DNA from: Blastocladiella emersonii ATCC 22665
Taxonomy: Eukaryota; Fungi; Blastocladiomycota
DNA length: 64,000 bases
Assembly: GCA_025594325.1 (NCBI GenBank)
Contig: JANHCV010000005.1
Location: forward strand, 1,984,001-2,048,000
Direction: 5' to 3'
How positions within the stretch are numbered: the stretch's first letter is position 1; every line of letters starts with the position of its first letter. The notes under the pieces are model-generated. The model was not told the origin of the DNA. It was given only the letters and a program-made list of their open reading frames with translations, and ran no database searches. The position numbers and the translations under genes were made by a program. Shown here piece by piece: positions 1-64,000 of the stretch.

Positions 1-1424
1 TTTGTGGGAAAGGACGGCGGTTAGTGGTCTTTCGTGAGCACAGTTGCAAAGCAAACGGACCTCGTCGAGGAGCAGGATCGACGGCTCGGCGACCAGCTCC
101 ATGCCAATGTTGACGCGCTTGCGCTGCCCGCCCGAGATGCCGCGCACGCGCTCGTCGCCAATAATCGAGTCGGCGACGCCGAGTAGGCCGAGGTACGCCA
201 TGAGCTCCTTGACGCGGCGGTCCTTTTCGGGCGTCGGCAGGGCCGCGGGCAGGCGCATGTGGGCCGAGTGCCGCAAAATGTCGCGCACCGTGAGGTCGCG
301 GAGCACTAATTCGTTGGCGGGGCGTTAGCCTGGTAGCGCACGCGGCGCGCGAAGATAAACGTACTAATGTCCTCTTGCGGGACAAACCCGATCAGCTTGG
401 CGTAGCGCGCCATCTCGTCTTCGACGTCGTTGAGGTACACGGTGCCGCCCGTGCGGCGCGTCTTGCCGGCCAGCGTATTTAGGAAACTGGACTTTCCCGA
501 GCCCGAGCCGCCGAGTATGCCCGCGAGCTTGCCGGGGCGCAGCTCGCCCGACACGTCGCGCAGGATGGTGGCGCCGTTGTTGAGCGTCTTGGTGATGCCT
601 TCGAAGCGGACGTGGAAGTGGACGGCGGGGACCTCGGCGCGCGTCACGTCGGCAATGACCTGGCCGCCCGTGTCGAGGAGGCCCGTGTTCTTTCGCGGTC
701 CAGCACCGAGGGTGTCGAGCTCAATGGCGGTGCTCGCGGAAGTGGACTCGTCCGAAAAGCCGGCCCGTTGGCGCAGGTTGGGCGCAGCGGACACCCGTTC
801 AGAGCCGTCCTCGGCCGCGTCCGACGAAGTGGACAAGGGGAAAAAGTTGAGGACGGGGGTCGGCGCTGCCGTCAAGTCGAGCTGGAGCGCCCGCTGCAGC
901 CGCGCGCGCTTCTGGCGCTTGGCGCGCAGGATGAAAGCAAGCAGCGCGACCACGGCAAAAGCCCCGAACACGACAAAGACGCCGACGCGCGTCGGGACGG
1001 CCGTGCCCGGCTTGCACTGGGCGAGGAAAAAGTGGCACGGGAACGGGCGGTTGCTGCCGCGCGGGCAGTAGGACCCCTCGGGGCACACGGCGATGCGGTT
1101 CGGGCTCGCGCAGTAGAAGCCCGGGCAGCAGTAGACGGGGTGCGCCGTGTCGTAGGGGCACCAGAAGCCCGTCGGGCACGGGTACGAGGCGTCGGCCGAC
1201 CCGGTCGGGCAGAAGCGGCCCTCGGGGCACACGTGGCGCGACGCGATCCACGAGCAGTTGAGCCCCGTGGCGCGGTCCGTGTAGTTGCGGATCTCGAGCA
1301 GGTCGGCGAGCGTGAGGTTCGTGCCGCGGTTGTTGTCGCCGCCGAGGATCACGTCGGCGATGGTGGACGGGACGGTTGTCGTGGCGTTGCTGCCCGCGGG
1401 CCGGGTGCCGTTGCTCGATGCCAT
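1..1424 (-). CDS. ABCG half-transporter with Cys-rich extracellular N-terminus (ADP1/plant ABCG24-28-like), 3'-partial
   Basis: CPxGxxC repeats, one TM helix, Walker A GGSGSGKS and GFVPQEDI; intron 307-364; next exon has KRVNIGMELVAEPSILLLDE followed by a donor at ~60; gene runs off the left edge. Confidence 0.9.
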
Positions 1425-1575
1425 GGTTTCATCTAGTTGAGAGATTCATGGTTTATTACTCGAGCGGGGTTGGGAGAGCGCGGACGCGTCGCGGCGCGGT
1501 TTCCGCTTCTCACCATCCCGGTCCACCCAGCCTCTCCCCCACCATCTCGACCAACTCTTGCCGCAACCAAGAAAG

Positions 1576-2232
1576 ATGCACAGCCGCGACGTGAGCGCGC
1601 ACACGACCTTTGTCGACGACCCGGCACCGGGCCCGAGGGACCGCCCGCCGCAGCCCGCGAGCCCGCCGCTGTCGGCGTCCGTCCTCGTCTACTCAACTCG
1701 GTCCCGCCCTCAGGCACCGCCAGGCCTGGACCGTCCGGCGTGGAACTCGTCGCTGCGGGCTGCCTCCTTGAAGGAAGCACAGCGGCAGCGGGTCCGCGCC
1801 AGCGTCCTCGAGGGCGACCGCGACGTCGCCCTCGCCGACCCGCTGGTCCGCCGCTCGCTCGCCGCCCGGATCACGGTGCCCGCCCTCGACCGGCCCGCCG
1901 CCGAGCGCGTCTACCCGTCGCTCGTCTGTGGCAGCGTCGAACCACAGCAGTTGCGCCCGCGCCACCCGCCGTCGGCCGACGCCGAGTACCTCGGCAGGCT
2001 GTCCTCGCTCGGGCCGCCCACGATCGACGCCTTTGTCGGGTACGTCGCAGCTCCCACCTTGCCTCGTCACGACGTGCGTTCTCACGCATCTCGTGGGTGT
2101 AGCAGCGCGTCCCCGTCCCCGCAGACCGCAGCGGGAGCCGCAGCAACGACCGCCGGTCCCGCCCCCGTTCCGCTGCTCTCGATTGCGTCGCTGCGGGCCG
2201 CCGTCTTCTCCTCCTCGCCTTCTTCTCGTTGA
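1576..2232 (+). CDS. Hypothetical protein, possibly PPP1R35 C-terminal-like (centriolar)
   Basis: ATG at 1576; in-frame 63-nt intron 2040-2102 (GTACGT...TAG); segment PAWNSSL...ITVP...RVYPSLV recalls PPP1R35_C, by eye only. Confidence 0.5.
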   Translation: MHSRDVSAHTTFVDDPAPGPRDRPPQPASPPLSASVLVYSTRSRPQAPPGLDRPAWNSSLRAASLKEAQRQRVRASVLEGDRDVALADPLVRRSLAARITVPALDRPAAERVYPSLVCGSVEPQQLRPRHPPSADAEYLGRLSSLGPPTIDAFVGYVAAPTLPRHDVRSHASRGCSSASPSPQTAAGAAATTAGPAPVPLLSIASLRAAVFSSSPSSR

Positions 2233-2405
2233 GAGCGAGTGGACCGCACACTGAAGCCGGAACTGGCCCGTCCTCGGTCGCGAGTGCCTCAAAAGGCCTG
2301 CAGCGAGCGGCGGCTAAGCCACCGCCGCACGTCCCATGCCATCGCTTCGCCTCGCTTCCTCTCTCCTCCCTTCCCTCTTTCGCTCTCACCAACCAGCAAT
2401 CAGCC

Positions 2406-3441
2406 ATGTATCGCAAGTCTCGCAGCAGCTGGTCTGCCACTGCCGCCGCCATCGCGGCCCTCGCGGCCCTCCTGGTCACCCTCGCCCTCGCCGACGGCAC
2501 CGTCGCCGCATCATCCCCCACGCCCACAACTTCAATAGCAGCACCGACCCCGCAGTGCACCCTCGACACGGCCGCCTACCTGTCCGTGCTCAAGCCAGTC
2601 CACCGCGACCACTTTCCCTACATCAGCCAGGCCGCCGCGCTGTACGACATGTGCTCGCCCAAGCGCCTCGGCCTGTTCCTCGGCAACGTTGCCCACGAGT
2701 CGGCCGAGCTGACCATCTTTGAACAGCCGCTGACGGGCGGCCGCGGTGCGATCCAGATGGTACTTTTAATTGATGTGTGTGTTTACGGCTTCTCGGTCGC
2801 TGACGCTCTCGTACTCGCGCTGATCAGATTCCCAAGAACTGGGCGTACGTTCAGCAAGTGTCCCCTCGTCCACTCACCGCCTGCTGACACACGCTCTCGA
2901 TGACAACAGGCTCGCGTTCAAGGACCTCAACGACCCCGCCGTCACGGCGCGCCTGCAGGGCAACCTCGGCCGCACCGACGCGCCCGCGCAGGAGGTGATG
3001 CTCGACGCCAAGGTCATGTACCGCATCGCCGCGTGGTGGTTCAAGGGCGGCGCCGCGCAGCTCATGGCGCCGTCGTGTGCCACGCTGTACAGCTACGCCG
3101 ACCGCCTCGACGTCGGGCCCGGCTCCGCGCAGCGGGGTGACGCGCCGACGCCCGAAAACGCGGCGGTGCTCGGCCAGGCCACGGCGTGCATCTCGGGCAA
3201 CGCCGCCGATCCGGCCAACGTGCAGCGCAACGCCTACGTGCTGCGTGCGATCCGGGCCCTGCAGGAGGGCGGCAACGTCACGGCTACTGCCACGGCGATC
3301 ACGGCGACGGCGGCGGCCGCTGGTCCCAAGGCGACGGCAGCGGGGGCGACCGCGAATCCCTCGGTCTCGTCGGCGGCTGCCACCACGAGTGTGTACGCGC
3401 TAACCCTCGTGGTCGTTCTGATTGGGGCGTTGATGGGATGA
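2406..3441 (+). CDS. Secreted, probably GPI-anchored GH19 (chitinase/lysozyme-like) hydrolase
   Basis: Signal peptide; RLGLFLGNVAHES...FEQ, GRGAIQM, IAAWWF and TACISG motifs; introns 2760-2827 and 2845-2909 flank a 17-nt exon and keep the frame; Ala/Thr linker and hydrophobic C-terminal tail. Confidence 0.75.
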
Positions 3442-3665
3442 ATACACACTGGATTGCATCGCACAAGCACGTCCGCCTGACCGCGCCTCTGATCCGACGG
3501 GCGGAGCGGAGAGGAGAGCGCACCGATTTCGCGCTGCTCAAGTCGGCGCGGAGAGCGATCGGCGCCGCGCCGAGAGTGGGAGACGCGACACATCGAGTGC
3601 AGCGGCCGCCAAAACGGCAGCGGTCCCTCCTCTCCCCGCTGGAACCCTCAACCTCCATAGTAACC

Positions 3666-5526
3666 ATGGATCTCATCAAGGAATACCTCAGCGCAGCCGC
3701 TGACCGCGCGGGCGGCGTCGACCCGACCACGATCGCGCTGTACGCGGTGCCCGCTGCCCTCGTCGCCGTGCCGACGCTCGCCGTGGCCAAGCTCGGCCTC
3801 GACATTGCGCGCGCCAAGGCCCTCGAGCGCAAGCTCACGGCCACGCCGGCAGTGCCCGGCACGCTGCCGATCCCGTACGACAAGGAGCACTCGCACGCCA
3901 TCTGGGGTGTCGGCGAGCAGTTTGGCGCGTCGTCCGTGACGCGTGCGCTCGGTTCGCTGCATGCGCGGCTCGGCCCGAGTACGTTACTCTAGTGACGATG
4001 ACCTCCTACAAAGACTAACGCTGTGCTAGTCCTCGTCTGGCGCGCGGCCCACCGTATCAGCGTGAGCATCATCGGTACGTCACTTCACCCGCTCCCGCCT
4101 CACATCCACGCTTACACAACCCACAAAACAGACCCGAAGCTCGCCCACATCGTCGTCAGCAAGCTCAACCTGCCCAAGGGCGGCTACGAGTCGGTCACCG
4201 ACCTGCTCGGCGACTCGCTGCTCACGGCCAACGGCGCGGCGTGGCACCACAAGCGCAAGGCCGTCAACCCGGCGTTCCGCGTCAGCTTCCTGCAGCAGGT
4301 GCTCGCGCCCGCCGTCGTCGACCGCTCCAAGCTCATGTTCGACGTGCTGTTCCCCAAGTCGCCCGAGGGCCGCGCCATCAACCTCATGGAGTGTTTTTCG
4401 AAAGTGACGCTCGACCTGATTGGGCTCGCCGGCTTCGACTACGACTTCGGGTTCTGCTCGGCGTCGGCCGACGAGGGCATCTCGGCCATGGTGCGCAACG
4501 TGCTCGAGGAGCCCAACCTGCGCGGCCAGAACCCGCTGCGCAAGTACCTGCGGGTCGGCGCGGCGCTGCAGTACGCGCGCGACCTGCGCGACTTTAAGGC
4601 GCTGGGCCGGCGCGTGATCCGCGATGCGCGGGCCAAGCAGCAGGCTCAGGCGAAAGCGGGCGTGTCGATTGACAACCCGACGTCGATTCTGGGCCTGCTG
4701 CTGCAGCAGTCGGACCTCGGCGAGCAGGAGCTGCTCAACGAGGTGGTGACGTTCCTGTTTGCGGGCCACGAGACGTCGGCGTCGACGCTGGCGTTCATGG
4801 TGCTGCTGCTGGACGCGCACCCGGCGGCCAAGCGCGCGCTCGTCGACGAGGTGGAGCGCGAGCTGGGCGGGCGCGACCCGACGTTCGAGGACATGGCGCG
4901 GCTCAAGTACACGGCGGCGGTCATGAAGGAGACCCTGCGGCTGTTCCCGATCGGATGGGCGACTGGTGCGTTGGCTTCGCTGGTCGAGAGTGGCGGGCAC
5001 GACTGACTCTGGGAGTGTGTGTAGCGCGCGAGACGTTCGAGGCCAAGACGCGCATCGGCGACTACGTGCTGCCGGCCAAGGTACACGTCGCTGGCGGGAA
5101 GAGGGTGCGACGCAGCAACACTGACCCGCCGTTCACATCGAGTAGACGCCGATCCTCGTCGACTACTTTAACATGCACCGCAACCCGGCCGTGTGGGACC
5201 GCCCGCTCGAGTTTGTGCCCGAGCGCTGGCTCACGTCGAGCACGGGCAACGACGACGAGCAGCAGCAGGGCACGGCGGCCGGCGCCCCCGGACCCGGCAT
5301 GGTGCCGCACAGCTACCTCCCCTTCTCGGGCGGGCTGCGCAGCTGCATCGGCAAGCCGTTTGCCGAGATGGAGATCAAGCTGCTCACCGTGCTGCTCGTG
5401 CAGCGGTACGACTGGCGCGTGCAGCGGCCGGCCGAGTGGGGCGACCGCGCCGTCAGCGACCTGTACGCCGACGGCACGACGCTGCGCCCGCTGCCGCACC
5501 TGGTGTGGGTGACGCCTCGGGTGTGA
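3666..5526 (+). CDS. Cytochrome P450
   Basis: I-helix FLFAGHETS, K-helix ETLR, PERW and heme motif FSGGLRSCIG; several short introns. Confidence 0.95.
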
Positions 5527-5775
5527 GTGATACATGTTCTTGTTAGTGGGGAGAGAACTGCTGCTGCGCCACGCCGTGCACGCGCCCGACAAGCGAGAGA
5601 CACGTCGTCGTCGCGACGCCGTGAAGCTGGTCGACCCTCTCACGGGCCGGCCTGTGCACCCCGACGCAACGTACGGCCGCCGCTCCCACCCACTGCAATG
5701 GAATCACCACGATGAATGCTATCGGGGGTGAGACACACCACGAGTCTGACGCCCGCGCCGCCAACTAGAACAACC

Positions 5776-6900
5776 ATGACGGCGTCGTCCCTCCCGCGCC
5801 TGCTGGGCCTCGCGCTGTGCATGTTCCTCGCCGCGTTCGGCGCCGGCCACCTGCCGCTGTCGGTCGCGCTGTCCGAGCGCAGCATGCAGCTGACGACCGT
5901 GTTCGGCGCCGGCATGATCGTGGGCACGGCGCTGGTCGTCATCCTGCCCGAGGGCGTCGAGACGCTGCTGGCGGCGCAGGCGTCGGCTTCGTCCGAGCAC
6001 GCCGACCATGATCACGATGAAGAGGGGACGAGCGCGCACCGGCTCATTGGCACGGCGCTGCTGCTCGGGTTCGCCACCATGTTCCTCATCGAGCAGGCGC
6101 AGGCGCACTCGGCGCACGTCCACCCATCCGCCTCGGTCGCCGTGGTGGGGCCGCCGCCGGGAAGCGTGCCGCTGCGGCAGTCGGACCCGGACCTGCCGCT
6201 CGAAGAGTCGCCGCTGCACCACGAGGTCGAGTTCCCCGAGTCGGCCACGTCGCCGCACCCGCCGCGCGAGTGCCCCTCGGGAGAGGCGACGGCCGCGCGC
6301 TCCCCATCACCGCCCCGTGCAAGACTCGCGCGCAACAGCGGCCACCATCACCACTACCACGGCATCGGCACCCACTCGCCCGACCCGTCATCCGACTCGG
6401 CGGGACCCAGCTACACGAGCGCCGCGGGGCAGTCGGTCGTTGCCGCGACCATTGGGCTCGTGATCCACTCATTCAGCGACGGCGTGGCCATGGGCGCGGC
6501 GTCGGCAGCCGCGCAACCCGCGCTCGAGATGGTCGTCTTCCTCGCCATCGTGTTGCACAAGGGGCCCTCGGCGTTCGGGCTCACGTCGTACCTGCTGCAC
6601 CACGGGACCACGTCGCGGCGGCGGATCCGGCACCACCTGCTCGCCTTCTCGGCGGCGGCGCCGCTGGCGGCCATCACCACGTTCCTGGCGCTGCGCGGGG
6701 CGACCACGGACTCGAAGACGGTCGGGACGTGGACGGGCCTGCTGCTGCTCTTCTCGGCAGGCAGCTTCCTGTACGTGGCGACGGTGCACGTCCTGCCCGA
6801 GGTGCTGGCGCGGCGCGGGCACCTGTCGTGGGGCCAGGTCGCGGCGATGATGGTCGGGATGCTGTTCCCGCTGGTGATCCAGGTGGACCACGCGCACTGA
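5776..6900 (+). CDS. ZIP9: ZIP-family Zn/Mn transporter (ZIP9/ATX2-like)
   Basis: GAGMIVGTALVVILPEG, GLVIHSFSDGVAMG, VLHKGPSAFGL, FLYVATVHVLPE; His-rich loop. Confidence 0.92.
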   Translation: MTASSLPRLLGLALCMFLAAFGAGHLPLSVALSERSMQLTTVFGAGMIVGTALVVILPEGVETLLAAQASASSEHADHDHDEEGTSAHRLIGTALLLGFATMFLIEQAQAHSAHVHPSASVAVVGPPPGSVPLRQSDPDLPLEESPLHHEVEFPESATSPHPPRECPSGEATAARSPSPPRARLARNSGHHHHYHGIGTHSPDPSSDSAGPSYTSAAGQSVVAATIGLVIHSFSDGVAMGAASAAAQPALEMVVFLAIVLHKGPSAFGLTSYLLHHGTTSRRRIRHHLLAFSAAAPLAAITTFLALRGATTDSKTVGTWTGLLLLFSAGSFLYVATVHVLPEVLARRGHLSWGQVAAMMVGMLFPLVIQVDHAH

Positions 6901-6933
6901 TTGATTCATACACTTTGTCAAACCGTTACTCAT

Positions 6934-6963
6934 GGGTGGTCGGTGGTCGGTGGTCGGTGGTCG
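6934..6963. repeat. 7-bp tandem repeat (GTGGTCG) x ~4 downstream of ZIP9
   Basis: gggtggtcggtggtcggtggtcggtggtcg read directly. Confidence 0.8.
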
Positions 6964-7250
6964 CTGCCTCGAGCCGAGTGTGGCGCAGAGCGTCGTGAAG
7001 CGACCGACCAGAAATGGGCACATCCCGCCTCGCATCGCCTCTCCTCTCCTCTTCAAGCACCCCCTGTTTTGCAACGTAGCACACACTCTGAGAGGCCAAG
7101 AGAGCCTGCAACGAGTCCGCCTTTCGTCCTACGGCCGTCCCAACTAGCGGACCCCTCATCTTCTTGCTACCTTGCCCAACGACAGTACGCTCTTGCCCCC
7201 ACGGCAACCAACGACGTGCAGGACCTCACTCGGTCAGCCTCGTAGTCAAC

Positions 7251-10200
7251 ATGAACGCCGAAGAGCTTCCGCCGCTGCCCGACACGCCCACCACGCCGTC
7301 CTCGATGGCCTCGCGGATACCCTCCCCATCGACCAGCACAACCCCGTCGCGGAGGTCGCCCTCACCCCGACCTCCTCCCACAAAGAACAACCGCCGCGTC
7401 TCCATGGTCGACCTCATGCGCAACCCGCCGCCCAACCTCGCGTCCGACGACCTGCTCGCGCGGTTCCCGACCATGCGCTCGAGCCCCGCCATCGTGCGCA
7501 TGCTCAAGGCCTCGGCGTCCGCCGCCAAGCGCCAGTCGGTCATGAACCTGCCCGCCAACCTCGTCTCGGAGCGCCAGGCCTATTTCGAGGGCGAGGTCGA
7601 GGGCGAGCTGCGCAAGCTCGAGTCGTCCAAGGAGTGGTTCGACATTCAAAAGTACATTGAATCGTACTACGGCATCACGCTCGTCGCCTCGTCGGGGACG
7701 CACGGTGTTCCTGCGATGCCGCCACTTCCGGGCTCGTTGCCGAGCGGTGGTATGCCGCTGCCGCCGCTCCCGCCCATGCCACCAACCGCGAACCTGCCGC
7801 CGACCCCGCCGACGTCGCGCCCGCGGACCCCACCCGCACCCTCGTCCACGCCGACCCCCTCGCGGACGCCACCGCCGCGCTCGCACACCCCGCCCGCGCG
7901 GCCCTCGACGCCGCAGGGCAAGCACGGCGTCAACGGGTCGCTGCTGCGCAGTCTCGCGCTCTTGGGGGATGTGACGGCGACGTGGGCCGCGCCCGACGGC
8001 AAAGAGTACCTCGCCCTCGCCGCGCCCATCAACGAGTTCCTGTTCCACTACCGCTCGTCGGGCGCGACCGCCGACACGGACCGCATCGCGGGCGTGCTCG
8101 AGGAGATGGAGGGCATGGACGCGGCGACCGGCGAATTAGCGCCCGAGGACCCCGCCGCGTGGAAGCCGCGCGTCGACGAGTTTGTCGCTGACATGCGCGC
8201 CCACCTCGAGACGACGGTTGCCGCGACGAAAAAGCAGTGGGCGACGCAGCAGCTCGCGCGGCTGCGCGACGACCTGTTTGCGCAGTGCACGCGGCACTTT
8301 CGCGCCGTGCAGCTGCTCAAGGCGCGGCGCGACGACCCCGTCGACGAGCTGCGGTCGGGCGCGGTGCTGGCGCACTTCTTCAACTGGATCATGGACGGCT
8401 ACGAGCAGCGGCTGCGCGACCTGGGCCTGTCGCCCGCCGACCTGCTGCCCGCATCGCCGCGCCTGATGCCATCCGTGTCGGCCGCACCCGCACTCGGTGC
8501 TGGTACCGATAGCCCGCCGCCGCCGTCGTCGTACTCGCTGCTCGACGCGACGCTCAACTGGAACGCGCTCGCGGCCGCCATGGCGAGCACCCTCGGTTTA
8601 TCAGTCGGAGACTGGGGCATCCGCCCGCTCGGTCTGCCGCGCAACCCCGACGCGGTGCGCCTCGTGACGGTGCTGCTCGGCTTCCGGTGCGCGCAGCTGA
8701 CGCTGACGCCGGGCATCGTGTCGGACGACGACATGGAGTCGCTCGTCGAGTACTTTTCGGTGCTGCACCCCGAGCACGCGGCGACGGCGGCCGCCTCGGT
8801 CCACTCGCTGCCGCACTCGCTGATGGGCAGCGGTCTCGACGCGACTCGGTTCCCCGTCAACTCGTCGGGCACGCTTATCCGCCTCCCCCTCTCATCCACG
8901 AGCACCCCGAAAACGGTGACGCTGTACGAGTGCGCCGTCGCCAAGCAGACGGTGGTGGCGGCGCGCAGCCAGGGCCGCGTGCTGCGGGCGACCGAGGTCA
9001 AGGGCGCGCGCGCCGTGTGGCTGTACCAGCGGTACCTGCGCGTGCTCGAGATCCTGCAGCCGCACCGCGCGGCCGACCACCCGTCGCTCGTCACGCCCAC
9101 TCTGGTGGAGATGCAGGGCCTCGGCCTGCCGCCGCTGCCGCTCGAGGCCGTCCCGCGCGACTGGATGCCGCTGTCGCCCAACCTGTACTTTGTGTTGGCA
9201 GACTCTGACGCTTCGCCCGGAACGCTCCCACTCGACGCGTACCTCCTTCGCCACTACGCGTACCGCAAGTGCCTCGTCACGTCCGGCAGCAGTAGCAGCA
9301 GCAGCATCAAGATTGACCGCGACCGCGCCTACGACGTGAACCGGCTGCTGCTGCAAATCTTCAAGCGCATCGCCGAGGCGCTGGCCTACCTGCACGAGCA
9401 GTGGAACCTGGCGCACGGCAGCGTCGAGGCCGCGCACGTTTTGGTGGTGGGCGACGCCGAGGCGGGCCTGCGCGCGAGCGAGGCCGTGGTCAAGCTGCTC
9501 CCGCCGAGTCTGGCGTTGGGCCCGCCGCCGTCGTTCACGCCTGGCCAGGAGTCGGACTACGACTCGACGCTGGCGAGCGACGTGCGCGCGCTCGGCGACC
9601 TGTTCCACGCGGTGCTGTCGCGGTTCTGGTTCACGCGCCCGCTCGTGTCGTCTTCCACGAGTACTGTCGCAGTGGGTCCGACGCCGCCCGACTCGAGTGA
9701 CGCGGTCACCGCCACCACGTCTGAGGCACCCGCTCCAGCAGATGAACAGCAGGTGGTGCCGCCGTCGCTCGAGATGCACCACGAGCACCTGCTGATGCGG
9801 CAGTCGACGGCGTCCATGTCGTCCTCGGGCTCTGGGTCCCGCCCCTCGTCGTCAGCGATCACGTCCGTGTACGGTGCTCTGCCGCCGCTGACGCCGACCG
9901 GCACCAGCTTCCCGGGCAATCCACTCGACCGTTCTGGCAACGGCACCCTCACCCGCAGCGCGACGACGACCAAGAAGAAGAAGCGGCCGATCACGATCCA
10001 CCTAGCGCCGTCAATCCACCCGCCGTGGTCGCCGCTGTACAACGAGGCGGCGACGACCGTGATCCAGCGGCCCAACACGCCCGAGGCGCCCGACGCGGTG
10101 CCGCCGCTGCCATCGGCCGAGACCATGCCGCCCGTCCCGCCGCTCCCCAACTCTGCCAACGGTGGCTCCAGTGCGACCCAGCACTACGTGTCTCCCTCTG

Positions 10201-10361
10201 TACGCCCGCGCACGCCGTCGCCGCCGCGCGACCTCGCCAACACGGAGCAGGACCGCGCCATGAACGAGATTCTCGACTCGCTGACGGCGCTCGTGGCGCG
10301 GATGCGCGACGCCAACGAGACGAACCGGCCCGTGATCCGCGAGGTGCTCGAGTACTTTTGA
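7251..10361 (+). CDS. ~1036-aa Pro-rich protein with a degenerate kinase-like domain (pseudokinase)
   Basis: Long uninterrupted ORF with coding-like GC bias; QIFKRIAEALAYLHEQWNLAHGSV...VLV and SDVRALG match kinase subdomains VIa/VIb/IX, but HRD, catalytic-loop Asn and DFG are absent. Confidence 0.75.
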   Translation: MNAEELPPLPDTPTTPSSMASRIPSPSTSTTPSRRSPSPRPPPTKNNRRVSMVDLMRNPPPNLASDDLLARFPTMRSSPAIVRMLKASASAAKRQSVMNLPANLVSERQAYFEGEVEGELRKLESSKEWFDIQKYIESYYGITLVASSGTHGVPAMPPLPGSLPSGGMPLPPLPPMPPTANLPPTPPTSRPRTPPAPSSTPTPSRTPPPRSHTPPARPSTPQGKHGVNGSLLRSLALLGDVTATWAAPDGKEYLALAAPINEFLFHYRSSGATADTDRIAGVLEEMEGMDAATGELAPEDPAAWKPRVDEFVADMRAHLETTVAATKKQWATQQLARLRDDLFAQCTRHFRAVQLLKARRDDPVDELRSGAVLAHFFNWIMDGYEQRLRDLGLSPADLLPASPRLMPSVSAAPALGAGTDSPPPPSSYSLLDATLNWNALAAAMASTLGLSVGDWGIRPLGLPRNPDAVRLVTVLLGFRCAQLTLTPGIVSDDDMESLVEYFSVLHPEHAATAAASVHSLPHSLMGSGLDATRFPVNSSGTLIRLPLSSTSTPKTVTLYECAVAKQTVVAARSQGRVLRATEVKGARAVWLYQRYLRVLEILQPHRAADHPSLVTPTLVEMQGLGLPPLPLEAVPRDWMPLSPNLYFVLADSDASPGTLPLDAYLLRHYAYRKCLVTSGSSSSSSIKIDRDRAYDVNRLLLQIFKRIAEALAYLHEQWNLAHGSVEAAHVLVVGDAEAGLRASEAVVKLLPPSLALGPPPSFTPGQESDYDSTLASDVRALGDLFHAVLSRFWFTRPLVSSSTSTVAVGPTPPDSSDAVTATTSEAPAPADEQQVVPPSLEMHHEHLLMRQSTASMSSSGSGSRPSSSAITSVYGALPPLTPTGTSFPGNPLDRSGNGTLTRSATTTKKKKRPITIHLAPSIHPPWSPLYNEAATTVIQRPNTPEAPDAVPPLPSAETMPPVPPLPNSANGGSSATQHYVSPSVRPRTPSPPRDLANTEQDRAMNEILDSLTALVARMRDANETNRPVIREVLEYF

Positions 10362-10419
10362 TTGCACAGCACACTGTAACCAATATATACACACTCCTCC
10401 TCATCCTCCCTCACCAAAC

Positions 10420-12089
10420 TCAGGCAGCAGACCCGTCCTGGAGGTAGCGCACCAGGTTGCGGCTCGCGACCGTGGCCGTCTCCATGGTGCTGAGGAACCG
10501 CTCGAACCCGTTGAGGTAGAACAGCCCGGCGTCGTCGAGGCCGAGCGGCGGGAAAAAGTCGGCCAGCGGGGCCTTGAGCTTGCGCGGGCGCAGCACCGGG
10601 TACGCATCCCACTCGCGCGCCCACTCGCGGTCGACGCGGTCGAACAGCGTGTCGCGCAGCGGCGAGTTTCCCAAAGAAACCGTCGAGAAGACCTTGTACA
10701 GGTGCACGCCGCGCGGGAACAGGCCGCCGCTCAGGTCGCGCACGCGGCTCACGGACTGGACGTTGCGCGATTGCTTGGTGGTCAGGATCTGCGCGGGCGC
10801 CGACGGGAACGTGGTCGCGTTGAGGCGGCCGAGGACGTGCGTGACGTGGATGTGGTGGTACGTGACGGGCGGAGAGGCGGCGATGGGTTTCGCGGAAGCC
10901 GGCAGCTGGATCGAGGCGGCCGCGGTCGGCGGGATGGCCAGGATCACCGTGTCGTAGCTCGAGCCGTTATCCGAGTCGGTGGTGCGCAGCGTGTACCCGC
11001 CCGTCTCGTCGTCGCGGTCCACGGCGGCGATGCGCGTGTTGAGGTGCACGCGGGCGCCCGACGCGGCCAGAAAGCCCTCGAAGATTCGCTGGTTGCCCTC
11101 TACGTCCCAAAGTCAGTCTCATGGTCACGGACGGGTACCCCAGTAGGAAGCGTACCAGCGACCGTGTACGTCGGGCCCTGCACGAACCCGATGAGCGCGC
11201 CGAGGCCGTGCACCTCGTCGAGATTGCGGCCGTAGTTGACGCGGGTGATGGCCTCGATGACCTCGGCCTTGAACGCCGGGCTGACCGAGCGCGCGTGAAA
11301 GTACTTGGTCGCCGTCACGTTGATCGGGTACTCGAGGCGCAGGTGCCCGACGAGGTCGCCCCACGCGGCGAAGCTGGGGAAATCGGCGCGGTAGACGTTG
11401 GCGAGCTTGGCGGCCTGCGAGTCGGCGAGGCGGGCGACGAGCGAGGGCGCGAGGCCGTAGCGCAGGAGGCCGCGCAGCTTGGACCGCCACCCGCCGCGCA
11501 AGTCCATTTCAAAGACGATGCGCGACCCGTCCCACAGCGACGCGACGTACGGTCCCGGGCTGTTGTCCTCGGGGTCCCCGTCAGTGCTGAGGTTGAAGGC
11601 GCGGGCCGCCTGGACCAAGTTACTGTGCACGGTGAGTGTCAGTACCTGCTCGATGGTTGTAGACAGTGTGACAACGTACCGGTTCTCCTCGACAAAGATG
11701 GACGCGCCCCACTCAACGCGCGCCGTCAGGTTGAGCGCCGCGGACAGGACGAGCTCCTCGCTGTGGCACCGCCCGCCGATGCGGTCCGCCGACTCGAACA
11801 CGTCGATCTCAATGCCGGGGAACGCCTTGGAGAGAAAGTAGGCCGCCGAGGTTCCACCGGGCCCCGCTCCCACGATGGCGACGCGCTTCGGTGTCGCTCT
11901 CTTACCCGAGCCGACGGCGGGCCGAGGACGGGTGCTGCCGTCGTCGTAGCCCCAGTGGCCGTAGCCGAGCTGCGGGACCGTCTGGTCGACTAGCAGCGGA
12001 TCCCGCTCCTGGTGCTGGGCCCGCGTCGACGCGCTCAGTGCGACGAGGCACACCAGTGCGGCGAGTGCTACTCCCAGATGATGCTTCAT
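10420..12089 (-). CDS. PCYOX1: Prenylcysteine oxidase/lyase
   Basis: Signal peptide; FAD motif RVAIVGAGPGGTSAAYFL...IGGR; C-terminal YLNGFERFLSTMETATVASRN; introns join the ORF pieces. Confidence 0.88.
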
Positions 12090-12245
12090 GGTTGCCGTTG
12101 CGTTGAGGCCAAGGACCGGAGGCCGCGAGGGGAGAAGCGACGCGACCGCGACTCGCGAAACGCGTCGATCACCCGTCACGTGCGCTCCTCCCGAACTCGC
12201 GTCTTTGCAAGTATCACGCCATGTGCCAATGTATTGTCAGGGTGG

Positions 12246-14285
12246 TCAGTCGAGCATGCTGGAGATGCGGCGGACCGGTGCCACGGTCGCCGAGGGTGTT
12301 GGACCGGCACCCATGCCCGCTGTCGTGGCCGTGGCCACCGCCGCCAATGGCCGCAGCGGCTCGAGCCGGAAGTCGACGCTCTCGACGATCCGCGCGGCAA
12401 TCTGCCCGACCGAGATGGCGAGCGCGACGATCACAAACTTGACGGCAAACTCGCCGCCCGAGCTCATGACGCCCGACACCTTTTGGTCCAGCAGACCGAC
12501 CGAGTACTACGCTCACGCTCAAAAGTCAGTCCCCACTACCATCAACCGCTCAGTCAAATAACGCACCTTGGTCGCAACGCTGCCGGGCACCAGCAGGATG
12601 ATCCCGCTCAGCGACACCTCGACGGCGCCGCCGCCGGTCAGCCGCGAGTACAGGTTGGCGCCGATGCCAATCACAAACGACACGACCAGCGACGTGGTCT
12701 CGATCCCGAACCCGAGCACGCTCGCGCACACGTAGAACAGCAGGTAGCTGACGCTCGACGACACGGTCATGGGAATGTACTGGTGCCGGTGCGCATTCAG
12801 CAGAATGTTGAGCGACAGCGTGATGAGCGGCAGGAACAGCAGGTTCCACAGCGGGTGCAGCGCGTGCGAGCACTGCAGCCCGACGGGCCGCGTCGCCGCC
12901 TCGGACAGCCCGAACACGGCGCCAAACAGATTGTACCCGATCGACAGGCCGAACGCGAGCTGGAACGCGATCATGAGCGACCACCACATGCGGCACGCGC
13001 CCGACACGATCTGCCGCGACGACAGCTCGATGAACGACGTCGAGATCCACAGGCCCGGCAGCGGGACCAAGAGGGCGGACAGCGTGGTGGCCGTGAAGCA
13101 GATGCTGGGCGAGATCCACTGCTGCGCCGCGAGCGTGAGGAACGCGACGGCCGTCGCCGCGGCAAACTCGAAGAGCGGGCCGAGGCTCGTGCCCGCCATG
13201 CCCATGTTCATGGCGCCGACGAGCAACCCCAAAACGAGGGACGCCCACGTGTCGTGCCACCCGCCGTTGAAGGCGAGCGGCGCACCGCCAAAACTGCCAA
13301 TCGCGAAAGCAAACAGCGTCGCGGTGCGGCCGTACAGCGACCCGTTCTGGATAATGTCCTCGAGCTCGGCGGTGGCCTCCTCGAGGCGGATCTGGTTGGC
13401 CGACAGCCGGTGGCACAGCTGGTTCGTGAAGTAGAGCCGGCCGACGTCGAGGCCGAACGCCATGTTGACCATGGTGGCCTCGCTGAACCCCCACGGGTGC
13501 TCGAAGCTGGCCTGCAGCGACGAGGGCAGCACGCCAAACTGCGCCGTGAGGCCGAGCGCGGTGGCGGCCTTGGTCAGGTCCGTCTCGAGGCGGAACGAGG
13601 GCAGGCCGAACGAGAAGAGCGCGCGGCCGAGCTTCATGACGAACGCCTTGGCCTGGTTGTAGTGCGCGAGCTGGTCGGGCGGGACGTGGTACGGCGAGTG
13701 GGGCGAGAGGAAGAGCTGCGAGGGGAAGGTCGGGAACGGTTGCTGCTGTTGTTGCTGTTGTGGGAACGGTGGCATGTCGAACTGCAGGTGGCGGCGGTGC
13801 GGCATGCTGGCGGGCGAGGGTAGGCGCGCGGTACCCGGAGCAGTGGTGGCGTGCAGCGAGGGCGAGCTGAGTGGGTCCGAGGTGAGGAGGGCGGTGCCGG
13901 CGCGGACGGCGGGCGATGCGGGCGACGGCGGCATCGAGTCGGCCGAGTAGCCTTGGGCGGGAGCCGTTGCGTGGGCGCGCGTATGGGCCGGCACAAACGG
14001 CAGGGCACCGTCGCCCATGACCGAGTGCGGCGTGAGCGGCGACACGTTGTCGGGAGCACCGGTACTAGGACCGGCAGCTGGAGCAACGTAGAGCGGCGGC
14101 GGCGTCGCGGTGCCCTCGGCGGCCGTCGTCGACAGCATGGACGCTCGTGGTCCGAGGGCCGCCGCAACGCTGGCGCGCAGGTTGCCGTCCGACGACGACG
14201 ACGCGAGGCTCTGCTCCCGCTGCTGCCGATCGTCATCAGACGGCTGCTGCGGCAAGTTGCGCAGTGCAATGTCTGCCTTTTCCAT
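12246..14285 (-). CDS. PRM10: ThrE/DUF1212 family membrane protein (PRM10-like)
   Basis: KLGRALFSFGLPSFRLE, LPGLWISTSFIELSSRQIVSGACR, IILLVPGS; ~10 TM helices; final exon ends at 12246. Confidence 0.88.
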
Positions 14286-14486
14286 TCGTTTATCAGAGTG
14301 CTTTCAGGGTTGGGGAGAGCGAGATTTGAGGGATGAAGCGCTCCCAAAAGTGGCTGATCGGCGGTTTTGTCTCGCAGGGCGCACGTGGCCGCGGATCGGG
14401 AGACGCGTCGCGACGCGTTGCTCCCGCTTCGTGTCGGCCCCCTCTCTCTTCTAGCCACTCGAAACCCAAGTCGATGAAGTTTGGGG

Positions 14487-15525
14487 ATGACTGACACCAT
14501 GCATTGTTCGATCCGCGTCGCTCTCGCCGCGTTTATGGCCTTCGCCATCGCCTTCGCGGCGCTCCTCGGACTCGTCGAGTCGGCGCACCGCGATTCTGCC
14601 GCGCCTGTCACCAAGCTCATCACAATTCCGTGGCGCGACCTGCCCGACTCGCCGTGGAAGCGCGACATGGTTGCCGCTGGCCTCGCCGCGCCGCAGGTCG
14701 TGCACCCGGACGGCATCGCCGCCGACTCGATCCGGTGGTCCTTGGCATACCCGAACAGCCGCATGACCGAGGCCGACTACTATGGCACGCTCCTCGCCAT
14801 CTGCACCCTCGAGACCCACCGCGTTCATGCCGACTGCGCCAACGTCGAATCGTGGGACCTCTCGCTCGAGACTCTCCACCACTTTGCCTCGGACTACTCG
14901 CTGCTCCCGGCCATCTTTGACCTCGTCTCGCCATCGGGCCGCTCGCACGGCCTTCTCGGCGCTCGATCCGACTCTCGGACCCGCTCGGGCCCGACTGTCA
15001 CGATCCGCGTCAACCACGAGCCAGAAGGCTCGGCGTCCGTTACGACTACGACAGCCACTGACCATTACACTTCCGCGCCCGCCTTCCCGGCTGCGACGGA
15101 CCTCTCGACTGTGCCGTCATCCAGCTCGGCCGCTGCTCCCGCTCCACCCGGCTCTCGTCGAGCTACTCGCAGCATCACGTACCCGCTCATGTCGGTGGCC
15201 ATCACCGTGTTCATCTACTTTGCTTCCGCCCTCCATCGATCTCGGGTGGTGAGCTCGTCCGACGTGTTCATCCTCCACGTCATCGCCAACGCACACGCCA
15301 ACATGGTCCGCCGCGGCCTGCTTCCTGATGGTACGCCAGCTCTATCAACCCTTCCGCTGGATCGGACACTTGGAGCTGACCGCGTACTCGGCCTCGATAG
15401 TCCCGATCGTGTTCGCGCTGCCCAACGACACTGCGGCGCAGGAACTCGAGCACCACGCGCATGCTGCGGCCGCTGCCTCAACCTTGTGGGCGTCGACACC
15501 GGCTGGCTTTGCCCCGGCGTGTTGA
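14487..15525 (+). CDS. Orphan secreted or single-pass membrane protein (island gene A)
   Basis: Hydrophobic N-terminus and a second TM (YPLMSVAITVFIYF); predicted intron 15331-15400 (GTACGC...GCTGAC...TAG) gives a stop at 15523-15525. Confidence 0.55.
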
Positions 15526-15557
15526 CGTACCTCAACACAATGTTGATCGGGCTTACG

Positions 15558-16390
15558 CATCGTCACCCAGCATCATCGCCACGGGGTACGCGACTGGCCC
15601 GCTTCACATCGATCGATGGGCACTGACCATTCATTCTGGACGCGCTCCCGTAGCTCATCCTCGCGCTGGCTTCTCGACTCGCACTTCACGCTCATCAACG
15701 CCAAAAGGTACCACGCAAGCAATTTGACCGCGCGCGACAACCTCGGTCCATCATCACGGTCCACTACATCCTCCTCAAGCGCACTACTACGCGGTCACAA
15801 CCATGTCGTAGCGTCTGCTCCCAGTCGCTCCTCATCTGGTACGCTCCGAGTTGGCCGGAAACCGCTCCCCGATCATCGCAGCTCACACTCATATCCCGCT
15901 AGCAACGACGCGTACCGGCCACCCATCGACATCACCATCGTGCGGCGTGCTTTCACAAGTCCTCCGACAAGACGCGCTTACCATCGCCCAACGGTCTCGA
16001 GTTACTTCGAACTCGACAGCGACACCACGCACGGCTCCCCGTCGACGTACATCGCCCGGCCGTGTGGGACAAATGTTCGCACACGGTCTATTAGGGGTGC
16101 GGTGCCGGGTGCGTTCAGGTCTGATGCCAGTCGCACGCGAGCGAGACCTGCTGGTGGATGTGGGCATAGAACTCATCGTTCGACGGTCCTCATGAGTTTA
16201 GCTAAATTTTTACAGATCGTTTGGTTGTGACTATGACCCGCGAGGCTGTATCAGGACCGCTTGAGAAAGTGGCGGGGGAGAGTTGCTCGCAGCGTGTTTG
16301 AGGCGCACGTGTGTGGCGCGGCGCGTCCCGCTAGCCCTTCGCGCCCACGTCGCACACTCGCGTCGCAATTCAAGCGGCGAGAGAGGACTA
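15558..16390 (+). repeat. Copy 1 of a diverged non-coding block containing two intron-like segments
   Basis: Aligns by eye with 20087-21455 (e.g. ctggtacgctccgagtt, gcagctcacactca, catcgcccggccgtg, tacagatcgtt.ggttgtgactatg). Confidence 0.85.
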
Positions 16391-18058
16391 TAATCGCGCG
16401 CTTCACGATCGCTGGCTAGCGCTGGGCACGTCACAAGGCGGTGAGGGCATCAAGACACGCTGGATGACCATCCGCTGTCGCGGACCCCGCAGTGCCTCGG
16501 TCGTATTTGACGGAAACAGTCTAGGCTTGCGAGATCTCCTGCCCAATGAAGGACATTAATCCGCGGCGTGACTCCAGTAGAGGAATCATTGAGCGTCCCG
16601 CACGTCCGATGGGCTGGTGCAGCGGGAACGATCGAAGGAAGTGGCGCAGCGACCGCCTCGGCGAGCCGACGCCGGGATAAATACACAAGGCCCGCAGTAC
16701 GGCAAGCGTATTCGTACGACGAGCGTCATGAAGAGATGATCCTAATCTTGATCCTAGGCCCTGATAAGTGAGGAGAAGCACCGTTAATGCGTTGCGGCGG
16801 GCATGAAGCTGGTCGGTCAACTGATGAGTAGGCGCAGCGCGTCGGCGTGTCTCGCACGGGAAATTCCGAAGCGCGCTTTGATTCTGCGCGAAACGCACGA
16901 GAGATTCAAGATCGAGAGACGGGGGACAACGAGTCGCGCCAAGTTCACGGGTCGTGGAGGAAGTCTCCTGATGGCAACCCCGCGTAAGCTGCCTGGGACG
17001 CGCATCCGTCGACGGACCGTTGCGTGTGCTACAGCAAGTTTAGCGACGGTATGGGGATGTAGGCAAATGCAATGGGAAGCAGATGAGCAGCGTAAAAAGC
17101 GAGTCTAGGATGGAAGTCGCGGGTCGCGACCCCACCGCCGCGCAGTTCCCGCGCGTGAGCTCTCACGTCAGCGACGTGGTCCTGTTGGTCGAACAGGCTG
17201 ACACCCGTACAAGGTAGCCTGATGCAGTGTGTGGTAGCTGAGAGCGCGTTCACCTGTGGCAAGAGGGGGCGCAAGACTCGGATCCGCTCGAACGTCATGG
17301 GCGCCGGACTCGTTTCGGCAGCGACGCGATGCAGTGACCCTCATGAATGCCGCATGCACGTGTCCGCGTTCAACCTTGGTACACTTCATTGAGCGGCCGT
17401 GAAGACTTCGTGACGCTGCCGAGTCGCGCCGATCAAACAGCGACGCCCCTGCCGCGTGTCGAGGTACCGACCTCCCTTCGCTGCCGCTGATTCGTGAGCA
17501 CTACCCAGTCAACTTTTCGGTCAAACCCCTTGATACTGGCCCGGGACATATCTTGTCAGCGGTTAGCAGAACGAGGCGGCAGCTGTGGCACAGCTCAACC
17601 GCCGCCGGGTCGGCGTCCAACTGCTGGCAGCCCACGTCGGCTCTCCTGCGGGCTCCGGGGATCACCGTTATGAAGTCTGGCCGGCTCAGACGTTGAAGAC
17701 GGGCGCGCTTACTTCAACCCATCATTGGTCGAGGCGGTGGTGGTTCAGCAGGACGCGATGCCAGAGCCGGCAAAACGTCTCCCGCGCGATCACGGCCGTG
17801 TCGCGTGATTTCGCGTCGCGTCTCGCACCCGGCGGCGCGCGCCACGGTTGCTGCTGCTCCGTGGCCGGGCCTGCCCGGTGCTGCTGCCTGCCCTGGCGCG
17901 CGGCCCGCCCGCCTCACCTCAACTCCTCCCGCCCTCGCCGACCCGTCGCCGCTCTCCCAACGGTACCCACCGAGATACCATACCCCGCAAGTCCCTGCAC
18001 TCGTGCACCGATACCGATACCGATACCCATACCCTCCTTTCGTCGCAACCCCGTCACC

Positions 18059-20071
18059 ATGGTTCGCGTCGCCGACCTCAAGCGCCGGCTCGCCGTCGCG
18101 GCGCTGCTCGCGTTCGCCATGGCCGCCTCGGTCGTGTGCCTCTTCATCGCGCCCGCCGGCAGCTCGGCCTCGACTGCCGCGCACCTCCCCGTCCCGTCCT
18201 CGGTCTACTCGGCGTCCGCCATCTCCGACTACACCTACTACCCGACCGCTGCCGCCGCGGTCCCGTCGGGCCGGCCCCTCGCCAACCAGGTCGTCGTCAC
18301 GGCGCTCGCCATGGTCCTCGAGCTCAGCCAGGCCCACGCGTTCGGTACGTCTGCTCCTCCTCTCGCTTATCGCGCCGCGCGCGATCGGGTGCGCGGACAC
18401 GGTCGCGTCGCGGCGTCACGCGTCGGGAGACGAAATCGTGACGCGCGGTGCGCACACGTGCCGCTCGATCGGACGCGTCGCGCCACTTTCGCCTCGCCTC
18501 ACTCCCTCACTTTTCCCCGACGACCATGAAGCTCACGCAACTCACCGCAACAATGGATCGAACGAACAGAGTTTGTCCCGACCTCGGTCCTCGCCGCGGC
18601 CGCTGTACTCGCCCCGCTCGCCTTCATCGCGACGGCCCCGCTGCACTCGTCCGCCGACCTGCTCGCCTATGCGCCTCGGCCGGTCCCGCACTCTGGCTTC
18701 CTCCCCATCCTGACGCTCCCGCCTACGCGTCCGCTGCCGCCTCGTGCAACGACGCGTCCGCCCGTGCGGCCCGCGCCACTTGCGGTCGAGTGCGTCCCGA
18801 CGTGGGCTGCCAATGCCACCGTGGCCATGTTCCCGCCCACCTTTGTCCCGACCTGTGGCCCGCACGCCATCACCTTCGTCACCTGCCGGTGCTCGACGCC
18901 TCGCTCGCTCGCCCGCCCCGTCGCCGTCGTACCCGCGGCCGCCGTCGCCACCCGGCCTCGCGCCTCGGCCCCGGCCGTGCCTGCGATCCCGCTCGACCTC
19001 ACGCAGTTTACCCGCCACCATGACCTCTCGTCGATGCCCATGCCCACCATGTCGGTCGCTCCCAGTGCCGCCGTGCCCGTCCAGTCCTCGGCGGCGGGCT
19101 CGGCCGAGCGTCTCAATCTCGTGTTCGACCTGTCCGGCTACCGCTTCGTCGTCGCCGCGTCCACGGGCGTTTTCGGCTCCGCCACGGACCTCACCATCGC
19201 CGAGACCCCGAGCCCGAGCCCGATTCCGGACGGCCAGGCCAAGCCCGACAACGACAGCATCTTCTCGAGTCAGCTGGCGGGCCCTCACGTCCAAGCTACG
19301 CTTCTCGTCGCCGGTTTCATCTCGGTCGCCGACCGCGTCACCACCGACCCTCTGGGCGTCGCCGCGCTCGTCGCCGCGCTCGTCTCGGCGCTCATCCGCG
19401 CGGTCACCGCCGTGGTCCACCGTCTCGACGACTTTCTGTGCTCGCGCTTCCTCGTCCTCGTCGAGTCGCTGGGCTTCAAGCACGCGCCCGAGCCGCACAA
19501 GTGCGCGACATACTCGCGCCACGGCTCGATCACCATGGTGGCCGGTGGTCCAGGCTACGCCATGAGCTCCGCCGGCGACGCGTCCTTCCTCGCCCCGCTC
19601 ACGCACGGTGCCGTCGTCGTGCGCTTCTCGCAGGTGGTCCTGCTGCAGTCCATTGGCAAGCACATGCTCCGGCCCGCCACCGACCTCGACCAGCGCGTCG
19701 CGGCCGCCCGCACCATTCGCCAGGGCGGCTTCAAGGCGCACTCGGACCGCCTGCGCGATGCGCTCGGGCTCAAGGCGGCGCGCTTCGCACCCAAGCCGGT
19801 GCGGGTCGCCTTCAAGCCCCTCGTTCCTGCCACCGACCCCAACAGGTGCTTCACGGACCGCCGCGCATGGAGCATCACGCAGCTCCAGCTCAAGTCGGTC
19901 GACGTATGCCGCTCGATTGCCGTCCGCAGCGCGTTCCTCCCCACCACCGCCCGCTACGAAGAATGGGAGGAGCTCAAACGCCGCCGTGACGTCAAGCACA
20001 AGCTCGCGAGCATTCTCTGCAACAAGAAGTTGAAGAAGCCCCGGTGGCTGCGCCGGGTCGCCCGCTTCTAG
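18059..20071 (+). CDS. Orphan membrane-anchored protein (island gene B), ~595 aa
   Basis: ATG at 18059 with signal anchor; intron 18345-18569 (GTACGT...AACAG) joins AHAF-E-FVPTS in frame to the long ORF ending at 20071. Confidence 0.6.
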
Positions 20072-20659
20072 TCGAGCCGCCTCGGCCATCGTCACTCAGC
20101 ATCATCATCGTCACGAGGTATGCGACTGAGTCTACTCGTATCGATCGGCGGTCACTAACTCTCCTCGCTGTGCTCGTTTTGATAGTTAATCCTCGCGCGC
20201 GCTACTCGACTCCCTCTTCACGTCCATCAACAACCTGCCGGTGCTGTTCGGCATCGGGTCACCATCACGGCCACTGGCACTCTCGAGTCGATCTTCCGCT
20301 GCATCCTCAACACGCGCGACCTCGAGCCGATGACCACGGCCATGTCGATGCTGTTCATCACCCGGCCGCGCCTCAACTGGTACGCTCCGAGTTCACTCGC
20401 GACCGCTTCCTGATGTTCGCAGCTCACACTCACCCCCGCTAGCTACCACGCGCATCTGCCGTCGGCGTCATCATCGCGCAGCGTGTCTCGACCAGTTCTA
20501 CAACAAGACACGCTCGCGGGCACCCGTCAAGCTCGAGTCGGCTCGACCTCAACAGCGACACCACGGCTGTCCGTCGTCGTGCATCGCCCGGCCGTGCGGG
20601 TCAGATGGTTTGGGACCTAGACGCGTCGAGCCACGTCCCCCGCTCGTGCGCTGCGGGGG

Positions 20660-20776
20660 CAAGGGATGGCGTACCTGAAGTGGCACCATTATTACGTGGT
20701 GTAGCGAGGGGAGGGGTTGGGGAGAACCTCCCGCCCAGAGTGAGGCCTGCCCCGCCGCCTCGCTCGCCATCCCTTG
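20660..20776. other. Structured hairpin element, copy 1 (candidate ncRNA or MITE-like element)
   Basis: Terminal inverted repeat CAAGGGATGGCG/CGCCATCCCTTG; inner stems GCGAGG/CCTCGC and GGAGGGG/CCCCGCC; 33-nt core identical to copy 2. Confidence 0.7.
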
Positions 20777-21022
20777 TCATCGTGGAGGACCGTGCTAGGC
20801 GCCTGTGCCATCACCATTGACCCGCTACGCCGAGCGCATATGTACGTCGACCGAGTCGTGGAGGCCGAGGATGGACGCGCGTGAGCGGGCTCGTGTTTGG
20901 GCGAGCTCGGGTCGCGCATTATCACCGTCGTCGTCCTCGGCCGCGCACACCGTCCCGACGCCGCGGTTCCAGCAGATGGGGCGGTACTCTAACGCAGGAC
21001 CATGTCCCCGGAGCGCACGGGA

Positions 21023-21109
21023 CAAGGGATGGCGAGCAGAGGGGAGTGGTTGGGGAGAACCTCCCGCCCAGAGTGAGGCCTGCCACGCCGCCTCTCTCGC
21101 CGTCCCTTG
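21023..21109. other. Structured hairpin element, copy 2
   Basis: CAAGGGATGGCGAG/CTCGCCGTCCCTTG, AGAGG/CCTCT and GGAGTGG/CCACGCC stems around the same 33-nt core. Confidence 0.7.
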
Positions 21110-21842
21110 CAGTTTCTGCGTGGTCTTGTACGGGGTATCGTTCTGTCACGGCTGATCCGCGGTGTAGGGCGTGTGCACGTCACACCGAGATCGGTCGCAC
21201 GCGAGCGAGGCACGCGCTAACGAGCGCGGTACCGTCGTCGTTCGGCGGCCCTCATGAGTTTCTCGATGAATGTACAGATCGTTCGGTTGTGACTATGCTC
21301 CGCGAGGCTACGCTAGGCCGCCCGGGTTCGCTTGAGTAGGTGGCGATGAGGAGAAGATCGCGACGCGTTTGAGGAGCACGAGTGTGGCGCAGCGCGTCCC
21401 GCTGACCTCCGAGCTGGCGTCGCATTCCAACGTCTAGATCCGCAGCAAGAGGACGAAGGACCAAAACTGCATTCTAAACTGGGATTCGAGAGAACGTAAA
21501 GTGGGTTTGTCCGATAGATGCACTGCGGCAAGCCCGGCTGAGGCAGAGTTGGAGGTGCGCATCTGTGGCGTCGGCTACCGGCACCCGCTTTGCTCACGCT
21601 CGCTCCCTCCTGTCGCCCTGTGCTGAGATGAACCTGCTGATGATGGGATGACATTCACTTCATGCAAACCGCCCGCCGTGATTGCTCCACCTCGAAGCCA
21701 ACGTTGCCTTCCCGTTCCTTGCACTTTTTGGGTTCCTCTTGAGCACCGCGGGCTCTCTTGTCGCGCGCGGACTAGTGCGCCCCCCGTTTTGTTATCTATC
21801 GAACGTGAACCATCGCTGTTGCCGCCAGCTGGCCATGAAACC

Positions 21843-22343
21843 ATGGACGACTTCGACCCAGAGCAGGGAGACGACATGCCTTCCAACTTTGCCGAGCGCT
21901 GGGCCGACATCATGATCTCGGACATGGACGTTGAGGAGCTTGCAAATTCACTTTGCGCTCGAGTTCCGCGTTGCTCGCTACAAGTGCTGAGCACAGCCTG
22001 CGCCATTGCCGCCTTCATCACGTTCACGCTCCGGACACTCGAAGACTTGCAGGCGACACTGGACAAAATTGGCGAGCAGCTCGAGCGGAAGCGGTTGTTC
22101 TTTGGTGCTCTGGATTCTTGCGAGCTCGACCTTGTGCGCGTTCGAGAACTCGACGTCTACGCGCAGTTCAGTATCCTCTCACTGGAGTTCGACACCATTC
22201 GCAACGCGGAAGCGGGCTTGGAACTGATGAAGGTCTCGCAGCAGTTGCGTGAGCTCGCCTGCAAGATCGCCCAGCTGACTTTGACGGCTGAGAACCTCTA
22301 CGGCATAACTCTACATTTGAAGATGATGGTCGACCTGATGTGA
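21843..22343 (+). CDS. Orphan helical protein, 166 aa
   Basis: ATG in a CCATGG context; uninterrupted amphipathic-helix ORF; lower GC than core genes; no recognisable family. Confidence 0.45.
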   Translation: MDDFDPEQGDDMPSNFAERWADIMISDMDVEELANSLCARVPRCSLQVLSTACAIAAFITFTLRTLEDLQATLDKIGEQLERKRLFFGALDSCELDLVRVRELDVYAQFSILSLEFDTIRNAEAGLELMKVSQQLRELACKIAQLTLTAENLYGITLHLKMMVDLM

Positions 22344-22652
22344 ATACAGATCCCTTCCGAGACCCTGACGCCTGTCGCGAGCGGATCAAACTTGGTGAAG
22401 CTGGACGTCATCCGAGTCAGCATAACCAGTGTGTGCCAACCACAGAATCTTGAGGTACTCGAGGTACTCGTGCGTCACCGTTGCAATCCAGAGGTGGGGT
22501 CATGGCAGGCGTCGCGTCAAGCACTTGTCTTGAGCGGTTGCCGGGACTTCCATGCACGCAGAAAGAATCAACATTAGAGCGGCGCACGCGGCACGCCAGA
22601 CACGCAGGACAGATGACAATGAACAGACAGATACAGGGCAAATCGGCCGGGT

Positions 22653-24070
22653 TTAGACCATGGAGACGAAGCCGCGGTCCTCCTCCTTCTTGGCGAGCAG
22701 GAACATGGAGTAGGCGGGGTCCTCGGTGACCTCGCGGTCGAACTCGACAAAGGGCGGCAGGAGGCTGCGCAGCTTCATGGACTCCTGGAGCTCGACGACC
22801 ATCTGGTTGGCGGCGTCGCCGGCCTGGGCGGCGAGCATGGTGCTGGACTGCGAGTCGACGCGCACGCGGTGCTCGGGGATGTAGGCCTCCATGAGGACGA
22901 GCCCCGGGTTGGGCGACTGGAACACGTCGAGCTGGTAGTAGCAGTTCTGGTAAAGAAAACAGCGGCGCGTCTTGACGACCGGGTGGCGCGTCGGGTCCGT
23001 CTGCGTCTTGAGCGCGTCGTACTCGCGGCCGTTGATGGACCGGCGCTCCTCGACGCGCTGGCCGTCGGCCAGGGTGCGGCGCGTGGTCAGGTTGTAGTGG
23101 CACGTGCCCGACTCGTCGAACCGCTTGCGCATGCGCACCTGCGACCCGTCGGGCGTCGGGTTGAGGTACCGGTGCTCGACCGTGAAGTCGCGGTACACGA
23201 CGGGGAACGGCGCCGCGAGGTCAAAGTTCTTGACCAGCATCTAGAGAGATTGGGAGCCAGAGGTTAGCGAGGTATCGAGTGACCGACGGTCGTGACAGAG
23301 CCGTGCCTTGTGCTTGCGGATACCCTTGCCCCAGCGCTTGTCGACGTGGCCCATGCGGTTGAGAACGGCCTCGATGACGCGGTGGCACTTCTTGTCGAAT
23401 CCAGTCGAGTTGTCGACGAGGAAGAAGTGCGGATGGCCGATCCAGGCGGCCTTGACGAGCTGGTCGAGCTTGCGGGCGAGCTCGGTGCCCTCGGAGCGTG
23501 TGGCATTGTTCTCGTTGCCGTAGAAGGCCTCAGCGCCGTCGGCGGCCGTGACGAGATGCACAACCATGTCGTAGCGCGAGTCGCGGATGTCGACCTCGCG
23601 GAGCTGCAGCTTGTCGAGGATCTTCATCCACGACGGCCGGTCAATGTACGCCGACGGGTCCATGGTGCCGCGGTCGCACAGAACAACGGTCTTGCGGCCG
23701 TGGTTCTTGAAGTTGGACTTGGCGAGGTCGATGTAGGTCTGCTCGATGGTCATCATGGTCCGCAGCAAGTTCTCTTGGAAGTTGAACTGCTGCTCCTCGT
23801 CGAGCTCCGAAAAGAGCACTCCACAGCCAAGGAGGATGGTGGCCGTCTCCGGAATACGGTAGACCTTGTAACCGAGGTGGTTTTCGAGCACGTCCGAGAG
23901 CATGGCCTGGACAGTCGACTATGGGTGCGGCCACACTAGCGTCAGATCGGATCGGCGGGCGGAACGGGTGTGTAGACGGTGGTGCCGACCTTGCCACCAC
24001 TGGGGCCGCCGGTCAGGGCGACGACGAAGACGCCGTTCTCCTCGACGACCTGGGGGCTGAGAGTGGCCAT
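22653..24070 (-). CDS. TTD14: AAA_28 P-loop plus CYTH-like protein (TTD14-like)
   Basis: VALTGGPSGGK|ST with Walker A split by an intron; PETATILL, VLCDRGTMD; CYTH-like C-terminus (VRMRKR, KTRRCFLY..YYQLDVF). Confidence 0.85.
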
Positions 24071-24349
24071 GGTGCTGCGAGTAGGCCTGGTGCCGCGCGA
24101 TCGATCCAGACGGGACGACGAAGCGTTGCCGTTGTCGTTTACGTGGGCTACGTGGAGGCTAAGCCTAGGGCGCTTGGCCAGAAGGGGGAGAGAAGGGACC
24201 GGGGCGCCGACGCCGATCGCGGTGGCGTCGCGGGGCCAGGTTGAGACAGTCACGTGCGCCGTCGCCACCTGCTTCACGACTTTGGCCCCACGTCCTTACC
24301 TCCTCTGCTCCTCCCTATGTCGCCAACCTCGAGGGACTCGAAGACTTGA

Positions 24350-25180
24350 TGAAACGAATGAATTGACTGCTGAGGCGGCTGCCCTATGGCTTTGGACGTC
24401 TTCGCCCGGACAACTTGCCTCGGTCGCTTGCGCGGATCTAGAGGATTGCTTACGGCCGCCTTCGGCCTTCGTGGTTCGACGTTTCTGTCGGGTTGGAGCT
24501 TGGAAGATGAGAACCTGGCGCTGCTCGGGATGGCGATGACGGCAGCAAGTCGTGGAGCCGCCCTTCGGTCCCGGCGGCAGTCGCGCCCGCAGTCGACCTG
24601 TTCTGCGGCCGGACCGTCTGAGGCACTTGGTCGACTGGCCCAGAACCTCGCTGTAGCACAAGCTCTTGGTCAGGAGCACGACGGTCCCGCTGCTGCCCTG
24701 CACCGACCCGACCGCGCTCGTCCTCGAGTCTGCCGAACCATACTCCCGCGACGCAGGCGTCTGTGCGATGCGGCACCCGGTGCTAGTTTATTCACGAGGA
24801 CGGTGTCGTTGGACGCGCTTGAGAACCCTCGCAGCACTCCCCGCGAGCAACCGGTTCGCCGCATCACATACCCGGGCTGCTCGAGCTGGATCACGTAGCC
24901 TCGCGGGCAGGACAACTACGAGCACGACTAGGTCTTGAGACGGTTATCGCTCTCTACGGCGACAGTCTTCTGTGTGTGCTCGGACCACGCGACGCTGCCG
25001 CTTCCCGCGTAAATCTCTGTCGCTTCTCAAGTTGACCAAGAACCGCGGCCTCACAGAATGCCTCCCTTCATCGGCTGGCTTGCACCGTCGACGGTATCGT
25101 GTCGCTCAAGAGCCAGCTCGATTGCGAGGCCAATCATTGATAGCGCGAATGGCTATCGCTGGTCGCGGACCCCTCTCTCC
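24350..25180 (+). pseudogene. Degenerate coding relic of unknown family
   Basis: Short protein-like stretches (ALGRLAQNLAVAQAL; LLELDHVASRAGQLRARLGLETVIALYG; LHRLACTVDGIVSLKSQL) broken by stops and frame changes; lower GC. Confidence 0.3.
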
Positions 25181-25335
25181 CATCGTTGCGTCGGCCGGAC
25201 CCTCACTCGGTGGCCGAAGCACTCGGTTACCAGGTCTAAACTTTGTTCTCGTCACGTCCAGCTCTGTACAATGACGGGCCTTTGCCCTCCTGTATATACC
25301 AGTCTTCCTTTCTTTATAAACAAGCCCACGCACAC

Positions 25336-27330
25336 CTACGGCAAGGCCGGTGACGGGAGCGCGACGTGGAACCGCTGCTCGTCGAGCTGGTGTCCGTCCT
25401 TGAACATGCGCTCCATGACGGCGTCCACCTCGTTGAAGGCGCGGACGCGGCGGGCCTGCGGACCGTCGGCGGCCTGGTTATCGAGCCTGCGGTCGTTGAG
25501 GCGAGCGACGCGGTGGGCGACCTGCGACAGGTACATGGCCTTTTCCTTGGACTCGGTCATGGTGAACCGCTGGCTGTCGAGGGCCGGGGTGCCGCGGGCG
25601 AGGCGCGAGAGCTCGGTGGCGAGGTGGTCGAGCTCGCGCACGCGGCGCGGGGTCGCGTCCTGGTCGTGCATGCGGCCGACACGGGCCAGACGGTCGGCGG
25701 CGGCGGCGAGGCGCGCGAGCTCGACGCGGCGCACGGTCGCGTCGGACATGGTGGCGCGCTGGTTGGCCATGGAGCGCGACGCGGCCGAGTCGATGAGGGC
25801 GGTCATGAGAGCCTGCTGCTCGTCGGCGGTGGAGGCGGCGCGCTGGTTGTCGAGGCGGCCACGCGTCAAGCGGGCAATGTGCGAGGCGGTGGCGGCCTGG
25901 TCCATGGCGTCGCGCTTGGCGGGCGACAGGTGGGTGGTCTGGTCTTCGAGGCGGCCGCGGCGCTGCAGGCGGTCAATGACGGCGAGGACGCGGTCGAGGT
26001 CGTCGGTTGTCGCGGCGGGGGCGGCGACAGCGGGTGGCGCGGCGCGCGACTTGGCGTCGAGGGCATGTTTCGCGTTGTGCGAGGCGAGGAGATGCTTGGC
26101 GTCGCCCGACGAGGCGAGGGTGTCGAGGCTCTCGTGGTAGCCCGGTGGTGGGTGATCGAGCGAGAAGGAGGGCGGGGCCGAGGCGCGGAGGGCCTCGGAG
26201 AAGGCGCTGCCGTTGCTCGAGGGACGCGCGGCGTCGAGGAGGTGGGGCGGGTGGAGCGGCGACGAGGGGTGCGAGAGGTTCTCCGAGTCGGTCGTCAGCG
26301 CGGGGAGCGGACGGCCGCGGCGGGCCTCGGCGAGGACGGCGACGGTGCCCATGGCGGACTCGACGTGGGCCCACTGCTCGGGGGTGGGCTCGGTCGGGTT
26401 CTCGAGCAGCAGGTAGACGTCGTCGAGGAGCGAGGCGAGGGCGGAGGCGAGGGCCGTGTCGGGGACGAGCGGAGCCGCCGGTGCGGGCGGCTTCACGGCC
26501 ACTGAGGTTGCGGACGCGCAGCCCTCGTCGTCGCGGTCGGCGCGCGGGTTGACGAGGGCAGCGGCTGACGAGGTGGTGGAGGGCGAGGCGAGGGCGAGCT
26601 CGGGCGGGTACTGAGCAGGGTTGGACAGGGAGCGTATCCGGGTGCGCAGCGAGCTCATCATGCCGCCGCCGGGACTCGCGGGTGCGGCGGTCGCGGTTGG
26701 GTAAGCGAGCGTCGGGGGCGGCTGGGCGAGGGCGGGCGGATCAAAGGGGAGCGAGGAGGGTGCGGCGGGTGGGGGCGCGTACTCCTGGGCCAGGGCAGCG
26801 GACGGGAGCACGCCAATGGAGCGGCGACGCAGGAGGGCGGCAGCGGCAGCAGCGTCGCCGGTGCTCCCGCGGCGCAGCGTCGACAGCAGGTTGCGGGCAG
26901 CGGCGGTGGCCGAGCCTCGTCGCACGTCGGCGCCGGGGGTGTGGGCGGGCGGCGGCGGGGCAGCGGCGAGTAGCGCCTCGGCCGAGAGCGCGGGGGCGAG
27001 ATGCGAGGCGGGCGCGGGCGGCGGGGGCGAGGGCGGGAGGTCGAAGCACGCGGCAATGGCGGAGGTGGGCGGCGAGACGGTGCCGGCGCGCGAGGCGTCG
27101 GCAGTACGGGCCTCGCCGACGATGCGGCAGACGAGCGAGGCAAAGGCGTCGAGCGAGGCGTCGCGCAGGGCGTGCAGCTCGGCGCGGTCGACGGCGGACG
27201 GGACGCCGGCGGCCAGCGAGGTGGAGGCGGTGGTCTCGTCCGAGGCGTCCTCCTCCGTGTCCGAGACGTGTGCGGGTGGCGCGTCGCGGACGGCGGCGCG
27301 GGAGCGGCGCGGCATCATCTGCTCGGCCAT
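25336..27330 (-). CDS. Low-complexity protein with seven C-terminal (R)-[LM]-x-x-Q-(R) repeats, GoLoco-like
   Basis: Uninterrupted 664-aa ORF from MAEQMM; repeats RLEDQT, RLDNQR, SMANQR, RMHDQD, ALDSQR, RLDNQA, QLDEQR at ~30-aa spacing. Confidence 0.7.
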   Translation of the reverse strand: MAEQMMPRRSRAAVRDAPPAHVSDTEEDASDETTASTSLAAGVPSAVDRAELHALRDASLDAFASLVCRIVGEARTADASRAGTVSPPTSAIAACFDLPPSPPPPAPASHLAPALSAEALLAAAPPPPAHTPGADVRRGSATAAARNLLSTLRRGSTGDAAAAAALLRRRSIGVLPSAALAQEYAPPPAAPSSLPFDPPALAQPPPTLAYPTATAAPASPGGGMMSSLRTRIRSLSNPAQYPPELALASPSTTSSAAALVNPRADRDDEGCASATSVAVKPPAPAAPLVPDTALASALASLLDDVYLLLENPTEPTPEQWAHVESAMGTVAVLAEARRGRPLPALTTDSENLSHPSSPLHPPHLLDAARPSSNGSAFSEALRASAPPSFSLDHPPPGYHESLDTLASSGDAKHLLASHNAKHALDAKSRAAPPAVAAPAATTDDLDRVLAVIDRLQRRGRLEDQTTHLSPAKRDAMDQAATASHIARLTRGRLDNQRAASTADEQQALMTALIDSAASRSMANQRATMSDATVRRVELARLAAAADRLARVGRMHDQDATPRRVRELDHLATELSRLARGTPALDSQRFTMTESKEKAMYLSQVAHRVARLNDRRLDNQAADGPQARRVRAFNEVDAVMERMFKDGHQLDEQRFHVALPSPALP

Positions 27331-27684
27331 GGCGACGGGCAGCAGCGGCGGCGGCAGAGTCGGAGCGCGGGACGGAACGTCGGGAGGGGCGGGTTGCGTG
27401 CGGCAGTCGGCCGGGAGTCTCGGTGCGTAGCGGGAGCGGTTGCGGGCAGTGCTGGAGTGCTTGCGGGGAGGCCTGCCCGGAAGGCGGCCGCCACCGGAGA
27501 AGAAACGCGCGCGCCGCCCCCCTGCTCGCCGGCTGCACGCCGCGCGTGACCGGCGTGACCGCGCCCCGCCCGCGTCGCGCCACGCGTCGCTTCTCCTCGC
27601 CCTCCGCCCTCCCATCTCTTGTCCTCGCCCGCGACCGCATGCGACGGCACCCCATGCACTCGATCCAGTAAACCAACCCCCAAC

Positions 27685-29462
27685 ATGATGTCCACGGGCC
27701 GCTCCGGCTCGGTCCTCGGGTCAACCATGACGAGCGCCACCGCCGCCGCGCTCGGGTCCTCGGCCGCCATGGGCCAGGGCGCCGCTGGCATGCTCGGCGC
27801 GGGCAACGGGTCTGGCGCCTACGCCCGCACCACCGCCCCGCTCAAGGCCCAGCCGCTCATCCTCTTTGACGTGCTCAAGCGCGAGCCCTACTCGCCCAGC
27901 ACCTCGCTCAAGGCCATGCAGCGCCGCCTGCGCCAGTCCTTTAAGATTGCCCTGTGCGTTTTCTCCTCGCTTGCCTCCTTCTACGCCGGCAATCCTCACC
28001 GCATCTCCCCCTGAACAGCAACAAGGACGAGATCAGCCTTAACCGCATCTTCGAGGCCTCGCTCCTCGTCTTCTGCGGGCCGAGGGAAAAGTTCTCCACC
28101 AGCGAGTTCTCCGCCCTCAAGTCCTACCTCGACATTGGCGGCTCCATCCTCTACCTCGTCGGCGAGGGCGGTGAGGCCGCCTCGGGCACCAACTTCAACT
28201 ACCTGCTTGAAGAGTACGGCATGTCCGTCAACTCCGGTACGCACCCTCGCCTCGCCTCGCCCCGCCTCGCCGCACCGCCACCTACCCCCCTAACCTCCGT
28301 CCAACAACAGACTCGGTCGTCCGAACCTCCTACTACAAGTACTTCCACCCAAAGGAGGCACACGTCGCCAACGGCGTCCTCAACCGCGAGCTCACCCGCG
28401 TCGCCCTGCAGTCCTCGTGCAACTCCGCCACGCCCGCTTCGAAGCCCTCGACCGCCTCGAGCCCAACAGCTGCCGCCGCGGCCGCTGCCGCCTCTGAAGG
28501 GTACTTGCGCTCGATTCCATGACCGCGATCTCCGAGCTGACTCTCCTCGCCGTCCAGGTCACTCTCCTTTGTCTACCCGTTCGGCGCCACCATCAACGTC
28601 CAAAAACCCAGCGTCCCCATTCTCAGCTCGGGCTCTGCCTCCTACCCCGTCAACCGCCCCATTGGCGGCGTCTACTCGCATCCCGTACGCGTGTGCCCGC
28701 TACGTCCATCGATCCTCACACTGACCCGCCTCGCAACAACAGAACGGCAAGGGCAAGCTCGCCGTCGTCGCCTCCATCGACATGTTCGCCGACACGTACA
28801 TTGACAAGGAGGACAACGCCAAGCTGTTCCACGTCCTCGTCGACTGGCTGACCTCGGACCGCGTGCACCTCAACCCGATCGACGCCAACGAGCCCGAGAT
28901 CACCGACTACCACTACCTGCCCGACATCACCTCGCTCTCCTCGCACCCGCGCGCCTGCCTGCAGGACACCGAGGACCTGCCGCGCGACTTTACCCGCCTC
29001 TTCGACCACGCCCTCTTCGGCCTCGACCTCTCGCTCGTCCCCGCCGCCCTCACCGCCACCACCGACCTGCGCCTCAAGCACGAGCCATTGACCCTCATCT
29101 CGCCGCAGTTCGAGTCGCCGCTCCCTGCCCTCACCCCCGCCGTCTTCCCGCCCATGCTGCGCGAGCTCCCGCCGCCGCCGCTCGAGCTCTTTGACCTCGA
29201 CGCCCACCTCGCCCCGCCCGCTGCCCGGCTCGCCCAGCTCGCGGCAAAGTGCTCCGACGACGACCTCGAGTACTACCTCCGCGAGGCCGGCGCTATCCTC
29301 GGCGTCCCGTCCTCGACCACTGCGTCGTCGTCGCGGGGAACTGGCGGCAAGGACGCGGCGGCAGCAGCAGCCGAGGTTGGCCCGGCTGCCGCGCGCCGCG
29401 TCCTCGATGTGGCCCTGCGCCAGCTGATTTCGTGGAAGAAGCTCAACCACGGCGCCATGTGA
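27685..29462 (+). CDS. IFT52: Intraflagellar transport protein 52
   Basis: ILFDVLKRE, GPREKFSTSEF, GEGGE...NFNYLLEEYG, YFHPKE, EPEITDYHYLPD, KHEPLTLISPQFESPLPALTPAVFPP. Confidence 0.95.
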
Positions 29463-29533
29463 GGGCTCATCTCAAATACACTCTTTGATCCAACAGACAT
29501 ATGTACACTGGCGCGTCGGAAGCGCCGAAAGAA

Positions 29534-31265
29534 TCACACAAACTTCCACCCCGAGCAGTCACGGCACTCGGCCTGCGGCGTGCACTGTGGCACCGTCGGC
29601 CACGCCGAGATCACGTAGTCGATCACCTCATGGATCCGGTGGTGCCGGATGTCCACGCCCCACCCGAGCCGCGGCGTCTCGTCAATCGGCTGCGTCGGCG
29701 TCGGTTCTGGGGCTGGCGCGGGCGGCGTCGTGGTGGGTTCGCTACCGGACGGCGGGGTCGTGGTCGAGTTGCCGCTGCCCCATCCCGGCCACCACTTAAC
29801 CTCCGCGTCGTCGTCGGCGGGCGGGCGCGGCGGTGCCTCAACCACTCTAACAGCCGCCGCGTCGTCGCCCGCGTCCTCGCCGTCGAGCGCCTCGCGCACC
29901 GCGTACGTGCACACACGACCGAGGTGGCACTTGGTCTCCATGGCGTACCCGGCAAAGTAGCACGACGAGCGCGGGCCGCGGCACCGGCCAATGAAGATCG
30001 GGTCGGCGTTGTGGCCAAAGTGGTAGATGGGCAGGTGCGCCGTGTCCTCGGCAAACAACCCAATGAGCCCGAGCCGCTCGGCGAAGAGCCGCTCGCCCGG
30101 CGCCTCGAAGGTGACGGCGGCGGTGCGGTACGTGGTGGCGAGGAGCGACGACAGCGCGCCGCCGAGCGAGTGGCCCGTCAGCCAGATGGTCGCGTTCGGG
30201 TACAGGAGCGACGTGGCCTTGTACAGGTCCTAGCGCGGGTTTGCGTGGTGAGTGCACGCCGTGCGTAGTCGCGCGGTCAGGCTCGCGTACCTGCCCAGCC
30301 GCGTAGTATGACGACTCGTAGCTGGTCGCGTTCCTGAGGCACGCGGCGTCGCACTGCGACGACCCGCGGAAGCAGTCGCACACGGTGCGCCAGGTGCGGT
30401 CGACGTGGGCGCAGCAGCACGAGAACATGCGGTTGTCCTGGAGGAGGTGGGTGCAATCGATGAGACTTTGCGGCGGGGCGAGAGGGTGGGGTTACGTACG
30501 TTAAGCTTGTCCTTGGGCGCCGTGTCGCCGCCGATCCCGAGAAACACGGCGGTGGTGCCCTTGATGTCGATGATGGCGAGGTCCTGCTGCGCGTTGGCGT
30601 AGACGTAGCCGCGGAGCCCGTCGTCGGTCCAGCCGAACGACTCGTTCTATATCCCGGAGAGTGAGTTTCTGGCGAGGCGGGAGGCGTGCAAGAGCAAGGC
30701 GTACCGTGAAAAAGTGATCGAGCGGCTCCCAGTCGCCGTTGGTCGGCAGCGTGTAGGCGTTGGCGGTCATCTTGGCGAAGGCGAGGACCGTGTCCTTATC
30801 GGTCACGTCGGGTGCTGGGATGGCCGCGTCGTCGTCGGCTGCGGACACCGCCGAGTCGTCTCCGGAAGCGAAGAACGAGTCGGAGGACGACTGGTAGAGC
30901 GCTTGTCCGCTCAGCGGGGACACTGGCGCGGGCGGGGATGTGCGAATCTCAAACGACGAGTCGGCCCACGCCGATGCGGAGCCTGACGACCGGTCGAGCG
31001 CGTAAACCCCGCCGACGGGCCGGGCTGGTGGGTCGGGCCGGCCGCGGCCGCGCGCGTGCGCAGCAGCCGAGAGCGCGTCGATGGTCTCGGGCGGAGCCAT
31101 GGGGCGGTGGAGGACCTGGGCGAGCCGGAGCGTGTGCGTTGCTTCGGCGTCTGGTGCCTCGTAGCGGCGGGATGCAGCGCCGCTGGGAGCCGGCAGGCAG
31201 GCGAGGAGCAGGGCGCACAGCGCGGCCAGCGGGAGGGCGGCGCGCAAGCGGGCGGCGGGTGGCAT
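29534..31265 (-). CDS. ATG15: Autophagy lipase Atg15
   Basis: N-terminal anchor; AKMTANAY, FGWTDDGLRGYVY, IKGT, DNRMFSCCC, lipase motif TGHSLGG, FGHNADPIFIG. Confidence 0.93.
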
Positions 31266-31554
31266 GGTGTGGCGATGGGCGGGCGTGGTAGTGCGCAAGG
31301 TCGGTTCTGTATACATGAGCGGTGCGTGTAGCTGCAGTAAGAGCGGCGATGCGATGCGAGGCCGATGGGGGAGGGAAGCGCGGCCGGGCCGATGGAGGGA
31401 CCCGCCGAAGCCGACGCGTCGCCCACGTGAGCCGGTGGCCCGCCGCGTTCTCTTGTCGCGCGCCGACTCGCGCCATCGCCTCTCCCCCACGCCCATGCGA
31501 ACGGCCCCGACCCTCTCCTGCAACGTAACACGTCACACCGCACCGCACGCAACC

Positions 31555-32393
31555 ATGAGCCAGGCGCCCAAGAAGGAGGTGATCCCGCGCGCCGACTGGG
31601 AGGCGCGGCTCGAGCAGTCGGGCGTGGCCAAGGACGACCTCAACAAGCTGATTCTCAACTACCTCGTCATCGAGGGGTACAAGGACGCCGCCGAGGTCTT
31701 CTGCGAGGAGACCCACCTGGCCCCCAGCGTCAACCTCGCCTCGATCCAGGACCGCATGATGATCCGCACCGCCATCCAGGACGGCCGCGTCGACGACGCC
31801 GTCGACCGCGTCAACGACCTCGACCCGGACATTCTCGAGACCAACCCGCGCCTCTTCTTCCACCTGCAGCAGCAGAAGCTCATTGAGCTGATCCGCGCCG
31901 GCGACGTGGCTGCCGCCCTCGCCTTCGCCCAGGACGAGCTGGCCCCTCGCGGCGAGGAGAACGTGCGCTCGCTCACCCCCGTTCCTCTCCGGCTGGCCAC
32001 GCACTGACCCCTCCTTTCGTGGGTGTAGCCCGAGTTCCTCGCCGAGCTCGAGCGCACGCTGGCGCTGCTCGTGTTCGGGCAGTCGGCCGACTCGCCCGTG
32101 GCCGACCTGCTCGACATGGCGCAGCGGCTCAAGACGGCCGGCGAGATGAACGCGTCGATCCTGCTCGCCCAGTCGCAGGAGAAGGGTACCTTGAGAGTGG
32201 ATTTGAGTCGATTCCGATCACCTCTGACCTGCTCACCGCGTGCGTAGACCCCAAGCTGCCGATGCTGCTCCGGTCACTGGCATGGGCCCAGTCCACGCTC
32301 GGCGAGATGGCCGTGTTCCCGCGTATCGACGACCCCGTCTCGGGCCACCTCGTCGTCCCCGCCGAGTGCGAGGGCCCCGACATGCAGTTCTGA
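31555..32393 (+). CDS. GID8: GID/CTLH complex subunit Gid8 (LisH-CTLH-CRA)
   Basis: DLNKLILNYLVIEGYKDAAEVF, LFFHLQQQKLIELIR, FLAELERTLALL, DPKLPMLLR.L.WAQ; two introns. Confidence 0.93.
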
Positions 32394-32502
32394 CGCGTTC
32401 CGACAACTCAATGCGAGTGTAAGAGAGAAAAAAAAAAAAAGCAAAATTGATCAAGGGGGCACGTTTGGGGGCGGGTACAAGGCGTGATAGGCCATCTACC
32501 GC

Positions 32503-33547
32503 CTAGGCGCGTCGCACAAAGGTCCGACCGCTACATAAGAGAGTGGTGAGGGAGGATCAGGACGAGTAACCGCAGCGAGTACGCACCTGGCCGTCTTCTT
32601 CTCGCCGGAGGGGGCCTCGGGCTTGGCGCGGTTGAGGACCTTGAGGAAGGTGTCGACGCGGGCGCGCATGCGGCTGTGCATGTAGGCCTTGGAGCACTTG
32701 ATGTGGTAGTGGAGGTAGTCGCGGAACAGCTGGATGCGCGAGATGGTGGCGTCGCGTGTGGCCACGTCGGCGAAATGCTGCGGGAACAGGACAAAGGTCA
32801 CGTAGCCGACATTGTCACCAGCGGGGACATTGTCGAGGCCGCGCAGCTCGAGCGGCGGGTCGCGCGGCGTGTAGAGCACGCTGGGCGCGTTCATGCACGA
32901 GGGCTGGCGGCGCGCATCGACAAACTCCTGCAGGAACACCTTGGCGAACATGCGGTCCGTGTCCTCCTTGAACTGGGTGGCGAAGATGACCGTGACGCGG
33001 TCGGGCTGGGCCTGCAGGAAGATGGACTCGCCCTCGCGGAAGTTGACGGCGAGCACGGGCGACGTGGTCTTGTCGGCCTGCGCGGCAAAGGCGGTGTGGA
33101 ACGGCGCGGCCATGGCGTGGCGCTTGAGCAGCGGCACGTTGGCCAGCGCGTGGGCGGCCTTGTCGGCGTCGGCGGCGAGCGCGGCCATGTCGAGGCGCAG
33201 CGTCACGTCGTAGCCCTGCTCGGGCTCGTCAAGCAGCTGGTCGGCAAACACGGCGCGCAGCACGTCGGCGGCGCCGTACGCGGCGAGCTCGGCGTAGCAC
33301 CGCAGGGCCAGCGACACGTGCAGGACCGACTTGTCCTCGGCGGCGGTCCACACGTGGTACGACGCGCCGTCAAAGTCGGCGACGCGCAGCGAAATAGCGT
33401 CGGCGTGCTCCCTAGGGACGGGCGCGCGCCAGGGGCGTCAGCAGCAGTGGGCGGGGGAGCATGCGCGCGGAGCAGCGAGGCCTACCCGGCGATCCGCGCC
33501 TGCAGGACCTCGAGCAGGATGGCGTGGTGGTTGTCGAGCAGGATCAT
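32503..33547 (-). CDS. ARPC2: Arp2/3 complex 34-kDa subunit
   Basis: MILLDNHH, ADFDG, DRVTVIF, VFLQEFVDARR, DYLHYHIKCSKAYMHSRMR; last exon SGRTF. Confidence 0.97.
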
Positions 33548-33933
33548 GGTGCGTTCGTAGCAGCGGCTGCAGCGATGGTCAGGGTTCGGGTGCGGGGAGA
33601 ATGAGAGTCGCGGTCGGTGGCGGCCGAGGTCGGGGAGCGAGCGGTGGCGGCCGAAAAGCGACGCGAGCAGATCAGCCGCGCGTGTCACGTGCGCCGTGCC
33701 GCCGCCCTTCCCGCGCCTCGCCGCGCCGCGCACATCTGCGGCCGCGGCCGTCCCTGCCCCCGCCCCCGCAACGCACCCCGACCGGCCTCGCCCCGCCGCC
33801 CGCCACTCCCCGCAACGCAACGCTACGCAATCGCTCCGAGCCGGGCCCGCGCCGTCGACCCGACCCGACCCGCGCCCCCTCCCCGCCTGCACCCGCCTCC
33901 ACGTTGTTCCCCCTCGTCCTCCTCGCCATCTTC

Positions 33934-35237
33934 ATGTTCGCGGGCGGCTGGTTCGGCCTCGGCGCCGCCCAACCCGACGGCGCCTCGCGCAGCCGATCCA
34001 CCACCGCCTCCTCGCCCACCGCCCCGCGCCTCGCCGGCGCCCGCTCCGCCGCTGCCGCTGCCGCCGGTGGGGACGATGACCCGAACGGCGCCGACGCGCT
34101 TGACGCCGAGGGCGTGGCCGCCGGCCTGATGCTCGGCGAGGGCGGCGACCCCGCGAGCGGCGACCTGCCGCCGCCCGAGGAGTGGGACGAGTCGTCGGCC
34201 TCGTTCACGTCCGACGAGGACTCGGAGACCGCGTCCGACGACTCGCAGTTCGACCTCGACGCCGACTCGGACGACGACGAGGACGATTCCGAGGACGAGG
34301 ACCTGGCGTGGATCCCGTGGTTCACGGGCCTCAACGGCAACGAGTACCTCACCCTCGTCGCCGAGCCCTTTATCGAGGACGAGTTTAACCTCACGGGCCT
34401 CGCCGCCATGGTCCCCTACTTCCACGAGGCCCTCAACGTCATCCTCGACCGCGATACCCACGACGGCGTCGACGTGGACCTCGTCGAGTCGTCGGCCCAG
34501 CTCCTCTACATGCTGATCCACGCCCGCTTCATTGCCACCAAGCAGGGCCTGCAGAGCATGGTGCGCTCTTGTTGAGCTCGTCCCTCTCTCTGTGAGCACC
34601 CGGACTAACCACTCGCCCCGATCCCACTCCACTCCAGCTCAACAAGCTCGAGAACCGCGAATTCGGCACATGTCCGCGCACCTTCTGCTACAACTACCCG
34701 CTCCTCCCGCTCGGCGAGTACGACCACCCGGGCATGGGCAACGTCAAGCTCTACTGCCACTCGTGCCACGACATGTACAACGTCCCGAGCACCCGCCTCG
34801 GCCGCCTCGACGGCGCCGCCTTCGGCTCCACCTTCCCGCACCTCCTCTTCACCACCTACCCGGACCTGCACTCCCACATCCTCGGCCTCACCCGCGACCC
34901 CGGCCCGCTCCAGGTCGCCTACGTGCCGCGCATCTTCGGCTTCCGCGTCTCCGAGGCCGCCGACTCGCCCGACGCGCCCCGCATGGGCTGGCTGCGCCAC
35001 GTCCCCGGCCTCAACCTGCGCACCGGCTTTGTCCGGGAACCGTCCCCACCCCCCGCCGACTCGGACGCGGCCGCCGATCCGCTCTCGGGCGACAGCGACC
35101 GCGGGGACGGCGACCGCGGCGTGTCCGAATCCAATCGGACCGCGGACCCGCTCGACGACACGCTCCGCGCCTCCGCCGCCGCACCGACCCCGACCTCGGC
35201 CGCGGGATCGCCCACTGCTCCAAAATCATTGGCATAA
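33934..35237 (+). CDS. CKB1: Casein kinase II regulatory beta subunit
   Basis: WIPWF...NEYL...FIEDEFNLTGL, LYMLIHARFI, FGTCPR..C, VKLYCHSC.D.Y, DGAAFGSTFPHL. Confidence 0.95.
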
Positions 35238-35395
35238 CATTATATCGTAACGATTTATCCATTCCCGCGCTATTCGTGACTCAAAACGCGGTCGCGTGAC
35301 CCTCGCGCCGCGAGCGTCCCGTCCCTTTTTGCTCCTGCTCGTCTCACACCCACCGTCCCGCACTTCACCTCTTGCCAAACATCACGCACCCCGCC

Positions 35396-38300
35396 ATGTC
35401 ATCCAAACGAGTTAAAGCAAACGCGCCATCGGCCACCGAGGCATGTCATGAGCCATGTATTCTACTCGGGTCGGCCGGCCTACTGCTGATCCCAGCTTGA
35501 CTGGACCCCGCCAGCGCAACTCTTGCTCTTGTTCGGCCATGGGATCTGCTTCCCGCATACTGGTCCCGGTCCTGAGAGGGCCGCTCATGGGTCAAGCGTG
35601 CTTGTCGCCAAGAACCCGGAGTCTTCTGTGGCCGGCCAGCAGCAGGCCTGATCGCAACAGCCGCCCGATCCTGCCAAAGTTGTGGAGAATCCCCACCCCT
35701 AACGCAAGAGCCGTGGATCCGACCTGTAGAAGGCGGACCGGATCAAGCGCTACGCCTTCCTGCTCGGCCAGACCGACCTCTTTGCCCACTTTCTTGGCGA
35801 GGACGTGATCAATGCGCTCAAGGAGGAAACGTCCGGCAAGGGACGCGGCAAGGGCGGCCAGGCCGGGTACCTATCTCCTCGCATCGCGCGGTCGCGCAAA
35901 GGGCCCGTAACGCTGACACTCGCTTGGCCTGTAGCTCGCGCCGTCACCGCAAGACCGAGGCCGAGGAGGACGCGGAGCTCATCAACGACGACGACGATGA
36001 CGACGAGCAGATGACCAAGGTCTTTACCGAGTCTCCGTCCTGTACGCCCGTTTGCTGACTGCTCATTCCTCCGCTCCGCTCACGCTGACCTTCCCGATAT
36101 TCAGATGTCGTTGGCGGCACGATGCGCGACTACCAGCTCCAGGGCCTCAACTGGATGATCTCGCTCTACGACAACGGCGTGAACGGGATCCTCGCCGACG
36201 AGATGGGTCTGGGTAAGACGCTGCAGACCATCTCGTTCCTCGGCTACCTCAAGCACTTCCGCGACGTCTCGGGCCCACACCTCGTCGTCGTCCCCAAGAG
36301 CACCCTGCACAACTGGTTCTCCGAGTTCCAGCGCTGGGTCCCCTCGCTTGACGTCTTTGTCTTCCACGGCAACAAGGACGAGCGACAGGAGCTCATCAGC
36401 TCGCGCCTCGTGTCGCGCTCGTTCGACGTGTGCGTCACGTCGTACGAAATGTGCCTGCGGGAGCAGAGCCAGCTCAAGAAGATCAACTTCGAGTCCATCG
36501 TCATCGACGAGGCCCACCGCATCAAGAACGAGCAGTCGGCGCTGTCCAAGATCATGCGCGAGCTCCACTCGCGCAACCGCCTCCTCATCACGGGCACGCC
36601 GCTGCAGAACAACCTGCACGAGCTGTGGGCGCTGCTCAACTTCCTCCTGCCCGACGTGTTCCACGACTCGGACACGTTCACCAATTGGGTCCAGAGCGGC
36701 GAGGAGCGCGTCGAGCAGCTCCACCGCGTCCTCCAGCCGTTCCTGCTCCGCCGCGTCAAGTCGCAGGTCGAGAAGTCGCTGCTGCCCAAGAAGCGCCTCG
36801 ACATCTACGTGACCATGAGCGCCATGCAGAAGAAGTGGTACCAGCAGATCCTCGAGAAGAACGTGGACGCGGTCAACGGCGCCATCGGCGCCAACAAGTC
36901 GTCGCGCACCCGGCTCCTCAACATCGTCATGCAGCTGCGCAAGTGCTGCAACCACCCGTACCTGTTCGAGGGCGCTGAGCCCGGCCCGCCCTACACCACC
37001 GACTTCCACCTCGTCGCCAACTCGGGCAAGATGCTCGTCCTTGACAAGCTCCTGGCGCGGCTGCGCGCCGCGGGCTCGCGCGTGCTCATCTTCTCGCAGA
37101 TGTCGCGCATGCTCGACATCCTCGAGGACTACTGCCAGTGGCGCGACTTCGAGTACTGCCGCATCGACGGCGGCACCGCCCACGAGGACCGCATCCGCGC
37201 CATTGACGACTACAATGCGCCCGACTCGTCCAAGTTCGTGTTCCTGCTAACCACGCGCGCCGGCGGTCTCGGCATCAACCTGACGACCGCGGATACGGTC
37301 ATCTTCATGGACGTGGACTGGAATCCCCAGAGGTACGCTGTCTCGTGCCCGGTTCATGCGAGGACCTCCACTCACGTTGTGTATCCTTTCATAGTGATTT
37401 GCAGGCCGAGGACCGCGCGCATCGCATTGGCCAGCAGAAGCAGGTCGTCGTCTACCGCCTCATCTCCGAGAACGCCATCGACGAGAAGATCCTCGGTACG
37501 TCATTGATCCGCTATTGGCAATCCCTGGACCGTGTCCTCACCGCTCTCCCACTCCAGAGCGCGCAACGCAAAAGATGCAGCTCGACCGCATGGTCATCCA
37601 GAGCCAGCTCAAGCCCGCCGCGGGTGGATCCGGTACCACCGGCGCCGCGGCAGGGGCCGAGAAGGAGACGGCCAGCGACTACCTCGCCATGATCCGACAC
37701 GGCGCTGCCGCCATGTTCCACGGCGACGGGTCGGCCGACGGCCAGGACGTGGACGTCGAGGAGCTCCTGCGGCGGTCCGAGGAGCGGTCGGCGGAGCTCA
37801 ACGCCAAGTACGCCAACGCACGCGTCGAGGACCTCGTCCGCCTCAACCACTCGGCGTACGAGTGGGACGGAGAGGACTACCGCAAGAAGAAGCAGGGCAA
37901 GATGGCCGGTGGCTTCGAGTGGATCGGCCCTGCCAAGCGCGACCGCCGCGGCGGGAACGACACTGCGTCGGACCGCGCCGTTGGTGGGCCGAGCGCGCCC
38001 AAGAAGCCTAAGCTCCAGGTCATCCTCCCGACGTTCCCCGACTTCCAGTTCTTCGACAAGCGCTTCGTCGAGCTCAAGATCCGCGAGTTCTGGCAGGAAC
38101 TGGTACGCCCACCGATGCTGACTGGACCTCCACTAAACCCTCAGCTGACCTCAACTCTGACCTTGTGTAGCGCGCGGACAAGGAGAAGCTCGAGGATCTC
38201 GAGACGGCGGACCATGCTTCGGCCATGGCTGCTGAGCCGCTGACCGCCGACGAGGAAAAGGAGATGCGCGAGCTCGAGTCCAAGGCCTTCACCAACTGGA

Positions 38301-39034
38301 CCAAGCGCGAGTTCAACGCCTTCCTCCGCGCACACGATAAGCACGGGCGCGCCGACCTGGCCGGTATCGCGGCCGAGCTGGCCGAGACGGGCAAGACCGA
38401 GGACGAGGTCCGCGCGTACGCTGCCGTGTTCTGGGAGCGGTTCCGCGAGCTCGACGGATGGGAGAAGCGGATTGGCGACATCGAGAAGGCCGAGCGGCGC
38501 CACCGGCAGGACGTGGAGATCGGCATCTTCGCGCAGCTGCTCCTCGACGCGTGCGAGGGCAACCCGCTCCTCACGCTGCCGCTCCACTACAACCCCAAGA
38601 CCCGCGGCAAGCCGTACTCGGACGACGAGGACCGGTTCCTCGTCGTCACGGCCATCCGCTACGGCCTCGACCGCCACGACGTGTACGAGCACGTCCACGC
38701 CCAGGTCCAGCGCTCGCCCGTGTTCCGCTTCTCGTGGTACGCGCGCTCGCGCACGCCCGTCGAGCTCGGCAAGCGTATTGTGGCGGTGCTCAGCGTGCTG
38801 CTCAAGGAAGGGCCCGGGCCTGCCGCCGAGGCGCGCCGCAAGATGCCCGTCACGGCCACGGCGCTGCCGGTCTCCCCGCTAGTGGGCGCAACGACGGCGG
38901 CGGCCAAGCGTAAGCGCGGCGAGGCGCCGGCCGCCGTGACGGCGACGACTGACGACGATGGACTGGCCGGGAGCGACAGCGCAAGCGAGAGCGACCACCC
39001 GTCGTCCGCGTCGAAACGTGTTAAGATTGAATAA
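35396..39034 (+). CDS. ISWI: ISWI-family chromatin-remodelling ATPase (SNF2 plus HAND-SANT-SLIDE)
   Basis: [48 protein letters not shown]; SANT/SLIDE-like C-terminus; 5' exon inferred through a GC-AG intron. Confidence 0.95.
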
Positions 39035-39084
39035 TGGCTCAGGTGACACACTACATAAACCGCGGGTTCGCCGCTTCTACCTTA

Positions 39085-39509
39085 CTACTGTCCCGTCCCC
39101 TTCTTGAGGATGCGTTCGCGCAGCTTGCTTGAGTCGATCTTGAGCTCCTCGAGCATCTCGGTCGTCGAGTCGGCCACGTCCATGGCCTTGAGCTGGTTGA
39201 CGACGGCCTGGTTCTCCGCGTTGTACTTGAGCAGCGCAGAAAGGCAGTAGATGGCGTACTCGCGGATGTCTACACAGAAGGAATCAGAGGGCGGGAGTTA
39301 GCGTCGCATTGGAGCGGGGCGCACGAGGACAAGGGATCGTACAGGGATGGTTGTCGTCGTAGTTGCAGTGGTTCAAGACGAGCTGGAGTCCACCAAGCTC
39401 GCGTGCCGCGTCCTGGTTGGCGCGATGATCGGTGACCAGCTGAGCAAGAATCAAGATGAGGAGCTTTTTGGTCCCAAAAATGCCGTGGTACACGGACTCT
39501 TGCTGGTCG

Positions 39510-39545
<36 letters not shown>

Positions 39546-40666
39546 TCCCGCTGCGGCATGGTTGCGCGAGGCTGCTCGTCGTTGAGGAAGCAGAGAAGCT
39601 GGATGGTGGGCGCGAGTAGTTCGGGCGGCTGCGAAGTGAGCGACACGACGTCAAAGAGGCGGAGCTCCTCGATGACAAGCAACGGATCAACTGGATTCAG
39701 TTGAGGAGCACGCTCGTGCTCGCTCGATGGCGAGGCACTACGCGAGGCGACGATTTGGTCGACCTGAGAAGCGAAGGTGGCCGCAAGGTTCTTGACAAGG
39801 GTCAATGGGAGGCAAGGAGCAGCTGCGTTGCTACCAGCACTTTCCGCGCTCTCCTGGGCCCAGGCGCAGAGATAAGCAACTAGTCGCGGGCGGATGGCCT
39901 CGGGGCTAGCGTCAAAGCATGTCATGAAAAGGTCGTGCTCGACAAGTCCCTTGACCAAGGCCAGCGCGTACGACGCGAAGGGACCGCTGAGGCCATAGTC
40001 ACCTCCGGCGCCGTCCGAGTCGTCGTCATCGGCCGCAGAAGACGAGGAGAGCAGTACGTCAACGATACTCGCGCCGGGCTTCGCAGCGGCAATCAGGAAG
40101 ACGCGCTCGAGGACCAAGACTCCAGGGCTCGGGCGGTCGCCGACGGTGTGCGGCCGGTGGACGGGGAGCAGGCGCTGCGTGAGCAGCACAAGTGCGAGGA
40201 CCATGGCCTTCTTCTGCACATTGGGGACCGGGAAACTCAGCAGGTCCACCGTCCACTTGGAGAGAGGATCGGGATGGAGAGCGCGCGACTCCTCGGCAGC
40301 CGCGGGATTCCCGGCGCAGAGGTTGCTCGCTGCCTCCACCACGGTACCAAGCGAAGTAGCAATTTCGGCGTCGGGGGCAGAGTCTGGATCGGCATCCTCG
40401 CCGTGGCGCCAGCTGCTGCGAATCAGTGTCGCAGTCGTCCCGCACAGGAAGACGTCCATGCAGCCGACGCGGATCGCGAGGGACTGAGCAGCCGGGCATT
40501 CGATGCACGCATTCCGAACAGCCGATGCAATGAGCGCGATATCTGCGCCGGAACTCGCGGTGCCCGCGGCAAAAGAGTTCAGCGCCCGCCAAAACTCCTC
40601 GCTCTGGCCGAGGTGCTTCCTGGGCGTCGCGGGGGACGGGTCAGCGACGGTCTGGCGTGAGGGCAT
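39085..40666 (-). CDS. ATXN10: Ataxin-10/Ctr86 ARM-repeat protein
   Basis: C-terminal NQDAARELGGLQLVLNHCNYDDNHP|YIREYAIYCLSALLKYNAENQ; polyQ9 tract. Confidence 0.88.
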
Positions 40667-41078
40667 GGCCGATGCCGAGAGCGAGCGCACCTTGCTTCTG
40701 GCAGCTGCCCGAGGTCTGCGGCGAGGTCGACCAGGATCGAGCGGGCGAGCTCGCGGTCGTCGGGGCCGCTTCCGGCCGCCGCCGCGCAAAAATCATTCAG
40801 GTCCTCGACGAATTGCTCCATGTGGTGGTAGTGCTCGTTTGATCCATGTGCCTTGGGCAGCGAGAGAAGACGTGAGGAAGCGAGAACGCCGGGCCCGTTC
40901 CAGCTCACACTGGCGGTCACCTGGCCGCGCCGCCACGCGCATCGCGATCTGCGCCACCCGACGCGCCGTTCGCGCCATCGCGCGCGGCCGCTCGCCGGCA
41001 AGGGAAACGGCGGCCCGAACGGCGACCCCCCATCCTGCCCCCCATCCCCAACCCTCGCTCTCCGCAACACCACCACCC

Positions 41079-42627
41079 ATGGATCACAACGAGCCGATCG
41101 CCGTCACCAACTTCCGCCGCTACCTGCGGTGCAAGACGGTCCACCCGGAGCCCGACTACCAGAGCGCCAAGGAGCTGCTCCTCGAGCTCGGCGCCGAGCT
41201 GGGCCTCGTCCCCCAGGTCATTGAGCTCGTCGCCGGCAAGCCCGTCGTCATCCTGACCTGGCCCTCGGCCCTCGCGCCTGGCGAGAAGCGCAAGTCGCTC
41301 GTCCTCAACTCGCACATTGACGTCGTCCCCGTCTTCCGCGAGTTCTGGACCCAGGACCCGTGGGCGGCCGACAAGGTCGACGGCCGCATCTATGCCCGCG
41401 GCTCGCAGGACATGAAGTGTGTCGGGATCCAGTACCTGGAAGGTGAGCCGGCCCTCGCAATCCCATGGCATGTTTTGTTTACAGCCAACTGACCCACCAA
41501 ACGTGTAGCAATTCGCGCCCTCAAGGCAACGGGCTACCAGCCGGCGCGGGACATCCACGTTCTGTTCGTGCCCGACGAGGAGATTGGCGGCCATGACGGC
41601 ATGGAGAAGCTCGTCGTGACCGAGCACTGGAAGGCCCTCAACCCTGCCTTCGTGCTCGATGAGGGGCTTGCGAACCCCGACAACGCGTACAAGGTGTACC
41701 ACGGTGAGCGCGCTCCCTGGTGTACGTCAACCTCTGGCCACCGCTTTCTGGAGTGACCTGTAGCTCACTGTTTCCGCCCCGGCTCGGCACCGCCCGTCTG
41801 TCTGTAGGGGTCAAGGTTACCGTGACTGGCGAGACTGGCCACGGGTCCCAGTTCATTGCCAACACTCCTGGACCCAAACTTGTACGTTGCTTCCCAGACC
41901 GCCAACTATCACTGATCGTAGCCTAACGCGCCTTTCTCGCCCGCACGAAGAACCGCGTCATGGCCAAGTTTCTCGCGTTCCGCGATGAGCAGGAGGCTCT
42001 GCTCAACTCGGCCAAGCACTCGGACGGCCGGCCCTTCTCGCTCGGGGATGTGACGACGGTCAACCTGACCAAGCTCGACGGCGGCGTCCAGTACAATGTG
42101 ATCCCGCAGAACCTGACCATGGGCTTCGACATCCGCGTCTCGCCGACCATGAACCTCGAAAAGTTCCGCGATATGGTCAACGAGTGGTGCGCGTCCGAGG
42201 AAGGGTACGTGATCCAGCTACCATGGTACCTCGCTGCACCCAGCACGGTTTCGCTGACTGAACCCGAAATTGCAATAGCGTCTCGTGGGAGTTTGTCCAG
42301 GAGACCAAGGTCAACTACGTCACGCCACTCGACAGCAACCCGTGGTGGACCGCCATGAAGGAGGCCGCCCAGGCCCACGGCATTGCCCTCGACCCGACCA
42401 TCTTCCCGGCGGCGACCGATTCGCGCTACCTGCGCAAGGCGCGCGTCCCCGCCCTCGGCGTCTCCCCCATCCGCAACACGCCGGTGCTGCTCCACTGCCA
42501 CGACGAGTACCTCGACGAGTATGTGTTCCTCGAGGGGATCGAGTTCTACAAGGAGCTGCTGCCCCGCCTCGACCAGGTCGCCGATCCCGCCGCGGACGAC
42601 GGCCAGCGCTGGACCCTCAAGTGCTAA
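41079..42627 (+). CDS. ACY1: Aminoacylase-1 (M20A)
   Basis: FRRYLRCKTVHPEPDY, LNSHIDVVPV, ARGSQDMKC, PDEEIGGHDGM, TDSRYLR, LLHCHDE. Confidence 0.95.
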
Positions 42628-42944
42628 CCTGGCATTTGATTGGTGGAATCGCATGACGTTCATTTTTGTGTGTTTCTTCGGTGCATGGTTCACTGGCGCG
42701 CACACATTTGCGCGAGGGGGGAAGCGCTCGAGTCGCGAGCGCTCGACATGCTTGCTTGACGTCGACTGGCGAGCCTCGCTCGATCGGTGCTTGAGCTCCG
42801 ACCGGTTCACGGTGCTGCTGAAGATGCTGCTGCCCGCTGCAGACATCAGCGCGGTGAGGGTAACGTTGGTTCTAAGCATGGAATACGGGCTCTGCTCAAG
42901 CACGAAGCTTGTGCCGTGCACCCAGCTCTTACGGATCGCCGGCA

Positions 42945-43259
42945 TTGCCGTGGGCGCTGGTCCTGGGCGGGCTGGTCCCACCCCTAGGGGAGGTGGAGCG
43001 CGAGGGCAGCGGCTACTACCCGTTCCGGTTCCTGTGGTCGCTGTCGGCGCCGCGGCACGCCGTCGAGGCGCTGTTCATCGAGGAGGTGGGGGCGCGCGCG
43101 TGGGACGAGCTGACGCAGGGGACCGCCGTGTACGACGCGCTCGGGTACCGCAAGGACGGGTACGGCGCGGCGGTGCTCAACATCGTGGTGATTGGGCTGC
43201 TGTGGCAGACGGCGGCGCTGGTCGGGCTCAAGCTGGCGAATCGCGAGCGTCAAAAGTGA
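42945..43259 (+). pseudogene. Isolated 3' fragment of an ABCG transporter (last TM segments)
   Basis: WALVLGGLVP...FLWSLSAPRHAVEALF...GY...AVLNIVVIGLLWQTAALVGLKLANRERQK resembles an ABCG C-terminus; only ~0.3 kb separates it from ACY1, leaving no room for an NBD. Confidence 0.65.
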
Positions 43260-43275
43260 ATGCATCCGAAAAAAA

Positions 43276-44348
43276 TTACAAAATGTCCTTGAGGTTGACC
43301 TGCGCCGACCCGCGCGCCAGCGGCTTGGGCTGCGTCGGCGACGGCTTCCACCCGATCAGGTAGATGACCTGGAACGTGGCGGGCACCGAGTTGCCGTCGG
43401 GGTTGCCGTGCATGGCCTGGTAGATGGCCGCCGCCGCCGCGAGCGTGTCCCGTTTCAGGGCGGGCCGCCGCTGCGCCACGGCGTTCGACTCGCCCATGGC
43501 GCGCAGGTCGTCGACCAGCTCGTACGCCGACGGGTAGTCGACGACAACCTCGTCCACGTCGACGGTCGTCAGCGTGAACCCGGCGCGCGACAGCAGGCCG
43601 CCCATGTCGGCCGAGACGGCCATGGGGCTGACGCGCGGCGACACACCGCCCTCGCGCTCGAGCTCGGCCAGCTGCAGGCTCGTGCGCAGCTCGAACACCG
43701 AGTCGCCGCCGAGCATGGCGCCGATGAAGACGCCGTCGGGCTTGAGGCACCGGTGCGCCTGGATCAGCACGCCCGGCAGGTCGTTGACCCAGTGCATGGA
43801 CAAGTTCGACACGACCATGTCGAGGCTGTCGGGCGCAAACGCGCCGCCGAGCTGCGTCTCCTCGTCGAGCACGCGCCGCTCGATCTCGACGTCGCGCTCC
43901 CCGTCCAGATCGGCGTCGCGGTACAGCAGGTCGCGCGACATGTCGCACATGACGACCTTGGACGTGATGTCGGCGTCGAGGTGCTTCACGACGTGCCCCG
44001 CGCCGGACCCGACGTCGACGATGACCGGGTACCGGTTCTTGACGTCCTGTTGTATCTCGCGGGTGTTAGTCTCTGTGAGTGCAAGTCGCTTCCCGAGAAA
44101 CACGGACGGACCAGGATGCGGTCGACCAGCCGGGCGGCAATCTCGTCCTTGAGGTAGTCGGCGGCGCGGGCGCTCGGGTGCCGGCTCGCGCGGTCGCGCT
44201 GCAGCCGCTTGGCGGCGCGGTCAAACACCTGCGGCGCGCCCGCCGTCGGGGCCGCAGCGACGCCCGCCCCCGTGGTCGCCAGCGCGCGCGATGCCGTGAG
44301 CCGTGACGGTGGTGCGAGTGCGGCAAGTGCGCGGCAGCCGTGATACAT
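43276..44348 (-). CDS. NDUFAF5: Mitochondrial complex I assembly methyltransferase-like protein
   Basis: VFDRAAKRLQRDRA, DVGSGAG, SNLSMHWVNDLPG, ELRTSLQLAELEREGGVSPRVSP, ATFQVIYLIGWKP. Confidence 0.96.
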
Positions 44349-44904
44349 GGTTTACGAGGTATGTTGGTCTCGGAGTGACATCGTCGCAATATGCAGTGGT
44401 TGAGCACCGCGTTCGCGCAAATCACGTTGGGCTCAGCCGTGTGGCGCGGCGCGTCATCTGCTGGAACCTCATAGTCGGCATCAAGTTGCCTGATACGAGC
44501 TGATACGGACTGGAGATCTAGGACCGACTTCCATGCGCAGGGACGCTGAGGCGCGGACCTGGGCAGAAGGCGGACTGAACCCACCCTGGCCGTGCTATCG
44601 TGTTGGCTGAGAGCGAATCAACGGCTCTTCCACCTACCGACCGTGTCGTACACTGAGCACTCGGCCGTCTCCGCCCGAAGCATAGGGCGCCAGACAAAGA
44701 CTTCGAGAGACAGTGTCCCCCGCGGCATGTGATGCGGCGTGCCGGCGCGGGAGACATCGGAGAGACGCGTTCTTAGAAGATTCCCATCGGCCGGACGCGT
44801 CGCCGCGCGGACGGCGACGATTCCGTCTCCTCACCTCGGCTCCGTCCTCGACTCCGTGTGGCCGCGACGACGGGCCCCTTGCGCCACTTGCAGCGACTCT
44901 CTAT

Positions 44905-46970
44905 ATGCATCAACACGCGCCTGACGCCTCCGCGGCGCCCGCCCCGCCGCCCGCGGCGCCCGCCCCGCCGCCCGCGGCGCCCGCCCCGCCGCCCGCGGCG
45001 CCCGCCCCGCCGCCCGCGGCGCCCGCCCCGCCGCCCGCGGCGCCCGCCCCGCCGCCCGCGGCGCCCACGCCGCCGACGGTCGACGCCGCGGCCAGCGCCG
45101 CGCTGATGGCGTTCATCCAGAACAACGCCATGGAGCCCGCCACGGTCGGCGGCTGGGTCGCCATGGGCGCGGCGTGCGAGTGGCACGCCGAGGAGACGCG
45201 CGACCAGGTCGCCCGGATCGCCCAGAGCATCGCGGCCGAGATCCCGCACGGCCGCCACAAGCCGCTCGTCGAGGCGTCGATCCGCGTGTCGGCCATGGCG
45301 ACCCAGCTCGACCACGCGCACCAGATCGTCACGAGCCGCATCGCCGCGCTCACGTCGACGCCCGTGCCCGAAGCAACCGGTCCGCCGATGCCAGCTCCTG
45401 CTCAAGTTCCCGCAGGCCGTGGACCACCATCGGCCGCGGCGCCGGCGGCCGTATCCTCGGCGACTACCTCGGCGCCCGCACCGGCTCGGCCGGCCTCGAT
45501 CTCGGCGCCCGCGTCGGCATCAAGCGCGCCGCCGTCGTCTGCCGCCTCATCTTCTACCACACCCGGCGCACCCGTCCTCGCCGCTGCTGCCCCCGCCCCG
45601 CTCGGTTCCGCGCAGGCACGGGACCCGCGGCGCCCACGGCACCAGTTCATGCCGGCTGTTCCCGTCTTCAACGCGCTCGGGTTCGCGTCCGTGACCGCGG
45701 CCGCGCCGTCCCCATCATCTTCGAGCTCGTCGCCGGCGGCGGCAAGTATCCCGCCCAGCAGCGCCTCGGCCGCCGCTTCCGCCGCCAGCAGCAGCAGTCG
45801 CACGCCTACGAGCCGCAGGCCTACGAGCAGTCCGCGAGCGCCGCTCCCGCATCTACGACATCGTCGGCGTACGCGACGTCGTCGTCGACTGGTTCTTCCA
45901 CGTCGGTCCATCCGCGTCACGATGACCACCACCACCACCACCACCACCACCACACGGCGGCCCATCACCACGACCACCATCACCACGGGCCTACGACGGC
46001 CGCCGCCGGCCGCGGGTGCAAGCTGTGCAAGATGATTATCCGGTCCGGGTCTGGGTCAAAGCGCGTGCGCCTGGACGCGCACGGCACGTCGCAGTGTCCG
46101 CTGGTGCGGTCCGAGCAGGAGATCGTCCGGTTTGCCAAGACGTTCGAGCCCGGGCTGCGCCGCGTCAAGGGCATCCAGAACATCAAGCCGGGAACCGGGC
46201 CCGACGTCACCGAGGCGATTCTCGCGCGGCGCGCTCAGCGGCTCGCGGACCAGATCGAGAAGCTCTGCGACCGGAGCCCCGAGTACCGGCCCATCCAGCT
46301 CGCGCTCCGCATGCTCGCCCAACTGCCGACGGCCGACGGTCGCGCGCACCTGCTCGGCTTCTTCTTCGACACGCTCCGCGAGCTGCAGCAGGCGGCGATG
46401 CGCAAGGCCTCGGGCATCGCATCGCACGACAACTCCGTCGCCGTCCAGGCCAACTCTGCCGCACCGGCGGGTCCGCCGGCGGCCGCCGCGGCCACGGCCT
46501 CGTCGAGAGCCTCGTCGTCCGCATCCGTCGCAGCGCCTCATGATTTCGCGCTCGCTTCCGTACCCGCTCCTCCTGCGGCCAACCGCCCCTTCTTCTCCAT
46601 GTGCGGCTACTGCCGCGCCGTCCTCCGCGGCGAGCCAGGCCGCATCATGGGCCAAGAGCACTCGCACCGTGTCGACGAGTGCAAGCTGCTGTCGTACGAC
46701 CTCGCCAACCGCGTCAAGCGCTGCCTGCATCATCTCGCCGCGGCAGGCCTCCCGTTCGAGTTCGGCTTCACGTCGCACGCCTCGACTGTGGGCGAGACCG
46801 CGCTCGTCCGGTGCGCCGAGCAGCTGATCGCCCAGCTCATCCAGCTCGACAAGTCGTACCCCAAGGCGCGGGTCGTGCGTTCCGGTCTCGGCGAGATCCT
46901 GCGGTTCGGCAAGACCAGTCGCCGCACGGACGCCCTCATCCTCCTCTTCACGCTGGTGCTCGAGGACTAA
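44905..46970 (+). CDS. Orphan protein with Pro/Ala repeat, His tract and two CxxC..H..C plus helical modules; reading frame breaks near 45690-45800
   Basis: ORF 44905-46035 overlaps ORF 45174-46970 in another frame; modules CKLC...H...QCP and CGYC...H...ECK; the break could be a weak intron, an assembly error or pseudogenisation. Confidence 0.5.
44932..45078 (+). repeat. 21-bp minisatellite, six perfect units plus one degenerate, encoding (AAPAPPP)n
   Basis: Unit GCGGCGCCCGCCCCGCCGCCC read directly at 44932-45057. Confidence 0.95.
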
Positions 46971-47616
46971 GTGCGCCGAAGCGCGTGGGCCGGCGGCCGA
47001 CTGGGATGCCGCATCGGCGACATCGTTGACTCTTCCTAATACCATTAGCACATTAATCACCACTCACTCCCTCTTCCCAAGAACCTCGCTTGCATATAAT
47101 TGGTTCTTTCGCATTGTTCGCTTGGCCTCCCTGGGTTGTGGAGCGCGCGTCGCGTGGGCCGCTGGATCAAGTGACGGCGAATCTTCGCCAAAGTACTACA
47201 CATTGACCAGATCCGGCCGTCGTGCTCTCACCGAGGGACAAAAGGGAGTGAAGCATGGACAGTATTTCTCGGTGACCTTAGCTCATGGCGAAGCCTTGAA
47301 ATCCGGAGCGAGGGGCACTTTGCCAAAGTCAAGCTCTCGTACTCGGCGGGCGGGAGTCGAGTGGACACGTTGCATCGGGGCTGTTGGCGTGGATATCGGG
47401 GGACCGTTTCGAACCCTAAAAAAGTTCGGCAATGATAGTCCATCATTGAGGTACCTGACCGGCTACGTCCATAGACTGGTGCAACAAAAAAATGCCCTCC
47501 TCCCCCCACTTACTAACCACTAACCATAAACCTTTTGCTCGATGGCATTTCTGGTCTTTCCTTCTTGAATTGTTGCTATTTTCACGCGCGCGCGTGCGGT
47601 GCCTCGGGAGACAGGC

Positions 47617-47682
47617 GGTGGAGACGCGTCGCGAAAACGCGTGATCCGATCACGCGCCGTGTGCGAGACGCGTCGCGCCACA
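47617..47682. promoter_or_regulatory. 66-bp ACGCG-rich palindromic element, copy 1
   Basis: GAGACGCGTCGCG twice flanking CGCGTGATC-N-GATCACGCG; 65/66 identical to 48963-49028. Confidence 0.6.
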
Positions 47683-47741
47683 CTTTTGATCAACTCACCT
47701 GAATTTCAGATGCTGTTCACGTTTGAAAAGGTGTAAAAAAC

Positions 47742-48287
47742 TTGTCGGGCATTCATAGAGGATATTTATTGACTCGCGACACAATTTTTAAATACTTGAC
47801 TCGAGACCTTCCGCCTGCAAGGTCTGGATTAATGAGCCGACGGCCGTGCATTCGCGTTGTTAGCCAGACGGGAGGTCAGCGAGCGCAATTACACATGCTT
47901 TCTAAGGCGGCTACGTCGGCATGCTCAAGAACTGAGTCGTCGATCACGCTCGTAGTGCGCCAGCCCGAGAACGTAGCCTGGAGTCGTGCGAAGCGACGCA
48001 GCGTCTTCGCCGCCCTTCGCCTCGAGGACTTACAGCTATGTCCGTGTCAGCTCGCCGCTTCGAATCCGCCGGTCGACTTTGACAACGAGATCATGCAGTG
48101 TACGACGGGTGCAAGCGCGGTCGTGGTCTGCAGATTCACTCGGAAGCTGTTGCGCGAGATCGGCAAGCTCGACCAGTCGTACCCGATGCCGCAGGTGGCG
48201 TGTGCCGGTCTCGATGTAGTCTTCCGGATACACAAGGACCAGGACTGCGTGGAAGTTCGCCTGCTCAAGCTGTTCGCCAAGCTCTAG
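47742..48287 (+). pseudogene. Diverged paralogous fragment of the C-terminal module of 44905-46970
   Basis: LLREIGKLDQSYPMPQVACAGLDVVFRIHK versus LIAQLIQLDKSYPKARVVRSGLGEILRFGK; stop codon in the equivalent position. Confidence 0.6.
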
Positions 48288-48962
48288 CGGCGGCGTCACC
48301 GTTACGCGCGGTAGTCGGCGCGGCGCGACTGCCGAGGCGTACGACTCGTGCCGCGGTTGCCAGTTGTGCTCGTTGTTAGCATAACTCTCTACCATCATTC
48401 AGCATGAACGTTCCCACATACACTCAATCTTAGCGCACTAGTTCTTGCCATTCGTCCCGCTGACGTGAACAATCGTCTTGACTGCCCTACGCTGATGCTG
48501 TGATGGGTAGACTGGCCGCATGTCGATAGAGCGAAGAGGGACGACGTTTCTGTTGTGTTGGGTTTTACAGAGTCGGTCACTGCTCGCCTCGGCCGGGGTT
48601 GACGATTCGCTGGTGGGAGCTGGGCGCGAAGGGTACATTGCCCTGGTTGGACTGCTACGTTTGACGGGTAGGAGTGGAGTCGTCAGACCGCAGCTTCTCG
48701 GTTCATGGCCGTGCGTGTGTCCAGGCCCCCGTTCGAGTCCCTTGCTTTCAAGCAAGGGCTTTGACATTGCTTCCATCATCATCAATGCGTGTGTGGTCTC
48801 TCCGCGCACGGACCATCAACCTGAAGACTCAATTTGGCCTCCCTCCTCCCTGTTGAGCTAACTACACTAACCTTTTATCATCAGAAACTCGGATTTGTTA
48901 TCCCCTTTTCGGTGTGATATTCTCGGTTTCGCGGGCGAACGAGGCCACCGCGGGAGACGATT

Positions 48963-49028
48963 GGTGGAGACGCGTCGCGAAAACGCGTGATCTGATCACG
49001 CGCCGTGTGCGAGACGCGTCGCGCCACA
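48963..49028. promoter_or_regulatory. 66-bp ACGCG-rich palindromic element, copy 2
   Basis: Differs from copy 1 only at the central base of the palindrome (C/T). Confidence 0.6.
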
Positions 49029-49330
49029 GTTCAATCAACTCGCCTGAATGCGGATGCCGCACGCGCTCAAAACGTTTCAGTGCCGTATGTATCAACCAGG
49101 TAGTGTATATACTGACTTGCGAGCCCATGGCTAAGCCCGGACTTGAGGTTTTCCCGGCCACAGAGTGCGTGGTTCAAGTGAACCCTCGCCAAAGCCCTCC
49201 TGTTGTCCAATTCGGCCTCGTTGACGCATTCAAGGACCGTGCTGGTGATCACCGTCGGGGGTAAGCCGGCCCGCGGTCATATAAAGAGGTGCGTGCGATG
49301 GTTCATGTATTGCCGTCAACGTGGCGACGA

Positions 49331-51720
49331 CTAAAGTCTGCGCAGGAGCGAGAGCACCTCGTCCATGTCGTGCTATACGGAGCGTCGCAAGTCAGTCCCG
49401 AACGCAATTTCATCGCACGCCCCCGCGTCCGTACCTGGAGAATGTGTAGCGAGTACAGCGACGCGACAACGAGCTCGCGCAGCCCGTCGCCCGTCATGTC
49501 CGCGTGGTACATCGCGTGGACCGGGTACGCCATCTTCTTGACGGACACGAGCTGGTATTGGTTGCTAATTGAGTCTACAGTGATCGGTTGGACAACGTCA
49601 GGTCTCTTTGCAAAGCCAGAGGGCAGAACCGTACCAAAGTCGTACATGAGCACGCGCTGGCCGTATGTTCCGAGCAAGAGCTGGTCGCGCTTGCCGTCCG
49701 TCCACCGCAAGCGTGCCACACACGCACATAGTACCGAGTCGAACTGGTCGCTGAGCAGCAGCGTGTGCGGCTCGACGGCGTCCCACCCGGATCCGTCGGC
49801 GCAAATGCCGCGGAAGACGAGAGCAGGCTCGGACGCGGCAACGATCAGCAGGTTGAGCTGCTCCCGAGTGTCCTCCTGCTCGGTGCCGCCCGGTTTGGTG
49901 ACAAGGAACTCGATGGCGGTGATGGGCGTGTAGAAGAGCGGGTACTGGAATGTCCGTTGCCGCGAGCGATCTACTTGGCGGCCAGAGTCAATAACTCGAG
50001 GGACGAGGTCCGGTGCCGAGATTCGGCCGTACCAAACGTGTGCGTAACGGAGTCGCGGTGGTCGACCACGACCTGCAGCTCGCCCGAGCCGTAGCCCAGC
50101 GCCAGGTACCGCGCGTCACGGTGCTCAAACGTCGTGAGGTGCGTCAGCCTATTTTCGTTCGACAAAGTCAGCATGCGCTGAACATGTTCGCTCAAGGGTT
50201 GAGAACGTACGCCGATTGCTGAGGCACGAGGTCGGGGAAATGCGCCGCCGTCTCGACGGCCTGGAACTTGCGCGTTGACGGCACCTCGGCGTACAGGTGC
50301 AGCTCGCCGGCCGTGTCCGTGACGCAGATTGCCATGGGCTCGCGGCCCTCGTGGTGGATCCTAACTCGGATCGAGTGTGAGCACCGAGGACGTATGAGGC
50401 GCCACACGAGAAGTCAACCGTACTCAATGTGTCCGACTTGCAGCGGCTCGTAGTCAAGCGGGATGATCTGGCAGTCACCGGCGAGGGCAAACAGTTTGCG
50501 CTCGAGGGTCGGCGCGTTGCTCGAGGCGCCGTAGATGTGAAGCGCATGTCGCGAGTTGCTGCTCTCATCGGGACCATCGGGACTCGCGCGGTTCTACAAA
50601 AAGTCAGAACACAGGAATCGGCGGTTCAAGCTACGCCAGAGCGTACCGTGATAACCGTGACAGCGACAATCACATTGGACACGCCCGTCCGAGACGGACC
50701 GCGCGCCGGCCTGACCTTGCCGGCGACCACGTCAGCAAAGTTGAACATGGAGTGGCGCTCAAACGCGTGCATCGCAAGCGCCGCTGCAGACTCGGTCTCG
50801 GCCAGCTGGCCAAGCGGGACCTCGACCGTGTTCCAGTACCCGCTGGCCGCCACGATACCAAGCAGGTGGTTGTTGGAGCTGACCGAGAGGACGTGCAGGC
50901 GCTCCTCGCCGCTCGGCCCAGTTCCCGAGTCAGTCGCAGTCGAGGAAGTGCGCGAGACGGACGGTTTGCCGCGAGTCGACGCGGATCGAGCGGGTACGTC
51001 CTGGGCAGCTGCATCCACAGCGCGAGCAGACTCGCGGGAAGCACCTGGTGCGGAAGCTGGACGCCGCTGTTGATCCGCCGCCGCGCCACCCGTAGCGACA
51101 TCTTCAGGTGCGAGGGTCACGGCCGCATCAGCGACGGGTGCAGCAGTCGCCTGCCACACAACGGTCGGGACACCTGTCGATGGTGCGGTGGCGGGGATCG
51201 GCGCCATGCTCGGAGTCGCTGTAGGCAGAAGGCTGCTAGTGGTAGAAGCTGTACCGCCCGCACCGAAAGCAGCTCCCGCGCTGGGCTCTTCGACAAGCGG
51301 GAGTGTGACGGCGACTGGCCGCGCTGCGAGCGACGCGCCGCTGCTCGCCGAGGATGGCGGCCCACCCGCAGCACCAGCAGCGGCGGCGGCGGCGGCTTCA
51401 CGGGCAGCGTCGAACGGCACGACGGGCGAGACGTGGCACGAAATGGGCTGAAAAGATGGCGAGACAGCGGCGAGCGCCGCCGCGTCGGGCCCGCTCCCGC
51501 TCCCCACGCCCGACGTGTAGACGAAGGCCGGGTGCATGGGGGTGGCGGGCAGCACGGCGGGCGCGGCCGTGCGCAGGCCCGACGAGCCAAAGACGGTGGT
51601 CCGCGCGAAGCCGCCAAACCGCGCGACGTGGATCTCGTGCATCGGGAACGGGACCAGCCGCGGGAGGGCCGAGGCTGGCGGCGCATGGTCGCTGCCCGGG
51701 ACATGTTCATTCGCTTCCAT
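49331..51720 (-). CDS. KPTN: Kaptin-like beta-propeller (KICSTOR subunit)
   Basis: SDQFDSVLCAC...LLLGTYGQRVLMY and HADMTGDGLRELVVASLYSLHILQ match the KPTN C-terminal motifs as recalled (SDQFDSVLC, ATYGQELL, DLTGDGLQELAVVS); multi-exon. Confidence 0.8.
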
Positions 51721-51937
51721 TGTGACTCTATTGCATGGACTCGCGGTGCATTCGGGGTCGGCGCGATCTCGGCCTGCAGGGCGTCGGGTCGGCTGCGGTC
51801 TCACAACGACATGATCGCCACGTCGTCGGCGCGCGCGCTCGGGCGACGCCGAGGCCAAGACATGATGTAGTCAGTGTATATCTAAAGTATATGGTTGGTC
51901 GGTTTCACACGGAGAAGCCGAGCGGGACGGGAAGCGC

Positions 51938-54900
51938 CTAGCCGTGCTTGCGCGACGACGACGACCGGCGGGCCTCGCCCGAGTGGTGCTTGAGCGGCGA
52001 CCGGCCCGCGGCGCTGCCGACGTTGCTGCCGCCCACGGCCGACGTCAGCTCGGTGAGGATCGCGTCCGTCTTGAGCTTGAGCTGCGACACGGCCTCGCTG
52101 AGGTTGTCGGCGGCAGGCTCGCCCGCGACCCCCGAGTCCGACTTTTGCTGCCTCTTGCCGTGCTGGCCAGCCGCCGGCGAGCCATATGCGGCAGCGGCCG
52201 CAGCGGCTGCCTCGCGGAGCTTGCGCTCGTGGCGGCGGTGGTGGTGCTCGCGCTCGCGGGCACGGTCGTGGGCGCGCGACCGGCCAGCGAGCCCGTCGGC
52301 GGACGACGTCGACGACGACGAGTGCTTGGCGGCGGCAGCCGTACTCGACGTCTTGGCCTGCTGCTCCTTCCACAGCTTCTTGCGCAGCTTGGCGATGGCG
52401 ACCTGCTCGGACGCCCACAGCTCGAGGTGCGACGCCCGCGCCCCGCGCGCCTCGTTGGCCGCAATCGCGCGCGCCAGCTCGTCCTGCACAATGACCGGGT
52501 ACCCCGCCCGCGCGGGCCCGTCGCCATCATCCCGCGAATCCGAGTCGCTGGCGGTGGCGCTCCGACTCGACAGCGAGCCATCATCCTCATCGTCGGTGCA
52601 CGACCCACAGGACGCGGGGACGGGTCGGGGGCGGGACCGAGCGGCGGGGACGGGCGACGACGGCTGAGCGTTGCGTGGGGCGCGGCGGCTGCTCTGCGGA
52701 GGCGCCTGCTGCTGCCGTTGCTGTTGCTCGTGCGACACGGCCGTACGCACCACGTTGAACGTGTCCTGCGACCGCGGCGCCGCCACCTTGCTTGGCGATG
52801 AGGCGGGAGGACTAGTCGGGGACGTAGCGCGGGGGATGTTGCCACCCGCACGCGCCGCCTTGGCGGCCTCGCGCAGACGGTCCGCGTTCGAGCGGCGGGC
52901 GAGGCGGCGCTGGAGGTCGACGAGGCGGGCCTGCCGCTGCGGGTCTAGGACCGGGATCCCCGCCGCCGCCCCAGACCCGTCACCATTACCGCGACCGCCG
53001 CCGGCAGCTGCGCGCTCGGACTGCGGGGGCGCCGACGGGGCCACGGCAAACGGCAGCGACGCGCACTCGGCGGCGAGCGACTCGACCTGGTCGCTCGTGT
53101 CGAGCGCGACGGGGAGCGTCCCCTCGACCAGCGTCCGCAGCTCGCTCAGCGTGCGCAGGCCCGCCGCGAGCCCGTTGAGGGATGCCGCCGCTTCCTCGGA
53201 TGCGCTGAGTCCCGCCGCAGACTGCTGCGACTCGGCCGCCACGCGATTGGCAACGCGCAGGGCATCGAGCGCGGCCGATCGGACGGAGGCCCACGTCGCG
53301 GCGAGGTCCTTGGTCTCCTGCTGCACGGTCGCCACGCCGGCCACACCCATGTCAGCCGACAGGTTGCCGATGTGGGCCAAGAACTCAGCGACGCCGGTGC
53401 GCGCGCGGTGAGTGTCCTCGATCGTGTCCGAGATGGCCTGGCTGGCCGAGCGGAGGACGCCGCGGCCGCGCGCAATCGCGTCGCCGAGCCGCTGGATGCG
53501 GTCGCCCGACCACTCGTGGACGCACAGGCCGGCCGTGGCCTGCAGCTGCGCCTGCGCCCGGGCGAGCGCCGACGCCGACCGCTGGATCTCGGTGGTAAGC
53601 GGGGCGAGGCGCGAGCGCATGGACCCGACGGCGGCGAACGCGCTGGGCGAGCGCGCAAACTGCGTCACGTCGATGCGGTCGAGCGTGGCGTGAATCTGCG
53701 CCGCGAGGTTGCGGCTCGACTGCACCGCGTCGGCGAGCGCCTGCACGAGCTGCCCCGCGGGCAGGATCGTCTCCTCGGCCGCAATCGACTCGAGCGTGTG
53801 CGCGAGGGCGAGGAGCGCCGTCTCGTCGGTCCACGCACCACCCCCCGCCGTCGTCGTGGGATTCGAGCCCGGGTTATTCGGGTCCGAGCCGGTGCCGCCA
53901 TCGGGGCCGACTGGGCGGACGGGCGCCCGCAGGTGGGCCAGCGCGTCGTCGAGCTCGCCCATGACGCTGGCGCCCTCGGCCTGCGCGCACGACAGCTCGG
54001 TCAGCGACCGCACCGCGCGGCGCCACTGCGACCGGACGGCCTCGTCGAGCGAGAAGGCCGCGTGTGCGAGCAATAGGTTCGGGACCGTACCCGTAGTACC
54101 GTTACCCGACACGGCCTCGAGCGCAAAGGGCGTACACGACACGCACGAGTGGGTGAGGCGGCGCAGCGGTGCGAGGTGCCGCGGGTCGACGACGCCGACC
54201 TGGTACTTTTGCGTGTTCTCGACCTCGGCAATGTGCAGCGCGCCCGAGATCTGCGCCGAGTAGTAGTCGAGCAGCTGCGCGCACATGCCGCCCGCGTCCT
54301 GGCCCTCCTTGCTGGCGCGCTCGGCGAGGGTCTTGGCGATGATGAGGCGCGCGATGCGCTCGCCGAGCGCCACGTCCGGGCCCAGCGTCGCTGGCGCGTG
54401 GAAGTGTGCGAGCGCCGTGTACAGCAACGCCTTGCCCTGGAGCGCGGCCATCCAGCCGGCGGGGAAGCGGCCGTTCTGGGCGGACGACGACGATGACGAC
54501 GAGGTGAGCGGCGCAAGGGCCCGGTGGATGGCCGCCGAGATGGCGCGACCGCCACCCGCCACCCCGCCGCCATGGTGGCCCGAGCCGCCGTGGTCCGAGA
54601 AGGCCGAAAATGACGCGCCGGAGGAGTACGACGACGACGACGAGGACGACGACTTGGACGCGCGCAGGGCGAGCTCGTAGTGGTCGGCGGTCTGCGCGGC
54701 AATCTGCGAGGTGAGCGTGCTCGAGGCCGCGTCGAGGTTGGCCTTTTCGACAAAGCACTCGTGCGCCTGGGCGAGCATGGTCTCGCTGAGGGCGTGCAGC
54801 GTCTGCTGGCTGAGGTCGGCCGCCTTGCCGAGCTTGAGGCGGAACCGCGGCGCGAGCACGTCGCGGACGTAGGCAAAGACGCCGGCGGCACGCTGAAAGT

Positions 54901-55960
54901 GGCCCGCGGCGACCTTGATGCCGTCGGGCGTCCAGATGGGCTGGTTGGCGGCGAGCTGCGAGTAGAGCGCGCCGAGGTTGAAGAGGACCGCCGCCTTTTC
55001 GACCTGGATGCACCGCGCGGTGACGGCTACAAGTTCGCATGGTGTGAGCGGCTAGCCGGGCGGGTCGTGGGCAAGATGCTGGATGGACGGCATACCCTTC
55101 TTGTGCGGCGCAAAGGCGTCGAACCAGGTGAATGCGACGTCGACCTCGTCCGTGGCGAACGGGAAGCGCTCCTCCATCCACAGCAGCAGCGCGTAGTACT
55201 CTTGGAGCCGGGCGAGGCCGCCGTCGGACCGCTCGGGCGCGCCGGCGTGGATGCGCAGCTGGTTCATGGCGTACCAGTGCGAGTCGAGCGGGAGCGCGCC
55301 AGGCCAGAAACCCGCCGCGGCGTGCGACAGCCCGGTCGCGTAGTTGTCCGAGGCAGTGGTAGCGCCCGGAGCCGACGACGGCGACGAGGAGGCCTCGCCG
55401 AGAATCTTGGGCAGGAGGGCATCGCGCAAGTTGAGAAAGTGCTGCTGCTGTTGCTGCTGAGGCGCGGGAGATGACGGCGGCGAACGGTTGACGGTTGCCG
55501 CGATGGCGTTCGGGTCCGAGGCGACAACACCGCCCGCCGGGCCCGCAAACACGCTCTGCGCGTCGACGGCCGAGCTCGTGCCCGCCGCACTCGCGGGTGG
55601 CCAGGCCGCTGGGTGGTGCGGTGGAGGAGGGCTCACGACAGCGGCAGCGACCGACGACACGGCACCCGCGACGCCCTTGCCGAGGCCGAGCAGCTTGTTG
55701 ACGGGGAGCGCGGCGAGCGACCGGCGGGCGGCAGCCGAGGTGGTCGGGACGAGCGGCTCAAAGTTGCGCTTGGCGGGGACGACGAGGAACGACGAGGTCG
55801 CTGCCCCGCCCGCGGCAGAAGCTCCACCACCACCACGGCGGTGCGGGCTGCTGCGCGATCCGTCGCTGCCGAGGAGCCCCGCGGCCGATCCGGCGTCCCG
55901 GTTGAGCGCCGTCTGCGTGAACGTCTGCCAAAAGTTGCTCACGTCCGCCGACGTCGTCAT
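51938..55960 (-). CDS. BRO1-domain protein (ALIX/Bro1/PalA family)
   Basis: LQEYYALL, FTWFDAF, EKAAVLFNLGALYSQLA, AAGHFQRAAGVF, MLAQAHECF; intron at ~55028-55077; helical middle and low-complexity tail. Confidence 0.9.
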
Positions 55961-56239
55961 GGTCGGTCGGTCGTTTTGCGGTGTAGGCGGATCCGGCGTA
56001 TGTCGCTCGACTCGATGCGTAGAGATAGATGGATGGATGCGTCTAGCGTTTCTTGGGAGGAGGAGTGCAAGATCAGAGCGTATCTTGAGAGGGGGAGAGA
56101 GAAACGCGTCGGCGCGTGCTCACGTGCGCCTGAGGCACGCGTTTCGCCTCGCCTCCCCTTGAGCCTCCCCTTCCCGCATCGCCCCCGGTGCACCACCAAG
56201 CCAGTCCAAAAATGAATGAATGTATACCCCAGCCAGCAT

Positions 56240-57907
56240 TCACGCATCATAGTCGCGCGCCTCGAACCGGTCCAGCGAGTACTCGGTCGCCGTGACGCGG
56301 TTCCCGCCAAAGAAGCGGCCGTGCATGACGCCCTGGCACGCCTCGCGCTCGGCCACGCTCGCAAACTTGACGAACACGCGCACGCCCGTCTCGTTGGGCA
56401 GCGCCGTGTTGACGTGCACGACCAGCAGCTGCACCGCCCCGTGCCGCGCGCACTCCTCCTCGACGTCCACCTTGAGGTCCTCGTCCACCTCGTGCGGCTG
56501 CACCATGTTGCACAGCAGCAGCACGGGCGACGGCGCCTCGGCCTCGAACTTGGGCAGCGCCGGGCGCGGGCCCGGGTACAGCGGCGGCGGGACCACGCGC
56601 GGCCGCGGGAACCGCGACAGGCCCTGCATGCCCTCGGGGAACGGGCCGCCGACCAGCGTCGGGGTCACGAGCAGCCGCTCGCCGCCAATCTCGACCTGGT
56701 CGAGGGTCTGCACCGCGCGGTTGGCCGCGAGGGCCGTCTCGTACTCGACATAGCCGTACGACTTGTGGCGGAACGTGGTCGTGTCGGGCTGTTTGGGGTA
56801 TGGGGTGAGCGGGGATGAACTCGGGTGGTCAGTGTCAGTCCAAGCGGGATCGCGGGAATCGCAGAGCACACGTACGCAGAGCGAGAACTGGGTAATGGTC
56901 CCGAACGGGGCAAACAGCTCGCGCATCTCGTCCTCGGCCAGCAGGTCGTGCACGTTGGCAAAGTAGACGCGGGTCGGGAACCGCGGCGGAAAGTGGCGCC
57001 AAATGTCGTCCGTGTACGCGTTGGTGTACTTGACCTTGATGTTGCGGCCGTCGAGCTCGGCGCCGTCGAGCAGGCGCACCGCGGCGGCGGCGGCCTCGGG
57101 CGCGTCGTACTCGAGAAAGCACCAGCCCTTGTGCGTGTTGAGGTCCGGGTCGCGCGTCATGGACAGCTCCTTGATGAAGCCGACCTTGGAGAAGAGGCCG
57201 CGGATGGTCGCCTCGGTGGCGGCGGTCGAGATGTTGCCCGTGTAGATACGGTTGATGGTGCGGTTGATGACGGGCGTCACCAGGGCGGCGGGCTTGCGCT
57301 CGATGCGGATTGGCGCGGTGGTGGCGGCGGAGGAGCGGTACCGAGACCGAGTGCGGCTGCGGCTGCGGCTCCGACTCTGGCTGGGACTGCGACTGGGGCT
57401 CCGGCGGCGGCTGCGGCCCGCGGGACTGCGCGAGCGCCGGTACGCGCTGCTGCGGGACCGGCCGCCGCGGGAGCGGGAGCGGGAGCGGGACCGCGATCGA
57501 GAGTGCGACCGACGGCGCGCGTTCCGCGACCGGGACCGCGACCGCGAGGGGGACCGGGACGGGGAGCGCGGCGATCGCGACCGCGCGCGCCGGCTGCGGC
57601 GGGACCGGCTCGGCGAGCGGCTGCCTGCGCTCGGGCTGCGGGCCCGGCTGCCGCCGTCTCGCCGCCGCGACTTCTCGCGCCCGCGGCTGGGTTCCCGCCG
57701 GTCGCGCGAGTCGGCGCGGCGGTCGGACGGCTCGCCGTTGGCGCCACCCTGCGAGTCGTCCGGCGGGTGGTGGTCGTCGGGCCGCGCCGCGCCCTGCGCC
57801 TCGAAGAGCGTGGTGACGAGGGCGGCGTAGTCGCGGGCGGCCTTGAGGCGGTTGGCCTGGTCGTCGGTGAGGAAGGGGGCCGCAGCAGCCGTTGCAGCGA
57901 GTTCCAT
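56240..57907 (-). CDS. PUF60: PUF60/half-pint-like splicing factor (RS region, 2 RRM, UHM)
   Basis: RRM1 HKGWCFLEY...GRNIKV; RRM2 RVYFANVH...HKSYGYVEY; UHM LLLCNMVQPHEVDEDL...EEEC...GRFFGG; in-frame intron 56789-56875. Confidence 0.88.
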   Translation of the reverse strand: MELAATAAAAPFLTDDQANRLKAARDYAALVTTLFEAQGAARPDDHHPPDDSQGGANGEPSDRRADSRDRREPSRGREKSRRRDGGSRARSPSAGSRSPSRSRRSRRARSRSPRSPSRSPSRSRSRSRNARRRSHSRSRSRSRSRSRGGRSRSSAYRRSRSPAGRSRRRSPSRSPSQSRSRSRSRTRSRYRSSAATTAPIRIERKPAALVTPVINRTINRIYTGNISTAATEATIRGLFSKVGFIKELSMTRDPDLNTHKGWCFLEYDAPEAAAAAVRLLDGAELDGRNIKVKYTNAYTDDIWRHFPPRFPTRVYFANVHDLLAEDEMRELFAPFGTITQFSLCVRVLCDSRDPAWTDTDHPSSSPLTPYPKQPDTTTFRHKSYGYVEYETALAANRAVQTLDQVEIGGERLLVTPTLVGGPFPEGMQGLSRFPRPRVVPPPLYPGPRPALPKFEAEAPSPVLLLCNMVQPHEVDEDLKVDVEEECARHGAVQLLVVHVNTALPNETGVRVFVKFASVAEREACQGVMHGRFFGGNRVTATEYSLDRFEARDYDA

Positions 57908-58278
57908 GGGGTTATTGAGTGTTCAAGAATGATGAGGGAAAGATCAAACGAAGCGAGCAAAGACGACATCGAAATCGAATCGCAACGGACTCGACAGCTT
58001 CGTCACGCGACCACGCGGAAGGTGAAACGAGACGCGTCGGCGGTCGCGCTTTTGTTTTCGCGCGATCGCGTCGCGGCGGGAGATGTCCGGTCGTGATACG
58101 CCGGAATATCACCAGTGTCCCCCGCCCGCCCTGTCCCAAAATGACATGATGAAACAGCCCGATGGGGGGCAATGCTGCCTTGCCCGCCTGCCCCCGCTGG
58201 CTCTTGATGAAGCAAGCGACCCCTCTCCCTCACCTCACCTTACCTCACCCTTGACCCGGTCAAGTACCAGCCACCGAA

Positions 58279-60750
58279 ATGCCTCGAATGAATGAACGAC
58301 CCACCTCGGCGATACCGCCGGTGCCCGCTGCCTCGGGTAGCCCGGCCACCGCAGCGGCTGCCGGCCACTACTCGGAGGTCCCCGCTGGAGCGCACCCGCT
58401 CGCGGCCGCGGCGAGCCCCACGCCGTCACACTCACGCAGCAGCAGCACCGCCGCCTCGCCGCCACTTCCACCGAGCAAGCCGGCGCTCCTCGCCAGCGAG
58501 GACAAGTGGATCGACTGCTTCATCCGGTCCGAGACGTCGCTCGACGAGTACACGTTCGTCAAGACGCTCGGCCAGGGCACCTTCGGCAAGGTCAAGCTCG
58601 CCAAGCACGTGCCCTCGGTGCAGCACGTCGCTATCAAGATCATCGACAAGGCCACCATCAAGACCGACAAGCAGAAGCTGAGCGTGCGCCGCGAGGTGCG
58701 CCTGCTGTTCCTGCTGCGCCACCCGCACGTCGTGCGCGTGCTCGACGTGATTGAGACCGCCGACCAGATCTACATTGTCATGGAGAACCTGCCGCGCGGC
58801 GAGCTGTTCGACCACATTGTCAAGAACCACCACCTGAGCGAGCCCGAGGCCCGCCACTTTATGCGCCAGATCGTGTCCGCGCTCGAGTACTGCCACTCGG
58901 TACGGCCGTTCTCCTGTCGCTGGGTCGTGCTGGCTGCCCACCGTGCGCTGACCCACGAAACCCGATGCGGGATGTGTAGCACTCGGTCATCCACCGCGAC
59001 CTCAAGCCCGAGAACCTGCTGCTCGACTCGGACAACAACGTCAAGCTCATCGACTTTGGCTTTGTCAACACGTTTGACGGCGCGTCCCTGCTCGACACGT
59101 TCTGCGGCTCGGTGCGTTTCCACTTTAGCCAAGGTCGAGATGTATTGATTGACACTGACGACCGGTCCCCGCTCAATCGTAGCCGTTTTATGCCAGCCCG
59201 CAGATGATCCGCGGCATCAAGTACTCGGACCCGTCGTCCGACATTTGGAGCCTGGGCGTCATCCTGTTCGCCATGCTCAGCGGCAGACTGCCGTTCGACG
59301 CCGAGGACATGCGCAAGCTGTACGACCGCATCGCCTCGGGCGTGTTCCGCTGCCCGTCGCACTTTTCGATTGGTACGCTTGCTTGCTTGGCTCTCGGTGC
59401 TCGATCCCCACCGACCCGGCTGACTGACTGATCACCCACGTCCATTCTTGATCTGTAGACGCGGTCGACCTCATCCGCAAGATGCTCGTCGTCGACCCCA
59501 AGAAGCGGTACACGATCGACCAGGTCAAGGCGCACCCGTGGCTCGACTGGGACTCGGCCAGCCCGTCGCTCACGCGCGGCGAACACTACGACTCGCTCCG
59601 CCAGCCTCTCGTGCCGGTGCGGCCCGAGCTCGTCGAGGTCATTCAGTCGTTTGGCTTTGACGCGGACGTGATCCACGACGCGCTCCTCGACGCCAGCGGC
59701 GACGATGGTGACCGCGCGACGGAGCCCAAGGACCAGCAGCAGCAGCAGTCCCACCCGGTCGTCGGCTACTACCGGCTGCTGTCGATGCGGTCGCACCCGC
59801 CCCTGTCCGCGTCGTCCTCGAAGCGGTCCGACTCGCAGTACGCGAGCAGCGGCACCCTCCTCATGGACCCATCGCCGCCGTCGCCGTCAGCAGCAGCTGC
59901 GCCCGCCGGATCCAGCTCGGCTGTAGTCGCTCCCGCCTCGAGCAGTACATCCTCGGTGGGCTCGGCGTGGGCCAGTCCCTCGCACGCTCACGGGCACGCG
60001 TCCGCCAGCGGGTGTTCCGTGCCGGTCGCGGTCCAGCACCACCGCGTCCGGAGCAGCGACGACGCCTACTTTATCGCCGCGTACCAGCAGCAGCAGGAGG
60101 ACTGCCACGGGCAGCAGCAGCCCCACCACTACTACAACAACAGCAGCAGCGGGGGTGGCGTGTCGTTCCCGGCGTCGGGCTCCGGTCCCAGCTACGGCGG
60201 CGGGCAGCAGTACCACCAGCGCGGCCACAGCGTCGATCCGGGCCACCTGCAGCTCGACAGCCGCCCGCGCCCGAGCTCGCCCAGTTCCGCCCTGGCCGCC
60301 GCGCAGCTCCCGCTTGCCTCGTCCTCGTCGCCGGCGTCGCCCTACCACCAGCACCAGCACCACCAGCACCAGCACGCGCCATCATCCTCCCCGTGTTCGA
60401 CGCGGCCGTCGCGCGCGTCGCTCGTGTCGCTCAAGACGTGGTCGGTCGCGACGCAGCACCACCTGGTCGACCTGATGCAGGCCGTGGAGCGCACGCTGGC
60501 GGCGCACGGGGTCCAGCGGGTGAAACGGAGCGAGTACGTGTACGCGTGCGTGCGCAACCCGGACATGGCGTGGGAGGTGCACCTGCACGTTATTGCCGCC
60601 GACGGGTCGCTGTGCGCGCAGTTCAAGAAGATGCGCGGGTCCGGGTGCCAGACCGTCGTCAGCTTCCTGCTCGCCGAGATGAAGGCGTACCTCGACAGCC
60701 TCGACCGCCCGCTCGGCGGTTACGGCGAGGGTCACGGCCACCGGTACTAA
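58279..60750 (+). CDS. CAMK-group Ser/Thr kinase (MARK/KIN1/SNF1-like) with UBA-like region and C-terminal KA1-like domain
   Basis: [42 protein letters not shown]; C-terminal WEVHLH...QFKKMRG. Confidence 0.93.
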
Positions 60751-60928
60751 CCTCCCGTGCTCTAGGCTGTGGTTTGCAGCTGATTTTTTTGGGAGTGAAT
60801 TTCTCTGAACGCGCTTGAGGCGCAGGATTGGAATGTAAAATATGATAGGTCGCGGCGCGCTTCCCGCCGCTTGTAAATTCGGACGAGAATCTGTATAGCA
60901 TCATGGAATGTACAAACCGCCTGAACAA

Positions 60929-62902
60929 CTACGTCCGCGTCTGTTCGTCATCGTTTGACAGCTGGCCGGAGAGAGACGAAATAACGAGCGAAAGCTCGCC
61001 ACGGATCCGCGAAAGGGTGCGGATTTGGGCTTCGACGGTCCGAGGATCGTTGGCCGGACCGCGAAGCGCTTGCATATCGGCTTCAGACGTAGACCAGGGC
61101 TCCGGGGCCAGGCGGGGCGGGTGAGGCGGGGAAGGGTTCCGCGCGGCCCAAGCAGCCATTAGCTCCTCGGGGAATAGCGGAGGGGGCGGCGGAGGCGGAA
61201 TGGGGAGTCGAGACAGCAAAGCAGTGATCGAGGCGTCATCGAGCTCATTGACCATGGTAGAAGGTGCAACACCAGCGGAGCTGCCGCTAATTGGTCCAAT
61301 CCCATTCCCTCGGCCCCCAAGAGCGTTGGTTCCGGGCGGGACATCAACGCTCTGCATAGAATCCATGCGTTCCGTCCGCAACGATTCGTCGGTTGCTTGA
61401 GGCGCCTGCGTGCGAACAACTTGCGTCGCGGTAGATGCATGAGAATCGTCGCGCCGATTGGCAGTTGGACCAGTCGCTGTAGCTGTAGGCGGGGGCCCGT
61501 GTGCAGGGGCCTGGCCAGGGACAGGGGCAGGGACAGGGCCAGGTCCAGCTGGTTGTGGTTGGGCATTCGCTACCACGGGAGGGGTCGCTCGATCGTCGCC
61601 CGCGTCGAGGAGCGGGCGGCGGCAAGTCGGGCAACTTTGTTGGCGCTCGAGCCAGCTTCTCATGCAGCCGAAGTGCAGGATGTGGCCACATGGAAGCTTC
61701 TTTGGAACCTGGTTACGGGTAGGTGCTGCCGGCGCGCTCACAGGATTCCCTGCGGGGTCCAGCTCGGGCGGAATAACCGGAACCAGCTCGCCTTGCGCGT
61801 GCATGTCCTCCCGGCAAATGATACAAGTGCGATCGGAAAGCCGCGCCAAGTCGTCGGGCAGCGCGTTCGGGTAACGTGTGTCCATGTTCCACGTTGCACG
61901 CCGGTATCGGACCAGGTCGCGCACCTTGAGCAAAAAGGAGCGCAGGGTCAAGTACAGATCTCGGACGATGTGGAGAGGCAGGGTATGGTTGAGTAGGACG
62001 ACGGAGAAGAAGTGAACGTAGTTGACGAGCTTGAAGAGATCGTGGGCGAGGTCGATGTAAAACACCCAAACGGACTTGTTCTCCCATGCGCTTTCGCGAC
62101 GCGCGTCATAGAGATTGATGAGATACTTGATGGCGATCACAACCATGGTTGAAATGAGAATTGTGTACTCAAAGTTGAAGAGAAGCATGACGCTCGGTCC
62201 CGACCCACGGTACGTGTCCATTGCGGCGTTTGCGAGGGTGATATCGACCGCAAGCATGGCCATCATGAAGACCTGAAGACGGAAATGAGAGAGAAAGGGA
62301 GATGTCGGAAGTTGCTCCATCTAGTACACGGTCGCACGACAAGTCAGCACTAAAACATGGTTGGTAGAGGGGGAGGGAAGCCCGACTGACGTACAATATC
62401 TACGCGGTCAGCAGTGACCCAATGGAACATCTTGAGGACAAGCAGAACCACAAAGTAGAGAGCAAAGCGGGCATCAAACTCGTCGCGGAAGGTTGTCATC
62501 GCAATGAGGAGTTCGGTAACAGCGAGCCAAGAGCGTTCGTATAGGTGTTCGACCTCGATGCCGCGGAGCGGCCCGAAAACCACCTTTTGGACCGAGCGCG
62601 CGGCCAGGAAGATAAGCAAGAGCCCGAGGTTGGCGATCACCTAGGGCGGCGCGGGAAAAAGGTCAGTTCGCGCTGGTCAAGTCAACGAGAATAAGCCGGC
62701 CTGGATGCTAGCAAGGTACCATCATGCTACCACCCGACTGGCTAAGCTGGATTCCAGCTGCGTAAAAGTGGCGACTCTGCTGCCAAGTGCTGGTGACGAC
62801 CAACCCGGCAAGGCCGGCCGAGATAACACCATACGTAAGCATTCGTGAGGATGGCAATGACCAGCGGCCGCCGCGGCGATTGACGGTAGTAGTCGGCGGC
62901 AT
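60929..62902 (-). CDS. HRD1: ERAD E3 ubiquitin ligase Hrd1/synoviolin
   Basis: FGPLRGIEVEHLYERSW..TE, KMFHW...DRV, LFNFEYTIL, RING-H2 CIICREDM...KKLPCGHILHFGCMRSWLERQQSCPTCR. Confidence 0.96.
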
Positions 62903-63238
62903 TCCGGCGCGTGGGGGTCGGGCGACTAGTACGATGCAGTGACTCTTCAAGTTAGCGCGGGATAAACAGCGTGCGTGAAGCTTGATGCATCAACTCTCGA
63001 TTGCGCCAAGTGACGGCGAAAGCTGACGACGTCAGAGTCCGCAGGGAAGGGAGGAAGACGTGGGCGGCTTGCATGGCGCGGTGGCGGAACGCGTAGATCG
63101 GACGTTGCACACGTGCGCCCATGTGTTTGTTCGACGCGTCGACAACGTAGCACCTGGAGACAACAAATTTTGTGTGCGAGGGAAAAGAAAGAGACTGATA
63201 TATAAAAATGCGTGTCCGCCCATCATCCACTGTTCACT

Positions 63239-64000
63239 TTACTCGTCGTTGATCCGGCAAGCCGCCCGCATCTCCATCGTGAGACTACGGTTCAGCACAC
63301 TCTCGCGCATCTTGAACATGTCGTGCTCGAGCTCCAGCAGGGTCGCTGCAGACCACGCCTGGGTTGGGCAGCTCCCGTTGCACTTGGACCCGTTGCGGTT
63401 GGTGAGTTCAGGGAGACCTGCCCAGCTCGACGAGTTGATGTGCACGCGCGCCGGAAGCAGCCGGGAGTTGATGACCTGGAGCGTGTGCTTGAGCCGGTCC
63501 GCCTGGGTGTCTCCGGGGAGCGCGCTGAGCTCCAGCGCCTCGGGGCTTGGCACGAGCCCCATCGCACTCCACTCGGACGCATCCGGACGCAAAGTACCGA
63601 AATGAAGAAGCGCGCGGTACAGGTGCCCGGCGAGCCAAAGCCACTCCGGCCCCTGGTGATAATTCCACCCGTGGGCTACAGTCTTGTCCGTCCCGTCGTT
63701 ACCGTTGTCGTAGTCGCCTCGGTAAGCGGGGTCCGCTGGATCCAGAGTGCGCACCCCGAGCGGGCCAGCCAGGTGCTCGAGACCCTGCTGAAGCGCAATG
63801 GCGGCGTGTACCGGGTTGAAAAGCTCCGGGTACTATAGTTCCGCGCAAAGGTGGCCGTTAGTCCTCTGGCACTACTAACTGGCAGCCAAACAAGGGGACG
63901 CGACACGTACGATGGCCATGGCAACAAACTGGTTTGGACGGAACTGGTAGTCGGCGCGCGGATCTGCTCCTCCGTACGTGTCCTTGAAGATTCCGCGCCG
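63239..64000 (-). CDS. GDB1: Glycogen debranching enzyme, C-terminal part (5' end outside window)
   Basis: ADYQFRPN, LAGPLGMRTLDP, GWNYHQGPEWLW, WAGLPELTN, SCPTQAWS. Confidence 0.96.

Follow-up and report, generated by a model that had tools for sequence, protein, structure and literature searches.

Are two nearly identical branched hairpins, lying a few hundred nucleotides apart in the fungus Blastocladiella emersonii ATCC 22665, the traces of a small mobile element, a structured RNA held in shape by selection, or a DNA palindrome that was caught up in a local rearrangement and has no function? The published assembly of this strain comprises 21 contigs (PMC9730499). The genome measures 32.65 Mb at ~66% GC, and the locus lies on contig C17, within the 64,000-nt stretch of DNA analysed here, which I call the window and to whose first letter all coordinates refer unless a contig is given. 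An initial annotation, made by eye from the sequence, had pointed to two copies of an exact 33-nt core, each carried on a long stem, and had offered either selection on structure or a miniature inverted-repeat transposable element (MITE) as the explanation. The parts of the two hairpin modules are as follows.

20660-20776, + strand: hp1, copy 1 of a Y-shaped hairpin module, 117 nt (MFE -65.6 kcal/mol, z -5.43; 75.9 bits to covariance model R1)
20672-20702, + strand: insert specific to hp1, 31 nt, from the alignment of the copies and the fold
20717-20749, + strand: apical core of copy 1, 33 nt, two mini-hairpins, exact match
21023-21109, + strand: hp2, copy 2 of the module, 87 nt (MFE -54.7 kcal/mol, z -5.35; 109.9 bits to R1)
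21050-21082, + strand: apical core of copy 2, 33 nt, exact match

Both modules start with CAAGGGATGGCG and are 94% identical across the 71 nt that they share. The 33-nt core was found exactly where it had been described, with two exact + strand occurrences vs 0 expected by chance, although the spacing needed correction, since it is 333 nt from core to core and not ~360 nt. The two small hairpins on a long stem also held up: each copy folds as a bulged stem of ~27 bp leading into a three-way junction that bears GGGAG-AAC-CUCCC and a second small hairpin, and none of 200 shuffles was equally stable as RNA for either copy (z about -5.4). An A·G mismatch and a bulged G are common to both stems. 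The insert of hp1 does form a small hairpin of its own, as had been proposed, but is 31 nt long rather than 32, and it occupies the site of a bulged C in hp2. The modules end in perfect 12-nt terminal inverted repeats, CAAGGGAYGGCG and CGCCRTCCCTTG, with boundaries that are sharp at the ends of the palindrome; any palindrome trivially has such repeats.

Does the twin belong to a family? The initial annotation had called for a genome-wide search for more copies, and in the 32.6-Mb genome BLAST with hp2, a scan for the terminal-repeat pattern and a search for the core with up to 3 mismatches each returned nothing beyond the twin and one duplicate of it. The covariance model R1, built from hp1 and hp2, likewise hit four places only, the twin and the duplicate pair, and its next matches (E 0.39 and 3.3) were GA/TC low complexity. 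The duplicate pair (C17:1932916-1933365, opposite strand, 100% identical) is not independent evidence, because it lies within a 100% inverted copy of window positions 1-21399 at C17:1932626-1954024, a recent duplication of 21 kb whose outer edge, at 21399, falls 290 nt past hp2. The assembly contains two further duplications of this kind: window 42946-60751 is a 99.96% direct copy of C17:1955188-1972992, and window 42946-48214 a 99.4% inverted copy of C17:1977548-1982837. A search of 19000-23000 against Rfam at E up to 10 gave no match to SRP or any other family, only generic miRNA-hairpin noise (E ~1-4); the top matches, mir-483 and mir-328, reach 22 bits against gathering scores of 60-70 (E ~1-2), in line with the earlier impression that hammerhead, HDV-like, SECIS, tRNA and snRNA consensus sequences do not fit. 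The twin is one pair of long RNA-type hairpins at one locus and not a mobile element.

The neighbourhood of this pair is itself unusual, consisting of two related stretches of DNA of which one carries the hairpins and the other does not.

15559-16354, + strand: block A, the paralogous tail without hairpin, with the empty site at 16076-16084
20091-21424, + strand: block B, the non-coding tail with the hairpin region, ~73% identical to block A, with introns at 20119-20185 and 20381-20443

The open reading frame at 18764-20071 is 100% identical to H9P43_005303, a hypothetical protein of B. emersonii ATCC 22665, which is placed on the + strand by GC3 phase and whose annotated protein ends in RRVARF before a TAG at 20069-20071; block B starts 20 nt past this stop codon. 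Block A starts 33 nt past the annotated stop (15524-15526) of an unrelated gene, H9P43_005302. Both genes are orphans, for which the protein databases hold no homologues, and for the neighbouring TTD14-like gene the best database hits, chytrid and blastoclad proteins that include Coelomomyces, are 54-65% identical. A module of ~800 nt with two introns thus follows the stop codons of two unrelated orphan genes at a gap of 20-33 nt, and in the genome block B has no relative other than block A.

Both introns are canonical, lie on the + strand and are conserved in the two blocks: intron 1 (15586-15653 in A, 20119-20185 in B) reads GTAYGC ... CACTRAC ... TAG, and intron 2 (15840-15903 in A, 20381-20443 in B) reads GTACGC ... 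CTCAC ... TAG. A third intron around the hairpins was considered and rejected on account of weak splice sites (GTTCGC / GTTTGG). The exon at 20186-20380 has a coding-like GC3, and a start codon was not found for it. The later portions of the two blocks differ by 4-nt indels and are therefore probably non-coding, and the blocks could be an intron-bearing 3'UTR or a separate spliced non-coding unit. The next gene, at ~21648-22343, is again on the + strand, which makes + the sense strand of the block introns and of both neighbouring genes.

The 9 nt at 16076-16084 of block A are replaced in block B by ~514 extra nt (20608-21121), so that the element is indeed absent from the paralogous block, as first reported, and the empty-site search proposed at the time now has its site. 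The corresponding part of block A, 16015-16175, has no excess structure (z -1.3, and z +0.4 in a second fold test). That the twin site is within an intron-bearing non-coding block just past a stop codon is new beyond the first reading of the locus; so is the finding that the hairpins are the apices of fold-backs of ~255-315 nt, which extend over ~20555-20868 (unit 1) and ~20935-21190 (unit 2) and are built from the following parts.

20561-20643, + strand: L1, left outer arm of unit 1 (X1+u1), an inverted repeat with 20782-20861, its 5' part homologous to block A 16030-16075
20782-20861, + strand: R1, right outer arm of unit 1, an inverted copy of X1+u1 by inverted-repeat score and ancestral states
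20862-20935, + strand: junction between the units, with CCGTCGTCGT at 20925-20934, from repeat search and global fold
20936-21004, + strand: L2, left outer arm of unit 2, an inverted repeat with 21119-21189
21119-21189, + strand: R2, right outer arm of unit 2 (d2+Y2), partly homologous to block A 16085-16145

When L1 is compared with the reverse complement of R1, the alignment scores 39 vs 16.8±2.4 for shuffled sequence (0/500 shuffles), and the arms show 63 Watson-Crick pairs, 4 G·U pairs on the + strand, 2 on the - strand and 5 transversions. For L2 and the reverse complement of R2, under symmetric transition-tolerant scoring, the values are 52 vs 22.3±4.3 (0/500 shuffles), with 46 Watson-Crick pairs, 12 G·U on +, 5 G·U on - and 2 transversions. 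Folded on the + strand, unit 1 reaches z -6.0 and unit 2 z -7.7. The fold of 20560-21250 as a whole gives z -10, a value explained by the far longer hairpins on which the two modules sit as caps.

How did such an arrangement come about? The reverse complement of R1 retains the block-A-like GTCGACGTACAT where L1 now reads GTCGTCGTGCAT, and since it shares the state of block A, R1 is a genuine inverted copy of the upstream segment X. In both units, unique sequence adjacent to a palindrome recurs inverted on the other side of it, and because each hairpin caps a longer fold-back, the twin looks like the product of palindrome-mediated template switching with the layout X-u-hp1-u'-X' ... Y'-d'-hp2-d-Y. 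An ancestral X-u-hp-d-Y inside the intron-bearing non-coding tail of H9P43_005303 would have been turned into this layout when replication switched template at the palindrome, and the rearrangement would then be a miniature of the larger inverted duplications around the locus. I infer its history, whether in one event or several, together with its timing. The A·G mismatch and the bulged G are kept in both modules, which argues that neither right arm was copied from its own left arm and, in turn, that the palindrome is older than the rearrangement.

A simple tandem duplication of a ~330-nt unit was the other model that I considered for the flanks: those upstream are weakly alike (anchored p 0.008, local p 0.046), those downstream are not (p 0.2-0.5), and the model was dropped because the inverted-repeat relations explain the flanks better. 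The inverted-repeat model in its turn explains only partly the residual likeness of L1 and L2 and the three repeats of CCGTCGTCGT at the borders of the hairpin units. Of this decamer the + strand of the window has 7 copies vs 0.64 expected, and the - strand none; they lie at the unit borders (20571, 20925 and 21232) and elsewhere at 8523, 11938, 19611 and 53848. The junction at 20862-20935 forms a hairpin of its own in the global fold.

The next question is whether anything has held the modules in shape since. The differences between hp1 and hp2 include one clean double change from G-C to U-A, a single wobble in which U-A has become U-G, and a right-arm G-to-T for which the left arm compensates with an A insertion and a shift of register; all 5 keep pairing and no pair is broken, which bears out what had first been seen by eye. 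In simulations of 5 random substitutions, all 37 pairs stayed intact in 0.9% of trials, and the share of trials without a break fell to 0.23% when one or more double-sided changes were required and to 0.008% when two or more were, the covariation evidence being that of two independent copies with 5 differences. Counting structure pairs between hp1 and hp2 was uninformative, as the shuffle control (242/500) was without power. The 33-nt core, which had been called invariant, is not significantly better conserved than the stem in a comparison of two copies only: at the overall rate of difference, ~1.9 differences are expected in 33 nt, and the probability of zero is ~0.15.

A further comparison sets the modules against the arms made with them. 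Substitutions number 5/87 in the modules vs 30/139 in all arms (Fisher p 0.0012), a contrast that is stronger against the unit-2 arms alone (p 1e-4) than against the unit-1 arms alone (p 0.066). Pairing is also better on the sense strand, in that, with a tetraloop linking them, the hp2 flanks reach z -5.9 on the + strand vs -1.3 on the - strand, and the whole of unit 2 reaches -151.4 kcal/mol vs -124.4. Across all arms and the hairpin wobbles, G·U-type mismatches number 18 on + vs 7 on - (p 0.043), a modest strand bias (p 0.04-0.14) that could also come from transitions arising preferentially on one strand. Between the unit-2 arms there are 17 transitions and 2 transversions, and when the three classes of substitution in that unit (12 G·U on +, 5 on -, 2 transversions) are set against a neutral Ts/Tv of 2, p is 0.016; this excess of transitions could reflect tolerance of G·U at the RNA level or mutation with a strong bias towards transitions. 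Short-tract gene conversion could likewise produce some of what is seen, and the statistics are those of a single pair. Of the two branches of the initial annotation, selection on structure is thus the one that fares better: pairing that is kept, modules less diverged than arms and better sense-strand pairing support structural selection on the module without proving it. The reading that I favour, tentatively, is that the twin is a sense-strand structured hairpin RNA kept by selection.

The most serious competitor is a possibility to which I give real but lesser weight, namely that module and arms alike are functionless by-products of error-prone fold-back or template-switch replication, the modules being kept alike by short-tract gene conversion between neighbours and their arms kept complementary by hairpin-templated repair, with any RNA made from them having no role. 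Template switching at a palindrome yields this kind of architecture, the assembly shows the window embedded in a mosaic of inverted and direct duplications of 99.4-100% identity, and the site is non-coding, with the paralogous block A doing without the module. Folding is seen on either strand of the modules and under DNA as well as RNA parameters: as RNA, hp2 on the - strand reaches -49.4 kcal/mol (z -4.28), while with DNA parameters hp1 gives z -6.3 and hp2 z -4.6, and the minus strands fold well too. Unit 1 is strand-symmetric (flanks z -4.4 on + vs -3.6 on -, G·U 4 vs 2), and at the DNA level the module stem is no better paired than the outer arms of unit 1 (25/30 vs 63/82 Watson-Crick, p 0.6). 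However, correction of one arm by the other would have to fix two new changes and yet spare the older A·G mismatch and the bulged G in both copies, and gene conversion limited exactly to an 87-nt palindrome is ad hoc. Nor does a process at the DNA level predict that the flanks of hp2 should pair well on the + strand alone, or that the modules should have diverged less than the arms that arose with them. Were this explanation correct, the twin would be an ordinary by-product of a genome prone to inverted duplication.

Far less survives of the mini-element branch, according to which the twin represents two insertions of a small non-autonomous MITE or foldback transposon with terminal inverted repeats CAAGGGAYGGCG...CGCCRTCCCTTG. 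Sharp boundaries at the ends of the palindrome, perfect 12-nt repeats and the absence of the element from block A are what such insertions would leave behind, but the reading is largely refuted, and I regard it as very improbable, because BLAST, pattern scans with up to 3 mismatches and the covariance model found no further copies in the 32.6-Mb genome, and because there is no target-site duplication, an absence that had been noted from the start (hp1 is flanked by GGGGG/TCATC and hp2 by CGGGA/CAGTT). The core is, moreover, absent from viral, metagenome and prokaryote genome collections, and around each copy its own flank has been duplicated locally in inverted orientation, so that hp1 and hp2 are not independent insertions; transposition does not yield such an arrangement. 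Two other element types were set aside by eye, a TRIM/LTR element since the ends are CA...TG and not TG...CA, with no target-site duplication and no polypurine tract, and a Helitron since the CTRR end is missing. Barely credible, finally, is a relic of a hairpin-ended ssDNA replicon, whether parvovirus-ITR-like terminal hairpins around a deleted genome or a plasmid-type origin, for although a long stem tipped by two small hairpins is reminiscent of T-shaped ITRs and a short segment is bounded by the two copies, the 246-nt spacer (20777-21022) is non-coding and unique in the genome, the core has no match in viral contigs, no replication-protein gene was found nearby (only ThrE and AAA_28 domains), the two cores point the same way and the arms were copied from host sequence at the locus.

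To return to a sense-strand structured RNA, what might it do? The region would be transcribed on the + strand, the twin probably as hairpin RNA, and the module would have been retained as a structured element; since the rearrangement the arms would have decayed while the modules stayed 94% identical, and the conserved apex may be the part that a protein recognises, with the stem presenting it. One possible role is to act within the host transcript on its processing or stability, and a purely cis-acting role seems to me rather unlikely. Another is that of a precursor of Argonaute-bound small RNAs, similar to milRNAs or hpRNAs, a route that I consider doubtful too, if slightly less so. It is possible because the genome has four intact loci with a Piwi (Argonaute) domain, two of them identical (C17:1404132, C17:1586553, C11:2504843 and C20:476549). 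A six-frame search of the genome detected no canonical two-domain Dicer and one single-domain RNase III gene (C1:2959691-2960185). Units 1 and 2 do form, on the + strand, the long imperfect hairpins expected of miRNA-like or hpRNA precursors, and the flanks of unit 2 pair well only on that strand; a target with extended complementarity elsewhere in the genome was not found by BLAST or by a search with the spacer. Bolder, and on present grounds improbable, is the idea that the Y module might be the recognition apex of lineage-specific Blastocladiella long-hairpin RNA genes, which would serve as precursors of Argonaute-bound small RNAs whose making needs no canonical Dicer, and would expand through inverted duplications of their flanks primed by the palindrome. 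If the twin is a functional RNA, it would be an undescribed structured element in an early-diverging fungus, and at the same time a clean small-scale case in which a palindrome seeds a fold-back rearrangement and survives afterwards.

It remains to place the twin among known systems. Parvoviruses such as AAV end in a T-shaped ITR, a stem with two small apical hairpins, and the module has an overall shape in common both with this ITR and with the three-way junction of the SRP Alu domain; it differs from the former in having no viral or Rep context and from the latter in giving no Rfam match to SRP at E up to 10. Like MITEs and foldback elements, the twin is small, non-coding, bounded by terminal inverted repeats and strongly hairpin-forming, but it is a single locus with no target-site duplication, no family and no autonomous partner. 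Hairpin loci can also be born by inverted duplication, as are Drosophila hpRNAs, young plant MIR genes and fungal milRNA precursors. Long imperfect inverted repeats made from local sequence and standing in tandem are seen in those loci as they are here, as are Argonaute genes in the same genome, and a further likeness, given the transcription predicted for the twin, would be that both lie in non-coding stretches of a sense-strand transcription unit and that pairing on the transcribed strand tolerates G·U. The differences are that the best-conserved part of the twin is a branched three-way-junction apex and not a 21-23-nt duplex, and that no two-domain Dicer was found in this genome. Rearrangements mediated by palindromes or inverted repeats, finally, are known as fold-back inversions and as DUP-TRP/INV-DUP events arising by template switching. 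In complex rearrangements of the palindrome-mediated kind, as in the twin, neighbouring segments copied in direct and in inverted orientation meet at a palindrome that was already there, and CCGTCGTCGT at the unit borders of this locus is a second point of likeness; what sets the twin apart is its tiny scale of a few hundred nucleotides, and that here the palindrome at the switch point has been better conserved afterwards than the arms that were duplicated around it.
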